From Candidatus Multivoradales bacterium (lineage in GTDB: Bacteria; Acidobacteriota; Thermoanaerobaculia; Multivoradales; JAHEKO01), in the NCBI GenBank assembly GCA_965223155.1, contig CBDCVR010000015.1, positions 768,001 to 832,000 on the forward strand: DNA of 64,000 bases. The letters run 5' to 3'. How positions within the stretch are numbered: the first letter of the stretch is position 1; the number at the start of each line of letters is the position of its first letter. Positions 1-64,000 of the stretch are shown in pieces. The notes beneath the pieces were generated by a model that saw only the letters and a program-made list of their open reading frames with translations, did not search any database and was not told the DNA's origin. The position numbers and the translations under genes were made by a program.

Positions 1-370
1 GGAAGAGCTCCGGAACTCGATGCTTCCAGGAACCGTCGAAGCCCGCGCCCGAGACAGCGCGCGACAGCCCGTTCCGACGGATGGCATTCGCCAGTCTCGA
101 CCAATCCAGATCCCGGCGGCCAAACACTCGAATCGCTTCAGGGCTCCACTCCCCGTCGAACAGTCGACCGAGAAGAAACCGAGCCGCGTCGACGCCGTTG
201 ACCCGATCGGCTTGCGATCCCGTAGGCCGAGCAGCCCGCCGCAACAGATCGCCGCCAGGTACCGGCATCGCATGGATGCTTCCCAACAACTGGGCGCTGC
301 CCAACTGGGTTCCCGTAGCGTCGAGCGAACTCCGGGAGACCGATTGTTCCGTGATCCAAGAGGAGCGCAT
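1..370 (-). CDS. Partial hypothetical protein running off the left edge, possibly the N-terminus of a nucleotidyltransferase-like protein
   Basis: My own translation of the minus strand from ATG 370 stays open to base 1 (...AARFLLGRLFDGEWSPEAIRVFGRRDLDWSRLANAIRRNGLS...). It is absent from the ORF track because it has no stop. Start and family are uncertain. Confidence 0.35.
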   Translation of the reverse strand, partial: MRSSWITEQSVSRSSLDATGTQLGSAQLLGSIHAMPVPGGDLLRRAARPTGSQADRVNGVDAARFLLGRLFDGEWSPEAIRVFGRRDLDWSRLANAIRRNGLSRAVSGAGFDGSWKHRVPELF

Positions 371-613
371 CGTAAGCTTGGCCGAAAGGCTAGCACGGAG
401 CCTCCCCGGGGAACGCGGCCACGTGCAGCACGAGCGGTGGCTGCTCGACACCGACCGCGGCTCCCGATCCGAGCCTGCGACCAGGACGTTCTTCCGCTAG
501 GATGCTTGCCGACCCAAGACAGCTCACGATGCTCGGATACGGGGTTGTCGGGGCCTCCCAGGTCTCGTAGCCGAATCGCCATCGAGCCGTCCTCAAGCTA
601 GCCACGGAAGACC

Positions 614-1333
614 ATGGGACGAGCCGAAGAACGGAAGCGGCGCAGGCGGCGGCGACGCATCTTGAAGCGTGTCGCGAGCTGGGGCCTGATCGCGGCAGCG
701 GGCGTCCTCTACCTCCGGTGCGCGCCGGACCGGTACAACCTCACGGCCCCGCTCGATCTCACCGACCGGCCGACCTTCGTGACCCACTGGAAACTCCAGC
801 TCGCGGGCACGCACGGCTGCTACGAAGCGCTACGCCGCGCCGGGATCCGCTTCGAGCGCCTGCCGGACGAAGTCAAGGGGCCCGGCTGCGAGTTCGAGAA
901 CGTCGCCCGTCTGGATCAGTCCTTGGTGGACTGGGGACGGGACGTCACCCTGCGCTGCCCGATGCTGGCCGGTCTCGCGATCTGGGAGCGGCACGCCTTG
1001 CAGCCCGCGGCCCGCGAGCTTCTGGGCACTTCGGTCGTGGCGGTGCGGCACTACGGCACCTACTCGTGCCGCAACGTCAACAACGCGAAGTACGGCCGGC
1101 GGAGCGAACACGCCACCGCCAACGCCGTCGACGTCGCCGGCTTCGTCCTGGCCAACGGCGAGGACGTAAGCGTCGTCCGCGACTGGAGCTCGAACTCCGC
1201 CAAGGCTCGCTTCCTGAGACGGGTGCGCAACCAGGCCTGCGACCACTTCAACACCGTCTTGAGTCCCGACTACAACGAACTCCACCGCGACCACTTCCAC
1301 TTCGACAACGGCGGCTACGAAAGCTGCCGCTAG
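614..1333 (+). CDS. Extensin-like C-terminal domain protein (peptidase M15-like Zn fold), membrane anchored
   Basis: YSCRNVN...SEHATANAVD...HRDHFHFD motifs; basic N-terminus followed by one hydrophobic helix. Confidence 0.85.
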   Translation: MGRAEERKRRRRRRRILKRVASWGLIAAAGVLYLRCAPDRYNLTAPLDLTDRPTFVTHWKLQLAGTHGCYEALRRAGIRFERLPDEVKGPGCEFENVARLDQSLVDWGRDVTLRCPMLAGLAIWERHALQPAARELLGTSVVAVRHYGTYSCRNVNNAKYGRRSEHATANAVDVAGFVLANGEDVSVVRDWSSNSAKARFLRRVRNQACDHFNTVLSPDYNELHRDHFHFDNGGYESCR

Positions 1334-1425
1334 CTGGGACCAGAAGTCGAGGACCCGCCCAGCTCGCCTTCGAATGAGGCCCTCTCCGGGGCGCGGGCTA
1401 GAATGCCCGCTTCCAAGGAGGCTTC

Positions 1426-2208
1426 ATGCGGCAATCCGATACGTTTCTCGCATTCGTTCTCGTTCCCGCTCTCTTCGCCGGAGCCTGCGCTTCGGCGGGA
1501 CCTGAGGCCGCAACGCCGGCACCGACGTCGGCTTCGACTCCAGCCTCTGCGCCGGCGGCCGCCGCCCAGCCGGATCTACCGCGCGAGATCCACTGGGTGC
1601 GGAACTCGGCCGAGTACCGGGCGGTGTTCGAGCAAACCTACCGGCTCGCCGCGACGGTTCTCGAGTCGAAGGCCGCGGGCCGCGAGCCGGGAAGCTGGGC
1701 GGTGGCGATCGACGCCGATGAGACTCTGATCAGCAACTCGGAGCAGAGCAAGACCCAAGCCCTGGGGCCGCCGCGGCCCTTCGAGGAGGCCTGGGACGAG
1801 TGGGTGAACCGGCGCGAGGCGCCTGTCCTGCCCGGGGTAAGGCCGTTTCTCGAGACCGTACGCGGCCTGGGCGGCAAGATCGCGGTGGTCACCAACCGGC
1901 GCCAGCATCACTGCGACCAGACCGCCGACAACCTCCGCGCCGAGAACGTGCCGTTCGACGTCATCCTGTGCCGCACCGACGAACGCTCGAAGGAGCCTCG
2001 GTGGCAACGGGTGCGCTCGGGCGAGGCTGCCGAGGACTTGGGCCCGGTCGAGATCTTGATGTGGCTGGGCGACAACATCCACGACTTTCCCGAACTCGGC
2101 CAGGAGCTGCGAGGCGACGGAGCCGAGGCCTTCGATGCCTTCGGCGACACCTTCTTCATCTTGCCCAATCCGCTCTATGGCTCCTGGGAGCGGAACCCCC
2201 AGGATTAG
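1426..2208 (+). CDS. Class C acid phosphatase / 5'-nucleotidase lipoprotein (HAD, e(P4) family)
   Basis: Lipobox-like FAGAC; DADET, VTNR, GDNIHDF and LPNPLYGSWE motifs; AAGGAGG RBS. Confidence 0.9.
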   Translation: MRQSDTFLAFVLVPALFAGACASAGPEAATPAPTSASTPASAPAAAAQPDLPREIHWVRNSAEYRAVFEQTYRLAATVLESKAAGREPGSWAVAIDADETLISNSEQSKTQALGPPRPFEEAWDEWVNRREAPVLPGVRPFLETVRGLGGKIAVVTNRRQHHCDQTADNLRAENVPFDVILCRTDERSKEPRWQRVRSGEAAEDLGPVEILMWLGDNIHDFPELGQELRGDGAEAFDAFGDTFFILPNPLYGSWERNPQD

Positions 2209-2264
2209 CAGCCCGGCAGGCAGCAACCCTAGCCGCGAACCCTGGCGGGATGTGCAGGCTCAGG

Positions 2265-4190
2265 CTACCGATCGGCCACGAGCTTTTCGACCACCGACGG
2301 GTCGGCCAGGGTCGAGACATCGCCCAGGTCACCGGTCTCGCCGGCCGCGATCTTGCGCAGGATGCGACGCATGATCTTCCCCGAGCGGGTCTTGGGGAGT
2401 CCCGGCGCGATCTGGATCCGGTCCGGGGTCGCGATCGGGCCGATCTCGGACCGGACCTGCTTGCGCAAAGTATCGACCAGCTCGTCGGCGTCGGCGTCTT
2501 CGTAGTCGTGGCTGACGAGCACGTAGGCGTAGATGCCGGTGCCCTTGATCTCGTGCGGGAAGCCGACCACCGCGGCCTCGGCCACCGCGTCGTGCGCGAC
2601 CAGAGCGCTTTCGACCTCGGCGGTGCCCATGCGATGGCCTGAGACGTTCAGCACGTCGTCCACGCGGCCGGTGATCCAGTAGTAGCCATCGGCGTCCCGG
2701 CGGCAGCCGTCGCCAGTGAAGTAGCGACCCGGAAACTGCGAGAAGTAGGTCTCGCGGAAACGCTCGTGGTCGCCCCAGATGGTGGGCGCCTGGCCGGGCC
2801 AGCTTCGGGCCATGCACAGGTTGCCGGAGACGTCGTTGCCCTCGAGCACGTTGCCCTCGTCATCCACCAAGAGAGGCTCGACGCCGAAAAGCGGCAGGGT
2901 CGCGGAGCCCGGTTTGGCCGGGGTCGCTCCGGGTAGTGGCGAGATCAGGATGCCGCCGGTTTCGGTCTGCCACCAGGTGTCCACCACCGCGCACTCGCCC
3001 CGTCCCACGACATCGTGGTACCACTGCCAGACCTCGGGATTGATGGGCTCGCCCACGGTGCCCAGGATCCGCAGGCTGTCGCGCCGCGACTTCGTGACCC
3101 ATTCGTCGCCCTCGCGCTGGATGGCCCGGATGGCGGTCGGCGCGGTGTAGAAGGTGGTCACGCCCAGGTCGTCCACGAGCTGCCAGTAGCGGCCGGCGTC
3201 CGGATAGAGCGGCGTCGATTCGAACATGACGGTGGTGGCGCCGTTCGCCAGCGGGCCGTACACGATGTAGCTGTGGCCGGTGACCCAACCGATGTCTGCG
3301 ACACAGGCGTAGACGTCGTCTTCCTGGAGGTCGAAGACGTAGCGGTGGGTCGAGGCGACGTAGGTCAGGTAGCCGCCGGTGGCATGGAGCAGCCCCTTGG
3401 GCTGGCCAGTCGAGCCCGAGGTGTAGAGGATGAAGAGCGGATCTTCCGAGTCCATCCATTCGACCGGCGCGCTTGCCCGCTCGCGCTTCATGGCGCCATC
3501 GAGCCAGAGGTCCCGGCCCTCGCGCATCGCGACCTCGGTGTCGGTGCGCTTGGCCACCAGGACCGAATCGATGAGCTCGTCGAGGCCGTCGATCGCTTCG
3601 TCCACGGTCTTCTTGAGCGGAATCGTGCGGCCGCCGCGCAGGCCCTCGTTCGCGGTCACCACCCAGCGGGCCTCAGCGTCCAGGATGCGGTCCCGGAGGG
3701 CGCTCGCCGAGAAGCCGGCGAAGACGATCGAGTGGACCGCGCCCAGCCGAGCGCAGGCGAGCATGGTGGCGGCCAGCTCCGGAATCATGGGCAGGTAGAT
3801 TGCCACCCGGTCGCCCTTGCCCACGCCTTGGCGCTGCAAGACGTTGGCGATGCGGCAGACCATGCGATGGAGCTGCTGGTAGGTGATGTGGACGTAGTGC
3901 CCGGGCTCGTCGGCGGCCCAGAGAATCGCGGTCTTGTCTCCGCGCGTCGCCAGGTGCCGGTCGACGCAGTTGTAACAAGCGTTGAGCTTGCCTCCGGGAA
4001 ACCAGGAAAAGTCGACCGCGTCGAAGCCGCCGCGAACGACCTCGTACGGCGGATGGAACCAGTCGAGCCGCTGCGCCTGCCAGAGCCAGAAGTCCTCGGG
4101 ACTTTCGAGACTCTCGCGATGGAGCACGGCGAAGTCGTCCATCGAGCCGATGTGGGCTCGTTCGGCGATCTTGGTCTTGACGGGAATCAT
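2265..4190 (-). CDS. acs: Acetyl-CoA synthetase (AMP-forming)
   Basis: [21 protein letters not shown] and [12 protein letters not shown] motifs. Start reset to ATG 4190 (MIPVKTK), which follows an AAAGGAGG RBS. Confidence 0.95.
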
Positions 4191-4410
4191 CGGCCCAGCC
4201 TCCTTTCGCAACGGCACTTGGTCGCAACGGCGTTCGGTCGCGACGGGCGCTGGGTCGCGTCGGTCGCGTCGTGGCGTTCTAGCGAACATTGATCTTAGCC
4301 GACCGAGTCCAGCGAGCGCCCCGACCGGCCGGGTGGTCTTCACCGCCCGTCCGACGTGCCGGTCGGAACGTGGAGCGAGGCCCCGCCGGGATCGGATCTC
4401 GAAGCTTTGT

Positions 4411-5130
4411 TTACCAACCGTCAAGGCCCAGAGCCGCGAGCTCGGCCTCGGCGCGCTCGGCCCAACCGCGGTTGGCCGCAGGGCTCGCCGGCGAGGGATG
4501 GAGGATGCGGCCGATCCCAACGTCGAGCCCGGCGAGCGCCCGGCGAGCGTTGTCCTCGGACCACTTGCCGATTCCGATGACAAGGCCGGGTTCCAGGGCT
4601 TCGACGGTCGCCCGCAGAGCCCGGTCGCAGACCGCAAGAAGCGGCTCGCGCTCGGCCTTTGGAAGCCGGTCGGGAGTGCGGTTCCGCCCGCTCGCCTCGA
4701 GAAACGCAAGCGGGCAGTAGTTGGCGATGAAGAAGCACTCGAAGAACGCTTCGGGCGTGCCGAAGCGCTCGCGCGCCCAGCCCCAGAGTCGGCGGCCGCT
4801 GACCTCGCTGCGCGAACAGGCGAACCCTTCCACCGGCCGCTTGGGATGCTCAACCGCGGGCTTGCCGACCGCTCCGTCGATCCCGAGCCAATCGCGCACC
4901 AGCGAGATCTCGCCGAAGGGAACCCCAGTCTGGGCCATCCCCCACGGGCCCGGGTTCATACCCAGAAACACCGCTTCCTTGGGGCCGTCGCCATAGCGCG
5001 CCAGGTAGCGTCGATGCGGCTCCCATGCGTAGCCGAGCGGGTTGTAGACGTGAGTCACCGGCTCGGCGAAGCTCAGAGCCTCGACCTCGTGAGCGAGCTT
5101 TTCGGCGATCTTTACAAGCTTCGTTGTCAA
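4411..5130 (-). CDS. SMUG1-family (family 3) uracil-DNA glycosylase
   Basis: [24 protein letters not shown] and HPSPASP motifs. Confidence 0.93.
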
Positions 5131-5176
5131 GCTGAATTCCGGGCGCGACTGCTCGTTCCGGAGGGCCAGGCGCGCG

Positions 5177-5185
5177 TGCTATATT
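5177..5185 (+). promoter_or_regulatory. Candidate extended -10 promoter (TGcTATATT) for dodecin
   Basis: TGnTAnnnT about 50 nt upstream of the RBS-preceded ATG 5236. Confidence 0.4.
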
Positions 5186-5235
5186 CGTCGCCCTTTGGCA
5201 CAACGTCCGTCACTGTAACTCAAGGAGGAAACCCC

Positions 5236-5439
5236 ATGGCTGTAGCAAAAGTCACCGAGATCTCGTCGTGCTCCGAGAAGAGCTTCGAAGATGCCATCCA
5301 GCACGGCATCGACCGCGCCAACAAGACCCTCGACAAGATCAAGGGCGCCTGGATCAACGAGATGAAGGTGAACGTCAGCGACGGCAAGGTCAGCGAGTAC
5401 TGCGTCAACATGAAAGTGACGTTCGTCCTCAAGGACTGA
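5236..5439 (+). CDS. Dodecin family flavin-binding protein (67 aa)
   Basis: MAVAKVTEISSCSEKSFEDAIQHGIDRANKTL...YCVNMKVTFVL; AAGGAGG RBS; it is the C-terminal part of track ORF 3982..5439. Confidence 0.92.
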   Translation: MAVAKVTEISSCSEKSFEDAIQHGIDRANKTLDKIKGAWINEMKVNVSDGKVSEYCVNMKVTFVLKD

Positions 5440-5474
5440 GCCCCGATCCGGGCTAGATCGAAGCTCACTGGAGG

Positions 5475-5508
5475 AGGCGCGCCCCGAGCGGGGCGCGCCT
5501 TTTCTTTT
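5475..5508 (+). terminator. Intrinsic terminator after dodecin
   Basis: AGGCGCGCCCC-gagc-GGGGCGCGCCT stem followed by TTTCTTTT. Confidence 0.85.
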
Positions 5509-5569
5509 GCCCAGCAGGATCCAGGTCTACTGGCGGGCTTGGCGAGCCGGACCTTGGTGAGACGCCAGG

Positions 5570-7195
5570 CTAGGAGCCGATCGCGGCCGGCAGCCTGGGG
5601 CCGGCGTCGCGCACGTCTTCGGTAACCCCCCCGGCAAAGGCCACGAAGTTCGCCTCGAACATCCTTGCCAGCGCCGTCGCCTTCTCGTCGTACGCGGCCG
5701 GATCGGCCCAGGTCGAGCGCGGAATCAGAAGCTCGCTCGGCACGCCACGGATTGCCGTCGGCACCTCGAAGCCAAAGACCGGGTCGGTACGGTACTCGGC
5801 ATCCTCGAGCTCGCCCGCGAGAGCCGCGCGCACCATGCGCCGGGTGTGCTCCAGCCGGATCCGGCTGCCCGTGCCGTAGCTGCCGCCGGACCAGCCGGTA
5901 TTGACCAGCCACACGCGGGCCCCGTGACGGCGCATCTTCTCGGCCAGCATGCCGGCGTAGACGCCGGGGTGAAGCGGCATGAACGGCGCCCCGAAGCAAG
6001 CGCTGAAGGTGGCGCTCGGCTCGGTGACCCCACGTTCGGTGCCGGCGACCTTGGCCGTGTAGCCCGACAGGAAGTGATACTGAGCTTGCGCCTCGTTCAA
6101 GCGGCTGATCGGAGGCAGCACGCCAAAGGCATCGGCGGTCAGGAAGACGACGTTCTTGGGATGGCCGCAGCGGCCGTCCACATCCACACGATCCAGGTGT
6201 TCTAGCGGATAACTGCCCCGGGTGTTCTCGGTCAGGCTCGCGTCATCGAGATCGAGAGCGCGGGTCGCCCGATCCACGATCACGTTTTCGAGCACGGTAC
6301 CGAACTTGCGGGTGGTCGCGTAGATCTCGGGCTCGCCTTCGGCGGACAGCCGGATCATCTTGGCGTAGCAGCCGCCTTCCAGATTGAAGACGCCGTCGTC
6401 GCCCCAGCCGTGCTCGTCGTCGCCGATCAGAACCCGGTCCGAGTCGGCCGAGAGCGTGGTCTTGCCGGTACCGCTCAGACCGAAGAACAAAGCCGCGTCA
6501 TCGCGATCCGCACCATAGTTGCACGAGCAGTGCATCGACAGGATGCCGCGCCTGGGAAGCAGGAAATTCATCACCGAGAAGATGCTCTTCTTGATCTCCC
6601 CGGCGTAGGCGGTACCTGCGATCAGCACCGTGCGCTCCGCCAGATTGACCACGATCGCGGTCCCGCTCCGAGTCCCGTGCCGCTCGGGATCGGCGGCAAA
6701 TCCAGGGGCGGCCACAACCGTGAACTCGGGGGCGAACTCGGCGAGCACGTCGGCCTCCGTCTCGCGCACAAACATGTTGCGAGCGAAGAGACTGTGCCAG
6801 GCGAGCTCGGTCACCACCCGGACCCGCAGACGCTCGGCCGGATCGGCACCGGCGTAACCGTTGAAGACGAAGAGGTCCTTGTCGGCCAGGTACGCGGTGA
6901 GGTCTTCGCGTAGCCGCGCGAACGCCTGGGGCTCGTGAGCGACGTTGACGTCACCCCACCAGACCTCCGCCGAGGTAGTGGCATCGCGCACCAGGAAGCG
7001 ATCCTTGGGTGAGCGGCCCGTGTGCGGGCCGGTCTCGGCCACGATAGGACCGTCTTTGGCCAGGAGCGCCTCCCGCCGCCGGATGGCGTGCTCGCAGAGC
7101 TCGGCTGGAGAGAGATTCCAGTACACCGAGCCGGTGGTGTCGATCCCCTGTTCGGACAGCCCGAAACGGCTGACACTGAGACCCTCGTTCTTCAT
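5570..7195 (-). CDS. pckA: Phosphoenolpyruvate carboxykinase (ATP)
   Basis: TGRSPKD, FFGLSGTGKTTLS, LIGDDEHGW and NLEGGCYAK motifs. Confidence 0.96.
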   Translation of the reverse strand: MKNEGLSVSRFGLSEQGIDTTGSVYWNLSPAELCEHAIRRREALLAKDGPIVAETGPHTGRSPKDRFLVRDATTSAEVWWGDVNVAHEPQAFARLREDLTAYLADKDLFVFNGYAGADPAERLRVRVVTELAWHSLFARNMFVRETEADVLAEFAPEFTVVAAPGFAADPERHGTRSGTAIVVNLAERTVLIAGTAYAGEIKKSIFSVMNFLLPRRGILSMHCSCNYGADRDDAALFFGLSGTGKTTLSADSDRVLIGDDEHGWGDDGVFNLEGGCYAKMIRLSAEGEPEIYATTRKFGTVLENVIVDRATRALDLDDASLTENTRGSYPLEHLDRVDVDGRCGHPKNVVFLTADAFGVLPPISRLNEAQAQYHFLSGYTAKVAGTERGVTEPSATFSACFGAPFMPLHPGVYAGMLAEKMRRHGARVWLVNTGWSGGSYGTGSRIRLEHTRRMVRAALAGELEDAEYRTDPVFGFEVPTAIRGVPSELLIPRSTWADPAAYDEKATALARMFEANFVAFAGGVTEDVRDAGPRLPAAIGS

Positions 7196-7322
7196 TGCAA
7201 CCTCGTCGGTAGTTTCTTGGAGAGCGGCCGGCGGGCGCCAGGGTAGGTCACGGCCGGAACGAGAAGTCTAACGCCATCCGCGCACCGGCTCAATCCAAAG
7301 GAAGGACGGCGCGACCGCGCTT

Positions 7323-8660
7323 CTACCGCGAGCTCAGATACTCGAGGACGACTTCGCTCATCGCGCGGATGCCCACTTCGATGGCCGAATCGTCGGCGCG
7401 AAAATCCGGCGTGTGGAGCCCGCCCGAGCGGGTTCCCTCCTTGAGGACACCCAGCCGGAAGTAGAAGCCCGGTACCTCGTTGGCGAAATAGGCGAAATCC
7501 TCGCCACCCATGGTCGGCGCACCGGCAACCACACCGGCCGCGCCTACCGCCCGCTCCAGACCCGGCCGGATCGCCCGCGCCAGCTCGGGATCATTGATCG
7601 TGGCCGGAGCGTTGTTCCGGTACTGGACGATCTCGTAGCTGCCGCCTCCGGCCTGGGTGATGCCGTCCAGGATCTCTTCCATCCGCGCCTTGACCGCCTC
7701 CCGGGTCTCAGCGCTGAAGGTCCGCACCGTGCCCTCGAGATGGACCTCGCCCGGGATGATGTTGAAGCGCTCGCCGCCGCGCAGAATGCCAACTGTCACC
7801 ACGCTCGGCTCGAGTGGAGACAGGTTGCGGGATCGAATCGTCTGGAAAGCGGAAACCGCCTGCGCGGCCATGACGATCGGGTCGCGCCCGAGGTGCGGAT
7901 AGGCGCCGTGAGACTGAGTCCCCCGGACCTTGACGACGAAGTGATCGACCGAGGCCATGACCGGACCCTCGGTGTAGCCGACCTGGCCCACGCTCAGGGT
8001 GGGCCAAGCGTGGAGACCGAAGATGGCCTCCGGCGTCGGCGGATCGAAGGCGCCTTCCTCCAGCATCAGTTTGGCGCCGCCTTCCTCGCCCGGCGGCGGC
8101 CCTTCCTCGGCGGGCTGGAAGATCACCTTGACCGTACCCGGCAGCTCGGCCTGGAGTCCCTTGAGCACTCTGGCGACCCCCAGCACCACCGCCATGTGGA
8201 TGTCGTGGCCGCAGGCGTGAGCGACGCCGACCTCCTTGCCCAGAAACTGGGTGCGGCGGGTGGACTGGAAGGGCAGACCGCTTGACTCGGTCACCGGCAG
8301 GGCATCGATGTCGGCTCGAATCGCCACCACCGGCCCGGGCTTGCCTCCCTCCAAGACGCCCACGACGCCGGTGATCGCGACCTCCCGGCGTACCGCGTAG
8401 CCGAGCGCTTCGAGCTTTTCCGCCAGAAGCTTGCCGGTCTCGAACTCCTGGTTGCCGAGCTCCGGGTTGCGGTGCAGATGGTGGCGAAGCTCGATCATGG
8501 CCGGCGCCGCGTCCCCGACCAGCCGGCCTAGCCGGTCCGGCTCGCCCCCGTCCTCGGAAACCGCCGAAACACCGGAAGCCCCGAGCGCAGGAGGAACTAC
8601 GGCGATCGCGGCTAGCGCCAGCGCGGCGGCTGGCAATCTCAAGCGGTGCGGCTGTGGCAT
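7323..8660 (-). CDS. Exported M20D amidohydrolase / N-acyl-amino-acid hydrolase
   Basis: RADIDALP, HACGHD, FQPAEEG and GGEDF motifs; signal peptide; ATG 8660 preceded by AGGAGA. Confidence 0.92.
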   Translation of the reverse strand: MPQPHRLRLPAAALALAAIAVVPPALGASGVSAVSEDGGEPDRLGRLVGDAAPAMIELRHHLHRNPELGNQEFETGKLLAEKLEALGYAVRREVAITGVVGVLEGGKPGPVVAIRADIDALPVTESSGLPFQSTRRTQFLGKEVGVAHACGHDIHMAVVLGVARVLKGLQAELPGTVKVIFQPAEEGPPPGEEGGAKLMLEEGAFDPPTPEAIFGLHAWPTLSVGQVGYTEGPVMASVDHFVVKVRGTQSHGAYPHLGRDPIVMAAQAVSAFQTIRSRNLSPLEPSVVTVGILRGGERFNIIPGEVHLEGTVRTFSAETREAVKARMEEILDGITQAGGGSYEIVQYRNNAPATINDPELARAIRPGLERAVGAAGVVAGAPTMGGEDFAYFANEVPGFYFRLGVLKEGTRSGGLHTPDFRADDSAIEVGIRAMSEVVLEYLSSR

Positions 8661-8692
8661 GTTGTCTCTCCTGATCAACTAGTCGTGTTGGG

Positions 8693-8813
8693 GTCTATCC
8701 GCCGAGTCGGTCCGATTGGGGATCCCACGGGTCTACTCAACGGGTCTGGCCGACGGCCTGCCCGACCGATCTACTCATGGGCTTCGGCCCGGCTTGCGCC
8801 GCGAGTCTATCCC
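8693..8813. repeat. Four regularly spaced 8-nt boxes, (G/A)TCTA(TC/CT)C
   Basis: TCTA cores at 8694, 8732, 8770 and 8806 (spacing 38, 38, 36) in a divergent intergenic region. Confidence 0.5.
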
Positions 8814-9039
8814 GCCACCCCCGCCGTCCCGGGGCACGGCTCCAGGCGCTTCCAGGCACTCACACCGTGTCGATCGATCCCGGCTCCGGCCGGCCAGGCC
8901 GCCGCATGACCCGCGTTCGGAGCCGTCCCAGGACCCGCTCCGTGGGGTAAGCTAAAGCGTCTCCGGACCGCCTGCCGGAGCTCGGTTCCGGGCGGCCCCC
9001 GAGTTCAGAGTCTCGAGATTCGACGAGGAATCCTTTCGC

Positions 9040-10677
9040 TTGCGCATCGAAGGTAGCAAGATCCTGATCCTGGGCGGCTCCGGCCTGGTGGGCCTGGCCG
9101 TTTGCCGGGAGCTCCTGGAGCGCCGGCCCGGAGAAATCCGGATCCACAGCCTGTCTCGTGAGGAGTCGGATGAGGCCCTGGCCGAGCTGGCTCCCGAGGC
9201 CGCCGCATCCGGCAACGTGCGGCTCTCAGCTTCCCACGGCGACGTTTTCGGCCTGGCCGACGGCGGCTCGCGCCGGGACGAGATCCGGGCGCAGCTCGAA
9301 CAGCTCCGGGACGAGGACTTGAACCACTTCCTCCTCTACCAGATTTTGCACGAGCTCGAGCCCGACATCGTCATCGACTGCGTCAACACGGCGACCGCCA
9401 TCGCCTACCGCAACGTCTACGACTCGGCCGAGCGGGTCCTGGACCAGGTTCTGGCCGACCAGGTCGACGTCGGCTCGAGCGAACAGCTTCTCGAAGCGCT
9501 CTACGTGCCGCGCCTCATCCGTCATATCCAGATCCTCTACCGGGGCATGCAGGACGCCGGCACCGGCGCCTACATCAAGGTCGGCACCAGCGGCACTGGC
9601 GGCATGGGCCTGAACGTCCCGTACACCCACTCCGAGGAACGGCCCAGCCGGGTCTTGCTGTCGAAAAGCGCCGTCGCCGGGGCACACTCCCTGCTGCTCT
9701 TCCTCATGGCCCGAACCCCCGGAGCGCCGATCACCAAAGAGATCAAGCCTGCGGCCGCGATCGCCTGGAAGAAGATCGATCGTGGACCCATTGCTCGGAA
9801 GCGCCAGCCGATCTACTTGATGGATACCCAGCCCACGCCGATCGGCGAGACCTTCTCGACCTTCGACGAGAGCGCCGCCGAGAAGCGCGACGACATTCTG
9901 ACCACGGCCTACATCGATACCGGCGAGAACGGCATCTTCAGTCTCGAAGAGTTCGCGCTTCTGACCACAGCCGAGCAGATGGAGTTCGTCACTCCCGAGG
10001 AGATCGCCCAGTATCTGGTGTTCGAGATCGAGGGCGGCAACACCGGCCACGACATCATCAACGCGCTCGACAACGCCGTTTTGGGGCCCACCTACCGCGC
10101 CGGCCTCATGCGGCACTGGGCCTTGGAACGAATGAGCGAGCTCGAAGCCGAGGGCGAAACCCGGAGCGTAGGGTTCGAGATGCTGGGTCCCCCACGCAAC
10201 ACCAAGCTCCTGTTCGAGGCCCACCTGCTGCGCGAAGCTTTCGGAACCATGGCCGCGGTGCGCGCGGCCTCGCCGGCCGAGGCCGCCAAGCGCCTCGACG
10301 CGCTGGTCCGCGAGAATCACAGGATCGCGAGCGAGGTAGTCTCGGTCGGCATTCCGATCCTCCTGGCCTCGGGCGAGATCCTGCGCGGCCAGAGCGTCAT
10401 CGTGCCGGCCGACGCCGACGACGTGGCGGTGACACCCGAGCGCGTCGAAGGCTGGGTCCGGGACGGCTGGGTGGACTTGCGGGAAGCTAACTGTGCTTCC
10501 TGGATCGAGCGTTTCCGCCGGATCCAGGACGAGATCAAGGCGATTCCCGAGCACGATTCCTCCAGCCGCTATATGAGAACCGCCCGCTTCTGGCACGACG
10601 ACAGCGAGATCCAGCCCGGCAAGGTCGTGGGTTGGATCCTGTCGGTCGAAGAACAGGGCGAGCGCCTGAAACACTGA
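9040..10677 (+). CDS. Uncharacterised NAD(P)-binding Rossmann-fold (atypical SDR-like) protein
   Basis: N-terminal ILILGGSGLVG; DIVIDCVN; 545 aa; TTG start after GAGGA. Confidence 0.75.
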   Translation: MRIEGSKILILGGSGLVGLAVCRELLERRPGEIRIHSLSREESDEALAELAPEAAASGNVRLSASHGDVFGLADGGSRRDEIRAQLEQLRDEDLNHFLLYQILHELEPDIVIDCVNTATAIAYRNVYDSAERVLDQVLADQVDVGSSEQLLEALYVPRLIRHIQILYRGMQDAGTGAYIKVGTSGTGGMGLNVPYTHSEERPSRVLLSKSAVAGAHSLLLFLMARTPGAPITKEIKPAAAIAWKKIDRGPIARKRQPIYLMDTQPTPIGETFSTFDESAAEKRDDILTTAYIDTGENGIFSLEEFALLTTAEQMEFVTPEEIAQYLVFEIEGGNTGHDIINALDNAVLGPTYRAGLMRHWALERMSELEAEGETRSVGFEMLGPPRNTKLLFEAHLLREAFGTMAAVRAASPAEAAKRLDALVRENHRIASEVVSVGIPILLASGEILRGQSVIVPADADDVAVTPERVEGWVRDGWVDLREANCASWIERFRRIQDEIKAIPEHDSSSRYMRTARFWHDDSEIQPGKVVGWILSVEEQGERLKH

Positions 10678-10760
10678 TCCTCGCGACGCTTCCGGTGAGA
10701 AGATCGAGTTAGCCGCAGTCGAACCAACGCCATCCTCGGATACCAGGAGATCGCACGCCC

Positions 10761-12176
10761 GTGGGCAAGAACTTTCGCTTCTACGAGCAAGTCAATCGGA
10801 CTTTCGACCGCGCCGCCGCGCTGACCAAGCACGACCCCCGGATGCTGGACCAGATCCGGGAGTGCAACTCCGTGTATCACTTCACCTTCCCGGTCAAGCG
10901 CGACGACGGCTCGATCGAGGTCGTCCACGGCTGGCGCGCTGAGCACAGCCACCACAAGCTGCCCACCAAGGGCGGCATCCGCTTCAGCTACATGGTGAGC
11001 GAAGACGAGGTCAAGGCGCTCTCGGCGCTCATGACCTACAAGTGCGCCATCGTGGAGGCTCCCTTCGGCGGCGCCAAGGGAGGCATCAAGATCGCCGCTC
11101 ACGAGTACTCGGAAGGCGAGCTCGAGCGCATCACCCGCCGCTACACCTATGAGCTCAACAAGAAGAACTTCATCGGCCCCGGCGTCGACGTGCCCGCGCC
11201 CGACTACGGCACCGGCGCCCGCGAGATGGCCTGGATCGCTGACACCTATACCTCGATGTCGAAGGGCGAGCTCAACGCCCTGGCCTGCGTCACCGGCAAG
11301 CCCATCGCCCAGGGCGGCATTCGGGGACGGGAACAGGCGACCGGACGCGGCGTTTTTTTTGGCGTGCGCGAGGCCTGCGACGACGAGGAGCTGATGAAGA
11401 GCCTGGGACTCGCCCAGGGCATCGAAGGCAAGCGGGTCGTCATCCAGGGGCTGGGCAATGTCGGCTACTGGGCGGCGCGGATCTTTCAGGACGCGGGAGC
11501 CATCCTGGTGGGCCTGGCCGAGTACGAGGGCGCAGTCGCCAGCCCGGACGGAATGGACGTGGACGAAGTGGTGGCGCATCGCAAGGCTACCGGGTCGATC
11601 CTGGGATTTGCCGGCGCCACCGATATTCCCAACTCGGCCGAGGCGCTGGAGCTCGAGTGCGACGTCCTGATCCCGGCGGCACTGGAGAACCAGATCACTG
11701 CCGACAACGCGCCCCGGCTCGGCGCCAGGATCGTGGCCGAGGCCGCCAACGGTCCGACCTCGGCCAGCGCCGATGAGATCCTGGGCGAGCGCGGCATCGT
11801 CGTCCTGCCCGATACCTACTTGAACGCCGGCGGTGTGACCGTCTCCTATTTCGAGTGGGTCAAGAACCTCTCGCACCTGCGCTTCGGGCGCATGCAGAAG
11901 CGGTTTGAGGAAGGTGCCTTCCAGCGCCTGGTGGGAGCGCTCGAGGAAACCACGGGCAAGGCCTTCTCGATGGAAGAGCGCACGCTTCTGACCCGCGGCG
12001 CCGGTGAAGAGGATCTCGTCAACTCGGGCCTCGAGGAGACCATGGCCCTCGCCTACCAGAACATCCGGACGACCCAGACCGTCTACGACGGCAAGGCCGA
12101 CATGCGGGCGGCGGCGTTCATCACCGCCATCGACCGGATCGCCCTCTGCTACGAGGACCTGGGCTTCTTTCCCTAG
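10761..12176 (+). CDS. gdhA: Glutamate dehydrogenase (Glu/Leu/Phe/Val dehydrogenase family)
   Basis: PTKGGIRF, MTYKCA, PFGGAKGG, DVPAPD, GLGNVG, EAANGP and NAGGVTVSYFEW motifs. Confidence 0.93.
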   Translation: MGKNFRFYEQVNRTFDRAAALTKHDPRMLDQIRECNSVYHFTFPVKRDDGSIEVVHGWRAEHSHHKLPTKGGIRFSYMVSEDEVKALSALMTYKCAIVEAPFGGAKGGIKIAAHEYSEGELERITRRYTYELNKKNFIGPGVDVPAPDYGTGAREMAWIADTYTSMSKGELNALACVTGKPIAQGGIRGREQATGRGVFFGVREACDDEELMKSLGLAQGIEGKRVVIQGLGNVGYWAARIFQDAGAILVGLAEYEGAVASPDGMDVDEVVAHRKATGSILGFAGATDIPNSAEALELECDVLIPAALENQITADNAPRLGARIVAEAANGPTSASADEILGERGIVVLPDTYLNAGGVTVSYFEWVKNLSHLRFGRMQKRFEEGAFQRLVGALEETTGKAFSMEERTLLTRGAGEEDLVNSGLEETMALAYQNIRTTQTVYDGKADMRAAAFITAIDRIALCYEDLGFFP

Positions 12177-13273
12177 GCACTGGACGCCAGCCGCACCGGC
12201 CGCCGCCGGGCGCCCCAGTCTCCGGGCTCGGCCTCGAAGACGCCCGGAAGGCGCTCGCCGCACTCGGAGCAGTCGCCGGCCGGCCCCAGGCGCCACGCTG
12301 TCAGCTCGTAACCGTCTCGCTCGATGAGCCGGGTGCCACAGCCGCTGCACTCGGTTACGCCGCCGACCAAGTCCCGCACATTGCCGGTATAGACGTAGCG
12401 CAAGCCGTTAACCCGGGCGATCTCGCGCGCCCGGCTTAGCGTTTCGGGCGGCGTCCGGGGCTTGTCCAGCATTTTGAAATCCGGGTGAAACGCGGTGAAG
12501 TGCTGGGGCACGTCGGGCCCTAGCTCGGCGACGATCCAACGGGTCATGGCGTCGATCTCGGCCTCCGAGTCGTTCTCGCTCGGAATCAGAAGCGTCGTCA
12601 GCTCGAGCCACGCCGAGGTCTCGTGCTGCAAGTAGCGGAGCGTGTCGAGCACGGGAGCCAACTCGGCGCCGCAAACATTGCGGTAGAAGCTCTCGCTGAA
12701 CGCCTTGAGATCCACGTTGGCGGCGTCCATCGCGGCGAAGAGCTCGGCCCGGGGCTCCGGGCAGATCTCGCCCGCGGTAACCGCCACCGTTGCAATGCCT
12801 AGCTCCCGGCACGCGGCGGCGACATCGACCGCGTACTCGAGAAAGATGACCGGGTCGTTGTAGGTGAAGGCCACCGAGCGGCAGCCATGCTCGAGTGCGG
12901 CGGCGGCGATCGTCGCGGGCTCGGCCCGGTCAGCCAGGGTGTGGATCTCGCGTGACTTCGAGATGTCCCAGTTCTGGCAGAATTTGCAGAAGAGATTGCA
13001 GCCGGCGGTGCCGAAGGACAGCACCGGCGTTCCAGGCAGGAAGTGATTGAGCGGCTTCTTCTCGATGGGATCGACGCAAAAGCCGCTCGACCGGCCCCAA
13101 GTCGTCAAGACAACTTCGTCGTCCAAACGGCCGCGCACGAAGCACAAGCCGCGCTGGCCCTCGCGCAGCTTGCAGAAGCGCGGGCAAAGATCGCATTGCA
13201 GGCGGCCATCGTCGAGATGGCGCCAGTACCGGGTCGAAACGACGCTCTCGTCGCGGGAGATGTCTAGGTCCAT
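12173..13273 (-). CDS. amrS: AmmeMemoRadiSam system radical SAM enzyme
   Basis: QCDLCPRFC, DPIEKKPLNHF, GCNLFCKFCQNWDIS and AFTYNDP motifs. Confidence 0.9.
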   Translation of the reverse strand: MDLDISRDESVVSTRYWRHLDDGRLQCDLCPRFCKLREGQRGLCFVRGRLDDEVVLTTWGRSSGFCVDPIEKKPLNHFLPGTPVLSFGTAGCNLFCKFCQNWDISKSREIHTLADRAEPATIAAAALEHGCRSVAFTYNDPVIFLEYAVDVAAACRELGIATVAVTAGEICPEPRAELFAAMDAANVDLKAFSESFYRNVCGAELAPVLDTLRYLQHETSAWLELTTLLIPSENDSEAEIDAMTRWIVAELGPDVPQHFTAFHPDFKMLDKPRTPPETLSRAREIARVNGLRYVYTGNVRDLVGGVTECSGCGTRLIERDGYELTAWRLGPAGDCSECGERLPGVFEAEPGDWGARRRPVRLASSA

Positions 13274-13410
13274 GACATGGAGCCTCCGGCCGCCTGGAAG
13301 CCGGCGCTACTCGAACCCGAACCATCCGACTGGGTCGGACTCGGCACTAGAAACAACGGCGCCTAGAAACCGCGAATTCCTCATCTGCCTCAAAGAGGGG
13401 ACCCGACCCC

Positions 13411-13446
13411 AAAGTGAAGAGGCGCGGGGCCGGAGCCCCGCGCCTC
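13411..13446 (-). terminator. Intrinsic terminator after the S8 protease
   Basis: 12-bp stem GAGGCGCGGGGC/GCCCCGCGCCTC followed by TTCACTTT on the minus strand. Confidence 0.7.
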
Positions 13447-13468
13447 AGATTCGGAAACTACGACTCGG

Positions 13469-14806
13469 CTACTGAACCGCGTTAGCAGCGTTGACCCGAC
13501 CCTTGCCGTAGAAGGGGTCGTTGCCTTTCTTGCCGAGATCGTCGGCCGACTGCTGCAGCTTGCTCTTGAGCTGACCCGCGTTGTAGCCACCACCGGCCAG
13601 AGAATCGATGAGCGCGGCGACGCCCGAGGCGTGCGGCGCGGCCATGCTGGTTCCCTGGAGGAACAGGTAGTTCGTCGGACCGCAGGTAAACGGCAGCACG
13701 AGCGAGAACGTCGAGCAGGGCGCCAGCACCGTGGAAGCGAAGACGTCGCCGTCAAAGTTCCCACCGGGCGCCGCAACACCCAGTACGGAAGATCCGTAGT
13801 TCGAGTATCCCGCGAGCTCATCGGTCGGTCCCGTCGCCGAAACGGCAAGGGTGGCACCGTTCTCGGCCGGCGTCAGGATCGAGTTGCCGTTGTGGTCGCC
13901 GTCGATACCATCGTTGCCCGCCGAAGAAACCACGAGCACGCCCTTCGAATTGGCGTAGTTCACAGCCTTATTGACCGCCGCAACCAACTCGCCAGCTCCT
14001 TCGAGGTTCTTCGGGATTCCGCCCCGAACGCCGAGGCTCATGTTGATGATGTCGGCGCCGTTGTCGGCCGCGTGCATGATGCCGGCGATGATCGCGGAAA
14101 ACGTGCCCGAGCCATTGACATTCAGCACTTTGACACCCATCAGGGTCACGTTGGGCGCCACGCAAGCGGTCCCCAGGGCGTTGCACGCGATGGTGCCCGC
14201 CACGTGCGTACCGTGATACCTGAGATCGGCAATCGGATGAGCCCCCGGAAAGAAGATGCTGATCAGGAAATCATCGAACGGCTGAAACGAGACGCTTCGG
14301 GCCAGATCCACCTTGCCCACCAGATCCTGGTGGGTGTAGTCGATGCCGGTATCCAGGACCGCAACCGTCACATTGGGATCGCCCAGCTCGACAGCCCAGG
14401 CACCCGCAGCGTCGATCTGCATCATGTTCCACTGGAACGGGTAGAAAAACGCCGTCGTCGGGTCGGTGACCGCCGCGGCGGTAAACGAAGCCTCGGCCAT
14501 CGAGCCGACCTCGCCTGGGACCCACTGCATCTCGTAATCCCGGGTCACCTGCTCGACACCCTGTGCGCCAGAAAGATTCGCCGCAAAACCAGCACTCGCC
14601 GAAGCGGCCACCGCGTAGCCGATCGCGTCGTGTGAGCGCACGATCTCACCGCCCGCGGCCTCGACGAGGCTCGCCAAGTTCCCGGACGTTCCATCGAACT
14701 TGATCACGAAGTGATCGGTGGCAACCGCCGCCTGGGCGCCTGACGGCACCGCCAGAACGCACACAGCCAGGCCAAGCGCCAAGATTCCTAGAGTCCTCTT
14801 CTTCAT
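13469..14806 (-). CDS. Secreted subtilisin-like S8 serine protease with propeptide
   Basis: Catalytic triad VLDTG / HGTHVAG / GTSMAAPH; signal peptide MKKRTLGILAL; GAAGGAGG RBS before ATG 14806. Confidence 0.95.
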   Translation of the reverse strand: MKKRTLGILALGLAVCVLAVPSGAQAAVATDHFVIKFDGTSGNLASLVEAAGGEIVRSHDAIGYAVAASASAGFAANLSGAQGVEQVTRDYEMQWVPGEVGSMAEASFTAAAVTDPTTAFFYPFQWNMMQIDAAGAWAVELGDPNVTVAVLDTGIDYTHQDLVGKVDLARSVSFQPFDDFLISIFFPGAHPIADLRYHGTHVAGTIACNALGTACVAPNVTLMGVKVLNVNGSGTFSAIIAGIMHAADNGADIINMSLGVRGGIPKNLEGAGELVAAVNKAVNYANSKGVLVVSSAGNDGIDGDHNGNSILTPAENGATLAVSATGPTDELAGYSNYGSSVLGVAAPGGNFDGDVFASTVLAPCSTFSLVLPFTCGPTNYLFLQGTSMAAPHASGVAALIDSLAGGGYNAGQLKSKLQQSADDLGKKGNDPFYGKGRVNAANAVQ

Positions 14807-14898
14807 TGAACCTCCTTCATGGTTCCCGGCCCAGCCGCTCCCGCGCGGACCGTGATTCGCCAAAAAACCAGCTTATCGTACGCGACAGTAGGCCCTGC

Positions 14899-17800
14899 CT
14901 AGCCGCCGTTCACGAACGTAACCCAGTCCAGCATGGCCTCGTTCGAGCAGCCGAACTTGGTGTGTCCCTGACCCAGACCCTGGGCCTCGATGATCTGCTC
15001 GCACGAGCAGCCGGCGGTGTCTTCGATCGAAAAGCCGAGACCGGTTCCGTTGCCATTCGGCAAGACCGTGTCGAAGATCCCATCGCCGTCGGTCAGAGCC
15101 CAACGATTGATGCCAAGCCCATCGGTGGGCACGCCCTCCGGCAGTATTGTGCCCGGACAGACGTCCAGATCGTCGGTGACGCCGTCCTGGTCGCTGTCTT
15201 TCGCCAGGTAGAGAACGAAGCCGTCGTGGTCCGAAGACCGCAGCTCGGTGCCGCCGTCGTTGATCAGATCCACGGCGGCGTCGGCGTTGCCCCGTCCATA
15301 CAGGAAACCGCGCACCACCGGATCGGTACCGGCGCTGGTCAGAGCGTGATCCAGCACCTGCGCGTTGCCCCTGAAGATGAACGAGTACCGTTCCTCTGAC
15401 GCCACAGAGAGCACTTGCTTGGTCAAGTCGGGGTTCACCAGATCGGCGCACGGGTTGGTGTCGCAGACCAGGTTGTCGGCCGGCACGAACGAGCCGGCGA
15501 CGTGGCCGACCAGATCGACGTAGCCGTCGGTGAACTCGAAACCGTTGAAGTCGCCCACCACCATGAGCGGCGTGTCGGCATCGGCGGTCTGGAGGCCCTG
15601 AACGATCGTCGCTACCGATTCGGCCTGCTCCAGGCGCTTCTGGCGCACCCTGGGGCCGTCGGTCGCATCGTCGATGCCGCCAAGCGAGCGCATGTGGACG
15701 TTGAGCACCCGAACCGGCTGGCCAGGCAGGCCGGCGGCGACACAGCGGCCCTCGAGGAGCAGCGGCGGCCGATCGTGGAGTAGCGAGTTGTCGTACGTCA
15801 GAAGCTCCGCCGCAGCGAGCTGAGTGACGGCGTCCACCACCACCGTGTCGCGCACCAGAAATCCAACGTCGATGCCGCCGACGTCGTTGCCCTCGGCCAG
15901 CTCGGCGCTGTAGACAACGGCCGGATCCACAAGCGCGATCTCGGCCGCCAGGTCTTCGAGCACGCCGAGCTTTTCGGCCTCCTGGACCGCCAGAACGTCC
16001 GGCGCGTCCAGGACGCCCAGGATGTAGCCGGCGAACTTGGTCAGGCGCCGCTGATACTCGGCGGCCGAGACCACCTGCTCGCCCCCGTCGTCGGTGTCGT
16101 CAAAGAGCCGGAAGAGATTGAGCGAGCCGACCGTCATCTCACCGTCGCCGCGTGGATCCACGGGCACCGGCAAGACCGCTTCGACCACGGAAAAATCCGT
16201 CGGCCACAGCTCGTAGCCTCCGAACTCGAAGCCCAGAACGCCGGTAGCGCTGAACGACGAGCCAGCCGGGATCGTCTGATTGGCCAGCCCCATCTTGTCC
16301 GGATCGAGCTCGAAGATCTCGGGGTTGCCGTCCCAGACCGGGAAGCCGGCCAGGCCCGGGTACTCGATGCCAGGCTCGCGAAACGTTCGAGCCGGCGCCG
16401 CGGTGATGAAGACCTCGGCGATCGGGTCGGGGTTGAATCGCTGGTTGGGACCGGTCACGGTGCCCGCAGCGATTTCGATCAGCATGCCCTCGTAGCACTC
16501 ATACTCGATGGCGCAGCTCGAGGCCGTGGGATCGGGCGAGGGCACGGTCGCGTCAAAGACGACCGCAGCCGGCATCGGCTCGGCGCCGCCCCCGATCTCG
16601 ACCAGCGAACCACCGGCGAACTCGGTCAGGTTGAAGAACTCATCGACGACGCCGGTCACGGTCACGGTGTCGCCGACCGCGACCGTCGGTGCCGCGCCGG
16701 TAAAGACGATGATGCCGTCCGAGGTGTCGACCGAACCGTCGCTGCGCGAGGTCGGCGTCTGGATAGCGAAGCGGTCCGGACCGACCGCGGTCACCACGTT
16801 GTCCTCGGTCCGAACGGTCTGACCGTCGAGGGCCGAGGCCGAGCCCGAGCCCTGGATGTCGTAGATCTCGACCACCGGGGCGAGCGGCGAACAGCCCGAG
16901 GTCAGCGAGGTGTTGGCGCTGCCCGGAGTGATGCAGGCGTTGCCGAGGTCGACGTTGTTCTGATCGGTGTCGCTGCCGTCCGGGAAGCGGCCGATGCCGC
17001 GGTAGTCCTGGCCTGAGGAGCCCGAGTCAAAGAGACCGGCGCCCGAGCCCTCGGTATACGGCGCGCCGGTGTTGCCTTCGTAGCTCACCGTGTCGAGCAC
17101 CGTTCCTCCCAGAACCAGGGCGACCGCGTCGGGGCCGTTCTGGATCAGGTTCGAGCTGGGACTCGCATCCAGATCGCAGTTGGCGACATTCGCGGCGTTG
17201 CCGCAGATGACGAAATGCTCTCCGGCCCCAAGGGTCACGCTCGGCAGAGGAATGGTGTTGTAGACCACCGCGCCGCCGCCCGAGCCGTTGACTAGAACCA
17301 GGTCGATTCCGCTGAGGTCCTGGTCCCCGGTACCGGTGTTGAGGATCTCCACGAACTCGGCCGTGTCGCTACCCGGCTGGTCGTAGTCGATCTCGTTGAT
17401 CACCAGGTTGGGCGGAGCCACCGATGGGCACGAGCTTGTGGCCGTGGTGTTGACCGCGCCCGGGGTGGCGCACACGAACGAAAAGTCCACATTGTTGACG
17501 TCGGTGTCGAGTCCATCCGGAATCCTGGAGATGCTCTTGTTGTCGTTACCGCTCGAGCCCGAGTCGAAGAGCCCGGCGCCCGAGCCCTCCGTATACGGAG
17601 CTCCGGTGTCGCCTTCATAGCTCACCGTGTCCAGTATCGAGCCCGCTGACGTGAGCGCCACGGCGTCGGGACCGCCGTTCTGAATCGAGTTGAGGACCGC
17701 CAGGTCGCAATTGATGACTGTCGCGGCATCGCTACAGACGACGTAGTACTCGCCCGGAGCCAAGGTCACGCCCGGCAAGGCGACCGATTGGTAGATCGAG

Positions 17801-19173
17801 GCGCCGCCGCCGGTGCCGTTGACGAGTTCGAGAGTGACGCCGGAAAGACTCACGTCAACCGCGTCGTTGTTGCGGATCTCGACAAACTCGGCGGTGTCGA
17901 AGCTGGGCTGGTCATAGTCGATCTCGTTGATGACCAGCGCGCCGCCGCCCGGACCACCGCCACAAGCGTTGGCGGCACCCGGCGTGTCGTCGCCGCCGGA
18001 CGGGTCAAAGGCGCCGATCTCGAAGCCGCTTGGGCACTCGTAGACGTGGGCCGGCACAAAGCTTCCGTCCGGACCGACGGAATCGGCACAGTAGGTCAAG
18101 TCGCCCGAGCCAACGGTTTCGATCAGGGCCACGCAATCCACGATCTCGGACCACGGAGTGGTGTCGAACGACCCGTCGTCGTTGGTGTCCAGATCGCTGC
18201 CGTTGGCGCCGGTGAAATCCCGAACCACCAGATGGGTGACGTTGTCCGAGTTCTCAAAGTCGAGCGAAGTCGTCAAATCTGCGGTGCCGATCGTGAACGT
18301 GCTTTCAGCGGCCACGAAGAAGCCGCCCGCGGGAACCGCCGAACCGGTCAGATCCACGACGGCTTCGATGACGCCGCTGCCGCCGGTGCCGTCACCCACC
18401 ACGAGATACGTCAGGCCATCCAGAGGATCGCCGGCGTCGCCGGCAAGCTCGAAGTATTCGTCGTTGTCCGAGCTGGGCTGGTCGATCCGGATCTCGTTGA
18501 TCGAAACCACCACCTGTCCGCACGAGTTGGCCGCACCCGGAGTGTCGTCACCGCCGGACGGGTCGAAGGCGCCGATCTGGAAGCCGCCCGGACAATCCAT
18601 GACATGGGCCGGCACGAAGCTGCCATCGGGACCGACCGAGTCGGCACAGTAGGTCAGGTCCCCCGATCCCACCGTTTCAATCAAGGCTACGCAGTCGAGG
18701 ACCGCCGACCAGGGCGTCGAATCCAGCGTCCCGTCGTCGTTGGTGTCGAGGTCGTTGCCGACGGCGCCAGCGAAGCCATCCACGAGCATGTGGGTGACGT
18801 TGTCCGAGTTCTCGAAGTCGAGCGAGGTCGTGAAATCGGCCGTGCCGATCGTGAACGTCCCCTCGGCCGCGACGAAGAAGCCGCCGCCGGGAACCGCCTG
18901 GCCGGAAAGATCGACCACCGCTTCGACCACACCGCTACCACCGGTGCCGTCGCCGATGACGACATAGCTCATGCCGGTCAAGTCGGTGCCCGGCGAGGCG
19001 GCGAGCTCGAAGTACTCGTCGTTGTCGGTGCTGGGTTGATCGATCCGGATCTCGCTGATCGAGACCTGGGCGGCAAGCGGGCCAGCAGCCAACGCCGCTA
19101 CGGCCGCGAGTCCGAGAACCGTCGTTCCGAAAGAGAGTCGACCCCGTATCTGCTTCAATCCGTCCTCCTTCAC
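14899..19173 (-). CDS. Large secreted ExeM/NucH-like extracellular nuclease (4 lamin-tail-like repeats, OB fold, EEP domain)
   Basis: Signal peptide; repeated (V/L)xI(S/N)EI motifs; IYDIQGSG; LAVQE, GDFN, LDH and SSDHD EEP motifs. Confidence 0.85.
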   Translation of the reverse strand: MKEDGLKQIRGRLSFGTTVLGLAAVAALAAGPLAAQVSISEIRIDQPSTDNDEYFELAASPGTDLTGMSYVVIGDGTGGSGVVEAVVDLSGQAVPGGGFFVAAEGTFTIGTADFTTSLDFENSDNVTHMLVDGFAGAVGNDLDTNDDGTLDSTPWSAVLDCVALIETVGSGDLTYCADSVGPDGSFVPAHVMDCPGGFQIGAFDPSGGDDTPGAANSCGQVVVSINEIRIDQPSSDNDEYFELAGDAGDPLDGLTYLVVGDGTGGSGVIEAVVDLTGSAVPAGGFFVAAESTFTIGTADLTTSLDFENSDNVTHLVVRDFTGANGSDLDTNDDGSFDTTPWSEIVDCVALIETVGSGDLTYCADSVGPDGSFVPAHVYECPSGFEIGAFDPSGGDDTPGAANACGGGPGGGALVINEIDYDQPSFDTAEFVEIRNNDAVDVSLSGVTLELVNGTGGGASIYQSVALPGVTLAPGEYYVVCSDAATVINCDLAVLNSIQNGGPDAVALTSAGSILDTVSYEGDTGAPYTEGSGAGLFDSGSSGNDNKSISRIPDGLDTDVNNVDFSFVCATPGAVNTTATSSCPSVAPPNLVINEIDYDQPGSDTAEFVEILNTGTGDQDLSGIDLVLVNGSGGGAVVYNTIPLPSVTLGAGEHFVICGNAANVANCDLDASPSSNLIQNGPDAVALVLGGTVLDTVSYEGNTGAPYTEGSGAGLFDSGSSGQDYRGIGRFPDGSDTDQNNVDLGNACITPGSANTSLTSGCSPLAPVVEIYDIQGSGSASALDGQTVRTEDNVVTAVGPDRFAIQTPTSRSDGSVDTSDGIIVFTGAAPTVAVGDTVTVTGVVDEFFNLTEFAGGSLVEIGGGAEPMPAAVVFDATVPSPDPTASSCAIEYECYEGMLIEIAAGTVTGPNQRFNPDPIAEVFITAAPARTFREPGIEYPGLAGFPVWDGNPEIFELDPDKMGLANQTIPAGSSFSATGVLGFEFGGYELWPTDFSVVEAVLPVPVDPRGDGEMTVGSLNLFRLFDDTDDGGEQVVSAAEYQRRLTKFAGYILGVLDAPDVLAVQEAEKLGVLEDLAAEIALVDPAVVYSAELAEGNDVGGIDVGFLVRDTVVVDAVTQLAAAELLTYDNSLLHDRPPLLLEGRCVAAGLPGQPVRVLNVHMRSLGGIDDATDGPRVRQKRLEQAESVATIVQGLQTADADTPLMVVGDFNGFEFTDGYVDLVGHVAGSFVPADNLVCDTNPCADLVNPDLTKQVLSVASEERYSFIFRGNAQVLDHALTSAGTDPVVRGFLYGRGNADAAVDLINDGGTELRSSDHDGFVLYLAKDSDQDGVTDDLDVCPGTILPEGVPTDGLGINRWALTDGDGIFDTVLPNGNGTGLGFSIEDTAGCSCEQIIEAQGLGQGHTKFGCSNEAMLDWVTFVNGG
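16890..17937 (-). repeat. Intragenic tandem duplication B (2 x about 520 bp)
   Basis: Both copies begin LVINEIDYDQP and share DTVSYEG(D/N)TGAPYTEGSGAGLFDSGSSG; boundaries are approximate. Confidence 0.85.
17959..19065 (-). repeat. Intragenic tandem duplication A (2 x about 550 bp)
   Basis: Both copies begin VSI(S/N)EIRIDQPS(T/S)DNDEYFELA and end GGDDTPGAAN(S/A)CG. Confidence 0.9.
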
Positions 19174-19344
19174 TGAAGCTCAACTGTGCCGCCGACCCCT
19201 TCTCGACGACATTCATAACGGGCCGGCCGCACCGGCCTCTCACCGGCGTGACGATCGACCCTCTGGAGCGAACCCCGAGACTCTATCGGCCCGGCTCGCC
19301 TGGAGCAAATCGACGCTCATGCATGGGTCCGGCGCTCCGACCGC

Positions 19345-19379
19345 AAAAAAAAGCCGCCGGACTCCGGGTCCGGCGGCTT
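19345..19379 (-). terminator. Intrinsic terminator after tRNA-Asn
   Basis: AAGCCGCCGGAC...GTCCGGCGGCTT stem plus a run of 8 T on the minus strand. Confidence 0.9.
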
Positions 19380-19387
19380 CGGATCGT

Positions 19388-19462
19388 TGGCTCCTGGGGA
19401 GGGATTTGAACCCCCGACCAATCGGTTAACAGCCGACCGCTCTACCACTGAGCTACCCAGGA
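19388..19462 (-). tRNA. tRNA-Asn(GTT)
   Basis: Reverse complement TCCTGGGTAGCTCAGTGGTAGAGCGGTCGGCT-GTT-AACCGATTGGTCGGGGGTTCAAATCCCTCCCCAGGAGCCA; cloverleaf; CCA encoded. Confidence 0.97.
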
Positions 19463-19485
19463 TCGAGTAGGCGCGAGCCGCCGGA

Positions 19486-19515
19486 ATCATAGGAACCGGC
19501 CTCGCGCTTTGTCAA
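19486..19515 (-). promoter_or_regulatory. Sigma70-type promoter for tRNA-Asn
   Basis: TTGACA-N18-TATGAT followed by a GC-rich discriminator. Confidence 0.7.
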
Positions 19516-19521
19516 TTTCGT

Positions 19522-21231
<1,710 letters not shown>

Positions 21232-21308
21232 ACTAGATCTCCAGGTGATAATCGGGCAAGTGCGTATCGGGGGGGACGGGACAGCGCTGCCGCCGGGCCA
21301 GGGCCCGA

Positions 21309-23087
21309 TCAGCCGCTTCGTTCGTGCAATCGGCGGCTGAGGGCCGCCTTTTCCGTTAGGAGTCGTTCCAGTTTTTGTTGGTCTCCGGCTCGTTGAGCTT
21401 GGGTGATCTCGGCCGCCAGTTGCTTCGATTTCTGCCGCTGCCAGCGCCGTTCCAGCCGGCGCACCGAATCCACCAGCTCCTTCGGATCCGAGCCGGATGG
21501 ATCTTCTAACAGAAGCCGGGCAACCCGGTCAACCGCCGAACCCTGTTCCGGCAAGCGCGTCATCAGCTCGCGAGCGTCCGGGCGCCGGCCGGGGTTCTCC
21601 CTATAGAAAGCCTGGAAGACCTCAAAAATATTCCGCAAAGTGGGATCCAGAAAGGCCTCGGGCGGCGGCAGCTCGTCCGGGGCCGGCAGCTCGCCCGGGG
21701 CCGTCAGTAGGAGATGCAGAGCCTTTTCCTCGAGCGAGCGGACGATCCCCTCGCCCGATCCCGGCGCCGCCGACCGCCCCGCTGCCGAAGGCGCACCCTG
21801 CCGGCCGGCGAGCCTGTCCAGCAGGAGATTGACTGGAATGGACAGCTCCTCTGCCGCCTGCCGAGCGTAACCGTAGCGCAACACCGTATCCGGAATCGCC
21901 TTCAGAAGCTCGACCGCCGAGCGCGCCCCCGCGGCCTGCTGGCGCGGGTTGCCGGCGACCCCGGGCGGCGCCAGGCGCCGGATCTCGGCCAGCACCGCGT
22001 CCGGAGCGGCACCGTAGAGCTCGAGCAGGCGTTCGGCACCGTCCTCGGTTCGAACCGAATCGGGATCGGCCCCAGCGGCCAGCTCGAGCCGTGCCGTGCC
22101 CAGCCCGGCCGCCAGGAGCAGCGGCAGGCTCCGCCGGTAGGCGTTGACCCCGGCTTCGTCGCCGTCGTACCCGACCACGACGTCATCGGCGAATCGCGCC
22201 AGGAGCTGGGCCTGCTCCGGAGTCAGCGCGGTTCCCATGCTGGCCACCGCGTTCGGAATGCCGGCGGCCACCGAGCCGATGACGTCGAAGTAGCCCTCGA
22301 CCAGCAGCACCTTGCCGCTCTCCCGAATCTCGCGCTTGGCCAGATCCAGGCCGTAGAGCAGCCGGCCCTTACGGAAGCGCGCGGTCTCGCTCGTGTTGAT
22401 GTACTTGACCGCATCGGCATCCATGGCTCGGCCGCCGAAGCCCACCAGCCGGCCCGAGGTGTTGCGGATCGGAAAGATCAGGCGCTCCCGGAAGCGGTCG
22501 TAGAGTTCGCCCGGCCGCTTCCGGGACTCGGCGACCAGACCCGCCTTGAGCAGCATCCGGTCCGGAAACTTGCCGGACAGCGCTTCGAGCAGGTTGCGCC
22601 AGCCGGCCCGGGCAAAGCCCAACCCGAACTGGTCGATCAGCTCCTCCGAGATGGACCGCTGCTCCAAGTACTCGCGCGCCCCCCGGTTCCGGACCAGGCC
22701 CTTGCGGTAGAACTCGAGCGCGGCCTCCAGCACGGGCTCGAGATCCTCCTCGGAGCGCTTGCCGGCGGCCTTGCCGGTGTAGGCCGGGACCGGGATGCCG
22801 TAGCGCCGCGCCAGCGTCTCGATCGCGGCCGGGAAGTCGTCTCCAGACACCTGCATGTGGAGCTTGATGGCGTCTCCGCCCTGGGAGCAGCCAAAGCAGT
22901 AGAAGAGCCCTTGATCGGGATCGACGCTGAAGGACGGCGTCTTTTCTTTGTGGAGCGGGCAGAGTCCCTTGTGGCGGCGGCCGGCTTTGGTCAGGCGGGT
23001 GTGCTCGGAAGCGATGTCGACGATATCGACGGCATCGCGAACCGCCTGGACCAGCTCGTCCGTGAGGTGGATGCCTTGAAACGCCAT
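21309..23087 (-). CDS. dnaG: DNA primase
   Basis: [11 protein letters not shown]...CFGC zinc finger; GFGGR; KYINT; VEGYFDV; YDGDEAG TOPRIM. Confidence 0.97.
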
Positions 23088-23152
23088 GCTCGATTCCGTG
23101 CCGGGATCCTACGACAGGTCCCCGACGCGCGCCGTGTCGTTCGCGCGCGGGG

Positions 23153-25657
23153 TCATCCCACGAGCTCCGCCACGGTCACGCCATTGCCGCCTTCGCCGGC
23201 GCTGCCGGGACGAAACGAGGCAACCGAGGGATGGCCGGCAAGCTCGCGCCGCACCACCTCCCGCAGCCGGCCGGTGCCATGCCCGTGGACGATACGTACC
23301 TGGACCAAGCCCGCCCGGATGGCCCGGTCCAGATACCGGTCGAGCTCGGCCAGCGCGTCGTCGGCCCGCATGCGCCTGAGGTGCAGCTCCTCGGACTCCG
23401 AGCGCAAGGCCAAGTGGCCGAGGCTCTCGGCCGCCGAGGGCCTCGGCGGCTTGGCCTTGCTCGCAACCTCAGGAGGCTCGGCGACGACCAGGTCCCCGGC
23501 GGCACAACGCACCTTCTTGCCGCCCACGACGACCACCGCGCGCTTGCCCGCCAAGCGATCGAGGCGCCCCGTCCAGCCCAGAGCCTGATGCTCGACTTGG
23601 GTGCCGACGTGCTCAGCCGTCACCGGCTCGGCGGCCTTCGTTCCGGCAACGTCGAGAACCGGAGCCTCGCGCCAGAGCTCGGCAACGGTCTTCTCGGCCT
23701 GCTTCTCGACCGCGACTTCGCCGGGGGCGTCGGCTCTCGACCGCTCGGCCTTCGCGCGCGCGCGCGCCTTCTCGATCTCGTCGGCCAGCTTGCGCTTGAC
23801 CCCGGCCCGAAAATCCCGAACCTCCTGCTTCCAGCGGCGATCGAGGGTCGCCTTCTCGGTCTCGATCTCTGCGCGTAGACGCTCAGTCTCGGCCCGCTCA
23901 GCCTCGGCCGTTCGCCGCTCCTCTCGAGCCCGGTCGCCATCGCGCCGGAGCCGGTCGCGCAACCGTTCGACCTCCGCCAGCATTCCCCGCAGGTTGCGCC
24001 GATCGGGACCCAGAAGCTCCTCGGCGCGCTCGAGCCAGCGTTCGTCCAGTCCCAGCCTGCGCCCCAAGGCGATTGCTTCACTGGCGCCGGGCACGCCCGC
24101 TACGAGGCGGTAGGTCGGCAGCCCGGTGGCGCCGTCGAACTCCATCGCGGCGCACCCGAATCCTTCGAGGTCGATGGCGGCTGCGGCAATCGGCGTCAAG
24201 TGGGTGGTGGCCACGGTCCACGAACCGCGAGCACTGAGCGCCTCCAGCAGGGCGATGCCCAGCGCCGCGCCCTCGCTCGGATCCGTTCCCGAGCCCAGCT
24301 CGTCGATCAGCACCAGCGCTCCGGGGCCGGCGGCCTCCCAGGCTTCGCGCAACCTCTGGAGCCGGCCGCTGAAAGTGGACCGTTCCGCCAGGAGATCCTG
24401 CTCGTCGCCGACCACCGCGACCAGCCGGTCCAGAAACGGCAGCGCCGTATCGGCGCCCACCGGAACCGGCAGCCCGCAATGGGCGGCGATGGCGAGAAGT
24501 CCCAGAGACTTCAAGGCAACCGTCTTGCCACCGGCGTTGGGCCCGGTGACGACGAGGCCGCGACCGTTCTCGGTCAGCAGCACGTCGAGGGGAATGACCT
24601 CGCCGTCGTGTCCGGGCTGGCCGAGCGCTTGCCGGCGAATCTCCGCCAGGGCTGGATCCAGAAGCGGGTGCCGGGCCTCGCTGAGCTCGAGCCGGGTCCC
24701 GGGGCCCGGCGTCAAGAATCGCGCGCCGACCCGGGCCGCGAACCGGCAGGCGGCTTGGCGCCGGTCCAGCCGGGCAACGGTCGTCCACAGGCCTGACAGG
24801 GCTTCGCGGCTTCCCGCGACTCGGTCCAGAAGCTCGGCCAGAATCCGCCGCCGCTCGGCTTCTTCTTCACGGAGCCCTTCCTCGAGGTCGTTGTTGGCCT
24901 CGACGAACTCCAGCGGCTCGAAATAGAGGCTCCGGCCCGTCCCCGACCGCCCCTTGACCACGCCCGGCACCGAGCCCTTGGCGCCGGCCCGGAGCAGCAC
25001 CACCAAGCGGCCGTCGTGCATCGGAATGGTGTCCTCGGCGAGCTCGGCCTGATGCCGGCCCGCGAACCGACCGATCGCGTCGTAGAGAGACTGCCGGCGG
25101 CGCGCCGAATCCCGGGACAGCTTCTGCAACCGGGCCGTGGCGTCGGGACGCACGCTCCCGCGTGGATCCAGCCGCCGCCGAATCTCGGCCGCCAGCCCGT
25201 CGAGCGCTTCGCCCCCGGACGAGAACTCCGCGGCCGACTCCGAAGCGGGCGCCGCCACTACGACTTGGGCCAGCGCCGCGAGCCCTTCCGAATCCGGCTG
25301 GGCGCGAGCGGCGGTCCGGATCCGGCTTCGGGCCTCCTCGACCGCTTCGAGAACGTCGGCCAGAAGCACCAGGTCGGCGCCGGTGACGTCCTCGGTTGCC
25401 TGGCTCAGATGGCCCTCGGCCAAGCGGCGCGCCAGCGGCGCGAGCTCCACCCCCAGCGACGGAATCAGGGCACCGTCTTCGAGCAGGCCCTCGAGTGCTC
25501 GCGAGGCGGCGACGTCACGAACCAACGCTTCTTCGGAATCGCAAGGCTGGAGCTCGCAAACACGGTCTGCGCCTAGATCGGTGGCGCAGAACCGGGCCAC
25601 GACGGTCAGGAGCGCCGGCAGCTCGACGGCCTCGCGGCTGGCGGGTGAGACGCGCAC
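23153..25657 (-). CDS. mutS2: MutS2 (ATPase, coiled coil, Smr domain)
   Basis: TGPNAGGKT, STFS, DELGSGTD and TTH motifs; C-terminal Smr IVHGHGTGRL...EGGNGVT. Confidence 0.93.
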   Translation of the reverse strand: MRVSPASREAVELPALLTVVARFCATDLGADRVCELQPCDSEEALVRDVAASRALEGLLEDGALIPSLGVELAPLARRLAEGHLSQATEDVTGADLVLLADVLEAVEEARSRIRTAARAQPDSEGLAALAQVVVAAPASESAAEFSSGGEALDGLAAEIRRRLDPRGSVRPDATARLQKLSRDSARRRQSLYDAIGRFAGRHQAELAEDTIPMHDGRLVVLLRAGAKGSVPGVVKGRSGTGRSLYFEPLEFVEANNDLEEGLREEEAERRRILAELLDRVAGSREALSGLWTTVARLDRRQAACRFAARVGARFLTPGPGTRLELSEARHPLLDPALAEIRRQALGQPGHDGEVIPLDVLLTENGRGLVVTGPNAGGKTVALKSLGLLAIAAHCGLPVPVGADTALPFLDRLVAVVGDEQDLLAERSTFSGRLQRLREAWEAAGPGALVLIDELGSGTDPSEGAALGIALLEALSARGSWTVATTHLTPIAAAAIDLEGFGCAAMEFDGATGLPTYRLVAGVPGASEAIALGRRLGLDERWLERAEELLGPDRRNLRGMLAEVERLRDRLRRDGDRAREERRTAEAERAETERLRAEIETEKATLDRRWKQEVRDFRAGVKRKLADEIEKARARAKAERSRADAPGEVAVEKQAEKTVAELWREAPVLDVAGTKAAEPVTAEHVGTQVEHQALGWTGRLDRLAGKRAVVVVGGKKVRCAAGDLVVAEPPEVASKAKPPRPSAAESLGHLALRSESEELHLRRMRADDALAELDRYLDRAIRAGLVQVRIVHGHGTGRLREVVRRELAGHPSVASFRPGSAGEGGNGVTVAELVG

Positions 25658-25747
25658 GACGCCGACCCTCTACCCTCGCGCTCGGCCGCTGGGCGCCGAT
25701 GTCGCCGTACGGGGAGCCTGCTGGCGCATCACGATGCTCGGGTCCAC

Positions 25748-25774
25748 AAAAAAAGCGGGGCCGCTCGGCCCCGC
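25748..25774 (-). terminator. Intrinsic terminator after rpsU
   Basis: GCGGGGCC-gagc-GGCCCCGC followed by 7 T on the minus strand. Confidence 0.85.
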
Positions 25775-25801
25775 CGGAACATTCCTTGGACGGTTCCCGT
25801 C

Positions 25802-26011
25802 CTAGCGCAATCCGAGGCGCCGTTCCTCGGCCATCTTGCGTAGCATCTTCTTGCGCGCCTGGACGGCCTTGCGCTTGCGCTTGACCGACGGCTTCTCGAA
25901 GTACTGGCGCTTCTTGAGCTCGGTGATGATCCCCGACTTCTCGCACTTGCGCTTGAAGCGCCTGAGCGCGCTTTCGAAGCTCTCTTCGTCTCGTACTTGA
26001 ACAACGGGCAA
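25802..26011 (-). CDS. rpsU: 30S ribosomal protein S21
   Basis: (M)[26 protein letters not shown]...[11 protein letters not shown]; TTG start at 26011 after the extended SD AGGAGGTGATC. Confidence 0.96.
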
Positions 26012-26162
26012 CTGGTGATCACCTCCTGACGGCCCCTGCGCTGGCATCTCGCGGGCGGCGTCCGGCCTTCCGCATTTTTCCAGCTTTCTACGCTCTTCCG
26101 AGCCTTCCCAGCAGGGGCCGGCAAGTCTCGCCGATCAAGCCCGGCCCGTCAAGCGGCCGGGC

Positions 26163-27008
26163 TTACGACTCCGCCGACGACTCGCCCTGAACCGCGTCGT
26201 ACTTGACCTGGTAGACCTCGAGCTCACCGCTCTTCTTGTTCTTGCGGAACCAAACGGCCGCGGCCGCGCCGGTGTCGTCCGTCGAGTAGAACCAGGCGGT
26301 AACGTCCCGCTCGGGGTACTCGCGCACGTTGCGCAGGTTGACCTGGCCGATGGCGTCTCGCACCTCGTCCGCGGTCATGCCCTTCTCGACCACCGCGAAC
26401 CGCTCTTCACTCATCCACCGATCGGCCTCGGCGGCGGCCAGGGCGGCCTGGAGCTTGGCGTTGTCGGGGTCCAGGGACAGCGCGATCTGGTAGATCTCGA
26501 TCGCCCGGCGATAGTCGCCGCCCTTGTCGATGTACTCCTGTGCCAGGACCATGTCTTCATCGCTCTTCATGGCGATGGCGGCGGCCTGGCGCTCGGTCAG
26601 CGGTTCGCCCTCGATCATCCCGGCATTGTTGAGATAGGTGACGAGCTTGGTATTGAAATCGTCGGCCTTGGACACGACCGAGTCCTCGAGATCGGCCAGC
26701 TTGGCCTCCAGCTCTTCGGCCGTGGGAGCGGCCTCGGCGCCTTCTTCGACCCCGGCTCCGACCTCGGCCCCCGCTGCATCGGCGGCCTCTTCGGCGCCCT
26801 CACGGACCTCGCGAGCGAGCTCCTTGAGCGCTTCACGAGTCTCCGACAGCTCCTCGCGCAGGCCGTCCAGATCGTCCTTCGCCTCGGTTAGCGCGGCCCA
26901 CTCCGCCTCCACGGCCGGATCCACCTTGGGCGCACCGGGAGCGCAGGCCACCCAGGCCACGGCCGCCAGACACGCAACAACAACAAACAGTTTCCGAGCT
27001 ACTCGCAT
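26163..27008 (-). CDS. Lipoprotein with coiled coil, TPR and C-terminal SmpA/OmlA(BamE)-like domain
   Basis: Signal peptide ending WVAC; TPR-like GDYRRAIEIYQIALSLDPDN; VEKGMTADEVRDAIG. Confidence 0.7.
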   Translation of the reverse strand: MRVARKLFVVVACLAAVAWVACAPGAPKVDPAVEAEWAALTEAKDDLDGLREELSETREALKELAREVREGAEEAADAAGAEVGAGVEEGAEAAPTAEELEAKLADLEDSVVSKADDFNTKLVTYLNNAGMIEGEPLTERQAAAIAMKSDEDMVLAQEYIDKGGDYRRAIEIYQIALSLDPDNAKLQAALAAAEADRWMSEERFAVVEKGMTADEVRDAIGQVNLRNVREYPERDVTAWFYSTDDTGAAAAVWFRKNKKSGELEVYQVKYDAVQGESSAES

Positions 27009-27196
27009 CGAGACCTCCCTGATCTAGTCCTGACTCGGCGTCATCGGTTCCGGACAACGTCCGCCGGAAGCAGAAAAGCGAACAGGCAAGCTACCATAGA
27101 GCCGATTCTCGCGACAAGCAACCGAGCGCGGACGAAATCGCTTGATTACCCTCTAAACGGTCACAAACAAAGAAGTTTCCTCGCCCGAGGGTTCCC

Positions 27197-27225
27197 TTGA
27201 CAGCCCCAGGACCCTCAAGAATAAT
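27197..27225 (+). promoter_or_regulatory. Candidate sigma70 promoter
   Basis: TTGACA-N17-AATAAT, 43 nt upstream of ATG 27268. Confidence 0.55.
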
Positions 27226-27267
27226 CGGCGGGCTCCGAGCGACAACTTCCAGACGGCGGTAGAAGCC

Positions 27268-28794
27268 ATGAATTTCGCAGACCACTTCCAACATCTCGAC
27301 CCTGAGGTAGCCGCCGCGCTGACCCGTGCCATGAGCTCTTTCGCCGCCGAGCTCGAGACCAAGCTCGCCGGCGACGAGGGCGGGGCCCACCAAGGCGACG
27401 CGGACGAAACGGCCCAGCCAGCGGTCGAGCCGCGGGCCGTCGTTCGGGCCGCTTCCCCTGGTCCTCCTTCTCCTGAAATCCAGCTCGACGGGGTCGACGA
27501 GCTCCGCCAAGCGGCCATGGTGATCGACACCGCGACCTCTCAGGCCTCGATTCTGAACGCACTGTCGCAGGGCGTTCTGCGCTTTGCCTCCAGAGTCGCG
27601 ATCTTCGTGGCCCGTGGTGACAGCCTGCACGGCTGGAGCGCCGACGGTTTCGGCTCGGAGGGGGACCGCATCAAGGAAGTTTCGCTCGACGCCGACGAGT
27701 GGCCCAGCTCGGGAATCGTGCGCGCCGGCCAGGGCGCGGTGGCGCTTTCGGCCGCCGAGTGCCGGCGGTTCACCGACCGTCTCGGAGCCGACGGCGCCGC
27801 GGTCGGCGTGCTCATTCCCTTCGTCCTGGGAAGTCAAACCGTGGGCACAGTCTACTGCGACCGCCTGGGCGGCGAGACCTTTTCGGTCTCGGCCCTGCAA
27901 CTGCTGACCTTTCTCGCGGGCCAGACCCTCGAGACTCTTCCGGTTCGCAAGCGAATCTCGACCGCTAGCCTGACCCTGGCCGAGGGCCCAGCCGATGAGC
28001 TGAGCGCGACCGAGCCCAAGCCAGTCACCCCGGAGCCGATCCCTCTGGACGAAGTGATCGAAACCGAGCCGGCGGCGTCGGACGTTGCGGTGGGAGCCGA
28101 AACCGAACCGGAGCCGGCGGCACACGACGCCGCGCTCGCGACTCAGGTCGTGCCCCCGTCCAACCTCGACGACGCGGCCGAGTTCGCGATGGAGCCGGAA
28201 ACCGAGTCCGCGGCCGAGCTCGTCGAGCCGCTGCCGCCGGTAGCGGCAGAGCCTGCGCACGTTGAGGCGGACGTCGAGGCGGAGATCCAGGCCGAGCCCG
28301 AAGTCGAAGCAGAAGAGGAACCGGCCGCCGACGCGGCGGTGGCGGAAGCCGACGAAGAGTCTACGCGCCCCGGCTTGGCCGCGCCCCCCGAGGCCCCTGA
28401 GCCTGCCGCGCCTCCGGCGAACTCAGCCAGCGCGCCGGAGCCCGATCCGGCCGACTTCAGCAGCACCCAGGTTCGGCCTCCGGAAGACGTCAATGGCCCC
28501 GGCTGGGCCTTTACCGGCGGGGCGGCGGCCTCGGCCGAGGACGCTTCGGGTCATGAAGAGGCGCAGCGTCTGGCGCGCCTCCTGGTCACCGAGATCAAGC
28601 TCTACAACGAGGAAGCGGTCGAGGCGGGACGCGAGAGCGGCGACATCTACAGCCGCCTCCAGGAAGACATCGACCGCTCGCAACAGATCTTCGAGGACCG
28701 GGTCGAGGAGGCAATCCGATCCGACACCGACTACTTCAAGGAGGCGCTAGTGCGCATTCTCGGCGGTGGCGACGCCGACGCCCTGGGGCTCTAG
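27268..28794 (+). CDS. Hypothetical protein: GAF-like domain, acidic linker and conserved C-terminal helical domain
   Basis: GAF-like RVAIFV...LIPFVLGSQTVGTVYCD; E/P/A-rich linker; C-terminal AQRLARLLVTEIKLYNEEAV. Confidence 0.7.
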   Translation: MNFADHFQHLDPEVAAALTRAMSSFAAELETKLAGDEGGAHQGDADETAQPAVEPRAVVRAASPGPPSPEIQLDGVDELRQAAMVIDTATSQASILNALSQGVLRFASRVAIFVARGDSLHGWSADGFGSEGDRIKEVSLDADEWPSSGIVRAGQGAVALSAAECRRFTDRLGADGAAVGVLIPFVLGSQTVGTVYCDRLGGETFSVSALQLLTFLAGQTLETLPVRKRISTASLTLAEGPADELSATEPKPVTPEPIPLDEVIETEPAASDVAVGAETEPEPAAHDAALATQVVPPSNLDDAAEFAMEPETESAAELVEPLPPVAAEPAHVEADVEAEIQAEPEVEAEEEPAADAAVAEADEESTRPGLAAPPEAPEPAAPPANSASAPEPDPADFSSTQVRPPEDVNGPGWAFTGGAAASAEDASGHEEAQRLARLLVTEIKLYNEEAVEAGRESGDIYSRLQEDIDRSQQIFEDRVEEAIRSDTDYFKEALVRILGGGDADALGL

Positions 28795-28805
28795 CGCGAC
28801 CAACG

Positions 28806-31094
28806 TTGCGGCGCCCGGCCTACGGTCCCGTTCTCCTCTTGGGTCTGGCCGTCTGCCTAGCCGGATTCGTCGCTCGAGTCTCTGAGGCCCCGCAAGCCTC
28901 CAAGGCTTCCCAAGCGCCAGCCGGCGGCGTCGAGCCTGCGATGCCGGTCGCGGTGACCGGCGACGCCGACTCCAGGCTCGCGCAAGCGGTTGCGGCCTGC
29001 GACCTCGCGGCCGCGGACACGGCCGCCGCGGCCTGGGATATCGACCCGACCGATCGGGCTATCGGCCTGGCGCTGGCCGCACAGCAGTGCGGCCGCTACT
29101 CGGAGAGCCTCAAGCGCCTCCGAGCGACGGCTTCGGGCAGCGCCCTCGCCGACTGGCGCCTGCTGGCCTGGGGCCGCGCCGCCCGCGAGCTGGGTCAGTA
29201 CCCGGCTGCCAAAGCCGCGCTCGACCGCCTGATTCGGGACCACCCGGAAAGCAAGCTCCTGGCTCACGCCGTCATCGAAGCTACCCACCTCGCCCGCGAG
29301 CGCGGTGACCTGGTCGGCGTTCTTGCCCTGGCCGAGACCGCGAGGGAGGGGCCCGTCGCTTCCGCCACCCGCGAAGAGCTCGAGGTTGCGGCGTGGGAAG
29401 CCGGAACCGAGCTTGGGGATCGGGCCCTGCGGGGCGAGGCGGCTCGGCAGCTCCTCGTCCACTTTCCGCTCAAGGCCGCAGAGCTCCAAGTCATCGAGGA
29501 ATTCCGGAACTTCGACGGCAGCCTCGATTGGCCCGAATTCCTGTCGGTGGACCAGATGGTGCTGCGCGCCCGGAGTCTCTTGGCCGCGGACCTCGAGGAA
29601 TCGGCCACCAAGACCCTCGAAGCGGTACCGCCCGAAGCCCGCCACCGGGATTGGAACCTGGCCTTCTCCGAGGCCTTGATCGCCGCCGACCGCGGCGAGC
29701 ACGCGCTGGAGGTTCTGAGCCAGGTTCGGGCGACGACTCTGGCCGAAGCCGCCGACCTCGAGTGGCGGCGCGCCACGGCCGCCATCGACGCCGCTTCGCC
29801 CAAGTCCGGACGGGAGCCGGGAGACGAGATCGACTCGGCCCGACGCTCGAAGATGCGTACGCGCGCGCACGAGCACTTGATGCGGGTCATCGACTTCGGC
29901 GTCCATCCCCGGCAGGTCCGCCGAGCGCACCGGATCCTGTTCGAGGACGCCATCGAGGAGAACCGCTTCGATGAGGGATTGCGCTGGCTTCGCAGCCTGC
30001 TCCGGGTCGACCCGGAGGACTGGTCCGGCGCCCGCTTCCTCTGGCGGCACGGCTGGAAGCAGTACGGCGAGCGCAACTTCAGCGGCGCGATCGGATACTG
30101 GGCCGAGCTTGGGGAGCTCTATCCGACCAGCCTCTTCAACCGTAGCGGCTCCTACTGGGCGGCACGCTCTCACGAGCGCCTGGGCAACCGCGCCCGGGCT
30201 CGGCAGCTCTACGCTGAAGTCGCCGACGTCGAGGTCGACGACTTCTATAGCCGGCACGCCCGCCGGCGGCTCGAGCGCGGCGGCCCCGGCGCGGCGCTGC
30301 CGGCCGCCGCCGAGCTATCGGAGCCAGCGGAGCCATCGGAGCCAGCAGAACCTACTGAACCAACTGAGCCGTGGCCGCGGGATCGCCGTCTGGCCCGAGC
30401 CGAGCTCCTGCTCGGTTTCGGCCTGGCCGAGGCCGCCGCATCGGAGCTCGAAGCGGTGGCAGCATCGACCGAGATCGAAGAGCGAGCGGCGAGCGCATTG
30501 CGCGCCCGCGTCGAGTCAGCTCGCGGCAAGCACCGCCAAGCGATCATCCAGATCAAGCGGGCCTTCTCTCTCTTGGGCTCGCCCCACCAGGGCTCGGCGC
30601 CGCTCGCCGCCCGCCAGCTCTACTATCCGCTCGCCTTCGACGACATCGTGCGCGAGTACGCGGGGCGCAACGGCCTGGACCGGAGCCTGGTGCTGGCGAT
30701 CATCCGCCAGGAAAGCGCGTTTGACCCGGGCGCGAAGAGCTGGGCCGGGGCGCGTGGCCTGATGCAGTTGATGCCGGCCACCGGTCGTGAGGTGGCCCGC
30801 CGGCTGGGTCTGCGCTACTCGACCAGCCGTCTCAACGACCCGGCCTTCAGCATCCGACTGGGTACCAGCTACTACCGCCAGGTGCGCGGCATGTTCGGCA
30901 ACGACGACGAGCTCGCTCTGGCCGGCTACAACGCCGGTCCCTACCGCATCAAGAGACTCTGGAAAGCGGCCGGCACCGGAGCCGAGATGGACAGCTTCCT
31001 GGAAGGGCTCTCCTTCGAAGAGACCAAGAGCTACGTCAAGCGGGTCCTGCTCTTTTCGAACAGTTACCGACACCTCTACTCCGAGGCCGGCTGA
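28806..31094 (+). CDS. Slt-family lytic transglycosylase with TPR-like N-terminus
   Basis: IIRQESAF, GARGLMQLMP, AGYNAG and ETKSYV motifs. Confidence 0.92.
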   Translation: MRRPAYGPVLLLGLAVCLAGFVARVSEAPQASKASQAPAGGVEPAMPVAVTGDADSRLAQAVAACDLAAADTAAAAWDIDPTDRAIGLALAAQQCGRYSESLKRLRATASGSALADWRLLAWGRAARELGQYPAAKAALDRLIRDHPESKLLAHAVIEATHLARERGDLVGVLALAETAREGPVASATREELEVAAWEAGTELGDRALRGEAARQLLVHFPLKAAELQVIEEFRNFDGSLDWPEFLSVDQMVLRARSLLAADLEESATKTLEAVPPEARHRDWNLAFSEALIAADRGEHALEVLSQVRATTLAEAADLEWRRATAAIDAASPKSGREPGDEIDSARRSKMRTRAHEHLMRVIDFGVHPRQVRRAHRILFEDAIEENRFDEGLRWLRSLLRVDPEDWSGARFLWRHGWKQYGERNFSGAIGYWAELGELYPTSLFNRSGSYWAARSHERLGNRARARQLYAEVADVEVDDFYSRHARRRLERGGPGAALPAAAELSEPAEPSEPAEPTEPTEPWPRDRRLARAELLLGFGLAEAAASELEAVAASTEIEERAASALRARVESARGKHRQAIIQIKRAFSLLGSPHQGSAPLAARQLYYPLAFDDIVREYAGRNGLDRSLVLAIIRQESAFDPGAKSWAGARGLMQLMPATGREVARRLGLRYSTSRLNDPAFSIRLGTSYYRQVRGMFGNDDELALAGYNAGPYRIKRLWKAAGTGAEMDSFLEGLSFEETKSYVKRVLLFSNSYRHLYSEAG
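30312..30374 (+). repeat. In-frame 9-bp tandem repeat (x7, EPx)
   Basis: gagctatcg gagccagcg gagccatcg gagccagca gaacctact gaaccaact gagccgtgg. Confidence 0.8.
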
Positions 31095-31150
31095 CGCTTC
31101 TCGGTCCGGTCAAAACTGGGTATACTCGCGGTCCCCTTCCGGGGTGGTCT

Positions 31151-31223
31151 GGGTCCATAGCTCAGCGGTTAGAGCATCCGGCTCATAACCGGCAGGTCCC
31201 TGGTTCGAATCCAGGTGGACCCA
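31151..31223 (+). tRNA. tRNA with CAT anticodon, probably Ile2 (lysidine-modified); CCA not encoded
   Basis: GGGTCCATAGCTCAGCGGTTAGAGCATCCGGCT-CAT-AACCGGCAGGTCCCTGGTTCGAATCCAGGTGGACCCA. Paired 1:72 means it is not fMet; Ile2 versus elongator Met is inferred. TATACT -10 at 31121. Confidence 0.9.
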
Positions 31224-31321
31224 CGAGTCGAGGATGTCGATGCGAGTGAGTCGTACGGGAGAACCACGAAACGCAATTGTCGCAAACTACCAGGCGGGCC
31301 TGGCGACGTCCGAAGAATTCC

Positions 31322-31355
31322 AGAGGGTGCTGAGTTCAGCACCCTCTTTGCGTTT
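31322..31355 (+). terminator. Terminator-like hairpin downstream of the tRNA
   Basis: AGAGGGTGCTG-agtt-CAGCACCCTCT followed by TTGCGTTT. Confidence 0.65.
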
Positions 31356-31394
31356 GCGCCATCGGGCGCGCCGAGTCGCGCAAGAAGGAGGGGC

Positions 31395-32249
31395 ATGAGC
31401 ACGCCGCTAGCTCTCGTAACCGAACTCCAACACGCCCTATCGGAGGCTGAAGCTCTCGACCGGCTCATCAACGGCATCCCCGACTGGATGGAAGAGCTCC
31501 ACGCCGAGCACAGCGAGCGCAAGGCCGAGATCGACGCGATCCAGCAGATCATCGACGAGGCGGCCGCGGAGCGCCGGGCCGCCGAAGCCACGGCGGCCGA
31601 CTGCGAGGAGAAGCTCAAGCACTACCAGGACCAGATCAGCCAGGTGCGCAATCAGCGCGAGTACGGAGCCCTGCTTCAGGAGATCGACACCGTCAAAGCC
31701 CAGATCCGGGAGTGCGAGGAACAGACGTTGACGGCGATCGATCGGTCCGACGAGGCGGAGAAGAGCCTCAACGAGTCCCGCGCGGCCTTCGAGGACCTGG
31801 ATCAGCGCTACGGCGACTCGCTGAAGAAGTGGGAAGCCGAGAAGCCGGAGGTGGCGCGCCAGGCCGGCGAGGTTCGCGAGCGTATCGCCAGCCTCGAGAC
31901 CGAGCTGCCCCGGGGCACCTTGCAGTACTTCCGGCGCGTCTTCGAACGCCACTCGGGAAATGCCTTGGCGGCGGTGCTCGAGGTGCCGGCGGTCAAGAGG
32001 GGCGCTCCCGCGATCTGGCACTGCGGAGAATGCAACTACCGGGTGAGGCCTCAGGCGGTGGTCGAGATCACGAACCACGGCAATCTGGTGCTGTGCGACT
32101 CGTGCAAGAGGATCCTCCATCGCCCGGACACCGCCGCCCCGGTCCAGGCCGGAGCGGCCCAGGCATCGGAGCCAGCAGAGCCAGCCGAGGCATCGGAACC
32201 AGCGGAACCAGCGGAACCAGCCGAGGCCGGCACCGAAACCAACGCCTGA
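31395..32249 (+). CDS. Coiled-coil plus C4-type zinc ribbon protein (DUF164 / CT398 / HP0958-like)
   Basis: VRNQREYGALLQEID; CGEC...CDSCKRIL; GAAGGAGG RBS before ATG 31395. Confidence 0.88.
   Translation: MSTPLALVTELQHALSEAEALDRLINGIPDWMEELHAEHSERKAEIDAIQQIIDEAAAERRAAEATAADCEEKLKHYQDQISQVRNQREYGALLQEIDTVKAQIRECEEQTLTAIDRSDEAEKSLNESRAAFEDLDQRYGDSLKKWEAEKPEVARQAGEVRERIASLETELPRGTLQYFRRVFERHSGNALAAVLEVPAVKRGAPAIWHCGECNYRVRPQAVVEITNHGNLVLCDSCKRILHRPDTAAPVQAGAAQASEPAEPAEASEPAEPAEPAEAGTETNA
32160..32231 (+). repeat. In-frame 9-bp tandem repeat (x8, EPA/EAS)
   Basis: caggcatcg gagccagca gagccagcc gaggcatcg gaaccagcg gaaccagcg gaaccagcc gaggccggc. Confidence 0.8.
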
Positions 32250-32274
32250 GTCCGGCAGCCGTCTACGTCCCTCC

Positions 32275-32976
32275 ATGCCCGCGGTAGCCGCCAACCTGGC
32301 CGCCATCCGCGCCCGGATCGACTCGGCGCTCGAGCGGTCGGGCCGGCCCGCAGGAAGCGTGGTGCTCCTCGGAGCCTCGAAGCGGCAGAGCGACGAACGC
32401 ATCCGGGCGGCGGTGGCTGCCGGGCTTGCCGACTTGGGCGAGAATCAGGTCCAGGAGGCCGAGCGGCACCGGCCGCTCGCGCCCAACGCTCGCTGGCACT
32501 TGATCGGTCCGCTCCAGTCCAACAAGGTCCGCCGCGCGGTCGCGCTCTTCGACGCCGTGCACTCGGTCGATCGCCTCAAGATCGCCCGCGCCCTCGACCG
32601 CGAGGCCGAGCGGTCCGGCCGTGCGCTACCCGGGATGCTCGAGATCAACCTGGGCGGCGAGGCGACCAAGCATGGCTTCCCTCCCGACGAGGTGCTAGCT
32701 GCCGCGAGCGCGCTCGCGGAACTCACCCACCTGCGCCTCGAAGGGCTCATGGCGATCCCGCCGCCGGCCCGGACGGCCGAGGAAGCCCGAGGATGGTTTC
32801 GCGCTCTCCGCGAGCTACGCGACGAGCTCTTCGCCCTCGAGGCCTGGTCGGACCGGCCAGGCTACCTCTCCATGGGAATGAGCCACGACCTCGAGAGCGC
32901 GATCGAGGAGGGCGCTACCCACGTCCGAGTGGGAAGCGCTCTTTTCGGCCCACGCGAACCGAAGGCGGCTCGATGA
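32275..32976 (+). CDS. yggS: PLP homeostasis protein (YggS family)
   Basis: LLGASK, GENQVQE, WHLIGPLQSNK, LSMGMSHD and VRVGSALFG motifs. Confidence 0.95.
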   Translation: MPAVAANLAAIRARIDSALERSGRPAGSVVLLGASKRQSDERIRAAVAAGLADLGENQVQEAERHRPLAPNARWHLIGPLQSNKVRRAVALFDAVHSVDRLKIARALDREAERSGRALPGMLEINLGGEATKHGFPPDEVLAAASALAELTHLRLEGLMAIPPPARTAEEARGWFRALRELRDELFALEAWSDRPGYLSMGMSHDLESAIEEGATHVRVGSALFGPREPKAAR

Positions 32977-33257
32977 AGCTCTCTGCCGGCGCCGCCCGCC
33001 TGGTCTCTGACGTGGCCGCCGGGAGCCTGGAGCGGGCCGAGTTCGAGCCGGTCCTGGCGTTCGCCCTCCTCGAAGACGGCGACTCGAGCGATCTCGGCGC
33101 TCTCTTCGCGAGCCTGGGCGAGGAGGCGGTACGCGGCTGGCTCGAAACCCATCCGGGAAGTCTCTCGCGCAGGAGCCGCGGTTACTGGCGGGCGGTGCTG
33201 GGTCTCGAGCGCCTGCTCGACGAGGTCGGCGAGGTCGACGAGCTTTGGCCCCACTGA
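32973..33257 (+). CDS. Small protein, putative antitoxin (DUF6922-like)
   Basis: 94 aa from ATG 32973, overlapping the yggS stop; LLEDGDSSDL...GEEAVRGWL...LSRRSRGYW; directly upstream of an AbiEii-like gene. Confidence 0.65.
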   Translation: MKLSAGAARLVSDVAAGSLERAEFEPVLAFALLEDGDSSDLGALFASLGEEAVRGWLETHPGSLSRRSRGYWRAVLGLERLLDEVGEVDELWPH

Positions 33258-33922
33258 CCGCCACGCACTCCGATTCGCTCACGGCAGCGAGCCGCCAGGC
33301 GCTTGCCACGCTGAGCGGCCTCGACTTCTGCCGGGACTTCTATCTCGCCGGCTCGGCGGCGCTGGCCCTCTACCTCGGCCACCGCCGGGTGCGGGACCTC
33401 GACTTCATGAGCGCCGGCTCCCGGCTCCGCAGCGCCGAGCGCCGCGATCACCTCGAAGCGATCCTGGCCGTTGACGGATCCACCCAGGTGGAGACCGCCC
33501 GCGACGGGTTCCTGTACGTGCGTCTCGACTCGGGCGTCGGGGTTCGCTTCTACTACTATCCGTATCCTCTGGTCGCTCCCGAGGAGACTTGCCTCGGCGT
33601 CGACGTCGCCTCGGCCCCGGACCTGGGGCTCATGAAGCTCGCCGCGATCGTGAGCCGGGGCCGGCGCAAGGACTTCCTGGATCTCGAGGCTCTGTGCCGG
33701 CGGCTGCCCCTGGACGAGCTCCTGGGCCGGGCGGCGGACAAGTTCGGTCATGTGCGAGACTTCCCTCTGCAAGCGCTCAAAGCACTCGCCGACCACTCGC
33801 ATGCGTTGCCGGAGCCTCACGTCGATGAGGAGGCGTGGTCGGCGGCAGCCTCCTGGGCGCTCGCGGAGACCGTCCGCCTCAGCCGGGAGCGATTCGACCT
33901 TCCGCAGGAACCCTCGCGATGA
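33245..33922 (+). CDS. AbiEii/AbiGii-family nucleotidyltransferase toxin
   Basis: FYLAGSAALALYLGHRRVRDLDF and MKLAAIVSRGRRKDFLDL motifs. Confidence 0.85.
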   Translation: MAPLTATHSDSLTAASRQALATLSGLDFCRDFYLAGSAALALYLGHRRVRDLDFMSAGSRLRSAERRDHLEAILAVDGSTQVETARDGFLYVRLDSGVGVRFYYYPYPLVAPEETCLGVDVASAPDLGLMKLAAIVSRGRRKDFLDLEALCRRLPLDELLGRAADKFGHVRDFPLQALKALADHSHALPEPHVDEEAWSAAASWALAETVRLSRERFDLPQEPSR

Positions 33923-35196
33923 CCGACCTTCTCGTCCACAACCTGGCTGAGATCGCGACGCCGACGGGCTCGTCTCCACGAAGCGGCGCCAACCAGGGAC
34001 GGATCCGGCGGGTCGCCGAGGGAGCGGTGTTGTGCCGGGAGGGCCGTATCCGCTTCGTCGGCAAGGAGGCCGAATTGGTCGAGCGCTACGGCACGCTCGA
34101 AGACGTGCCCCGGATCGACGGCAAGCGCGGAACGCTCGTCCCGGGCTTCGTCGATCCGCATACCCATCTTCCCTGGGCCGGGAGCCGCGAGCACGAGTTC
34201 GCGCGGCGCCTGGCCGGAGCCACCTATCAGGAGATCGCCGCCGAAGGAGGCGGCATCCTGGCCACCGTGCGCTCCACCCGCGCCGCCGCCGAAGAGGAGC
34301 TCGTCAACCTCGCGCTCGGCCGCATGGATCGAATGCTCGAGACCGGCACGACGACGGCCGAAGCCAAGTCGGGCTACGGCCTGAGTCTCGACGACGAGCT
34401 CAAACAGTTGCGCGCCGTACGGCGAGCCAACCGGGAGCATTCGGTCGAGCTCGTGCCCACGCTCCTGGCGGCGCACGAGATCCCTCCCGAGTTTCGCGAC
34501 CGGCGCGAGCGCTATCTGGATCTCATCGCCAACGAGATCTTGCCTCAGGTGCGCGACCAAGAGCTGGCGGTCTTTGCAGACGTCTTCTGCGAACGGGGAG
34601 TCTTCTCAGCCGAGGAATCCCGCCGGGTCCTCGAAGCGAGCCGGGAACACGGTCTGGTGCCGCGACTCCATGCCGACGAGTTCGCGGACTCGGGCGGTGC
34701 CGAGCTGGCGGCCGAGCTGGGCGCGGCCTCAGCCGATCACTTGATGGCCATCTCCGAGCGCGGCATCGAGGCGCTCGCCGCCAGCGAAGTCGTGGCGACA
34801 CTTCTTCCTGGCACGAGCTTCTTCCTGATGAAAACGGACTACGCTCCCGCCCGCCGTCTGATCCAGGCAGGGGTTCCGGTGGCTCTGGCCACCGACTGCA
34901 ATCCGGGCTCCTCTCACACCGAATCAATGGCGATGGCGTTCTTGCTGGCGGTCTTCAAGCTGGGCCTGTCGATCGACGAGGCACTTACCGCCGCCACGCT
35001 GAACGCCGCCTGCTCGCTCTACCTGGGCGAGGAGATCGGATCGGTCGAAGAGGGCAAGCGCGCCGACCTGGTCCTTCTGGACGCGCCTTGCGTCGAACAT
35101 CTCGCCTACCACTACGGTGTCAACCTGGTGAGGTCGGTGATCAAGGACGGACGGCTAGTCCTGTCCAGGCCGCCCGGCTTCGGCCGGGTCACATAG
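33919..35196 (+). CDS. hutI: Imidazolonepropionase
   Basis: PGFVDPHTH, GGGILATV, EAKSGYGL, DVFCE, HADE and ALATDCNPGSS motifs; ATG 33919 overlaps the upstream stop. Confidence 0.95.
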   Translation: MTDLLVHNLAEIATPTGSSPRSGANQGRIRRVAEGAVLCREGRIRFVGKEAELVERYGTLEDVPRIDGKRGTLVPGFVDPHTHLPWAGSREHEFARRLAGATYQEIAAEGGGILATVRSTRAAAEEELVNLALGRMDRMLETGTTTAEAKSGYGLSLDDELKQLRAVRRANREHSVELVPTLLAAHEIPPEFRDRRERYLDLIANEILPQVRDQELAVFADVFCERGVFSAEESRRVLEASREHGLVPRLHADEFADSGGAELAAELGAASADHLMAISERGIEALAASEVVATLLPGTSFFLMKTDYAPARRLIQAGVPVALATDCNPGSSHTESMAMAFLLAVFKLGLSIDEALTAATLNAACSLYLGEEIGSVEEGKRADLVLLDAPCVEHLAYHYGVNLVRSVIKDGRLVLSRPPGFGRVT

Positions 35197-35226
35197 CGCA
35201 ACCGCCCGGCCTTCGACTACGGGCCG

Positions 35227-35514
35227 CTAGTTGACGGATTCGGAACCGGCCGGATCCGCAGCTTCATCCAACGGGCCATAGTTCTTCTCGTAGATTTCGA
35301 GATTCTCGGCTAGCGCCCGCACGATCCGCTTGAGGTGTCCGGGGCTGGTGATCAGCCGAGATGCCAGCACCGCCTGCGGCGGCACCATGTTGATGAAGTC
35401 GAGGATGAACTCCTCGCGGGTGTGGGTGACGCGCAACAGGTTCGAGTACCGGCCCTTGAGGTCGTCGTCGTGGATCTTGATGTTCAGGGTCTTCTGCGAC
35501 TTGCTTTCACTCAT
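35227..35514 (-). CDS. DUF3467-family protein
   Basis: GRYSNLLRVTHTREEFILDF...RLITSPGHLKR...YEKNYG; ATGA overlap with wzt. Confidence 0.85.
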   Translation of the reverse strand: MSESKSQKTLNIKIHDDDLKGRYSNLLRVTHTREEFILDFINMVPPQAVLASRLITSPGHLKRIVRALAENLEIYEKNYGPLDEAADPAGSESVN

Positions 35515-36914
35515 GCGCTCTCCGGTTCCAGGCTCCACTCGACGCCTCCGTCGAATTGCCACTGATGGGGTGGGAAATAGACGCCGACACCCTGCTCACG
35601 CGACAGCACTGTGAAGCTCAAGATCTGCCGGTGGTAGTCGTAGGGATAGCCATCGCGGGCATGGACCGCGGCGTCCAAGAGGTATTCGCCCGGGGCCAGG
35701 CGCAGGGAGGGACAGCTGATCCGCGCGGTCGCCGACCCTTCGAAGGCGTCCGAGACGAAGCCGGCGAGATGGGTGTTGGTCCCCCAAACCTCGGTGCCCC
35801 GGAAGGTGAACACCCCAATGCCGAAGACAAAGTCCTCGAGCTTCCGGTGCGCGCGCACCTCGATCTCGAAGGCCACCTCGTCGCCGCTGTCGAAGTTGTA
35901 ACGCTCGCTGCCGCTGGCGTCGAGCATGCGGGCGCGCACGATCTCCGCTTCCCGCGAGCCCCAGCGCTTGACCTCGGGCTCGCCGTCCGCGCCCTCCTCG
36001 CCGCCCTCGCCCGGGTCCGGCTCTGGCGCGGCCGCGGCCGGCTCATCTTCGGCGGGCTCCTCGAGCACGACGTCCGACTCGGCATCCGCCGAGTCGGCCA
36101 GAGCGATCTCCTGCTCGCGGCGTTCTTTGGCCTCGAGATGCTCCTGACCCTCGGCCTCGGCCACCTGCTGCCGGTAGGCATCGACCACCCGGCGCGGATG
36201 GCCCAGCAACCGGAGCTTGCCGCCCTCCATCCACAGGCAACGGTCGGCGAACTCCTCCACCAGACCCAAGGAGTGGCTGACCAGAAGCACGGTCCCGCCC
36301 CGCGCCAGAAACTCTTCGATCCGCCGCACGCACCTGTGGGCAAAGGCCTCGTCGCCGACGGCCAGGACCTCGTCCACAAGCAGCACATCCGGACTGGTAT
36401 GGATCGCCACCGAAAAGCCCAGGCGCACGTACATGCCCGAGGAGTAGTTCTTGACCGGCTCGTCCATGAAATCGGCGAGACCGGAAAACTCCACGATGTC
36501 GTCGTACCGGCGCTCGATCTCTCGCCGGCTCAAACCCAGGACCACGCCGTTGATGAAGACATTCTCGCGGCCCGAGATCTCGGGGTGAAAGCCGGCGCCG
36601 AGCTCGATCAGCGCAGCCACGCGGCCGTTGACGTCGATCGTGCCCGAGGTGGGCTTCATGATTCCAGCCACCATCTTGAGCAGAGACGACTTACCCGAGC
36701 CGTTGCTGCCGACGACCGCGAAGGCCTCCCCCGGCTCGACCGCAAACGACAGGTCGTCGACCGCCCGGATCGTCTCCTCCGGACGCAGCCCCTCGGTCAG
36801 GCTCCGTTCCAGAAGGGCGCTCTTGAGCGTTCGGAGCTTGTGGCCGGCCGCCATGCGCCGGTAGTGCTTGGTTAGTCCTTCGGCGCGAATCGCGCCCTTC
36901 GCCAAGGACCTCAC
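35511..36914 (-). CDS. wzt: Polysaccharide-export ABC transporter ATPase with Wzt C-terminal domain
   Basis: GSNGSGKS, LGAGFHPEISGREN, YSSGMYVRLGF and DEVLAVGD motifs; C-terminal LAPGEY domain. Confidence 0.92.
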   Translation of the reverse strand: MRSLAKGAIRAEGLTKHYRRMAAGHKLRTLKSALLERSLTEGLRPEETIRAVDDLSFAVEPGEAFAVVGSNGSGKSSLLKMVAGIMKPTSGTIDVNGRVAALIELGAGFHPEISGRENVFINGVVLGLSRREIERRYDDIVEFSGLADFMDEPVKNYSSGMYVRLGFSVAIHTSPDVLLVDEVLAVGDEAFAHRCVRRIEEFLARGGTVLLVSHSLGLVEEFADRCLWMEGGKLRLLGHPRRVVDAYRQQVAEAEGQEHLEAKERREQEIALADSADAESDVVLEEPAEDEPAAAAPEPDPGEGGEEGADGEPEVKRWGSREAEIVRARMLDASGSERYNFDSGDEVAFEIEVRAHRKLEDFVFGIGVFTFRGTEVWGTNTHLAGFVSDAFEGSATARISCPSLRLAPGEYLLDAAVHARDGYPYDYHRQILSFTVLSREQGVGVYFPPHQWQFDGGVEWSLEPESA

Positions 36915-36948
36915 GACTGCCAGGACCTCACGCTTCGAGCACGGCCCG

Positions 36949-37752
36949 TCACACCGCCTCCACCAGGCTGTCCGCGAGCCGATCGAAGAGCCAGCAGCCG
37001 ACCGCCCAGACCACCACCGCCCAGACCACCATCTGCGCCACGACCAGGGGCTCCGGCGAGGTCCCCGCGAACACCGCCTGCTGGTAGGCGGTCGAGAATG
37101 GCGTCAACGGATTGAGCCAGGCCATCGCCCAGCGCCCCCACTTCCAGGCGATCCAGGACAGTGGGAACAGGATCGGTGTGAGATAGAGCAGTAGCGACAG
37201 AACGTTCGCCAGAATGTCTTTGACGTCCTTGAAGTGCACGTTGAGCGCCGACAGCCCCAGGGTGAAGCCGCCTACGACGAAGAACTCGAGGAGGATCACC
37301 ACCGGCAGCCAGAGCACGCTCCAACCTCCGACCGGGTATCCCATCCACCGGCCCACCAGGAGACCGGCACCCAGGATCGGCAGGGCCAAGAGGAAGTGAA
37401 TGAGATTCGAGATCACGAAAACCATCGGCAGCACTTCGGCCGGAAACACCGCGCGCCGGATGAGTCCGGCGCCCGACAGGAGCGACTGCGTGCCCTCGAG
37501 CAGCGAGGTCGAGACCCAGATCCACGGGAAGAGCCCGCACATCAGAAACAGGGGATAGGGCTCCCCGCCTTCGACCCGGGGGGCGAAGATGTAGGTGAAA
37601 ACGAACGAGTAGACCGCCAAGAGCAGAATCGGGTTGACCAGGGACCAGAAGAAGCCCAGCACGGAGCCCCGGTAGCGGCCCTTGAGCTCGCGCACCACCA
37701 GCGTGTAAAGCAGGTTGCGATAGCGCAGCAGGCGCCGGGAAATGTCCAGCAT
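36949..37752 (-). CDS. wzm: Polysaccharide-export ABC transporter permease
   Basis: RELKGRYRGSVLGFFWSLVNP; multiple TM helices; adjacent to wzt. Confidence 0.92.
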   Translation of the reverse strand: MLDISRRLLRYRNLLYTLVVRELKGRYRGSVLGFFWSLVNPILLLAVYSFVFTYIFAPRVEGGEPYPLFLMCGLFPWIWVSTSLLEGTQSLLSGAGLIRRAVFPAEVLPMVFVISNLIHFLLALPILGAGLLVGRWMGYPVGGWSVLWLPVVILLEFFVVGGFTLGLSALNVHFKDVKDILANVLSLLLYLTPILFPLSWIAWKWGRWAMAWLNPLTPFSTAYQQAVFAGTSPEPLVVAQMVVWAVVVWAVGCWLFDRLADSLVEAV

Positions 37753-37866
37753 CGACTTCGTGACCGGTTCCGGAAGCGGGCTCTCGAGCAGCCTTGCCCG
37801 GCTGCCGTCGGACGATTCTAGCCCGGGTAGTCGGGAGTGCGCCCGGGCCCGTTCCGGGCCTGCGGG

Positions 37867-39060
37867 CTAGTTCTGGTTGCGCCGGCGCTGCGCCTCTTCC
37901 AGCCGGCGCAGGCGATCCAGCAGCTCGCGGCGGCGACGCTCGACTTCCTTCTCGTAGTCAATCAGGCCGCCGTCCTCGACCACGTAGACGCGCGGGAACT
38001 TCTGGGCATCGCCACGCTCGTCGAACTGGATGGTGCCGGTGACCCCGGCGAAGTCGCGCAGGCCGCGCACCTTCTGCCACAAGCTTGTGGCCACGATCTC
38101 GCCTTCGCTGAGAGCGGCGATCAGCACCATCAAGGCGTCGTAGCCGTGGGCGGCGTAGAGGTTCGGGTTGAGGCCGTACTTGGCGTGAAAGGCCTCGACG
38201 AAGTTCTTGACCTTGGGATCTTCGCTGCCGACGTCGAAGCCGGCCTGGGTCAGGAAGACGCCCTCACCAGCAGCACCGGTAGCCTCGATCGCCTCCGGGG
38301 CGGCAAACGCGGAGGTGGTCAGCAGGCGTCCTTCGTAGCCGCGCTCGCGCAGCTCGACGATCATTTTGCCGATGTCCCCGGCAAAGGCCGCCAGACAGAC
38401 GCCGTCGGGGTTGAGGCTGACCACCCGGTCGATGAAGCCGGAAAAGTCAGCGGCCCCGGCCGGGTACTCGATCGCCTCGAGCACTTGCCCGCCGTTGCGC
38501 TCGAACTCGGCCTGGAAGACCTCTCTGATTCCGCGCGCGTACGTGTCTTCTTTTGCCAGGATGACGACGCTTTCGAGCTGCAGCTTCTGGGAGGCAAAGT
38601 TGCCCATGGTCGTGCCTTCACGAGAATCGGAAGGAAAGACACGGTAGAAGTTCTTGGAGATGCCGGTGAGCTGCGGCGTCGAGGCCGACGGCGAGATCAG
38701 GACGCGGTTGTACCGATCCGCCACCGGCACCATCTGGAGCGCCTCGTCCGACATCACGCCACCGATGACCGCCACCGCGCCGGCGTCCACCTGCTCTTCC
38801 ATGAGCTGCGCCGCCGTGGCCGGATCGCCACCGGTGTCGACGACCGTAAGCTCGATCTCGAACGGCAGCTCTCCGGCCTCGGACAGTTCCTCGAAGCCCA
38901 GCTCCACACCCTTCTTGACCGCTTGGCCGTAGATCTCGAACCCTCCGGTGGCCGGCACGATGGCCGCAACCTTGATCGCTTCTCCCTTCTGGCAAGCGCC
39001 GGTCAGAACAACGACGCCGATCAGCGAAACCACAAGAAGACAAAGAGATTTACGTCTCAT
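37867..39060 (-). CDS. Periplasmic binding protein type 1 (LivJ-like) lipoprotein
   Basis: Lipobox LTGAC; ISPSASTPQLT; YAAHGYDA; GVTGTIQFDERGD. Confidence 0.88.
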   Translation of the reverse strand: MRRKSLCLLVVSLIGVVVLTGACQKGEAIKVAAIVPATGGFEIYGQAVKKGVELGFEELSEAGELPFEIELTVVDTGGDPATAAQLMEEQVDAGAVAVIGGVMSDEALQMVPVADRYNRVLISPSASTPQLTGISKNFYRVFPSDSREGTTMGNFASQKLQLESVVILAKEDTYARGIREVFQAEFERNGGQVLEAIEYPAGAADFSGFIDRVVSLNPDGVCLAAFAGDIGKMIVELRERGYEGRLLTTSAFAAPEAIEATGAAGEGVFLTQAGFDVGSEDPKVKNFVEAFHAKYGLNPNLYAAHGYDALMVLIAALSEGEIVATSLWQKVRGLRDFAGVTGTIQFDERGDAQKFPRVYVVEDGGLIDYEKEVERRRRELLDRLRRLEEAQRRRNQN

Positions 39061-39088
39061 AAGCAGAACCCCCTAAGGCGGATGACTT

Positions 39089-39118
39089 GTTGTAACGCGT
39101 CCACTCGAAAGCTGTCAA
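39089..39118 (-). promoter_or_regulatory. Candidate sigma70 promoter for the binding-protein gene
   Basis: TTGACA-N18-TACAAC on the minus strand. Confidence 0.45.
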
Positions 39119-39196
39119 GCGCAAAAGCCTCCTTCCGGTTCGACCCCGATACCGCCGATGCGGTTCCAGCCCGCCAAGCGACGGTACAATCGCCTC

Positions 39197-39505
39197 ATGG
39201 CCGAACCGTCCAAGCTCACGGTGCGCTGTCCCGAATGCGACGCTGATCTGGTGATCGACGCCGGCACCGGCACCGTGCTCTTCCACAAGAAGCGCAAGGA
39301 GGAGCCGGCCGCGGGCAAGGACTTCGAGCAACTCTTCCAGGAGCTTGAAGACGAGAAGACCCAAGCCGAAGCGACCTTCACCCGTGAAGTCGCGGCGCTC
39401 CAAGATCGCGACCGTGTCCTCGAAGAGAAGTTCCGCGAGGCGATGAAGCAAGCCGAGGATTCGCCCGACGACGAGCCCCCGCCGCGCCCGTTCGACCTGG
39501 ACTAG
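39197..39505 (+). CDS. Small CxxC-containing hypothetical protein
   Basis: MAEPSKLTVRCPECDADLVIDAGTG..., charged helix, C-terminal RPFDLD; high GC3. Confidence 0.8.
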   Translation: MAEPSKLTVRCPECDADLVIDAGTGTVLFHKKRKEEPAAGKDFEQLFQELEDEKTQAEATFTREVAALQDRDRVLEEKFREAMKQAEDSPDDEPPPRPFDLD

Positions 39506-39596
39506 CCACAATCGACTCCTCGCCAAACGCCCGGCGAAGCGGAGCGAAGGAGCTCCACGCTGCGGCCTGTTGGCCGAGGTTTGACCGAAATGCCGG

Positions 39597-40916
39597 CTAG
39601 AGCCGGAAGCTCAAGTAGTAGGAGCGGCGCCCTCGCTGGACGACCAGCAACAACCCGCCTCGGTCGAGCGCGCGGGCAACCTCGGTCGCCAGCCCCTGAA
39701 TGGTCGTCACCCGGCGTCCGTTTGCCTGAAGAATCACGTCGCCCCGGGCCAGGCCCTTGCGCTCCGCGGCCGAGCCCGGGCGTACCCTGACGATCGCCAG
39801 CCGCCCCTGGACCTCGTCCACCACGACGCCGACTCGTGCTTCCAAGTGGTTCATGCCCAGGTCAGCCGGCGGCCGATCCACAACCAGACGGGTCTCGATT
39901 TCGCGGCCCTCGCGCCACACCCGCAAATCCACGGCGCGGCCCACGGGAACCGAGTAGAGAACCGTCAAGACGTCTTCCCGAGTAGCGACGGCCTTGCTGC
40001 CGATGCGCAGGACGACATCCCCGGCGCGCAGCCCGGCCCGCGCCGCCGGAGAACCGGGCTGGACACGCTCGATCAGCGCCCCGCGATCCACCGGCAGCTC
40101 GAAGCGGCGCGCCAGCTCGCGGTTGAGGGTCATCATCCGCAGTCCGCTCCAGACCGGCTGCAGGCTGCCGAACCGGAGCAGGTCCTCGACCACCCGCCGC
40201 GCCCGGTCCGCCGGAATCGCGAAGCCGATGCCTTCGGCGCCGGCGACGATCGCCGTGTTGATGCCGATGACGTGGCCGTCCAGGTTGACCAGTGGGCCGC
40301 CCGAATTGCCGGGATTGATGGAAGCATCGGTCTGGAGGAAGTCGGTGTAGACGACCTCGCCGCTCTCGGCGGGCACCGTCCGTCCGCGCGCCGAGAGCAC
40401 GCCGGTGGTGACCGTGTTCGACAGCCCCAGGGGGTTGCCGAGCGCGACCACGGTCTCACCGATCATGAGGTCGGAGCTGGTTCCGAGCGGGATCGCCGGA
40501 AGCCGGGCACCATCCACCTTGAGAACCGCCAGATCAGAATCCCGATCGAAGCCCAAAACCTCGGCCTCGAGTTCGCGGCCGTCGGCCAGCGTCACCAGGA
40601 TCCGGGAGGCACCCTCGATGACGTGGGCATTGGTCACCACTGTGCCGTTGGCGGCGATCACGAAGCCGGAGCCCAGTGATTCGACCCGGCGGCGGCGTGA
40701 GAAGAACTCCCCGAAGAAGGGATCGGCCTGGCGCACGATGGCTTCGGCCGAGATGTTCACTACCGCCGGGGAGACTTGCTGGACGATCCCGACCACCGGA
40801 GTCCGACGTACGGCGCTCACGCTTGCCGAGGCGGCCTCGGCCGCCTCGCGCTGCTCGCCAACCAAGCCGGCAAGCGCGAGAACCGCTATGGCAACGGCGG
40901 CCGGAACCGGCCTCAA
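39597..40916 (-). CDS. HtrA/DegP-family serine protease with two PDZ domains
   Basis: LGSGF, TNAHV, DLAVLK and [15 protein letters not shown] motifs. Confidence 0.94.
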
Positions 40917-43276
40917 GAAGCGCTTCCCCGCCCGGCCGGTCGGCCCGAAGCCGCACCGGCGGAAGCAACGGCGATCGGCGCGCCTAGAATTCCGTCGGGA
41001 ATCCCCAAGCTCTCGACCAGACCGGCCGCCTCAGGGCGAAGCTCGACGCAAATCCGGAGCACCAGATCCCGGATGGCCTGCGACTTCTGGCCTTCGAAGT
41101 AGCCGTTCTCGAGAAACCAGCCGCGCCGCGCCTCGAGCCGCCACAGGCAATAGAGGGTCGCCAGGCGGTCCAGAATATGGCCCAGAGATTCGCCCTGATG
41201 TGCCTGGGCCTGGTCCAAGGCGGCCTCGGCCACGACTCGCTCGACGTGGGCGCCGGCCATGCGCAGCACATGATCCTGGCAGTCGTTGAACGCCTCGAAG
41301 GTCTCCATGCCGCGACCCAAGCGCCGCCTCAATCGTCCCGCCAACGTGGCGAGCAAACGGTCCTCCCGGTAGCGGAAAGCGCCGCGCAGGAACTCCGGAT
41401 CCTGCAGGTGCTCATCGTCGGTCAGGCGCGTCACCACGGGATTGAGCTCGGTGACCGCGGTCTTGGCCTTGTCGGCCAGGTACCGAACGACGCCGGCGGC
41501 GCGCAGATCGGCGAACTGATGCCGGTACTCGGTCAGGCGAGCCTTCGCCACCAAGAACATGAGCACCGTGTTGTCGCCCTCGAAGGTGGTGAAGACGTCG
41601 GTGTCGTCGCGCAAGCGCGAGATGCGGTTCTCGGCCAGGTACCCCTTGGCGCCACAAGCTTCCCGGCAGACCTGAAGAGTGTCGACGTTGAAGCGAGAGG
41701 CGTAGACCTTGAGGCCGGCGGCAAGCGTCTCGACCTGCCGGGCGGACTCCTCGGAGCGCTCCAGGAACGCCGCCACCAGCCGCTTGTGGGCGAAGCGCAG
41801 CGCGAAGACCGTGGCCAAGCGCGGCAAGAGCTTGCGCTGATGGGCCTTGTAATCCAGAAGCAGGGTCTCGGGCCTGCCCGGGGGACCGAACTGCCTGCGC
41901 CGGAGCGCGTAGCGAGTCGCGATCGCCAGGCCGGTCGCGGCCGAGCTGATCGAAGCTCCGGCGACGCTGACGCGGCCGCCGACCAAGGTCCCGAGCATGG
42001 TGAAGAAGCGCTTGTTGGCGCTCGCGATCGGGCTCGAGTAGGAGCCCTCCGCGTCGACGCCGCCGAACCGGTCGAGCAGGCTTTGGCGCGGGACGCGGAC
42101 GTCATCGAAGGCGATACGGCCGTTGTCGACGCCGTTCAGTCCTTCCTTGAGGCCGCAGTCTTCGATCGCGACACCGGGCATCGGATTGCCCTCGGCGTCG
42201 CGAATGGGTACCAGAAACGCGTGAACGCCAAAGCCATCGCCGTCGATCTCGAGCTGGGCAAAGACGGTGGCCAGGCGGCCGTCCCGAGCGGCGTTGCCGA
42301 TCCAGTCCTTGCGGTCGACCACGGTCGGCGTCGAGATCACGAACTCGTCGGTCGCCGGATCGTAGCGGGCCCGGGTCTCGAGCTCCTGAACGTTCGAGCC
42401 GTGGCCGGTCTCCGACATCGCGAAGCAGCCTGGAAGATCCATCGAACCGATGGCTTCGAGGTACGCCTCGTGATGGCGCTTGCCGCCGAGCTGAAGGACG
42501 CTGCCGCCGAAGAGTCCGAACTGGACGCCGAACTTGACCAGGAGGCTGGTGTCGTGGTGCGCCAGGGTGTCGAAAGCGGCCAGAAACGCGCCGAGATCGT
42601 CGGCGCCGCCGTAGCGACGCGGGTAGCTCAAGGCGCCGACTCCTTCCCCGGCGAGCCTCCGGCACCAGCGGGTGACCTGGGCGCGGTGCTCGGTACGGGT
42701 GGGCTCGGCGAGGTAGCCGAACTCGGATTGGCTGAGCAAGCTCCGCAGCCGTTCCCGGATCTCCTGGTAGGGCCGCTCGATCAGCGTCTGGAGCTCCTCC
42801 GGGCGAAACGAGAGCTCCTCGTCGGCTCCGTCTTCGGGCGCCGGACGCTTTCCGTGGACGAGCTCGCGAGACACCTCCCGGCCCGCGACACCCAGGGCCC
42901 CTTCGATCGTGGCGAGCGCTTCTCGGGTCGCCTCGTCGGCGTCCTCCCCTGCCGGCAAGAGGCCCACGCCGAGCTCGGCCAGGGACAGCCGGGCCTCGGG
43001 CGAAAGGCCACCGGCGGTCTGCCGGATGGTGCGCAGGATGGCCGCGAGGTCGCGAGCCGAGGGCGGATCCTCCGGATCCAGCCAGCCGGCGAGGCGCTCG
43101 CGGCAGCCTGCGTCGAGCCCTCCCTGGGCGGCTACCTGGTCGGCGATGGCGGAAAACTCCCCGGCCGTCAGCTCGCCGTCGGCCCAGGCCACGTAGACCA
43201 GAGGCAGGAACGGCAGCAGCGGCCGGTCTTCGGCCAGCTGCTGGACCGCGTCCTCGACCCGTCCCGAATCAGTCAT
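40913..43276 (-). CDS. Acyl-CoA oxidase/dehydrogenase with N-terminal TerB-like extension
   Basis: [28 protein letters not shown] and TFEGDNTVL motifs; start set at ATG 43276 after GGAGG. Confidence 0.9.
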
Positions 43277-43616
43277 CGCCGGCCTCCCGGACCCCAAAAT
43301 AGAGCAGCCGTAAAGCGTCGTCGGTGTCGTTTTCGATCTCGTGGACCTCACCGGGCTGGATGACCCAGCACTCGTCGGCGCCGAGCCGGTTCTCGCGGCC
43401 GTCGATCCTCAAGGCGCCCCCGCCCGAGCGGACGAAGAAAACCTCCCACATGTCGTCGTGGGCGTGGCCGGGCGCCTTGTCTCCGGGCTCGAAAACCGCT
43501 TCCGAGAAATTGGTGAGGCCGGGGATCTCTCCCGGGTCGAGCATCACTCGCTTCCGGATCCCGGGGTTGTGCGACACGGCGCGTGTCTCGAGCGCTGCTA
43601 ACGCACGGCGCAACAT
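43269..43616 (-). CDS. Cupin domain protein
   Basis: HAHDDMWEVFFV...PGEVHEIEN cupin motifs. Confidence 0.9.
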   Translation of the reverse strand: MLRRALAALETRAVSHNPGIRKRVMLDPGEIPGLTNFSEAVFEPGDKAPGHAHDDMWEVFFVRSGGGALRIDGRENRLGADECWVIQPGEVHEIENDTDDALRLLYFGVREAGDD

Positions 43617-43696
43617 AGTCCGATTCTAGGGGCTTGCTGAAAAACTTTCATAGGTTGCTTTGCGGCGGCGTGGCCGCCGCCGGGGCGTTGGCGCTT

Positions 43697-45547
43697 CTAG
43701 TCCGGTGGCCCCGCGTCGAAACGCCAGCGCGCCTCTAGCCGCTCCAGCCGGTCCTCCATTTGCCGCCGCAGCGTCTCGTCCTCGGTATGGTCGATGGCTC
43801 GGTCGAAGAAGGCCAAGCCCTCTTGCCAACGCTCGGCGTCGAACGCCTCCCTCGCCGCCAGGAGGAGCTCGGCGCGCCGAACCTCATCGCGCAACCGAGC
43901 CGTCTCCGAGTCTTCGGCGAGCGCCGCATAGCGGCCCTCCACCAACCGCCCGGCGGCAGCGGTATCGCCGGCCTTCAAGAGAAGCCGCACCTCGACCGCC
44001 ACGGGCTCCGGTCGCGTCGGCGCCAGCGCCACTGCCCGCCGCGCCGCGCCCAGGCCGTCGGCGGCGTCGAGGCCTGGCAGAAGATGGCTGGCGGCATAGC
44101 GCAGCTGTGCCTCGGTCCAGCCGGGCTCGGCGACCCGGGCCTCCGCGAAGGCCGCGCGCGCCTCCAAGACGAGGGCCTTCCGGGCCTCGGCGTCGAGCTC
44201 GCCGTCCTGCTGGTAGCGCCGGATCAAGTGACGGCCCCGGCGCAGGTGACTCTTGGGCAGCTCGACACCCGCGGCCACGGCCTCGTCGAATAGGAGTCCC
44301 GCTTCGGCCAGACGGCCCTCGCCATCACGCAGCCAGGCGATTCCGGAAAGGACATCGCCATCTTCTGGATCCTCGGCCAAAGCCCACTCGTAGAAGCGCT
44401 CGGCACGCCCCGGCGCACCGGCCAGGGACGCGAGGTCGCCGAAGATGCGCAAGAGCTCGGCGGACTCGAGCGGGCGTTCTGCGATCGAACCCTCGGCCTT
44501 CTCCGCCCGGGTCGCCTGCTCCTCCTGGTCTCCATGCTCCGCCTGGCCCTCCCGCTCCGCGAGACCAGGCCGGGTCACCTGCTCCATCTGCTCCACCGGC
44601 TCTACCGGCTCTACCGGCTCCACGAGACCCGGCCGGACCGGCGCCAGGCCGAGCCTCCCTATGTGGGCTCGCAGACGGCGCTCGAACTCGGCCGCGCTCA
44701 GATCGACGACTTCGTAGAGCGCGCGCTCGGGATCCCTCCCCTCGTGCAAGCGCTCAAAGAGCTCGGCCAGCCGCTCCGCACCCGTTTCGTCGTGCAACAG
44801 AAAATGGACGAGCCCCCAGGAGACGGCGTAGAAGTGGGCAGCGTCCTCGGGATCCCGTGACCCTGGCCGCCGATGGCCGTCATCGCCGGTGTAGCTCAGG
44901 ACTCGATCCAGACCCACCGGCTTTGCCCGCCGCCACCAACCGAGGTGCCGCGGCACCGGGCCGCGCCAACCGTCAGGAGCCGCCGTGGCGCCTCCGCCGT
45001 GTGCGGACGCGAGCCCTCCGTAGTACTCCGCCAAGCCTTCGTTCAGCCATAGCGGGATGCGCGGCAGGTTCTGGCCAAGGATCTGGTGCACGTACTCGTG
45101 CACCACGACTCCCATTCCGACCTCGAGGCGGTCGCTGACGCGAAGCAGGATGAAGTTGCCCTCGGGATGCGCCAGGAAATGGCCCAGAACCGTTCCCGTG
45201 AGCGAGCCCTCGCCGCCCAGCAAGCCGTCAAAGTGCGAGGCGAGAGAGAAGGCGAGGATCTCGGTCGGCGCCCGCAGCTCGAGGTCGAGAGCCGGCGCGG
45301 ACCTGGCCAAAGCGCCATGAAAGCGCTCGAGGTCTCCGAGAACGCGGCCGGCGGTCTCCGCCGGAGCATCGGTCAGGAGCATGAACGACGGCGATGCGAA
45401 CCGCCGCCAGGCGCTCGGGTCGAGATCGCCGTCACCGCCGCCGGCCGGTGCTGCGACCGCGCAAACAAACGCCAGCAAGATCGTCGCGGCCGGCGCCAGA
45501 GAACCTTTCAGAGAACCCCTCGGAACTGTCATTTCGGCGGCCGCCAA
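43697..45547 (-). CDS. Exported gluzincin-like (HExxH) domain plus TPR protein
   Basis: VVHEYVH...PLWLNEGLAEYY; FYAVSWGLVHFL; TPR-like helices. Confidence 0.75.
   Translation of the reverse strand: MAAAEMTVPRGSLKGSLAPAATILLAFVCAVAAPAGGGDGDLDPSAWRRFASPSFMLLTDAPAETAGRVLGDLERFHGALARSAPALDLELRAPTEILAFSLASHFDGLLGGEGSLTGTVLGHFLAHPEGNFILLRVSDRLEVGMGVVVHEYVHQILGQNLPRIPLWLNEGLAEYYGGLASAHGGGATAAPDGWRGPVPRHLGWWRRAKPVGLDRVLSYTGDDGHRRPGSRDPEDAAHFYAVSWGLVHFLLHDETGAERLAELFERLHEGRDPERALYEVVDLSAAEFERRLRAHIGRLGLAPVRPGLVEPVEPVEPVEQMEQVTRPGLAEREGQAEHGDQEEQATRAEKAEGSIAERPLESAELLRIFGDLASLAGAPGRAERFYEWALAEDPEDGDVLSGIAWLRDGEGRLAEAGLLFDEAVAAGVELPKSHLRRGRHLIRRYQQDGELDAEARKALVLEARAAFAEARVAEPGWTEAQLRYAASHLLPGLDAADGLGAARRAVALAPTRPEPVAVEVRLLLKAGDTAAAGRLVEGRYAALAEDSETARLRDEVRRAELLLAAREAFDAERWQEGLAFFDRAIDHTEDETLRRQMEDRLERLEARWRFDAGPPD
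44490..44622 (-). repeat. In-frame 9-bp and 18-bp degenerate tandem repeats
   Basis: gagccggta gagccggta gagccggtg gagcagatg gagcaggtg (EPVEPVEPVEQMEQV), then 18-bp GAG-led units. Confidence 0.7.
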
Positions 45548-45611
45548 GAGACCGGTAGCCTATCATCGGGGCCGACGCCGCGAGCCGCATGTTGGAAGCC
45601 AAAGACGGCTG

Positions 45612-45959
45612 ATGCATGGCGGAGCGAGCCCTTGGAATCTCGACGTGCCCGAACCCGCGACTCTCTTTCTGCCCGACACCCTCTGCGACTTTGACTCGGT
45701 ACGCGAGATCGAGGAACCGCTCGATCACTTGCTCATCGCCCAGGGCCTGGGCGAGGTCGTGGGTGGCGGCATTGGCAAAGGGTGGTACCGGTTCGAGCTC
45801 GAGGTCGTCGACTTCGACGCCAGCCTCCGGTGCCTTGCCGGGTGCGCCGGAGAGCTGAGACTTCCGCCCGGGAGCCTCCTCCGGGACGCCGCCGGCCGCG
45901 ACCTTGCGGTATCGCCGAGATCGCCAGTAGCGGTCGAAGAGTCCCCCAAACCGGCCTGA
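45612..45959 (+). CDS. Hypothetical protein
   Basis: Globular-looking IEEPLDHLLIAQGLGEVVGGGIG...FELEVVDF...LPPGSLL; fills the gap between genes; start uncertain. Confidence 0.6.
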   Translation: MHGGASPWNLDVPEPATLFLPDTLCDFDSVREIEEPLDHLLIAQGLGEVVGGGIGKGWYRFELEVVDFDASLRCLAGCAGELRLPPGSLLRDAAGRDLAVSPRSPVAVEESPKPA

Positions 45960-46033
45960 CGGCGGCGCGCCGCCGGGCGAGCCAGCTCGGAAAGACCGGG
46001 ACCGGCCGATCGGCGGACCTCGCCCGACTCCCG

Positions 46034-46804
46034 TCAGCCCAGCCAGGAACCCAGAAGCCAGAGTCCCGACACCGTCACCACCACCAGCAAGAACCAGTGC
46101 ACGAACTCGGCGCCGCGGTGCCGGGCCACCTGGGTGGCCGCCAGCGCACCCAGCATGTTGCCGGAGGCAAGGACAAGGCCCGGCCCCCAGGCCACCTGGC
46201 CGTGGACGACGAAGACGGCGAGCGCCGCCGCGGTAAAGAGAAGGATGATCAGCACCTTGACCGCGTTGGCACGTACGACGTCGAAACCGGCGCCCAGCAC
46301 CAGAACCACGAGCAGAAAGATGCCGACCCCAGCCTGCAGGAATCCGCCGTACATGCCGACCAGAAAGAGCGCCAGCCAGACCTTGGGTTCGCGGGCCGTC
46401 GCGGCCGCCTGGGCTCGGTCGGGCCGGGCTCCGGCGAGCCAGCGTTGGGGGCGCGCCGCCAGGATGGGCACCATCAAGAGAAAGAGCGCGCCGATCGTTC
46501 GCCGCAACAGCGTCTCGTCCAGATCCACCGCCAGCCGGGCACCTAGGAGAGCACCGAGGAGAGCCGGCAACGCCAGCCAGGCGCCGTGGCGGAGCTCCAG
46601 CATGCCGAAACTCTTGTAACGCGAGACCGCGACCACGTTCTGGAGCAAGATCGCCAGTCGGTTGGTGCCGTTGGCGACGGTCGGCGGCAGTCCCAAGAAG
46701 ATCAGCGCCGGCAAGGTCACCAGCGAGCCGCTGCCGGCCAGCGTATTGACGAAGCCGGCGACGAAACCGGCGACGACCAGCAAAGGGTACGCGTAGGGCT
46801 CCAT
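46034..46804 (-). CDS. TauE/SafE (TSUP) family membrane protein
   Basis: AGFVNTLAGSGSLVTLPAL, ANGTN, YGGFLQAGVG and ANAVK motifs. Confidence 0.9.
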   Translation of the reverse strand: MEPYAYPLLVVAGFVAGFVNTLAGSGSLVTLPALIFLGLPPTVANGTNRLAILLQNVVAVSRYKSFGMLELRHGAWLALPALLGALLGARLAVDLDETLLRRTIGALFLLMVPILAARPQRWLAGARPDRAQAAATAREPKVWLALFLVGMYGGFLQAGVGIFLLVVLVLGAGFDVVRANAVKVLIILLFTAAALAVFVVHGQVAWGPGLVLASGNMLGALAATQVARHRGAEFVHWFLLVVVTVSGLWLLGSWLG

Positions 46805-46910
46805 CCCGAACCGGATGCTACTCTGTGCGCCGTCGAACACCCCGGAGCCGCCCGGCGGCGGCAGTCATTCAATGGCCCACCCAGCCTCATCAACAGGATC
46901 GGGAGCAAGC

Positions 46911-47453
46911 ATGACTTGGTTGATCTTCGCGCTCATGACCGTGGCCTCCTGGGGGCTCTACGGCGTCTTTCTGCACGCCGGCCAGTCCGCCATGGGCGAT
47001 CCGGAGCTGGGCCGGTACAAGGCGTTCCTGTTCGTGGGGATCGCCTACTTCGTGACCGCGGTGCTGGCGCCGCTCGCGATTCTGGCCGGCGGCGGCACCG
47101 ACTGGTCGTTTCCCTCGGGCGGGATTCTCTGGTCGCTCCTGGCCGGCCTCGTCGGCGCCGCGGGCGCCTTCTGCGTGCTACTCGCCTTCGGCGCCAAGGG
47201 CAGCCCGGCGGTCGTCATGTCGATCATCTTTGCCGGGGCACCGATCGTCAACGCCATCGTGGCCCTTGCCTGGCATCCGCCGGCTGGCGGCTTCGGCTCG
47301 CTACGCTGGCAATTCGTCGCCGGCATTCTCCTGGCTGCCCTGGGCGGCTTCCTGGTCACGAAGTACAAGCCCGCACCGGGACCGGGTTCGGCCGCCGGGC
47401 CGGCGCCCGCCCAGACCGTAGCTTCCGCCCAGCCGTCCGAGCTTTCCGACTAG
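46911..47453 (+). CDS. Small 5-TM membrane protein (EamA/DMT-like half transporter)
   Basis: MTWLIFALMTVASWGLYG...VMSIIFAGAPIVNAIV; about 5 hydrophobic helices; GGGAG RBS. Confidence 0.8.
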   Translation: MTWLIFALMTVASWGLYGVFLHAGQSAMGDPELGRYKAFLFVGIAYFVTAVLAPLAILAGGGTDWSFPSGGILWSLLAGLVGAAGAFCVLLAFGAKGSPAVVMSIIFAGAPIVNAIVALAWHPPAGGFGSLRWQFVAGILLAALGGFLVTKYKPAPGPGSAAGPAPAQTVASAQPSELSD

Positions 47454-48544
47454 GGCCTGCTCCCGGAACTACGGCTGCCACGGTCCGGCCGGATCAGCAC
47501 CTTGACGCAGCCGGCTTCGCGCCGGGCGAAGCGCTCGTACATGGCGGGCGCTTCTTCGAGCCCGATGCGGTGGGTGAGCATGGCGGCTAGCTGCCGGCCG
47601 CGCCGGGCGGCTAGCTCCAGGGCCTCTTCGAGATAGGCGCGTGCCGAGCACCGGCCGGCGCGGTAGGTCAGGTTCTTGTCGTAGAGCTCGCCGGGAGAGA
47701 ACGCAAAGCCCGCCTCGGTATGAACGCCTGCCGCCGCGATCGCGCCGCCGCTCCGAACGAGATCGAAGGCCAGCCGCGAGGCCTCCGGCGAGCCCACCAG
47801 CTCGAGCACCGCGTCGGCGCCCCGGCCCGAGGTCGCCTCTCGCAGGCGCGCGCCCCCTTCGTCGGGCGCGAGCGCCGTCGCCCCGAAGCTTTCCGCCAGC
47901 TTCCGGCGGCTGGCCACGGGGTCGAGCGCAAACACCTTCTCCGCGCCGCGCTCGAACGCCGCCAGGATCGCCGCCAGGCCCACCGGGCCGCAGCCGACGA
48001 CCGCGGCACGGGTCCCCAGCCGGACACCGGCGGCGTCGGCGGCAAAGAGCCCGGTGGCGAGAACGTCGCCGGCCAGAAGCAAGCACTCGGCCGCAGTCTC
48101 GGTGCCAGCAGCGGCCTCGTCAGCGCCCGGCAGAGCGACCAGGGTCGAGTCGGCCATCGGCACGCGCACAAACTCGGCCTGGCCGCCGTGAAGTCCCCGA
48201 CCCTCCTCGCGCCAGCCGAAGAGCTGGCCGGACTCGCAGCGGGCAGTGAGTCCCCGAGCGCAGAAGAAGCACTCCCCGCACGAGGTCGAAAACGGGGCCA
48301 CGACCCTGCTGCCGACGTCAATCCCAGCCTCCGCGCCCCGTGCCACCACGCGGCCGAGGAATTCGTGCCCCATGACGGTGCCGGCCTCGAGACCCGGCTC
48401 GCGGCCGGTGAAGGGATGGAGATCCGAGCCGCAAATCGCCGCCACCTCGATCTGGACGATCACGTCTGTCGAGGCCTCAAGCCCCGGATCTTCGACCGTC
48501 TCGGCCGCGACTTCGAAGGGCTGGTGAAAGACGAGCGCCCTCAT
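47450..48544 (-). CDS. Zinc-dependent alcohol dehydrogenase (MDR)
   Basis: ICGSDLH, GHEFLG, CGECFFCARGLTARC and GCGPVG motifs; start MRALVFH. Confidence 0.92.
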   Translation of the reverse strand: MRALVFHQPFEVAAETVEDPGLEASTDVIVQIEVAAICGSDLHPFTGREPGLEAGTVMGHEFLGRVVARGAEAGIDVGSRVVAPFSTSCGECFFCARGLTARCESGQLFGWREEGRGLHGGQAEFVRVPMADSTLVALPGADEAAAGTETAAECLLLAGDVLATGLFAADAAGVRLGTRAAVVGCGPVGLAAILAAFERGAEKVFALDPVASRRKLAESFGATALAPDEGGARLREATSGRGADAVLELVGSPEASRLAFDLVRSGGAIAAAGVHTEAGFAFSPGELYDKNLTYRAGRCSARAYLEEALELAARRGRQLAAMLTHRIGLEEAPAMYERFARREAGCVKVLIRPDRGSRSSGSRP

Positions 48545-48764
48545 ACCGCGGGAAGTATCTCCCGACTTCGCAGAATCCAGGCCAAACACTGCAACCTCTG
48601 ACGTCTCACACGTAGTTCTCTTGGAGGTTCGACCGAGCGTGGGGCCGAGAGCTTGGCTCCGGCAGACGGCTCGCCGGCCCCAACAGCCGGCGCAACGCTT
48701 TCGGTAAGATCGGGCCTCTTGCGCCCGGTTCGGGCAACACTCCATCAGCAAGGAATTTCAAGCT

Positions 48765-51074
48765 ATGCAACGAATGGCGATTCTCCTTTCCGTGGCTGGC
48801 CTCGCCGCGGCCTGCGCCTCAACGCCGGCCGCCGCGCCGCCGCCGGCCGGCGCACCCAGCGCCACCGCGAGGACCGAACAGGTCAAGGCGGCAGTCCCCG
48901 CTACTTCGACCCACTGGTGGGCTCACTGGCGCGGACCCTCTCGCAACGGCGTTTCCGCCGAGACCGGGCTCATCTCGAGCTGGTCGATTGACGGCGAGAA
49001 CCTTCTCTGGAAGGTGCCGCTGGTGGCGCGCTCGACCCCGATCGTCCTGGGCGACCGGGTGTGCACGAATGGCCGGGTTGGAGAGGACATCCTCCGTCAG
49101 GAAATGGTTGCCTGCTTCGACGTCGCCACCGGCGAGAAGCTCTGGGAGCACCGCTTCAACGTCTTCCACACTTCGGTGCCCTGGACCCGAGTCGGCTGGG
49201 CCAACCTGGCCGGCGACCCCGAGACCGGCTACCTCTACGCCCAGGGTGTCGCCGGGATCTTCTTGTGTCTCGACAGCGCCACCGGCGAGGTCGTCTGGTC
49301 GCGACGCTTCATCGAAGAGTACGGCTTCATGGAGGGCTACGGCGGGCGCACTCAGACGCCGCTGGTGGACGGCGACAAGGTCGTCATCACTTTCTCGAAT
49401 ACTTCCTGGGGTAGCGAGGGCCGGCCGCTTCATCGCCTGCGGGCCTTCGACAAGCGCACCGGGGAGCTCCTCTGGGTCTCGCAGCCGGCGCCGTCTCAGG
49501 CCGACAAGAACACCCAGTCCACGCCCAATGTGCTCGAGGTAGACGGCCGGCGCCTGATCGTCGCCGGCAACGGCGGCGGCGGCATCTACGCGGTCGAAGC
49601 CGAGACCGGCGAGCCGGTCTGGGGCTTCCAGCTTTCGAAGCGCGGCATCAACACCTCCGTCGTCGTCGACGGCACCCGCGTCTTTGCCTCGCACTCCGAG
49701 GAGAACTTCGACGAAGGCTCGATGGGCCGGGTGGTCGCGATCGACGGCACCGGCTCGGGCGACGTCACCGCGACCCACGAGATCTGGCGCGCGCCGATCT
49801 CGGCCGGGTTCGGCTCCCACGCCTTGGCCGACGGCGTGCTCTACGTGCTTGACAACTCGGCCAATCTCTACGCCCTGGACGCCGATACCGGCGAAGCCTT
49901 CTGGGAGCTCAATATCGGCCGGGTCGGCAAAGCCTCGCCGGTCCTGGCCGACGGCAAGCTCTACGTCACCGAGGTCAATGGCCAACTGGTCATCCTCGAG
50001 CTGGGCGACGGCGAGCCGGAGATCCTGGACATCGAAGAGATACCGATGCCGGACGGGCGAGCCGCCGAGATCTACGGCTCGGTCGCCATCGCCGACGGCC
50101 GCATCTTTTTCACCACCGAGGAGGGTCTCTACGCCTTGGGCGGCGAGGGAGCGGGAACCGGCACCGACACGGCGACGGCCGCCGCGACCCGGTCCGGCGC
50201 CGGCCCGGCGAGCGATTCACCTACCGGTCCGGCCGCGCGATTGCGCGTCGTGCCGGCGGACGTGACCCTGCGCTCGGATGAGTCGGCCGACTTCCGCGCC
50301 CTGGCGTTCGACGCCACCGGCCGGCCGCTGGGCGAGCAAGCCGTAACCTGGTCGCTCGCCGGTCTAGACGGATCGATCGACGCCGACGGCGTCTACGACC
50401 CCGAGGGCTCGCCCTCGAGTACCGGGTTCGTAGTCGCCACGGTCGGCGACCTCGAGGCCCGCGGCCGGGTGCGAGCTCTCAGCCATCTGCCCCTGGAAGA
50501 AGACTTCGAATCGACCGAACCGGGAGCCAAGCCTCCGTACATGATGGCCTATCTTGCCCGCTTCGCGGTCGCGGACCTCGACGGCAACCGCGTTCTCGCC
50601 AAGGGCCCCTCCCCGGTCAAGATCCACCGGCACATCACCTTCCTGGGACACCCGGACGAGTCCGGATACACCATCGAAGCCGATCTGATGGGGACCCGCA
50701 AGCGGCGCACGATGCCCGACGTCGGCCTCATCAACTCGGGCTACACGATGGAGTTGCTGGGCAATCACCAGCGCGTGCAGGTACGGTCCTGGCAGTCGGG
50801 CTTACGCATGATGCAGCAGATCGATTTCGCCTGGAGCGAAGACACCTGGTACCGGATGAAGCTCTCGGTCGACACCGAGGGGTCCGGCGCCGACGCCAAG
50901 GCCGTGGTGCGCGGCAAGGTCTGGCCCAAGACCGAAGCCGAACCCGAGGACTGGACGATCACGGTCGAGGATCCCCTGCCGATCCCACGCGGCGCGCCCG
51001 GCCTGTCCGGTTACTCACCGACGCCGATCTACTTCGACAACATTCGGGTCGTCTCGAACGACCAGGCTCATTAG
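48765..51074 (+). CDS. PQQ-like beta-propeller lipoprotein with C-terminal Ig-like and beta-sandwich domains
   Basis: Lipobox LAAAC; WAHWRGPSRNG; repeated A/C-x-D-xx-TG-xx-W blades. Confidence 0.85.
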   Translation: MQRMAILLSVAGLAAACASTPAAAPPPAGAPSATARTEQVKAAVPATSTHWWAHWRGPSRNGVSAETGLISSWSIDGENLLWKVPLVARSTPIVLGDRVCTNGRVGEDILRQEMVACFDVATGEKLWEHRFNVFHTSVPWTRVGWANLAGDPETGYLYAQGVAGIFLCLDSATGEVVWSRRFIEEYGFMEGYGGRTQTPLVDGDKVVITFSNTSWGSEGRPLHRLRAFDKRTGELLWVSQPAPSQADKNTQSTPNVLEVDGRRLIVAGNGGGGIYAVEAETGEPVWGFQLSKRGINTSVVVDGTRVFASHSEENFDEGSMGRVVAIDGTGSGDVTATHEIWRAPISAGFGSHALADGVLYVLDNSANLYALDADTGEAFWELNIGRVGKASPVLADGKLYVTEVNGQLVILELGDGEPEILDIEEIPMPDGRAAEIYGSVAIADGRIFFTTEEGLYALGGEGAGTGTDTATAAATRSGAGPASDSPTGPAARLRVVPADVTLRSDESADFRALAFDATGRPLGEQAVTWSLAGLDGSIDADGVYDPEGSPSSTGFVVATVGDLEARGRVRALSHLPLEEDFESTEPGAKPPYMMAYLARFAVADLDGNRVLAKGPSPVKIHRHITFLGHPDESGYTIEADLMGTRKRRTMPDVGLINSGYTMELLGNHQRVQVRSWQSGLRMMQQIDFAWSEDTWYRMKLSVDTEGSGADAKAVVRGKVWPKTEAEPEDWTITVEDPLPIPRGAPGLSGYSPTPIYFDNIRVVSNDQAH

Positions 51075-51125
51075 AACCCCCTTCAGAAAACGACCCGTTC
51101 TTTCGACCGAGAGGAACCCAAGACA

Positions 51126-52610
51126 ATGAAACGGCAACTTTCCGCGCTTGCCGGCGCGCTTCTCCTCGCCGGCGCCGCCGCACCCGGAGTCGCGGCCGAT
51201 TCCGCCATGTTCGGCGGCACGCCTTCCCGCAACATGATCTCGGCCGAGACCGGCCTTCCGTCCGGCTGGGATCTCGAATCCGGAGCCAACGTTCGCTGGC
51301 GCCAGCGTCTGGGCTCGCAGAGCTACGGCGGGCCGGTGGCCTTCGGCGGCACGATTTACGTCGGCACCAACAACGAGGCGCGCCGGGATCCCAGGTTCGA
51401 CGGGGATCGCGGCAACATGATGGCCTTCGACGTCAAGACCGGCGAGTTCTTGTGGCAGTCCGCCCACGGCAAGCTCCCCGCCGGCCGGGTCCACGATTGG
51501 CCGCTCCAGGGCGTCTGTTCCGGCCCGTACGTCGAGGGGGACCGCCTCTACTACGTCTCGAACCGGGCCGAGGTCATCGCCGCGGACACCCAGGGCTTCC
51601 GGGACGGGGAGAACGACGGGGCGGTTACCGACGAGGAACACACCTCGGAGACCGACGAGGACGTGCTCTGGAAGCTCGACATGATCGGCGAGCTCGACGT
51701 CTTCCCGCACAACCTGGCGGCCGGCAACCCGATCGTGGTCGGCGATCTCCTGTACACGGTCACCGGCAACGGCGTCGATGAGGGCCACATCAACGTGCCC
51801 TCGACGGTCGCGCCCAGCCTGATCGCGGTCAACAAGAACACGGGCGAGCTGGTCTGGGAGTCGCTTCACCCGGGCGAGAAGATCCTTCACGGCCAGTGGT
51901 CGAATCCGGCCTACGGAATCGTCGCCGGCAAGGAACAGCTCGTCTATCCGGGCGGCGACGGCTGGATGTACTCGCTCGACGCCAAGACCGGCGAGCTCAT
52001 CTGGAAGTTCGACGCCAACCCCAAGGACTCGATCTGGGAGCTCGGCGGCAGCGGCACGCGCAACAACATCATCTCGACCCCGGTGATCTACAAGGACCGC
52101 GTCTACATCGGCGTCGGCCAGGATCCCGAGCACGGCGAGGCCCCCGGGCATTTCTGGGTCATCGACGCCACGCAGACCGGTGACGTCACCGACACGGCCG
52201 TGGTCTGGCATCGGGGCGGCGAGGACTTTCACCGCACGATTTCCACCGCCGCGATCGCCGACGGCATCCTCTACATCGCGGATCTTTCGGGCTTCCTCTA
52301 CGCGCTGGACGCCGAGACCGGTGAGCACTTCTGGACCTACGATGCCTTCGCCGCCATCTGGGGCTCGGCCTACGTCGCCGACGGCAAGGTTTACCTGGGC
52401 GACGAGGACGGCGACATCGCGATCCTGAAGGCCGGCAAGGGCCAAGACGGCGAGCCCGAGCTCCTCGAGGAGCTCAACCTGGGAAGCGCCGTCTACACCA
52501 CGCCGATCGCCCACGACGGCGTTCTCTACATCGCCAGCCGCAACATGCTCTTCGCCTTCGAGGAGGGCGCTCAAGAGACCACGCCGCCAGGCGAGGAGGC
52601 GTCCGAGTAG
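51126..52610 (+). CDS. Secreted PQQ-like beta-propeller protein
   Basis: Signal peptide; MFGGTPSRN; repeated DxKTGExxW blades. Confidence 0.85.
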   Translation: MKRQLSALAGALLLAGAAAPGVAADSAMFGGTPSRNMISAETGLPSGWDLESGANVRWRQRLGSQSYGGPVAFGGTIYVGTNNEARRDPRFDGDRGNMMAFDVKTGEFLWQSAHGKLPAGRVHDWPLQGVCSGPYVEGDRLYYVSNRAEVIAADTQGFRDGENDGAVTDEEHTSETDEDVLWKLDMIGELDVFPHNLAAGNPIVVGDLLYTVTGNGVDEGHINVPSTVAPSLIAVNKNTGELVWESLHPGEKILHGQWSNPAYGIVAGKEQLVYPGGDGWMYSLDAKTGELIWKFDANPKDSIWELGGSGTRNNIISTPVIYKDRVYIGVGQDPEHGEAPGHFWVIDATQTGDVTDTAVVWHRGGEDFHRTISTAAIADGILYIADLSGFLYALDAETGEHFWTYDAFAAIWGSAYVADGKVYLGDEDGDIAILKAGKGQDGEPELLEELNLGSAVYTTPIAHDGVLYIASRNMLFAFEEGAQETTPPGEEASE

Positions 52611-52648
52611 GCACGACGAGTCCGGCTCGCCCAAGAAAGACCCGTACC

Positions 52649-53740
<1,092 letters not shown>

Positions 53741-53756
53741 GCCGGGAGCCGGCGGC

Positions 53757-55196
53757 ATGATCCACATCCCGGTTCTACGCGCGGGCAAGCCCTACCGGAG
53801 TCTCGCGACGTCCGTCCTGGGCCACCTCGGCACCGGCGAGCCGGTGGCCGAGATCGGCCAGGCCAACGCCGGCCTCATCGCCCGGGATCTCGGCCGCGCG
53901 GCCGAGGGCCGCCGGGCGCTCGAGGCGCTTTCGACCTCGGAGCTCCTGGCAATCTCGCAACGGGCGGGTGCGCTCTTTGCCGAGGGCGAGCTGCCTCTCG
54001 GCGACGGCTCGCAGAGCGCCGAGGACTACATCCGCCAGGTGTCGGCCACCACCGGCCTGCCCCAGGTGATGGCGCGAGCCAACATGGCCAAGGCCCAATT
54101 CGTCCTGGAGGAGATGGAGACCGTCCTGGGCGGGTTGACCCGCGGGCTGGATCTGGAGGTCCTGGACCGCGGCTTTGGCGAGCAGGACGGCCGCATGGTT
54201 TCGTACCGGCGCGAGACCGACGCCCTGGGCGCTGTCCTCCCCAGCAACTCTCCGGGCGTCCACTCGCTTTGGATCCCGGCGATTCCGCTCAAGACCGGCC
54301 TCGCGCTGCGCCCGGGTAGCCGCGAGCCCTGGACGCCGTACCGGCTGGCCCAAGCGCTCATCGCCGCCGGCTGTCCGGAAGAGGCCTTTGGCTTCTACCC
54401 ATCGGACCACGGCGGCGCCCGCCAGATCCTGCTTCGCTGCGGCCGCTCGCTGCTCTACGGCGACCGCGCCACGGTCGAGCCCTGGCGCGCGGACCCAGGG
54501 GTGCAGATTCACGGTCCGGGCTGGAGCAAGGTGGTCCTGGGCGCCGACGGCGCCGAAGACTGGCCGGAGGCGGTCGAGACCATCGTCGCGTCGATCGCCG
54601 ACAACGGCGGACGCTCCTGCGTCAACGCCTCGGGCGTCTGGACCGCGGGCCACGGCCGAGCCCTCGCCGAGGCCGTGGCCGAGCGCCTCGCAGCGATCGA
54701 AGCGCTGCCGCTCGACCATCCCGAAGCTCGCCTGGCCGCTCTCCCGAGCCGGCGAGCCGCCGAGGCCCTGTCGGGCGTTCTGGACGCCCAGATCGCCCAA
54801 GGCGGCGCCGAGGACGTCACCGGGCGCTTTCGCTCGGGCGGCCGGGTGCGCGAGATCGACGGCTGCTGGTTTGTGCTGCCGACGCTGGTCTGGTGCGACC
54901 AGCCAAGCCACCCGCTGGCCTCGGCCGAGTATCTCTTCCCCTTCGCCGCGGTGGTCGAGCTGCCGCAGAACCGGCTCGTTGACGAGCTGGGGCCCAGCCT
55001 GGTGGTCACCGGCATCGGCAAAGACGAAAGCTTCCGCCATGATCTCTTGACGGCCACCCACGTCGAGCGGCTCAACTTCGGGCGGATCCCAACCAGCCGA
55101 GTGGCTTGGGACCAGCCCCACGAAGGCAACCTCTTCGACCATCTCTACCGGCAACGATCGTTTCAGGGCGTCGGCATCACCCATCCGGCGGCCTGA
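53757..55196 (+). CDS. Atypical aldehyde dehydrogenase / acyl-reductase (EhpG/LuxC-like)
   Basis: VLPSNSP; catalytic GGRSCVNAS; EYLFPF; HGPGWSK in place of the canonical ELGGK. Confidence 0.8.
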   Translation: MIHIPVLRAGKPYRSLATSVLGHLGTGEPVAEIGQANAGLIARDLGRAAEGRRALEALSTSELLAISQRAGALFAEGELPLGDGSQSAEDYIRQVSATTGLPQVMARANMAKAQFVLEEMETVLGGLTRGLDLEVLDRGFGEQDGRMVSYRRETDALGAVLPSNSPGVHSLWIPAIPLKTGLALRPGSREPWTPYRLAQALIAAGCPEEAFGFYPSDHGGARQILLRCGRSLLYGDRATVEPWRADPGVQIHGPGWSKVVLGADGAEDWPEAVETIVASIADNGGRSCVNASGVWTAGHGRALAEAVAERLAAIEALPLDHPEARLAALPSRRAAEALSGVLDAQIAQGGAEDVTGRFRSGGRVREIDGCWFVLPTLVWCDQPSHPLASAEYLFPFAAVVELPQNRLVDELGPSLVVTGIGKDESFRHDLLTATHVERLNFGRIPTSRVAWDQPHEGNLFDHLYRQRSFQGVGITHPAA

Positions 55197-55212
55197 GCCG
55201 CCCTCTCCGCCC

Positions 55213-56379
55213 ATGATCTCCGCCGCCCTCGAACGGGAGTCGACCACCGACTCGTGGACCGAAGAGCTCAACGGCATTGTCCTCCACGCCGGCGCCGGCG
55301 CAGCCCGGGAGCTGGGCGAGCTGGCGCGGCGGACCGGCGGCCGCCGGGCGCTCCTGGTAACCGACCCCGGCCTCGAGGCCGCCGGCCACGCCCCCCGCGC
55401 GCGCGCGGCCCTCGAGAACGCGGGCGTTGTTGCCAGCCTATTCACCGGAGTCCACCAGAACCCGTCGGCCTCGGAAGTGGCGCGAGGCGCCGACGCCGCC
55501 CGCGAGCTGGGCGCGGATCTCCTGGTCGCTCTGGGCGGCGGCAGCGCGCTCGACTGCGCCAAGGGAATCAACTTTCTGCTCAGCAACGGGGGCACCATCG
55601 CCGACTACTGGGGCTACGGCAAGGCCTCGAAGCCGATGCTGCCGATGATAGCCGTGCCCACCACCTGCGGCACCGGCAGCGAAGCCCAGACGTACGCGCT
55701 GATCTCGGACGATAGGACCCACCGCAAGATGGCCTGCGGCGATCCCAAGGCCAAGTTCGCCCAGGTCGTCCTGGACCCGGAGCTCCTGCCCACCGCCCCG
55801 TTCGAGGTCCGGGCCAATGCCGGCCTCGACGCCATCTCCCACGCCGTCGAGGCCCGGGTGACGGCCCGGCGCAACCAGAGCTCCGACGCGCTCGCGGAGC
55901 GCGCCTTTGCGCTCCTGGACGGCGCCATCGAGTCCGTCCTCGAGCGCTCGACCGCGGACTCTTCCGAGAGGCAGGCCGCCTTCGGCCGCATGCAGTGGGG
56001 CGCCCACCTGGCCGGCGCCGCTATCGAGCAGTCCATGCTCGGGGCCGCCCACGCCGCCGCCAATCCACTCACGGCTCGCTTCGGTATCGTCCACGGCGAG
56101 GCCGTAAACCTCATGCTGCCTCACGTCGTACGATTCAATGCGGAGGGCGCGCGCGAGCAGTACGAGCGCCTGGTGGCGGCCGGCCCCGAAGCTCTGGCCG
56201 GGCGCATCGAGACGTTGCGCGCGCGCGCCGAACTGGCGGAGAGATTGCAGGACCGGGAGGTGCCGAGGGAGGCGATTCCCGACCTGGCCCGGATGGCAAC
56301 TCGAGAATGGACCGGACATCACAACCCGAGACCGCTTACGGCGGAGGACTTCGCAGGGCTCTATGAATTGGCGTACTGA
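55213..56379 (+). CDS. Iron-containing alcohol dehydrogenase
   Basis: GGGSALDCAK, PTTCGTGSE, DAISHAVE, GAAHAAAN and HGEAV motifs. Confidence 0.93.
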   Translation: MISAALERESTTDSWTEELNGIVLHAGAGAARELGELARRTGGRRALLVTDPGLEAAGHAPRARAALENAGVVASLFTGVHQNPSASEVARGADAARELGADLLVALGGGSALDCAKGINFLLSNGGTIADYWGYGKASKPMLPMIAVPTTCGTGSEAQTYALISDDRTHRKMACGDPKAKFAQVVLDPELLPTAPFEVRANAGLDAISHAVEARVTARRNQSSDALAERAFALLDGAIESVLERSTADSSERQAAFGRMQWGAHLAGAAIEQSMLGAAHAAANPLTARFGIVHGEAVNLMLPHVVRFNAEGAREQYERLVAAGPEALAGRIETLRARAELAERLQDREVPREAIPDLARMATREWTGHHNPRPLTAEDFAGLYELAY

Positions 56380-57516
56380 CACGCTCGGGCGCTGCCTCGC
56401 GACGACGGTCGCGGCGGCCGCGCTCCTCTCCGCTCCGGGCACGCAAGCCCGGGCCGACTGGAACCAGTTTCGGGGCGATCCGGAGCTGAGCGGCCTTGCC
56501 GACGGGACTCTTTCCTCCGAGTTGGTGCCGCTCTGGACCTTCGACGCCGGGGAAGCGATCGAATCGAGCGCCGCCATCGCCGGCGGCAAAGTCTTCGTGG
56601 GCACGCTCGATGGCACACTCCACGCTCTGGATCTAGCCGACGGCACCAAGCTCTGGCAGGTCGAGACCGGGCTCGAGATCAAGTCCTCGCCGGCGGTTCG
56701 CGACGGTGTCGTCTTCTTCGGCGACGAGACCGGTGTGTTTCGAGCCGTTGCCGCCGACTCCGGCGAGGTGCTGTGGAGCCACGAGACCGATGGCGCTATC
56801 GCCTCGTCGGCAAATTTCGTGGGCGAGCTTGTCGTCTTCGGCTCCTACGACCAGTTCCTCTACGCTCTGGACCGCGAGACCGGTGAGCTGGCCTGGCGGA
56901 TCGAGACCGACAACTATGTCCACGCCACCCCGGCCATCAGCGGTACGACCGCGATGGTCGCCGGCTGCGACGGCTACTTTCGCAAGGTTGACGTGCGCGA
57001 CGGGACCGATGCCGGCAAACTCGAGATTGGTCCTACGTAGCAGCAAGCATGGCGATTCAAGGCCAGCGCGCGTTCTTCGGGACCTTCGATAACGAGGTTC
57101 TGGCCGTGGACTGGCACAGCGACCGCATCTTGTGGCGATACGACAACCCGGACAAGGACTTTCCCTTCTACTCATCTGCGGCTCTCGCCGGCGATCTGGT
57201 GATCGTGGGGGGGCGCGACAAGCTGGTCCACGCACTCGACGCGGCCACGGGAGAGCTGGTCTGGAGTTTCTTGACCCAGGGGAAGATCGACGCCTCTCCG
57301 GTGGTGGTGGACGATGCGGTCTTCGTACCGTCCATGGACGGCACGCTGTACCGCCTCGACACCGCGACTGGCAAAGAGACCTGGCGCTATGAGCTGGCCG
57401 AACCGATGCTAGCCTCGCCCGCGGTCGCCGCCGGCACGCTCGTCCTGGGCACTCTCGACGGGACCGTCTTCGCTTTCGGAGCCCGTGCGGCTCCAAGCTC
57501 GGGAGCCGAACGATGA
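56363..57516 (+). pseudogene. PQQ-like (BamB-like) beta-propeller gene split by an apparent 1-nt deletion near 57030 (pseudogene or sequence error)
   Basis: Frame 1 (MNWRTD...DWNQFRGD...KLEIG) stops at 57040; the shifted frame continues SYVAASMAIQGQRAFFGTFD... with further blades to 57516. Confidence 0.8.
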
Positions 57517-58862
57517 CCCAAACCGACCCCGCGACCGCCGTCGGCCCTCTGTCGCAAGCACCAAAGGCGGACGAGCAGGAGCTGGGAAGCGTCTTCGTCT
57601 CGAACTATCCGCCTTACTCGGCCTGGTCCGAAGGGGCGGTGGGGGCCGTGCGCTCCCGCCTCTCCGAGGTTCCCGAGCCCGACACTCCCTTCGGCCTCTA
57701 CCTCCACATCCCGTTCTGCCGCAAGCGCTGCAAGTTCTGCTACTTCCGGGTCTACACCGATAAGAACTTCGACGAGATCGGCGCCTACCTCGACGCCCTC
57801 GGCCGCGAGATCGAGCTCTACGCGTCGCTTCCGGCCGTGGCCGGCCGCCGGCCGCGCTTCGTCTACTTCGGCGGCGGCACGCCTTCGTACATCAGCGTCA
57901 AGCACCTCGAGGCACTGGTCGCGCGGGTCCAGGCCGCGATCGCCTGGGACGGTGCCGAAGAGATCGCCTTCGAGTGCGAACCCGGCACTTTGACCCAGGC
58001 CAAGCTCGAGGCCATCCGCGGTATCGGCGTCACCCGCCTGTCGCTCGGCATCGAGAACTTCGACGACGACATCTTGCGCGAAAACGGCCGGGCTCACGTC
58101 TCGAAAGAGGTCGACCGCTGCCTGCCCTGGATCCACGACCTCGAGTTTGACCAGCTCAACGTGGATCTCATCGCCGGCATGATCGGGGAGACCTGGGAGA
58201 AATGGCGAGCCACGGTCGCCCGAACCATCGCCGCGGACCCGGACAGCGTCACCATCTATCAGCTCGAGCTGCCGTACAACACGCGCTTCACTCGCAGCAT
58301 CCTGGATGGCACGAAGGAGATCCCGGTCGCCGACTGGGATCTCAAACGAGACTGGCACGGCTACGCCATCGACGAGTTGGAGGGAGCCGGCTATGAGATC
58401 TCGAGCGCCTACACCATGGTCAAGAAGGGCACCGGCAGCCGCTTCGTCTATCGCGACTCGGTCTGGGCCGGCTGCGACCTTCTGGGAACCGGAGTGGCCT
58501 CGTTCTCGCACATCGGCGGCGTCCACTTTCAAAACGCCGACGGCTGGGGCGAGTACATGGCGCGGCTGCGCGCGGGCGAGCTGCCTCATGCGCGGGCCCT
58601 GGCAACCTCCGGGACCGATCGATTGATCCGCGAGTTCATTCTGCAGCTCAAGCTGGGGCGGCTCCGGACCGAGCCCTTTCGAGAGAAGTTCGACATCGAT
58701 CCGATCGCCCACTTCGCCGCTCCCCTCGAGCGGCTGGCCGGCGGCGGTTGGCTGGAGATCTCGAACGGCACCATCACGCTCACCCGGCAGGGCCTTCTCA
58801 GGGCGGACAGCCTGCTGCCGAATTTCTACGAAGAGGCCTACCAAGGCGCTCGCTACACCTAA
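57513..58862 (+). CDS. HemN-like radical SAM enzyme (function unassigned)
   Basis: SNYPPY; LYLHIPFCRKRCKFCYF; YFGGGTPS; RLSLGIE; NVDLIAG; ATGA overlap with the upstream gene. Confidence 0.9.
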   Translation: MTQTDPATAVGPLSQAPKADEQELGSVFVSNYPPYSAWSEGAVGAVRSRLSEVPEPDTPFGLYLHIPFCRKRCKFCYFRVYTDKNFDEIGAYLDALGREIELYASLPAVAGRRPRFVYFGGGTPSYISVKHLEALVARVQAAIAWDGAEEIAFECEPGTLTQAKLEAIRGIGVTRLSLGIENFDDDILRENGRAHVSKEVDRCLPWIHDLEFDQLNVDLIAGMIGETWEKWRATVARTIAADPDSVTIYQLELPYNTRFTRSILDGTKEIPVADWDLKRDWHGYAIDELEGAGYEISSAYTMVKKGTGSRFVYRDSVWAGCDLLGTGVASFSHIGGVHFQNADGWGEYMARLRAGELPHARALATSGTDRLIREFILQLKLGRLRTEPFREKFDIDPIAHFAAPLERLAGGGWLEISNGTITLTRQGLLRADSLLPNFYEEAYQGARYT

Positions 58863-58941
58863 AGGCAGCCCGTTCTCGAAACCCTAGACGGACGATCTGC
58901 GTACCGATCTCGATCGGTTCGAAACGACAGGGAGAACTCTC

Positions 58942-61095
58942 GTGCTCAAGACCATGACTTGGACCGCCGCCTTCGTTGCGGCGTGGTCTCTGGCGGTGCC
59001 CGCCACCAACGTCCGTGCCGCCCAGGCCCGGACCGAGGCCGTGGCTCAGACCGAATCGACCGAAGAGGTCGCGGCTCGGCCCGAGGCCGAGTACAGCGAG
59101 GTCGTGCTGGTGGAGGAAAGCCTTCCCTTCGTGGCGGAATCGAACACGATCGCGACCAAGCTGGCGCTCGAGCTCGGCCGGACTCCGGCCAACGTCGGGA
59201 TCGTGGATCTCGAGCTCCTGACCGAACAGGACAACCGGATCCTGGGCGACGCCCTTGAGAACATCAGCGGCACCAATGTCCACACCGGCAACGGAGTCTT
59301 CGATTTCTTCGTCCTGCGCGGCTTCGACTCGATCACCAGCGGCCTGGTCCTGACCGATGGCGCTCCCGAGCCCGAGGCCAGCTTCTACCAGATGTACAAC
59401 ACCGAACGCGTCGAGGTCTTCAAGGGACCGGCCGGGTTCCTCTACGGCAGCAATCCGCTCGCGGGCGTCGTCAACCTGGTTCGCAAGCAGGCGGTTCCGG
59501 CCGACTTCGGGCTGGTCGAGGTGGGCTTCGGATCCTTCGGCTCCGCCGAGAGCCGTCTTGACTGGAACGGCTCGACCGACGACGGACGCCTCAGCTTCCG
59601 TTTGAATGGCATGCTGCGCGAGAGCGACGGCTACCGCGACGGCCGCGAGTCGGAGGTCACCGCGGTCAACCCGACGATCTCATGGCGGCCGGGTGAGCGC
59701 ACCGCGCTCAGCGTCAACTTCGAGGTGGCAAACGCCGACTACACGCCGGACGCAGGCCTGCCGCTTCTCGGCTCCGAGCTGCCGAACGTGCCGCGCAAGC
59801 GCTCCTACGCGTCACCCTTGGACTTCTCGGAGCAGGACATCACCCGCTTCCAGGTGGATTTCGAGCACGCCTTCTCGGACACCCTCGAGCTGCGCAACAA
59901 GCTCTACCTCCGGGAGCTCGACTGGCAGACCACCGGCACCCTACTGGCCGGCGTCTTCCCGATCCCTCTCGGACCGGGCGCGCCCGAGCTCCAGGTGTTT
60001 CGCAACCTCACGACTCTCGACGACGAGCAGCGCTTCGTGGGCAATCAATTCGAGATGATCTGGCGGCCGGCGGGCTCGCGGCACGAACTCCTGGCCGGCG
60101 TCGAGGTCGCGCGCCTCCAGGACGACTTCGCGCTCGACGTCTTCTTTCTTCCCTTCATCGGGCTGGAGTCCCCGCTCGAGACCACGGTCGCCGACGAGCT
60201 CGTCCCGGTGCCTGGCCAGGCCACCCGCGGGCGCTCCACGGCTGACGTCGTGGCCCCGTATCTGATCGACCGGTTCCAGGCTTCGGACCGGGTGCTGATC
60301 CTGGCCGGGGCCCGCTTCGACTCGATCGACTTCGAAGATCAGGCCACCGGTACCCAGAGGAGCCACAGCGAGATCAGTCCCATGCTGGGTCTGGTCTTCG
60401 AGCCCCGGCAGGGGACCGCGCTTTACGCCAACGTCGCGGAGTCCTTTGCGCCACCGTCGCCTCGAGTCGTCGGCGACCGCGAGCCCGAACAGAGCCGTCA
60501 GGTCGAGGTTGGTATCCGGCGCCAGTTCCTGGGCGGCAAGCTCACCTCGACTCTCGCAGCCTTCCGGCTCGAGCGCGACAACATCGCCATTCCCGACGAC
60601 AACGGCTTCACCCAGCAGGCCGGTGACCAGGAGTCACAAGGCCTAGAGCTCGAGCTCGCCGGATCGTTCGGCGGCGGCGGCCGGGCGGCGTTCAACTACG
60701 CCTACACCGACAGTGAGCTGACCCGGTTCCGGGAGGTCGTCTTCGGCCCCGACGGCAGGTTTCTGGTGCTCGACCGCTCCGGCAACGCCTCCGCTTTCGC
60801 ACCCAGGCATCTGGCCAACTTGTGGCTGAGCAAACCGTTTCGGGCCTTTCGCGTCGGCGGCGGCTTGCGCTGGATCGACGATCAGTTCATCGCGGAAGAC
60901 AATGGCGCCGAGATTGACGGCCACCTGCTGGTCAACGGCGCGGTGTCCTACGGCCGGGACCGCTGGCGCCTGGCCCTGAGGCTGCGCAACCTCACCGACG
61001 AGGACTACGAGACTCGCGGCTTCGGATCGAGCGCCGTTATTCCCGGCGATCCGCTGTCGGCGACGTTGTCGTTCCAGGTTCGTCTTGGCGGCTGA
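58942..61095 (+). CDS. TonB-dependent outer-membrane receptor
   Basis: Signal peptide; plug motifs ATKL...TPANV, FVLRGF and ERVEVFKGPAGFLYG...GVVNLVRK; C-terminal NLTDEDY. Confidence 0.93.
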   Translation: MLKTMTWTAAFVAAWSLAVPATNVRAAQARTEAVAQTESTEEVAARPEAEYSEVVLVEESLPFVAESNTIATKLALELGRTPANVGIVDLELLTEQDNRILGDALENISGTNVHTGNGVFDFFVLRGFDSITSGLVLTDGAPEPEASFYQMYNTERVEVFKGPAGFLYGSNPLAGVVNLVRKQAVPADFGLVEVGFGSFGSAESRLDWNGSTDDGRLSFRLNGMLRESDGYRDGRESEVTAVNPTISWRPGERTALSVNFEVANADYTPDAGLPLLGSELPNVPRKRSYASPLDFSEQDITRFQVDFEHAFSDTLELRNKLYLRELDWQTTGTLLAGVFPIPLGPGAPELQVFRNLTTLDDEQRFVGNQFEMIWRPAGSRHELLAGVEVARLQDDFALDVFFLPFIGLESPLETTVADELVPVPGQATRGRSTADVVAPYLIDRFQASDRVLILAGARFDSIDFEDQATGTQRSHSEISPMLGLVFEPRQGTALYANVAESFAPPSPRVVGDREPEQSRQVEVGIRRQFLGGKLTSTLAAFRLERDNIAIPDDNGFTQQAGDQESQGLELELAGSFGGGGRAAFNYAYTDSELTRFREVVFGPDGRFLVLDRSGNASAFAPRHLANLWLSKPFRAFRVGGGLRWIDDQFIAEDNGAEIDGHLLVNGAVSYGRDRWRLALRLRNLTDEDYETRGFGSSAVIPGDPLSATLSFQVRLGG

Positions 61096-61096
61096 C

Positions 61097-62338
61097 GTGT
61101 TCGGTCGCGACTCGTACGACATCGTCGTGGCCGGTGGCGGACCGGCCGGCGCGACGGTAGCAACGCTTCTCGCCCAGCAGGGCCACTCTACGCTCCTCCT
61201 GGAGCGCAGCGCCGAGCCGTATTTCAAGATCGGTGAGTCGCTGATGCCCGCGACCTACTGGATTCTGGAGCGCCTCGGGGTGCTCGAGACGATGTACGAG
61301 AGGGCTTTTCCGAAGAAATACAGCGTCCAGTTCTTCTCCTCCGACGGCTCGGCCTCGACGCCGTTCTACTTCCGCGAGCACGACCCCCACCCCAGCTCCC
61401 AGACCTGGCAGGTCTTGCGGAGCGAGTTCGACCAGATGCTCCTGGATCAGGCCGCGGCCACCGGCGTCGAGGTCCGGCGCGGCGCCACCTTGAAGGATGT
61501 CCTCTTCGAAGAGGCTCGCGCCGTGGGCGTCGAGGTAGAAGCCGGCGGCGAGCTCGCACGCGTGGCCTGTCGCGTTCTTATCGACGCCACTGGCCAGCGG
61601 GCGTTTCTGGGCGGCAAGCTCGGGCTCTTGGAGATCGACCCACAGCTCAAGCACGCGTCGTTTTTTACCCACTTCCGGGGTGGGTTCCGCGACCAAGGCA
61701 TCGACGAAGGAGCCACGATCATCCTCCACACCGAGGGCAGGAGATCTTGGTTCTGGTCCATTCCGCTGCCCGACGACACGGTCTCGATCGGCGTCGTCGG
61801 AGGCGTCGATCACCTGATCCTGGGCCGCTCGAAGGATCCGCAGAACACCTTCGACGAAGAGCTCGCCCGCTGTCCGGCCCTGAGCCAGCGGCTCGAGGGC
61901 GCCGAGCAGCTCTACCCGATCCGCGCCATCCGGGACTTCTCCTACCGTGCCCGCGATCTGGCCGGCGACGGCTGGGTCCTAGTCGGCGATGCCGCGGGCT
62001 TCCTGGATCCGGTTTACTCGACCGGGGTCTTCCTGGCGCTGAAGTCGGGCGAGATGGCCGCCGACGCCGTCCACGAGGCGCTCGCGCAGGGTGACCTCTC
62101 GTCCGCGGCCCTGGGTTCGTTCGTACCCGAGCTCCGGCGCGGCGTCGAAGCCATGGGCAAACTCGTCTACGCCTTCTACGACCCCGAGTTCTCCTTCGGC
62201 CGCTTTCTCAAGACCTACCCCGAGTGCCGAGGCGAGCTGGTAGACATGCTGGTCGGCAACGTCTTTCGCAAGCCGCTGGACCGCCTCGAGGCCGCGCTCG
62301 ATGTCGAATCGAACCGCGCCCGGACGGCGCCAGCCTGA
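61097..62338 (+). CDS. Flavin-dependent halogenase-like FAD oxidoreductase
   Basis: GGGPAG, KIGESL, FPKK, WFWSIP and GDAAGFLDPVYSTG motifs; GTG start 1 nt after the receptor stop (TTG 61085 is an alternative). Confidence 0.85.
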   Translation: MFGRDSYDIVVAGGGPAGATVATLLAQQGHSTLLLERSAEPYFKIGESLMPATYWILERLGVLETMYERAFPKKYSVQFFSSDGSASTPFYFREHDPHPSSQTWQVLRSEFDQMLLDQAAATGVEVRRGATLKDVLFEEARAVGVEVEAGGELARVACRVLIDATGQRAFLGGKLGLLEIDPQLKHASFFTHFRGGFRDQGIDEGATIILHTEGRRSWFWSIPLPDDTVSIGVVGGVDHLILGRSKDPQNTFDEELARCPALSQRLEGAEQLYPIRAIRDFSYRARDLAGDGWVLVGDAAGFLDPVYSTGVFLALKSGEMAADAVHEALAQGDLSSAALGSFVPELRRGVEAMGKLVYAFYDPEFSFGRFLKTYPECRGELVDMLVGNVFRKPLDRLEAALDVESNRARTAPA

Positions 62339-62743
62339 ATCCGATCGCTTCGGAGTAGCTGCCCGCGGCAGAAGTCCCAACGGTCGCGCGCCGTTTGGCA
62401 CGCGCGACTAGAGCTCCACCCGGGGGTGAGCGGCGTCAATCCGAAAACCGCGGGTCTGAGCCCCAGGGCCTCAAAGATCTCGGGCCGGACGTCTAGAAAC
62501 ACCGGAGGTCCTCCACCGTCGACAACAATCCGGCCGCCTGCCGCCCAACAGCTCGGTCGAACTGACGACTCATGAATCGCGCCTGCATCCGGCTCCGCTT
62601 GGGCACTCTCGCTACGGCGACCATCTCGGCCACTATCTTGCACGCTCAGGGTCACTCGGACAACTCACTTCGTTCCCCGCAGGCCCGAAGCCAAGGATTC
62701 CGTTCCGTTGAACATTCGGGGCTTCAATTTCTTGGAGAAACCG

Positions 62744-64000
62744 ATGCCATCAGTGCCTCGCCGCCATTCGTTCCGCCCCGGACCGACTTTCGCAATCCTG
62801 CTCCTAGCTGCAATGGTCTCGGCCGCCCCGGCTGACGCTCAGCAAGACCTGGGAAGCTGGACCCAGCTTTCATCGATGCCGTTCTCGAATGCCGAGTTCG
62901 GGAGTGCCACCATTGGCGGCAAGATCTATCTCGCGGGCGGCTTCGCCGAGGAAACGGCTCTGCTCGTCTATGACGTCGCGAGCGACTCCTTCAGTCGAGG
63001 TCCGGACCTGCCGGAGGGCAATCACCATCCAGGCGTCGCCACGGTCGGTGGACGCCTCTACGTCTTGGGCGGCCATGAGACCGAAGACCTGGTCCAGATC
63101 TACGATCCCGACACCGGCACCTGGAGTGAGGGCGCACACCTGCCGACTCCACGGCGGGCCTTCGCGACCGTGGTGCTGAGGGGCAAGATCCATGTCATCG
63201 GCGGTACCGACAACCCCAGTGGCGGCGGCGGCGGTCTCGCGGCTCACGAGGTCTACGACCCGGCGACCGATCGCTGGTCGGTGGCGGCACCGTTATTGGA
63301 AGCCCGAGAGCACGTGTACGGTGGCGCTATCGGGAGCAAGATCTATATCGCCGCCGGCCGCGTGGGCGTCTTCGTTCCCCAGGACGAGCTCCAGATCTAT
63401 GATCCGGTTCGGGACGAATGGACTCTGGGCCCGCCGCTGATCGAAGAGACCAGCGGCCATGCGGCGCAGGTGGTCGACGAACAGCTTTTCGTTTTCGGCG
63501 GCGAGCTGGTCTTCGCCGACCGGGTGCTGCGGCGAACGCAGCGCTATGATCCAGCGCTCCGCCGCTGGGACGAGCTCGCCCAGTTGCCGATGCCGCTCCA
63601 TGGCCTCGGCAGCGCGGTGCACCGAGGCTCGATCTATCTCTTCGGAGGCGCCACCGCGGTCGAGGCCGCCAGCACCGGCCAGAGCTCGGTCTGGAGATTC
63701 GACCCACCCAAGCGGCAGGTTGCCGAGGTGCCGCGCCGGCTCCGCGTCAAGGTCCGGTCTTCGAGAAAGGTTCTGCTTAAATGGAAGTTCCGGCACCGAC
63801 TCTCGGACGCCACCGGCATCGACATCCAGGCCCGCCGCGCCCGCGGACCGTTCCGCACGATCGCAACCCGGCCTGCTCGCGCGCGCAGGATCGTGCTCAC
63901 CGGGCTCGACGCCGGAGGTACCTACGCCTTCCGCGTGCGCGCCACCGGCCCCTCGGGCAAGGGTGCGCCGTCGAACACGGTCTCGGTCACCATGCCGGAC
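62744..64000 (+). CDS. Secreted Kelch-repeat protein with fibronectin type III domain (runs off the right edge)
   Basis: My own translation: MPSVPRR...AILLLAAMVSAAPADA signal; GGKIYLAGG, GGRLYVLGG and GKIHVIGG kelch blades; GLDAGGTYAFRVRA...SNTVSVT FN3. GGAGA RBS. Absent from the track because it has no stop. Confidence 0.88.
   Translation, partial: MPSVPRRHSFRPGPTFAILLLAAMVSAAPADAQQDLGSWTQLSSMPFSNAEFGSATIGGKIYLAGGFAEETALLVYDVASDSFSRGPDLPEGNHHPGVATVGGRLYVLGGHETEDLVQIYDPDTGTWSEGAHLPTPRRAFATVVLRGKIHVIGGTDNPSGGGGGLAAHEVYDPATDRWSVAAPLLEAREHVYGGAIGSKIYIAAGRVGVFVPQDELQIYDPVRDEWTLGPPLIEETSGHAAQVVDEQLFVFGGELVFADRVLRRTQRYDPALRRWDELAQLPMPLHGLGSAVHRGSIYLFGGATAVEAASTGQSSVWRFDPPKRQVAEVPRRLRVKVRSSRKVLLKWKFRHRLSDATGIDIQARRARGPFRTIATRPARARRIVLTGLDAGGTYAFRVRATGPSGKGAPSNTVSVTMPD

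Follow-up and report, generated by a model that had tools for sequence, protein, structure and literature searches.

A conserved putative operon combining a predicted two-protein carboxylic-acid reductase with exported propeller proteins in uncultured bacteria of several phyla

Closest described systems

EhpF and EhpG belong to the D-alanylgriseoluteic acid (phenazine) pathway of Pantoea agglomerans, and structures of EhpF have been solved (3hgu, 3hgv and 3l2k). The reaction proposed for the pair in this pathway is reportedly the reduction of a carboxylate. Gene C of the locus described here (52649..53740, + strand) encodes a 363-aa stand-alone adenylating enzyme that is homologous to EhpF (PDB 3l2k/3hgu) and aligns with it end to end over residues 20-363 (E 4e-45), both proteins ending short of the ANL C-terminal domain. 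An ALDH-like gene stands directly behind the EhpF-like gene in a phenazine cluster of Burkholderia, as D stands behind C. The ehp-type clusters, however, are without propellers, halogenase, radical SAM enzyme, GT4 glycosyltransferase and ABC system, all of which are present in the operon described here, and C is set apart from the EhpF-like outgroups by a very long branch in a quick tree. No phenazine core genes were found in the operon, and PhzA/B gave no match in the host genome, in a search whose control was also silent.

GriC and GriD, of grixazone biosynthesis in Streptomyces griseus, reportedly convert 3-amino-4-hydroxybenzoate to the aldehyde in a two-protein, ATP-dependent reaction via an acyl-AMP (accessible part of PMC10179220, citing Suzuki 2007). 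A similar two-protein reduction, perhaps likewise of an aromatic acid, is proposed for C and D, a likeness drawn from the accessible description of GriC/GriD. No gene of the GriH type (DHQS-II family) was found in the host genome, and therefore 3,4-AHBA is not an evident substrate.

Like the operon here, the 'Halo_AMP' clusters described from sponge-associated Acidobacteriota, Latescibacterota and Poribacteria (Loureiro et al., bioRxiv 10.64898/2026.08.03.742642, 2026) combine a halogenase and an AMP-binding enzyme with a radical SAM enzyme, a TonB-dependent transporter and, in many cases, PQQ-like genes. In the accessible part of that preprint the class is defined by two domains only and comprises 267 families and 20 components, and the family studied by its authors contains a P450, unlike the operon here. 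A preliminary description of this DNA had recognised no described pathway in it; we likewise found no characterised match, and the accessible part of the preprint gives the Halo_AMP clusters neither a MIBiG match nor a known product.

Gene I matches the solved halogenases of the PltA/Bmp2/Mpy16/CndH/CmlS type (E 3e-64 to 3e-48) and has in common with them the FAD motif, the position of the catalytic Lys and the WxWxIP motif. Several halogenases of this type use carrier-protein-bound substrates, whereas neither a carrier protein nor a flavin reductase is encoded in the operon described here.

Organization and extent of the locus

The ORF list and the sequence confirmed nine co-directional genes, A to I, on the + strand of the window, that is, of the whole stretch of 64,000 nucleotides analysed. 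The intergenic gaps from A to I are 51, 38, 16 and 16 nt, followed by two overlaps and by gaps of 79 nt and 1 nt, the last of which holds only if I starts at the GTG at 61097. The preliminary description was accurate as to these coordinates and gaps, and its family assignments for all nine genes (including three PQQ-like propellers, acid-reduction enzymes, a HemN-like radical SAM enzyme, a TonB receptor and a halogenase-like enzyme) agreed with the Pfam, NCBIfam and PDB comparisons; as it had also stated, PKS, NRPS and pqq domains are absent from all nine. Two of its points had to be revised. The sixth gene, which it counted as one gene, is split in the letters of the window by a missing T after 57030, and the cluster, which it ended at 62338, carries on downstream as the same putative operon with a symporter, a GT4 glycosyltransferase, a thioesterase and an ABC/FtsX system. 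A to I thus make up the leading portion of a putative operon of about 16 genes and about 24.4 kb (G000:C15:816765-841207).

At the left border, a spacer of 220 nt (48545..48764), the presumed promoter region, separates A from a divergent gene for a Zn-dependent alcohol dehydrogenase (47450-48544, minus strand), and every gene upstream of the spacer is on the minus strand and comes from an unrelated family. Neither a sigma-70-like match nor an Rfam element was found in this spacer. Behind I, a gene for a Kelch-repeat/fn3 protein (62708..64000, + strand, ending 3 nt past the window end; Pfam Kelch and fn3) is followed by an aminotransferase gene. The Kelch/fn3 gene had no match in any related locus, and these two genes are lineage-specific insertions between I and a conserved downstream module. 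This module, which is co-directional and lies to the right of the window (G000:C15:833685-841207), consists of a sodium:solute symporter (SSF), a GT4 glycosyltransferase, a 4HBT thioesterase and a MacB-type ABC system made up of an ABC ATPase and a 1152-aa FtsX permease; it is also found behind I in relatives from two phyla.

Predicted carboxylate reductase and alcohol dehydrogenase

Streptomyces homologues of C, with 36-37% identity, are annotated as 'arylcarboxylate reductase'. Gene D (53757..55196, + strand) encodes its 479-aa reductase partner of the ALDH superfamily (Pfam Aldedh, 2e-9), in which Cys288, the counterpart in the alignment of the catalytic Cys in methylmalonate-semialdehyde dehydrogenase (4e4g), is invariant among 37 sequences. 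EhpF-like and ALDH-like genes are likewise paired in the Burkholderia phenazine cluster and on a plasmid of a haloarchaeon, and the identity of D to these two partner ALDHs over the full length is 30% and 27%, respectively.

The predicted complex of C and D gave an ipSAE of 0.75, as against 0.30 for the best control, with an agreement between runs of at least 83% of contacts and a partner pLDDT of at least 91. Of 80 solved complexes 58 reached this ipSAE mark, as did 2 of 110 mismatched pairs; these counts apply only roughly because our own alignments were used. The homology and the predicted complex support a two-protein carboxylic-acid reductase of the EhpF/EhpG kind, in line with the acid reduction first proposed for these genes. 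The analogy with EhpF and GriC, which is the sole basis for the idea, suggests an aromatic or heteroaromatic acid as substrate.

Gene E (55213..56379, + strand) encodes a 388-aa iron-containing alcohol dehydrogenase (Pfam Fe-ADH 6e-46 and ADH_Fe_C 3e-28) that falls below every NCBIfam equivalog cut-off; its metal ligands, one Asp column and three of His, do not vary among the sequences compared (39/39).

Radical SAM enzyme, receptor and halogenase

The product of G (57513..58862, + strand) is a 449-aa HemN-like radical SAM enzyme (Pfam Radical_SAM and HemN_C) that matches HemN (1olt, 8e-34) and the class C methyltransferase NocN (9p2u, 1e-31) in the PDB and falls below the cut-offs of HemN, HemW, HutW and STM4012. 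Its CxxxCxxC and GGGTPS motifs are invariant (36/36 sequences). H (58942..61095, + strand) is a 717-aa TonB-dependent receptor of the siderophore-receptor subfamily, with plug and barrel domains and a TIGR01783 score of 244.4 bits against a cut-off of 223.5; it is missing from the Poribacteria/Latescibacterota variant of the locus. I (61085..62338, + strand) is a flavin-dependent halogenase of 417 aa when read from the TTG at 61085 or of 413 aa when read from the GTG at 61097, and its PDB matches are 8zop (3e-64), PltA (2e-53), Bmp2, CndH and CmlS. It is motif-complete, GxGxxG, the Lys in FPKKY and WxWxIP being kept in 14 of 14 orthologues, and the substrates of its closest solved relatives are pyrrole or phenol rings.

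Downstream genes and proposed pathway

The thioesterase of the downstream module is of the YbgC/FadM-like acyl-CoA type and the permease is a duplicated (double-FtsX) protein of the MacB/ADOP-like kind; neither a membrane-fusion protein nor an outer-membrane channel is encoded in the operon. The GT4 glycosyltransferase, the ABC/FtsX exporter and the other downstream genes speak for a product that is glycosylated and exported. Gene content, gene order, conservation and co-occurrence, which were observed directly, are best accommodated in our opinion by a small-molecule pathway in which an acid would be turned into an alcohol, halogenated, methylated, glycosylated and exported to envelope propellers, a reading to which we give slightly less than an even chance.

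The context of the genes suggests that, in step 1, the carboxylic acid, perhaps the aromatic or heteroaromatic one, would be taken up or supplied inside the cell, the candidate routes being the outer-membrane TonB-dependent receptor, the inner-membrane sodium:solute symporter and a TAXI-TRAP system that adjoins the operon. In step 2, on the strength of homology, motifs and the model, C would adenylate the acid and the acyl group would pass to Cys288 of C-bound D and leave as the aldehyde, which E would convert to the alcohol. Halogenation by I, as its motifs would allow, and methylation or another change by G would make up step 3, and in step 4 the GT4 enzyme would glycosylate the product and the ABC ATPase and double-FtsX permease would move it out of the cytoplasmic membrane; this order of the tailoring reactions, like the identity of the substrate and step 4 itself, is read from context. 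Step 5, from context as well, would have the exported A, B and F bind or transform the product or a precursor in the periplasm or at the outer membrane, possibly by means of the CBM-like domain of A and the invariant His, Asp and Glu loops of B.

The GT4 enzyme, the acyl-CoA-type thioesterase and the duplicated permease would also suit an envelope glycolipid pathway, in which C, D and E turn a fatty or other aliphatic acid into an alcohol that is glycosylated and then extracted by the ABC/FtsX system, while the propellers serve in outer-membrane placement. Heterocyst glycolipids are exported by DevBCA-type pumps. We nevertheless consider such a pathway distinctly unlikely: aromatic acids are the substrates of characterised or proposed relatives of C and D (GriC and EhpF, that of the latter being reportedly a proposed one), Pfam returned neither the LuxC nor the LuxE family, and the closest solved relatives of I work on rings. 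In its favour, the accessible part of the preprint records matches of Halo_AMP clusters to a glycolipid-exporter gene of the bartoloside cluster (10.64898/2026.08.03.742642).

Importers of three kinds are linked to the set, namely the TonB receptor, the SSF symporter, which is found behind I in 11 related loci, and the TAXI system, whose binding-protein gene is convergent with the operon here and in Poribacteria lies directly behind I (54-58% identity). The haloarchaeal EhpF-like/ALDH-like pair, too, lies directly behind a sodium:solute symporter. Together with the CBM-like fold on A, these genes might indicate a locus of uptake and catabolism or detoxification, in which an external compound would be bound or released by A, as a surface lipoprotein, and by the propellers, imported through these systems and degraded or detoxified by the cytoplasmic enzymes, E and D perhaps acting as oxidases of their substrates rather than as reductases. 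This is an improbable explanation, as C is without the ANL C-terminal domain needed for CoA thioester formation and D, in the alignment with 4e4g, has no Glu at what we take to be the motif position of the general-base Glu of hydrolytic ALDHs. The operon, moreover, is without ring-cleavage or beta-oxidation genes, and the motif-complete halogenase, the glycosyltransferase and the exporter are biosynthetic features. The presence of importers and an exporter together in one operon fits several readings.

Propeller proteins

A (48765..51074, + strand) is a 769-aa exported lipoprotein (Pfam PQQ_2, 1e-35), its lipobox LAAC and the signal peptides having been read by eye only. It is composed of a PQQ_2/BamB-like beta-propeller, a Big_2-like domain and a C-terminal jelly-roll. 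The model of its C-terminal 290 aa (pLDDT 93) gave Foldseek matches that include Big_2-CBM56 (7quz) and CBM66 (4b1m), and the modelled jelly-roll domain resembles a carbohydrate-binding module; in Poribacteria the C-terminal part of A is a lipoprotein gene of its own. B (51126..52610, + strand; Pfam PQQ_2) is an exported propeller of 494 aa and eight blades. Its loops contain many invariant motifs with His, Asp and Glu, such as GQDPEHGE, FPHNLA and GVDEGH, and its mean column identity is 64% among 37 sequences. The folds closest to its model (pLDDT 85) are BamB, PQQ alcohol dehydrogenases and tetrathionate hydrolase.

F (56363..57516, + strand) is the third exported propeller and, like A and B, PQQ_2/BamB-like, both of its halves matching Pfam PQQ_2. 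In the window it consists of two ORFs in different frames, 56363-57040 and 57049-57516, as a result of the one-base deficit behind 57030. The contigs of 3 of the 3 public runs that cover this place, all from one sample of one study that may be the window's own source, have an extra T there, with which F reads as one frame. Its orthologues are single ORFs of 362-416 aa in 36 of 36 cases.

BamB and the PQQ-dependent alcohol dehydrogenases have the same fold as B (Foldseek E 2e-20 to BamB, with matches to PedH and other PQQ alcohol dehydrogenases) and the Pfam family PQQ_2 in common with the propellers of the operon. The latter nevertheless score far below both families, with 58-92 bits against the BamB cut-off of 285 bits and 54-61 bits against the quinoprotein dehydrogenase cut-off of 480 bits. 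They also differ in that B has invariant loop motifs of its own and A has the extra Big_2 and jelly-roll domains.

Conservation and co-occurrence

The preliminary description had made its reading depend on homologues lying together in other genomes, and this is what we found, gene order being identical in every one of the related loci (80/80), which come from at least seven phyla, far more than expected by chance. Within 10-kb flanks, and counting out of the 80 only loci with enough flank, A was found in 66 of 72 loci, B in 69 of 75, D in 68 of 72 and E in 38 of 68, while F, G, H and I were found in 37 of 67, 35 of 65, 17 of 62 and 16 of 60, respectively. C is 71-87% identical among the 80 loci of several phyla, with a mean column identity of 77% in its alignment, and this cross-phylum identity, being unusually high for an enzyme of specialised metabolism, speaks against the favoured pathway as well.

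An ordinary specialised-metabolite cluster for a halogenated antibiotic or signal, of the Halo_AMP sort and with propellers and receptor for self-protection or re-uptake, would agree with the intact motifs of I and with the sponge clusters of similar content (accessible part of 10.64898/2026.08.03.742642). We regard it as rather unlikely, since the operon is also present in MAGs from sand, soil and sediment, to judge by their record titles, occurs in roughly one in four of the genomes sampled from the phylum, and keeps a fixed gene order and very high sequence identity across phyla, and since the tree of C agrees fairly well with the phyla (13 label changes, where shuffling gave a mean of 41, in a quick tree only). 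Such a pattern is unlike that of patchy, fast-evolving antibiotic clusters.

Among 301 genomes of the window's phylum, C was found in 74, B in 81, G in 66 and I in 62. B was present in all 74 of the C-positive genomes, G in 62 and I in 59, as against 7, 4 and 3, respectively, of the 227 C-negative genomes; the overlap between gene lists was compared by hand, and the counts overstate independence because the genomes compared are related. Co-occurrence and gene order support the view that the genes form one conserved, co-inherited unit in uncultured bacteria of several phyla. The halogenation and radical SAM steps may be optional, as H and I are found in about a quarter of loci within the flanks fetched, and 12 and 15 of the 74 C-positive genomes are without G and I, respectively, when presence is called at E <= 1e-100.

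B is often megabases away from C, and in at least 14 genomes a single contig carries the two with more than 60 kb between them; their strict co-occurrence, even when unlinked, fits a functional tie of unspecified kind. The tie could be, as the preliminary description had suggested, a new propeller cofactor or ligand, a small molecule that the cytoplasmic enzymes would build or remodel, perhaps from an imported acid, and that would be exported and installed in the propellers, B being the main candidate recipient. No other genes are tied to C and D as tightly as A and B, which were found in 66-69 of 72-75 loci, and the dozens of invariant polar loop residues in B fall within loops modelled with low confidence, whereas the rest of the model is confident, as one might expect of a site that needs its ligand. 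In the host genome, which is 98.7% complete, there was no match to PqqC and none above the cut-off to PqqE; a cofactor of this kind would be a parallel to PQQ and its quinoproteins in bacteria unable to make PQQ. We find this unlikely, however, because the scores of the propellers fall so far short of the quinoprotein dehydrogenase models (60 bits as against 480), because GT4 and a MacB-type exporter suit a glycoside or glycolipid better than a prosthetic group, and because B would show equal co-occurrence as an enzyme acting on the product or freeing the substrate.

In Poribacteria the set is split into an A-B-C-D block and an E-F-G-ligase-I block, which lie 1.66 Mb and about 0.13 Mb apart in the two genomes fetched (2/2).

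Extent and borders of the operon

The list of open reading frames (ORFs) confirmed that nine co-directional genes, A to I, lie on the plus strand between positions 48765 and 62338 of the window. The spacings given in the preliminary description (51, 38, 16 and 16 nt, two overlaps, 79 nt and 1 nt) were also found, the last being the spacing between the receptor gene H and the halogenase gene I, which is a 1-nt gap with the GTG at 61097 as the start of I and an 11-nt overlap with the TTG at 61085. Every family that had been assigned to these genes from the sequence alone was recovered with Pfam and NCBIfam. On the 5' side of A, all genes are on the minus strand and their families are unrelated (Zn-ADH, TauE, peptidase, acyl-CoA oxidase and HtrA), so the left border was placed at the 220-nt spacer before 48765.

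The right border, placed at the end of I in the preliminary description (nine genes, 13.6 kb), proved to be too narrow. In relatives of two phyla, gene I is followed by genes for a sodium:solute symporter, a GT4 glycosyltransferase, a 4HBT-type thioesterase, an ABC ATPase and a double-FtsX permease of about 1130 aa. Orthologues of these downstream genes are located just beyond the window end on contig CBDCVR010000015.1 of the same genome, all on the plus strand; the symporter is 77% identical to the orthologue of the relatives, the glycosyltransferase 71% and the FtsX permease, which ends at contig position 841207, 58%. Since this conserved module is found behind I both in the relatives and in the genome of the window, the operon comprises about 16 genes over 24.4 kb. 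Two other genes separate I from the symporter gene, a Kelch-repeat/fn3 gene (from 62708 to 64000 of the window and onward) and a class I/II aminotransferase gene (contig positions 832153-833463, or 2154-3464 of L107, the region fetched past the window end; NF006388-like, with 294 bits for a cut-off of 301). As neither has a counterpart in any of the related loci, both were considered to be insertions rather than members of the operon.

A TAXI-TRAP transporter, consisting of a fused DctM and a TAXI binding protein, is encoded on the minus strand at 11205-14267 of L107 (contig positions 841204-844266) and is convergent with the end of the operon. Homologues of the TAXI binding protein, with 54-58% identity, are found directly 3' of I in three Poribacteria loci (L080, L094 and L095), and this transporter may be a lineage-variable importer belonging to the system of the operon. 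A search of the window and of four related loci with Rfam gave no riboswitch and matched only two tRNA genes, at 19391-19462 (minus strand) and 31151-31223 (plus strand) of the window. A scan for promoters and terminators between 48000 and 64000, uninformative for this phylum, gave no site on the plus strand.

Conservation of the gene order

We then searched for relatives with C, the EhpF-like adenylating enzyme, retaining one genome per species, which gave 165 confirmed relatives. C is 71-87% identical in metagenome-assembled genomes (MAGs) labelled Acidobacteriota/Thermoanaerobaculia, Poribacteria, Latescibacterota, Gemmatimonadota, KSB1, Calditrichia, Polyangiaceae and others, and the best 120 of at least 8000 candidates from a collection of 5.8 billion proteins are all at least 74% identical to it. 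The proteins of the window were mapped on the best 80 loci, only loci with enough flanking sequence being counted in the denominators. The propellers A and B were found in 66/72 and 69/75 loci and the ALDH-like D in 68/72, while the alcohol dehydrogenase E was found in 38/68, the propeller F in 37/67, the radical SAM enzyme G in 35/65, H in 17/62 and I in 16/60. For E to I, the lower counts are due in part to the 10-kb limit of the flanks. The co-localisation of the homologues in other genomes, on which the claim of a cluster depended, was thus observed, and the gene order was kept in 80 of the 80 loci (0/80 deviating).

In a quick tree of C the sequences clustered mostly according to phylum (13 label changes, for a minimum of 6 and a mean of 41.2 after shuffling), and the EhpF-like outgroups were on a very long branch. 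The bacteria sharing the fixed order are mostly uncultured and belong to at least seven phyla (Acidobacteriota, Poribacteria, Latescibacterota, Gemmatimonadota, KSB1, Calditrichota and a myxobacterial MAG), and the operon is present in about one quarter of the sampled genomes of the phylum of the window. An ordinary halogenated antibiotic cluster is one of the rival explanations for such a set of genes; the conservation of these sequences points to a role in physiology and less to a dispensable antibiotic, and this role might be in the envelope or in the handling of a common environmental acid.

Co-occurrence of unlinked genes

One sample of 301 genomes of the same phylum was searched four times, with C, B, G and I, and the lists of positive genomes were compared by hand. 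These tallies include the genome of the window and two unpublished genomes (G158 and G057), which were positive for all four proteins. C was found in 74/301 genomes (E ≤ 1e-100), B in 81/301 (E ≤ 1e-80), G in 66/301 (E ≤ 1e-100) and I in 62/301 (E ≤ 1e-100). The 74 genomes positive for C contained B in 74 cases, G in 62 and I in 59, against 7, 4 and 3, respectively, of the 227 C-negative genomes, these few exceptions being mostly fragmented assemblies; the counts overstate the statistics, owing to the non-independence of related genomes. A distance of more than 60 kb between C and B on one contig was found in at least 14 genomes. C, B and G are located at 1.12, 1.95 and 0.25 Mb in G195, and at 4.40, 0.035 and 1.67 Mb in G094. 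The distribution of the four proteins fits one functional module.

Two of the genomes, G226 and G180, contain two C-like genes each. The matches to C in the 301 genomes fall into one group with 66-83% identity and another with 61-64%, in which the system may be paralogous or dispersed.

The putative carboxylate reductase pair C/D and the alcohol dehydrogenase E

A phmmer search of the PDB identified C (363 aa) as a full-length homologue of EhpF (3l2k/3hgu, E = 4e-45, residues 20-363 of C on 21-366 of the chain), while Pfam gave a weak and partial AMP-binding match and no AMP-binding_C. The C-terminus of C coincides with the end of EhpF, and C therefore lacks the thioester-forming C-terminal domain of ANL enzymes. 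D begins 16 nt after C. An EhpF-like gene followed by an ALDH-family gene is also found in two plasmid records, in a phenazine-type cluster of Burkholderia ubonensis and on a Halalkalicoccus plasmid (L082 and L083), where the pair is, in Halalkalicoccus, directly behind a sodium:solute symporter gene; D is 30% identical over its whole length to the Burkholderia partner and 27% to that of Halalkalicoccus. The catalytic cysteine of D is kept, GGRSC being aligned with GERC of 4e4g, and Cys288 is invariant in 37 sequences. The position of the ELGG-type motif, which we take to hold the general-base glutamate of hydrolytic ALDHs, is occupied in D by QIHGPG, without a glutamate, in a weakly aligned region.

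Prediction of the C-D complex gave an ipSAE of 0.75 against 0.30 for the best control, with a contact agreement of at least 83% between runs and a pLDDT of at least 91 for the partner. The mark used for ipSAE is reached by 58 of 80 solved complexes and by 2 of 110 mismatched pairs, a calibration that is approximate because our own alignments were used. The predicted interface involves residues 176-182, 210-217, 237-247 and 278 of C and residues 15-17, 35-46, 222-226 and 242-246 of D, many of which are invariant. These models support the binding of C to D. With its full-length homology, its lack of the ANL C-terminal domain and its adjacent ALDH-like partner, C has the predicted features of an enzyme of the EhpF/GriC type. 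The pair was also considered as LuxE/LuxC, but Pfam gave neither family while EhpF was a full-length match. In a passage of a later article (PMC10179220, with reference to Suzuki et al. 2007), 3-amino-4-hydroxybenzoate is stated to be converted to its acyl-AMP by GriC, before reduction to the aldehyde by GriD.

Phenazine and 3,4-AHBA were considered as substrates. No match to PhzA/B, for a phenazine substrate, was found in the genome of the window in a search whose control was silent too, and no GriH-family gene, for 3,4-AHBA, was found in this genome in a search whose control matched in three archaea. E (388 aa) contains both domains of Fe-ADHs (Pfam, 6e-46 for the N-terminal and 3e-28 for the C-terminal domain) and reached no equivalog cut-off of NCBIfam. 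Its Asp/His/His/His columns, presumably the metal ligands of Fe-ADHs, are invariant in 39/39 sequences.

The radical SAM enzyme G, the receptor H and the halogenase I

G is composed of a radical SAM domain and a HemN_C domain (Pfam), its matches include HemN (8e-34) and the class C methyltransferase NocN (1e-31), and its CxxxCxxC motif is kept in 36/36 sequences. All equivalogs tried were under their cut-offs: STM4012 (177 bits for 380), HemN (165 for 325), HutW (164 for 400) and HemW (142 for 205). G was consequently assigned neither to HemN nor to the haem-degrading ChuW/HutW, and from its sequence it is classified only as a member of the HemN-like superfamily. H contains a Plug domain and a TonB_dep_Rec_b-barrel domain, as expected for the plug and 22-strand barrel of a TonB-dependent receptor, and it exceeds the cut-off of the siderophore-receptor subfamily (TIGR01783, 244.4 bits for 223.5).

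I belongs to the Trp_halogenase/FAD_binding_3 families (Pfam and NCBIfam) and matches the solved flavin halogenases 8zop (3e-64) and PltA (2e-53), as well as Bmp2, CndH and CmlS. Its alignment to PltA and 8zop showed the motifs GGGPAG, FPKKY (opposite FPKKF of PltA) and WFWSIP, and GxGxxG, the lysine position and WxWxIP are kept in 14/14 orthologues. We take the lysine of FPKKY to be the catalytic lysine of flavin halogenases, and judged by its motifs I is a complete flavin-dependent halogenase. Domain scans of the operon genes revealed no flavin reductase gene. The alternative that I is a maturase of a quinone cofactor, of the QhpG/LodB type, was rejected because of its lower scores (138 and 104 bits against 187 to halogenases, all below cut-off) and its complete halogenase motifs.

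The propellers A, B and F

A (769 aa), B (494 aa) and F are PQQ_2/BamB-like propellers (Pfam and NCBIfam). The family given to F in the preliminary description stood, while its status as an intact gene in the window did not: it is split into two ORFs in different frames, 56363-57040 and 57049-57516, by a missing T after 57030. One extra T behind 57030 is present in contigs of three public runs and gives a single frame; these three runs are from one sample of one study and may be the source of the window itself, and a fourth run has no coverage there. F orthologues are single ORFs of 362-416 aa in 36/36 of the loci where both halves were found. The split therefore most likely stems from an error of assembly or from a lesion at strain level, rather than being a feature of the system. 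The missing T suggests that homopolymer-type errors are possible elsewhere in the assembly.

The 290 C-terminal residues of A form a Big_2-like domain and a jelly-roll domain in a model with a pLDDT of 93; among solved structures, this fold is closest to carbohydrate-binding modules and lectin-like domains (Big_2-CBM56, 7quz; CBM66, 4b1m). The corresponding region has its own lipoprotein gene in Poribacteria. The model of B is an eight-bladed propeller (pLDDT 85), nearest in fold to BamB, PQQ alcohol dehydrogenases and tetrathionate hydrolase. About 100 columns of the B alignment are invariant, including GQDPEHGE, FPHNLA, GVDEGH and DWPxQGxC, and most of them are in the least confident loops of the model, which look like a catalytic or ligand-binding site rather than scaffold. 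Matches to B in the ESM Atlas carry only generic PQQ/BamB names.

The scores of the propellers were far below the cut-offs of PQQ-dependent dehydrogenases (54-61 bits for 480; TIGR03075/TIGR03074) and of BamB (58-92 bits for 285; TIGR03300/NF008351), with which they have the fold alone in common. The search of the genome gave no match to PqqC, whose control matched nowhere either, and none above cut-off to PqqE. These scores, together with the lack of PqqC matches and of PqqE matches above cut-off, led us to reject the propellers as PQQ dehydrogenases or as BamB.

Relation to known systems and proposed pathway

The operon thus combines an EhpF/EhpG-type carboxylate reductase, an Fe-ADH, a HemN-like radical SAM enzyme, a halogenase, a GT4 enzyme and a MacB-type exporter with three or four exported propellers and several importers. 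All its enzymes are from known families, and the combination matches no characterised system, as judged from the literature; publications on EhpF, EhpG and arylcarboxylate reductase contained nothing on this operon. A preprint on sponge metagenomes, in its accessible portions, describes 'Halo_AMP' clusters containing a halogenase and an AMP-binding enzyme, with radical SAM and TonB-dependent transporter genes and frequent PQQ-like genes, in Acidobacteriota, Latescibacterota and Poribacteria; these have no MIBiG match and no known product (10.64898/2026.08.03.742642). The operon probably belongs to this loose class, while in those portions its authors analyse something other than this operon. 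It is a real, strongly conserved orphan operon. New from this analysis are the read-level resolution of the F frameshift, the size of the operon in the genome of the window, the prediction of the C-D complex, the fold assigned to the C-terminal domains of A and the counts of unlinked co-occurrence.

The best-supported reading is a small-molecule pathway in five stages. An acid would be imported or supplied, converted to the alcohol by C, D and E, halogenated and modified by the radical SAM enzyme, then glycosylated, and the product would be delivered to the envelope by the ABC/FtsX system, where the propellers would bind or transform it. Within this pathway, only the chemistry of C/D and the intactness of the halogenase rest on more than context. 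Its rivals, which also include an uptake and catabolism locus and an envelope glycolipid pathway, differ mainly in the role of the propellers and in the direction in which matter flows. The new propeller cofactor considered in the preliminary description is kept alive by the strict co-occurrence of B and C, whereas the GT4 enzyme and the exporter speak against it. In its strongest form, which we regard as improbable, the operon would be self-contained and would turn an imported acid into a halogenated, methylated molecule that a new class of exported eight-bladed propeller enzymes (B and its companions) would carry as prosthetic group or require as ligand, and it would be a counterpart of PQQ and the quinoproteins in phyla without PQQ synthesis; if true, this would explain why B always accompanies the reductase, even at distances of megabases. 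Once the product of the proposed five-stage pathway is identified, thousands of 'hypothetical' proteins would have a function, and the PQQ-like propeller genes that accompany halogenase clusters in sponge symbionts would be explained; this product could prove to be a halogenated glycoside or a propeller ligand of a new kind.

Variants of the locus

Three arrangements were found after G. A fourth propeller forms a similarity cluster of 14 members from 13 loci, mostly of Acidobacteriota and Gemmatimonadota, and is a gene of about 410-460 aa between G and H in ten of these 13 loci. A PaaK-like ligase is present in five Poribacteria/Latescibacterota loci, all without the TonB receptor, and in the remaining arrangement nothing is inserted, as in the window. 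The set is split in Poribacteria, where a 60-61% identical G was located elsewhere in 3/3 chromosomes searched; in the two chromosomes fetched, a block E-F-G-(PaaK-like ligase)-I is located 1.66 Mb and about 0.13 Mb from A-B-C-D.

A two-gene insertion, encoding one ATPase-like protein (about 400 aa) and one further protein (about 250 aa), is present between A and B in L017, L035, L041, L042 and L050 (four of these five loci are labelled Poribacteria), and other Poribacteria loci have small ORFs between C and D; both look like candidate mobile or defence-type passengers. The C/D interval of L020 (11929-12636) and of 22 other, mostly Poribacteria, loci is occupied by a conserved gene (about 235 aa) whose match to Vgb_lyase, a beta-propeller lyase, is weak (5e-7, below cut-off). 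In four loci, a protein of about 500 aa, sulfatase-like by eye, is encoded between D and E.
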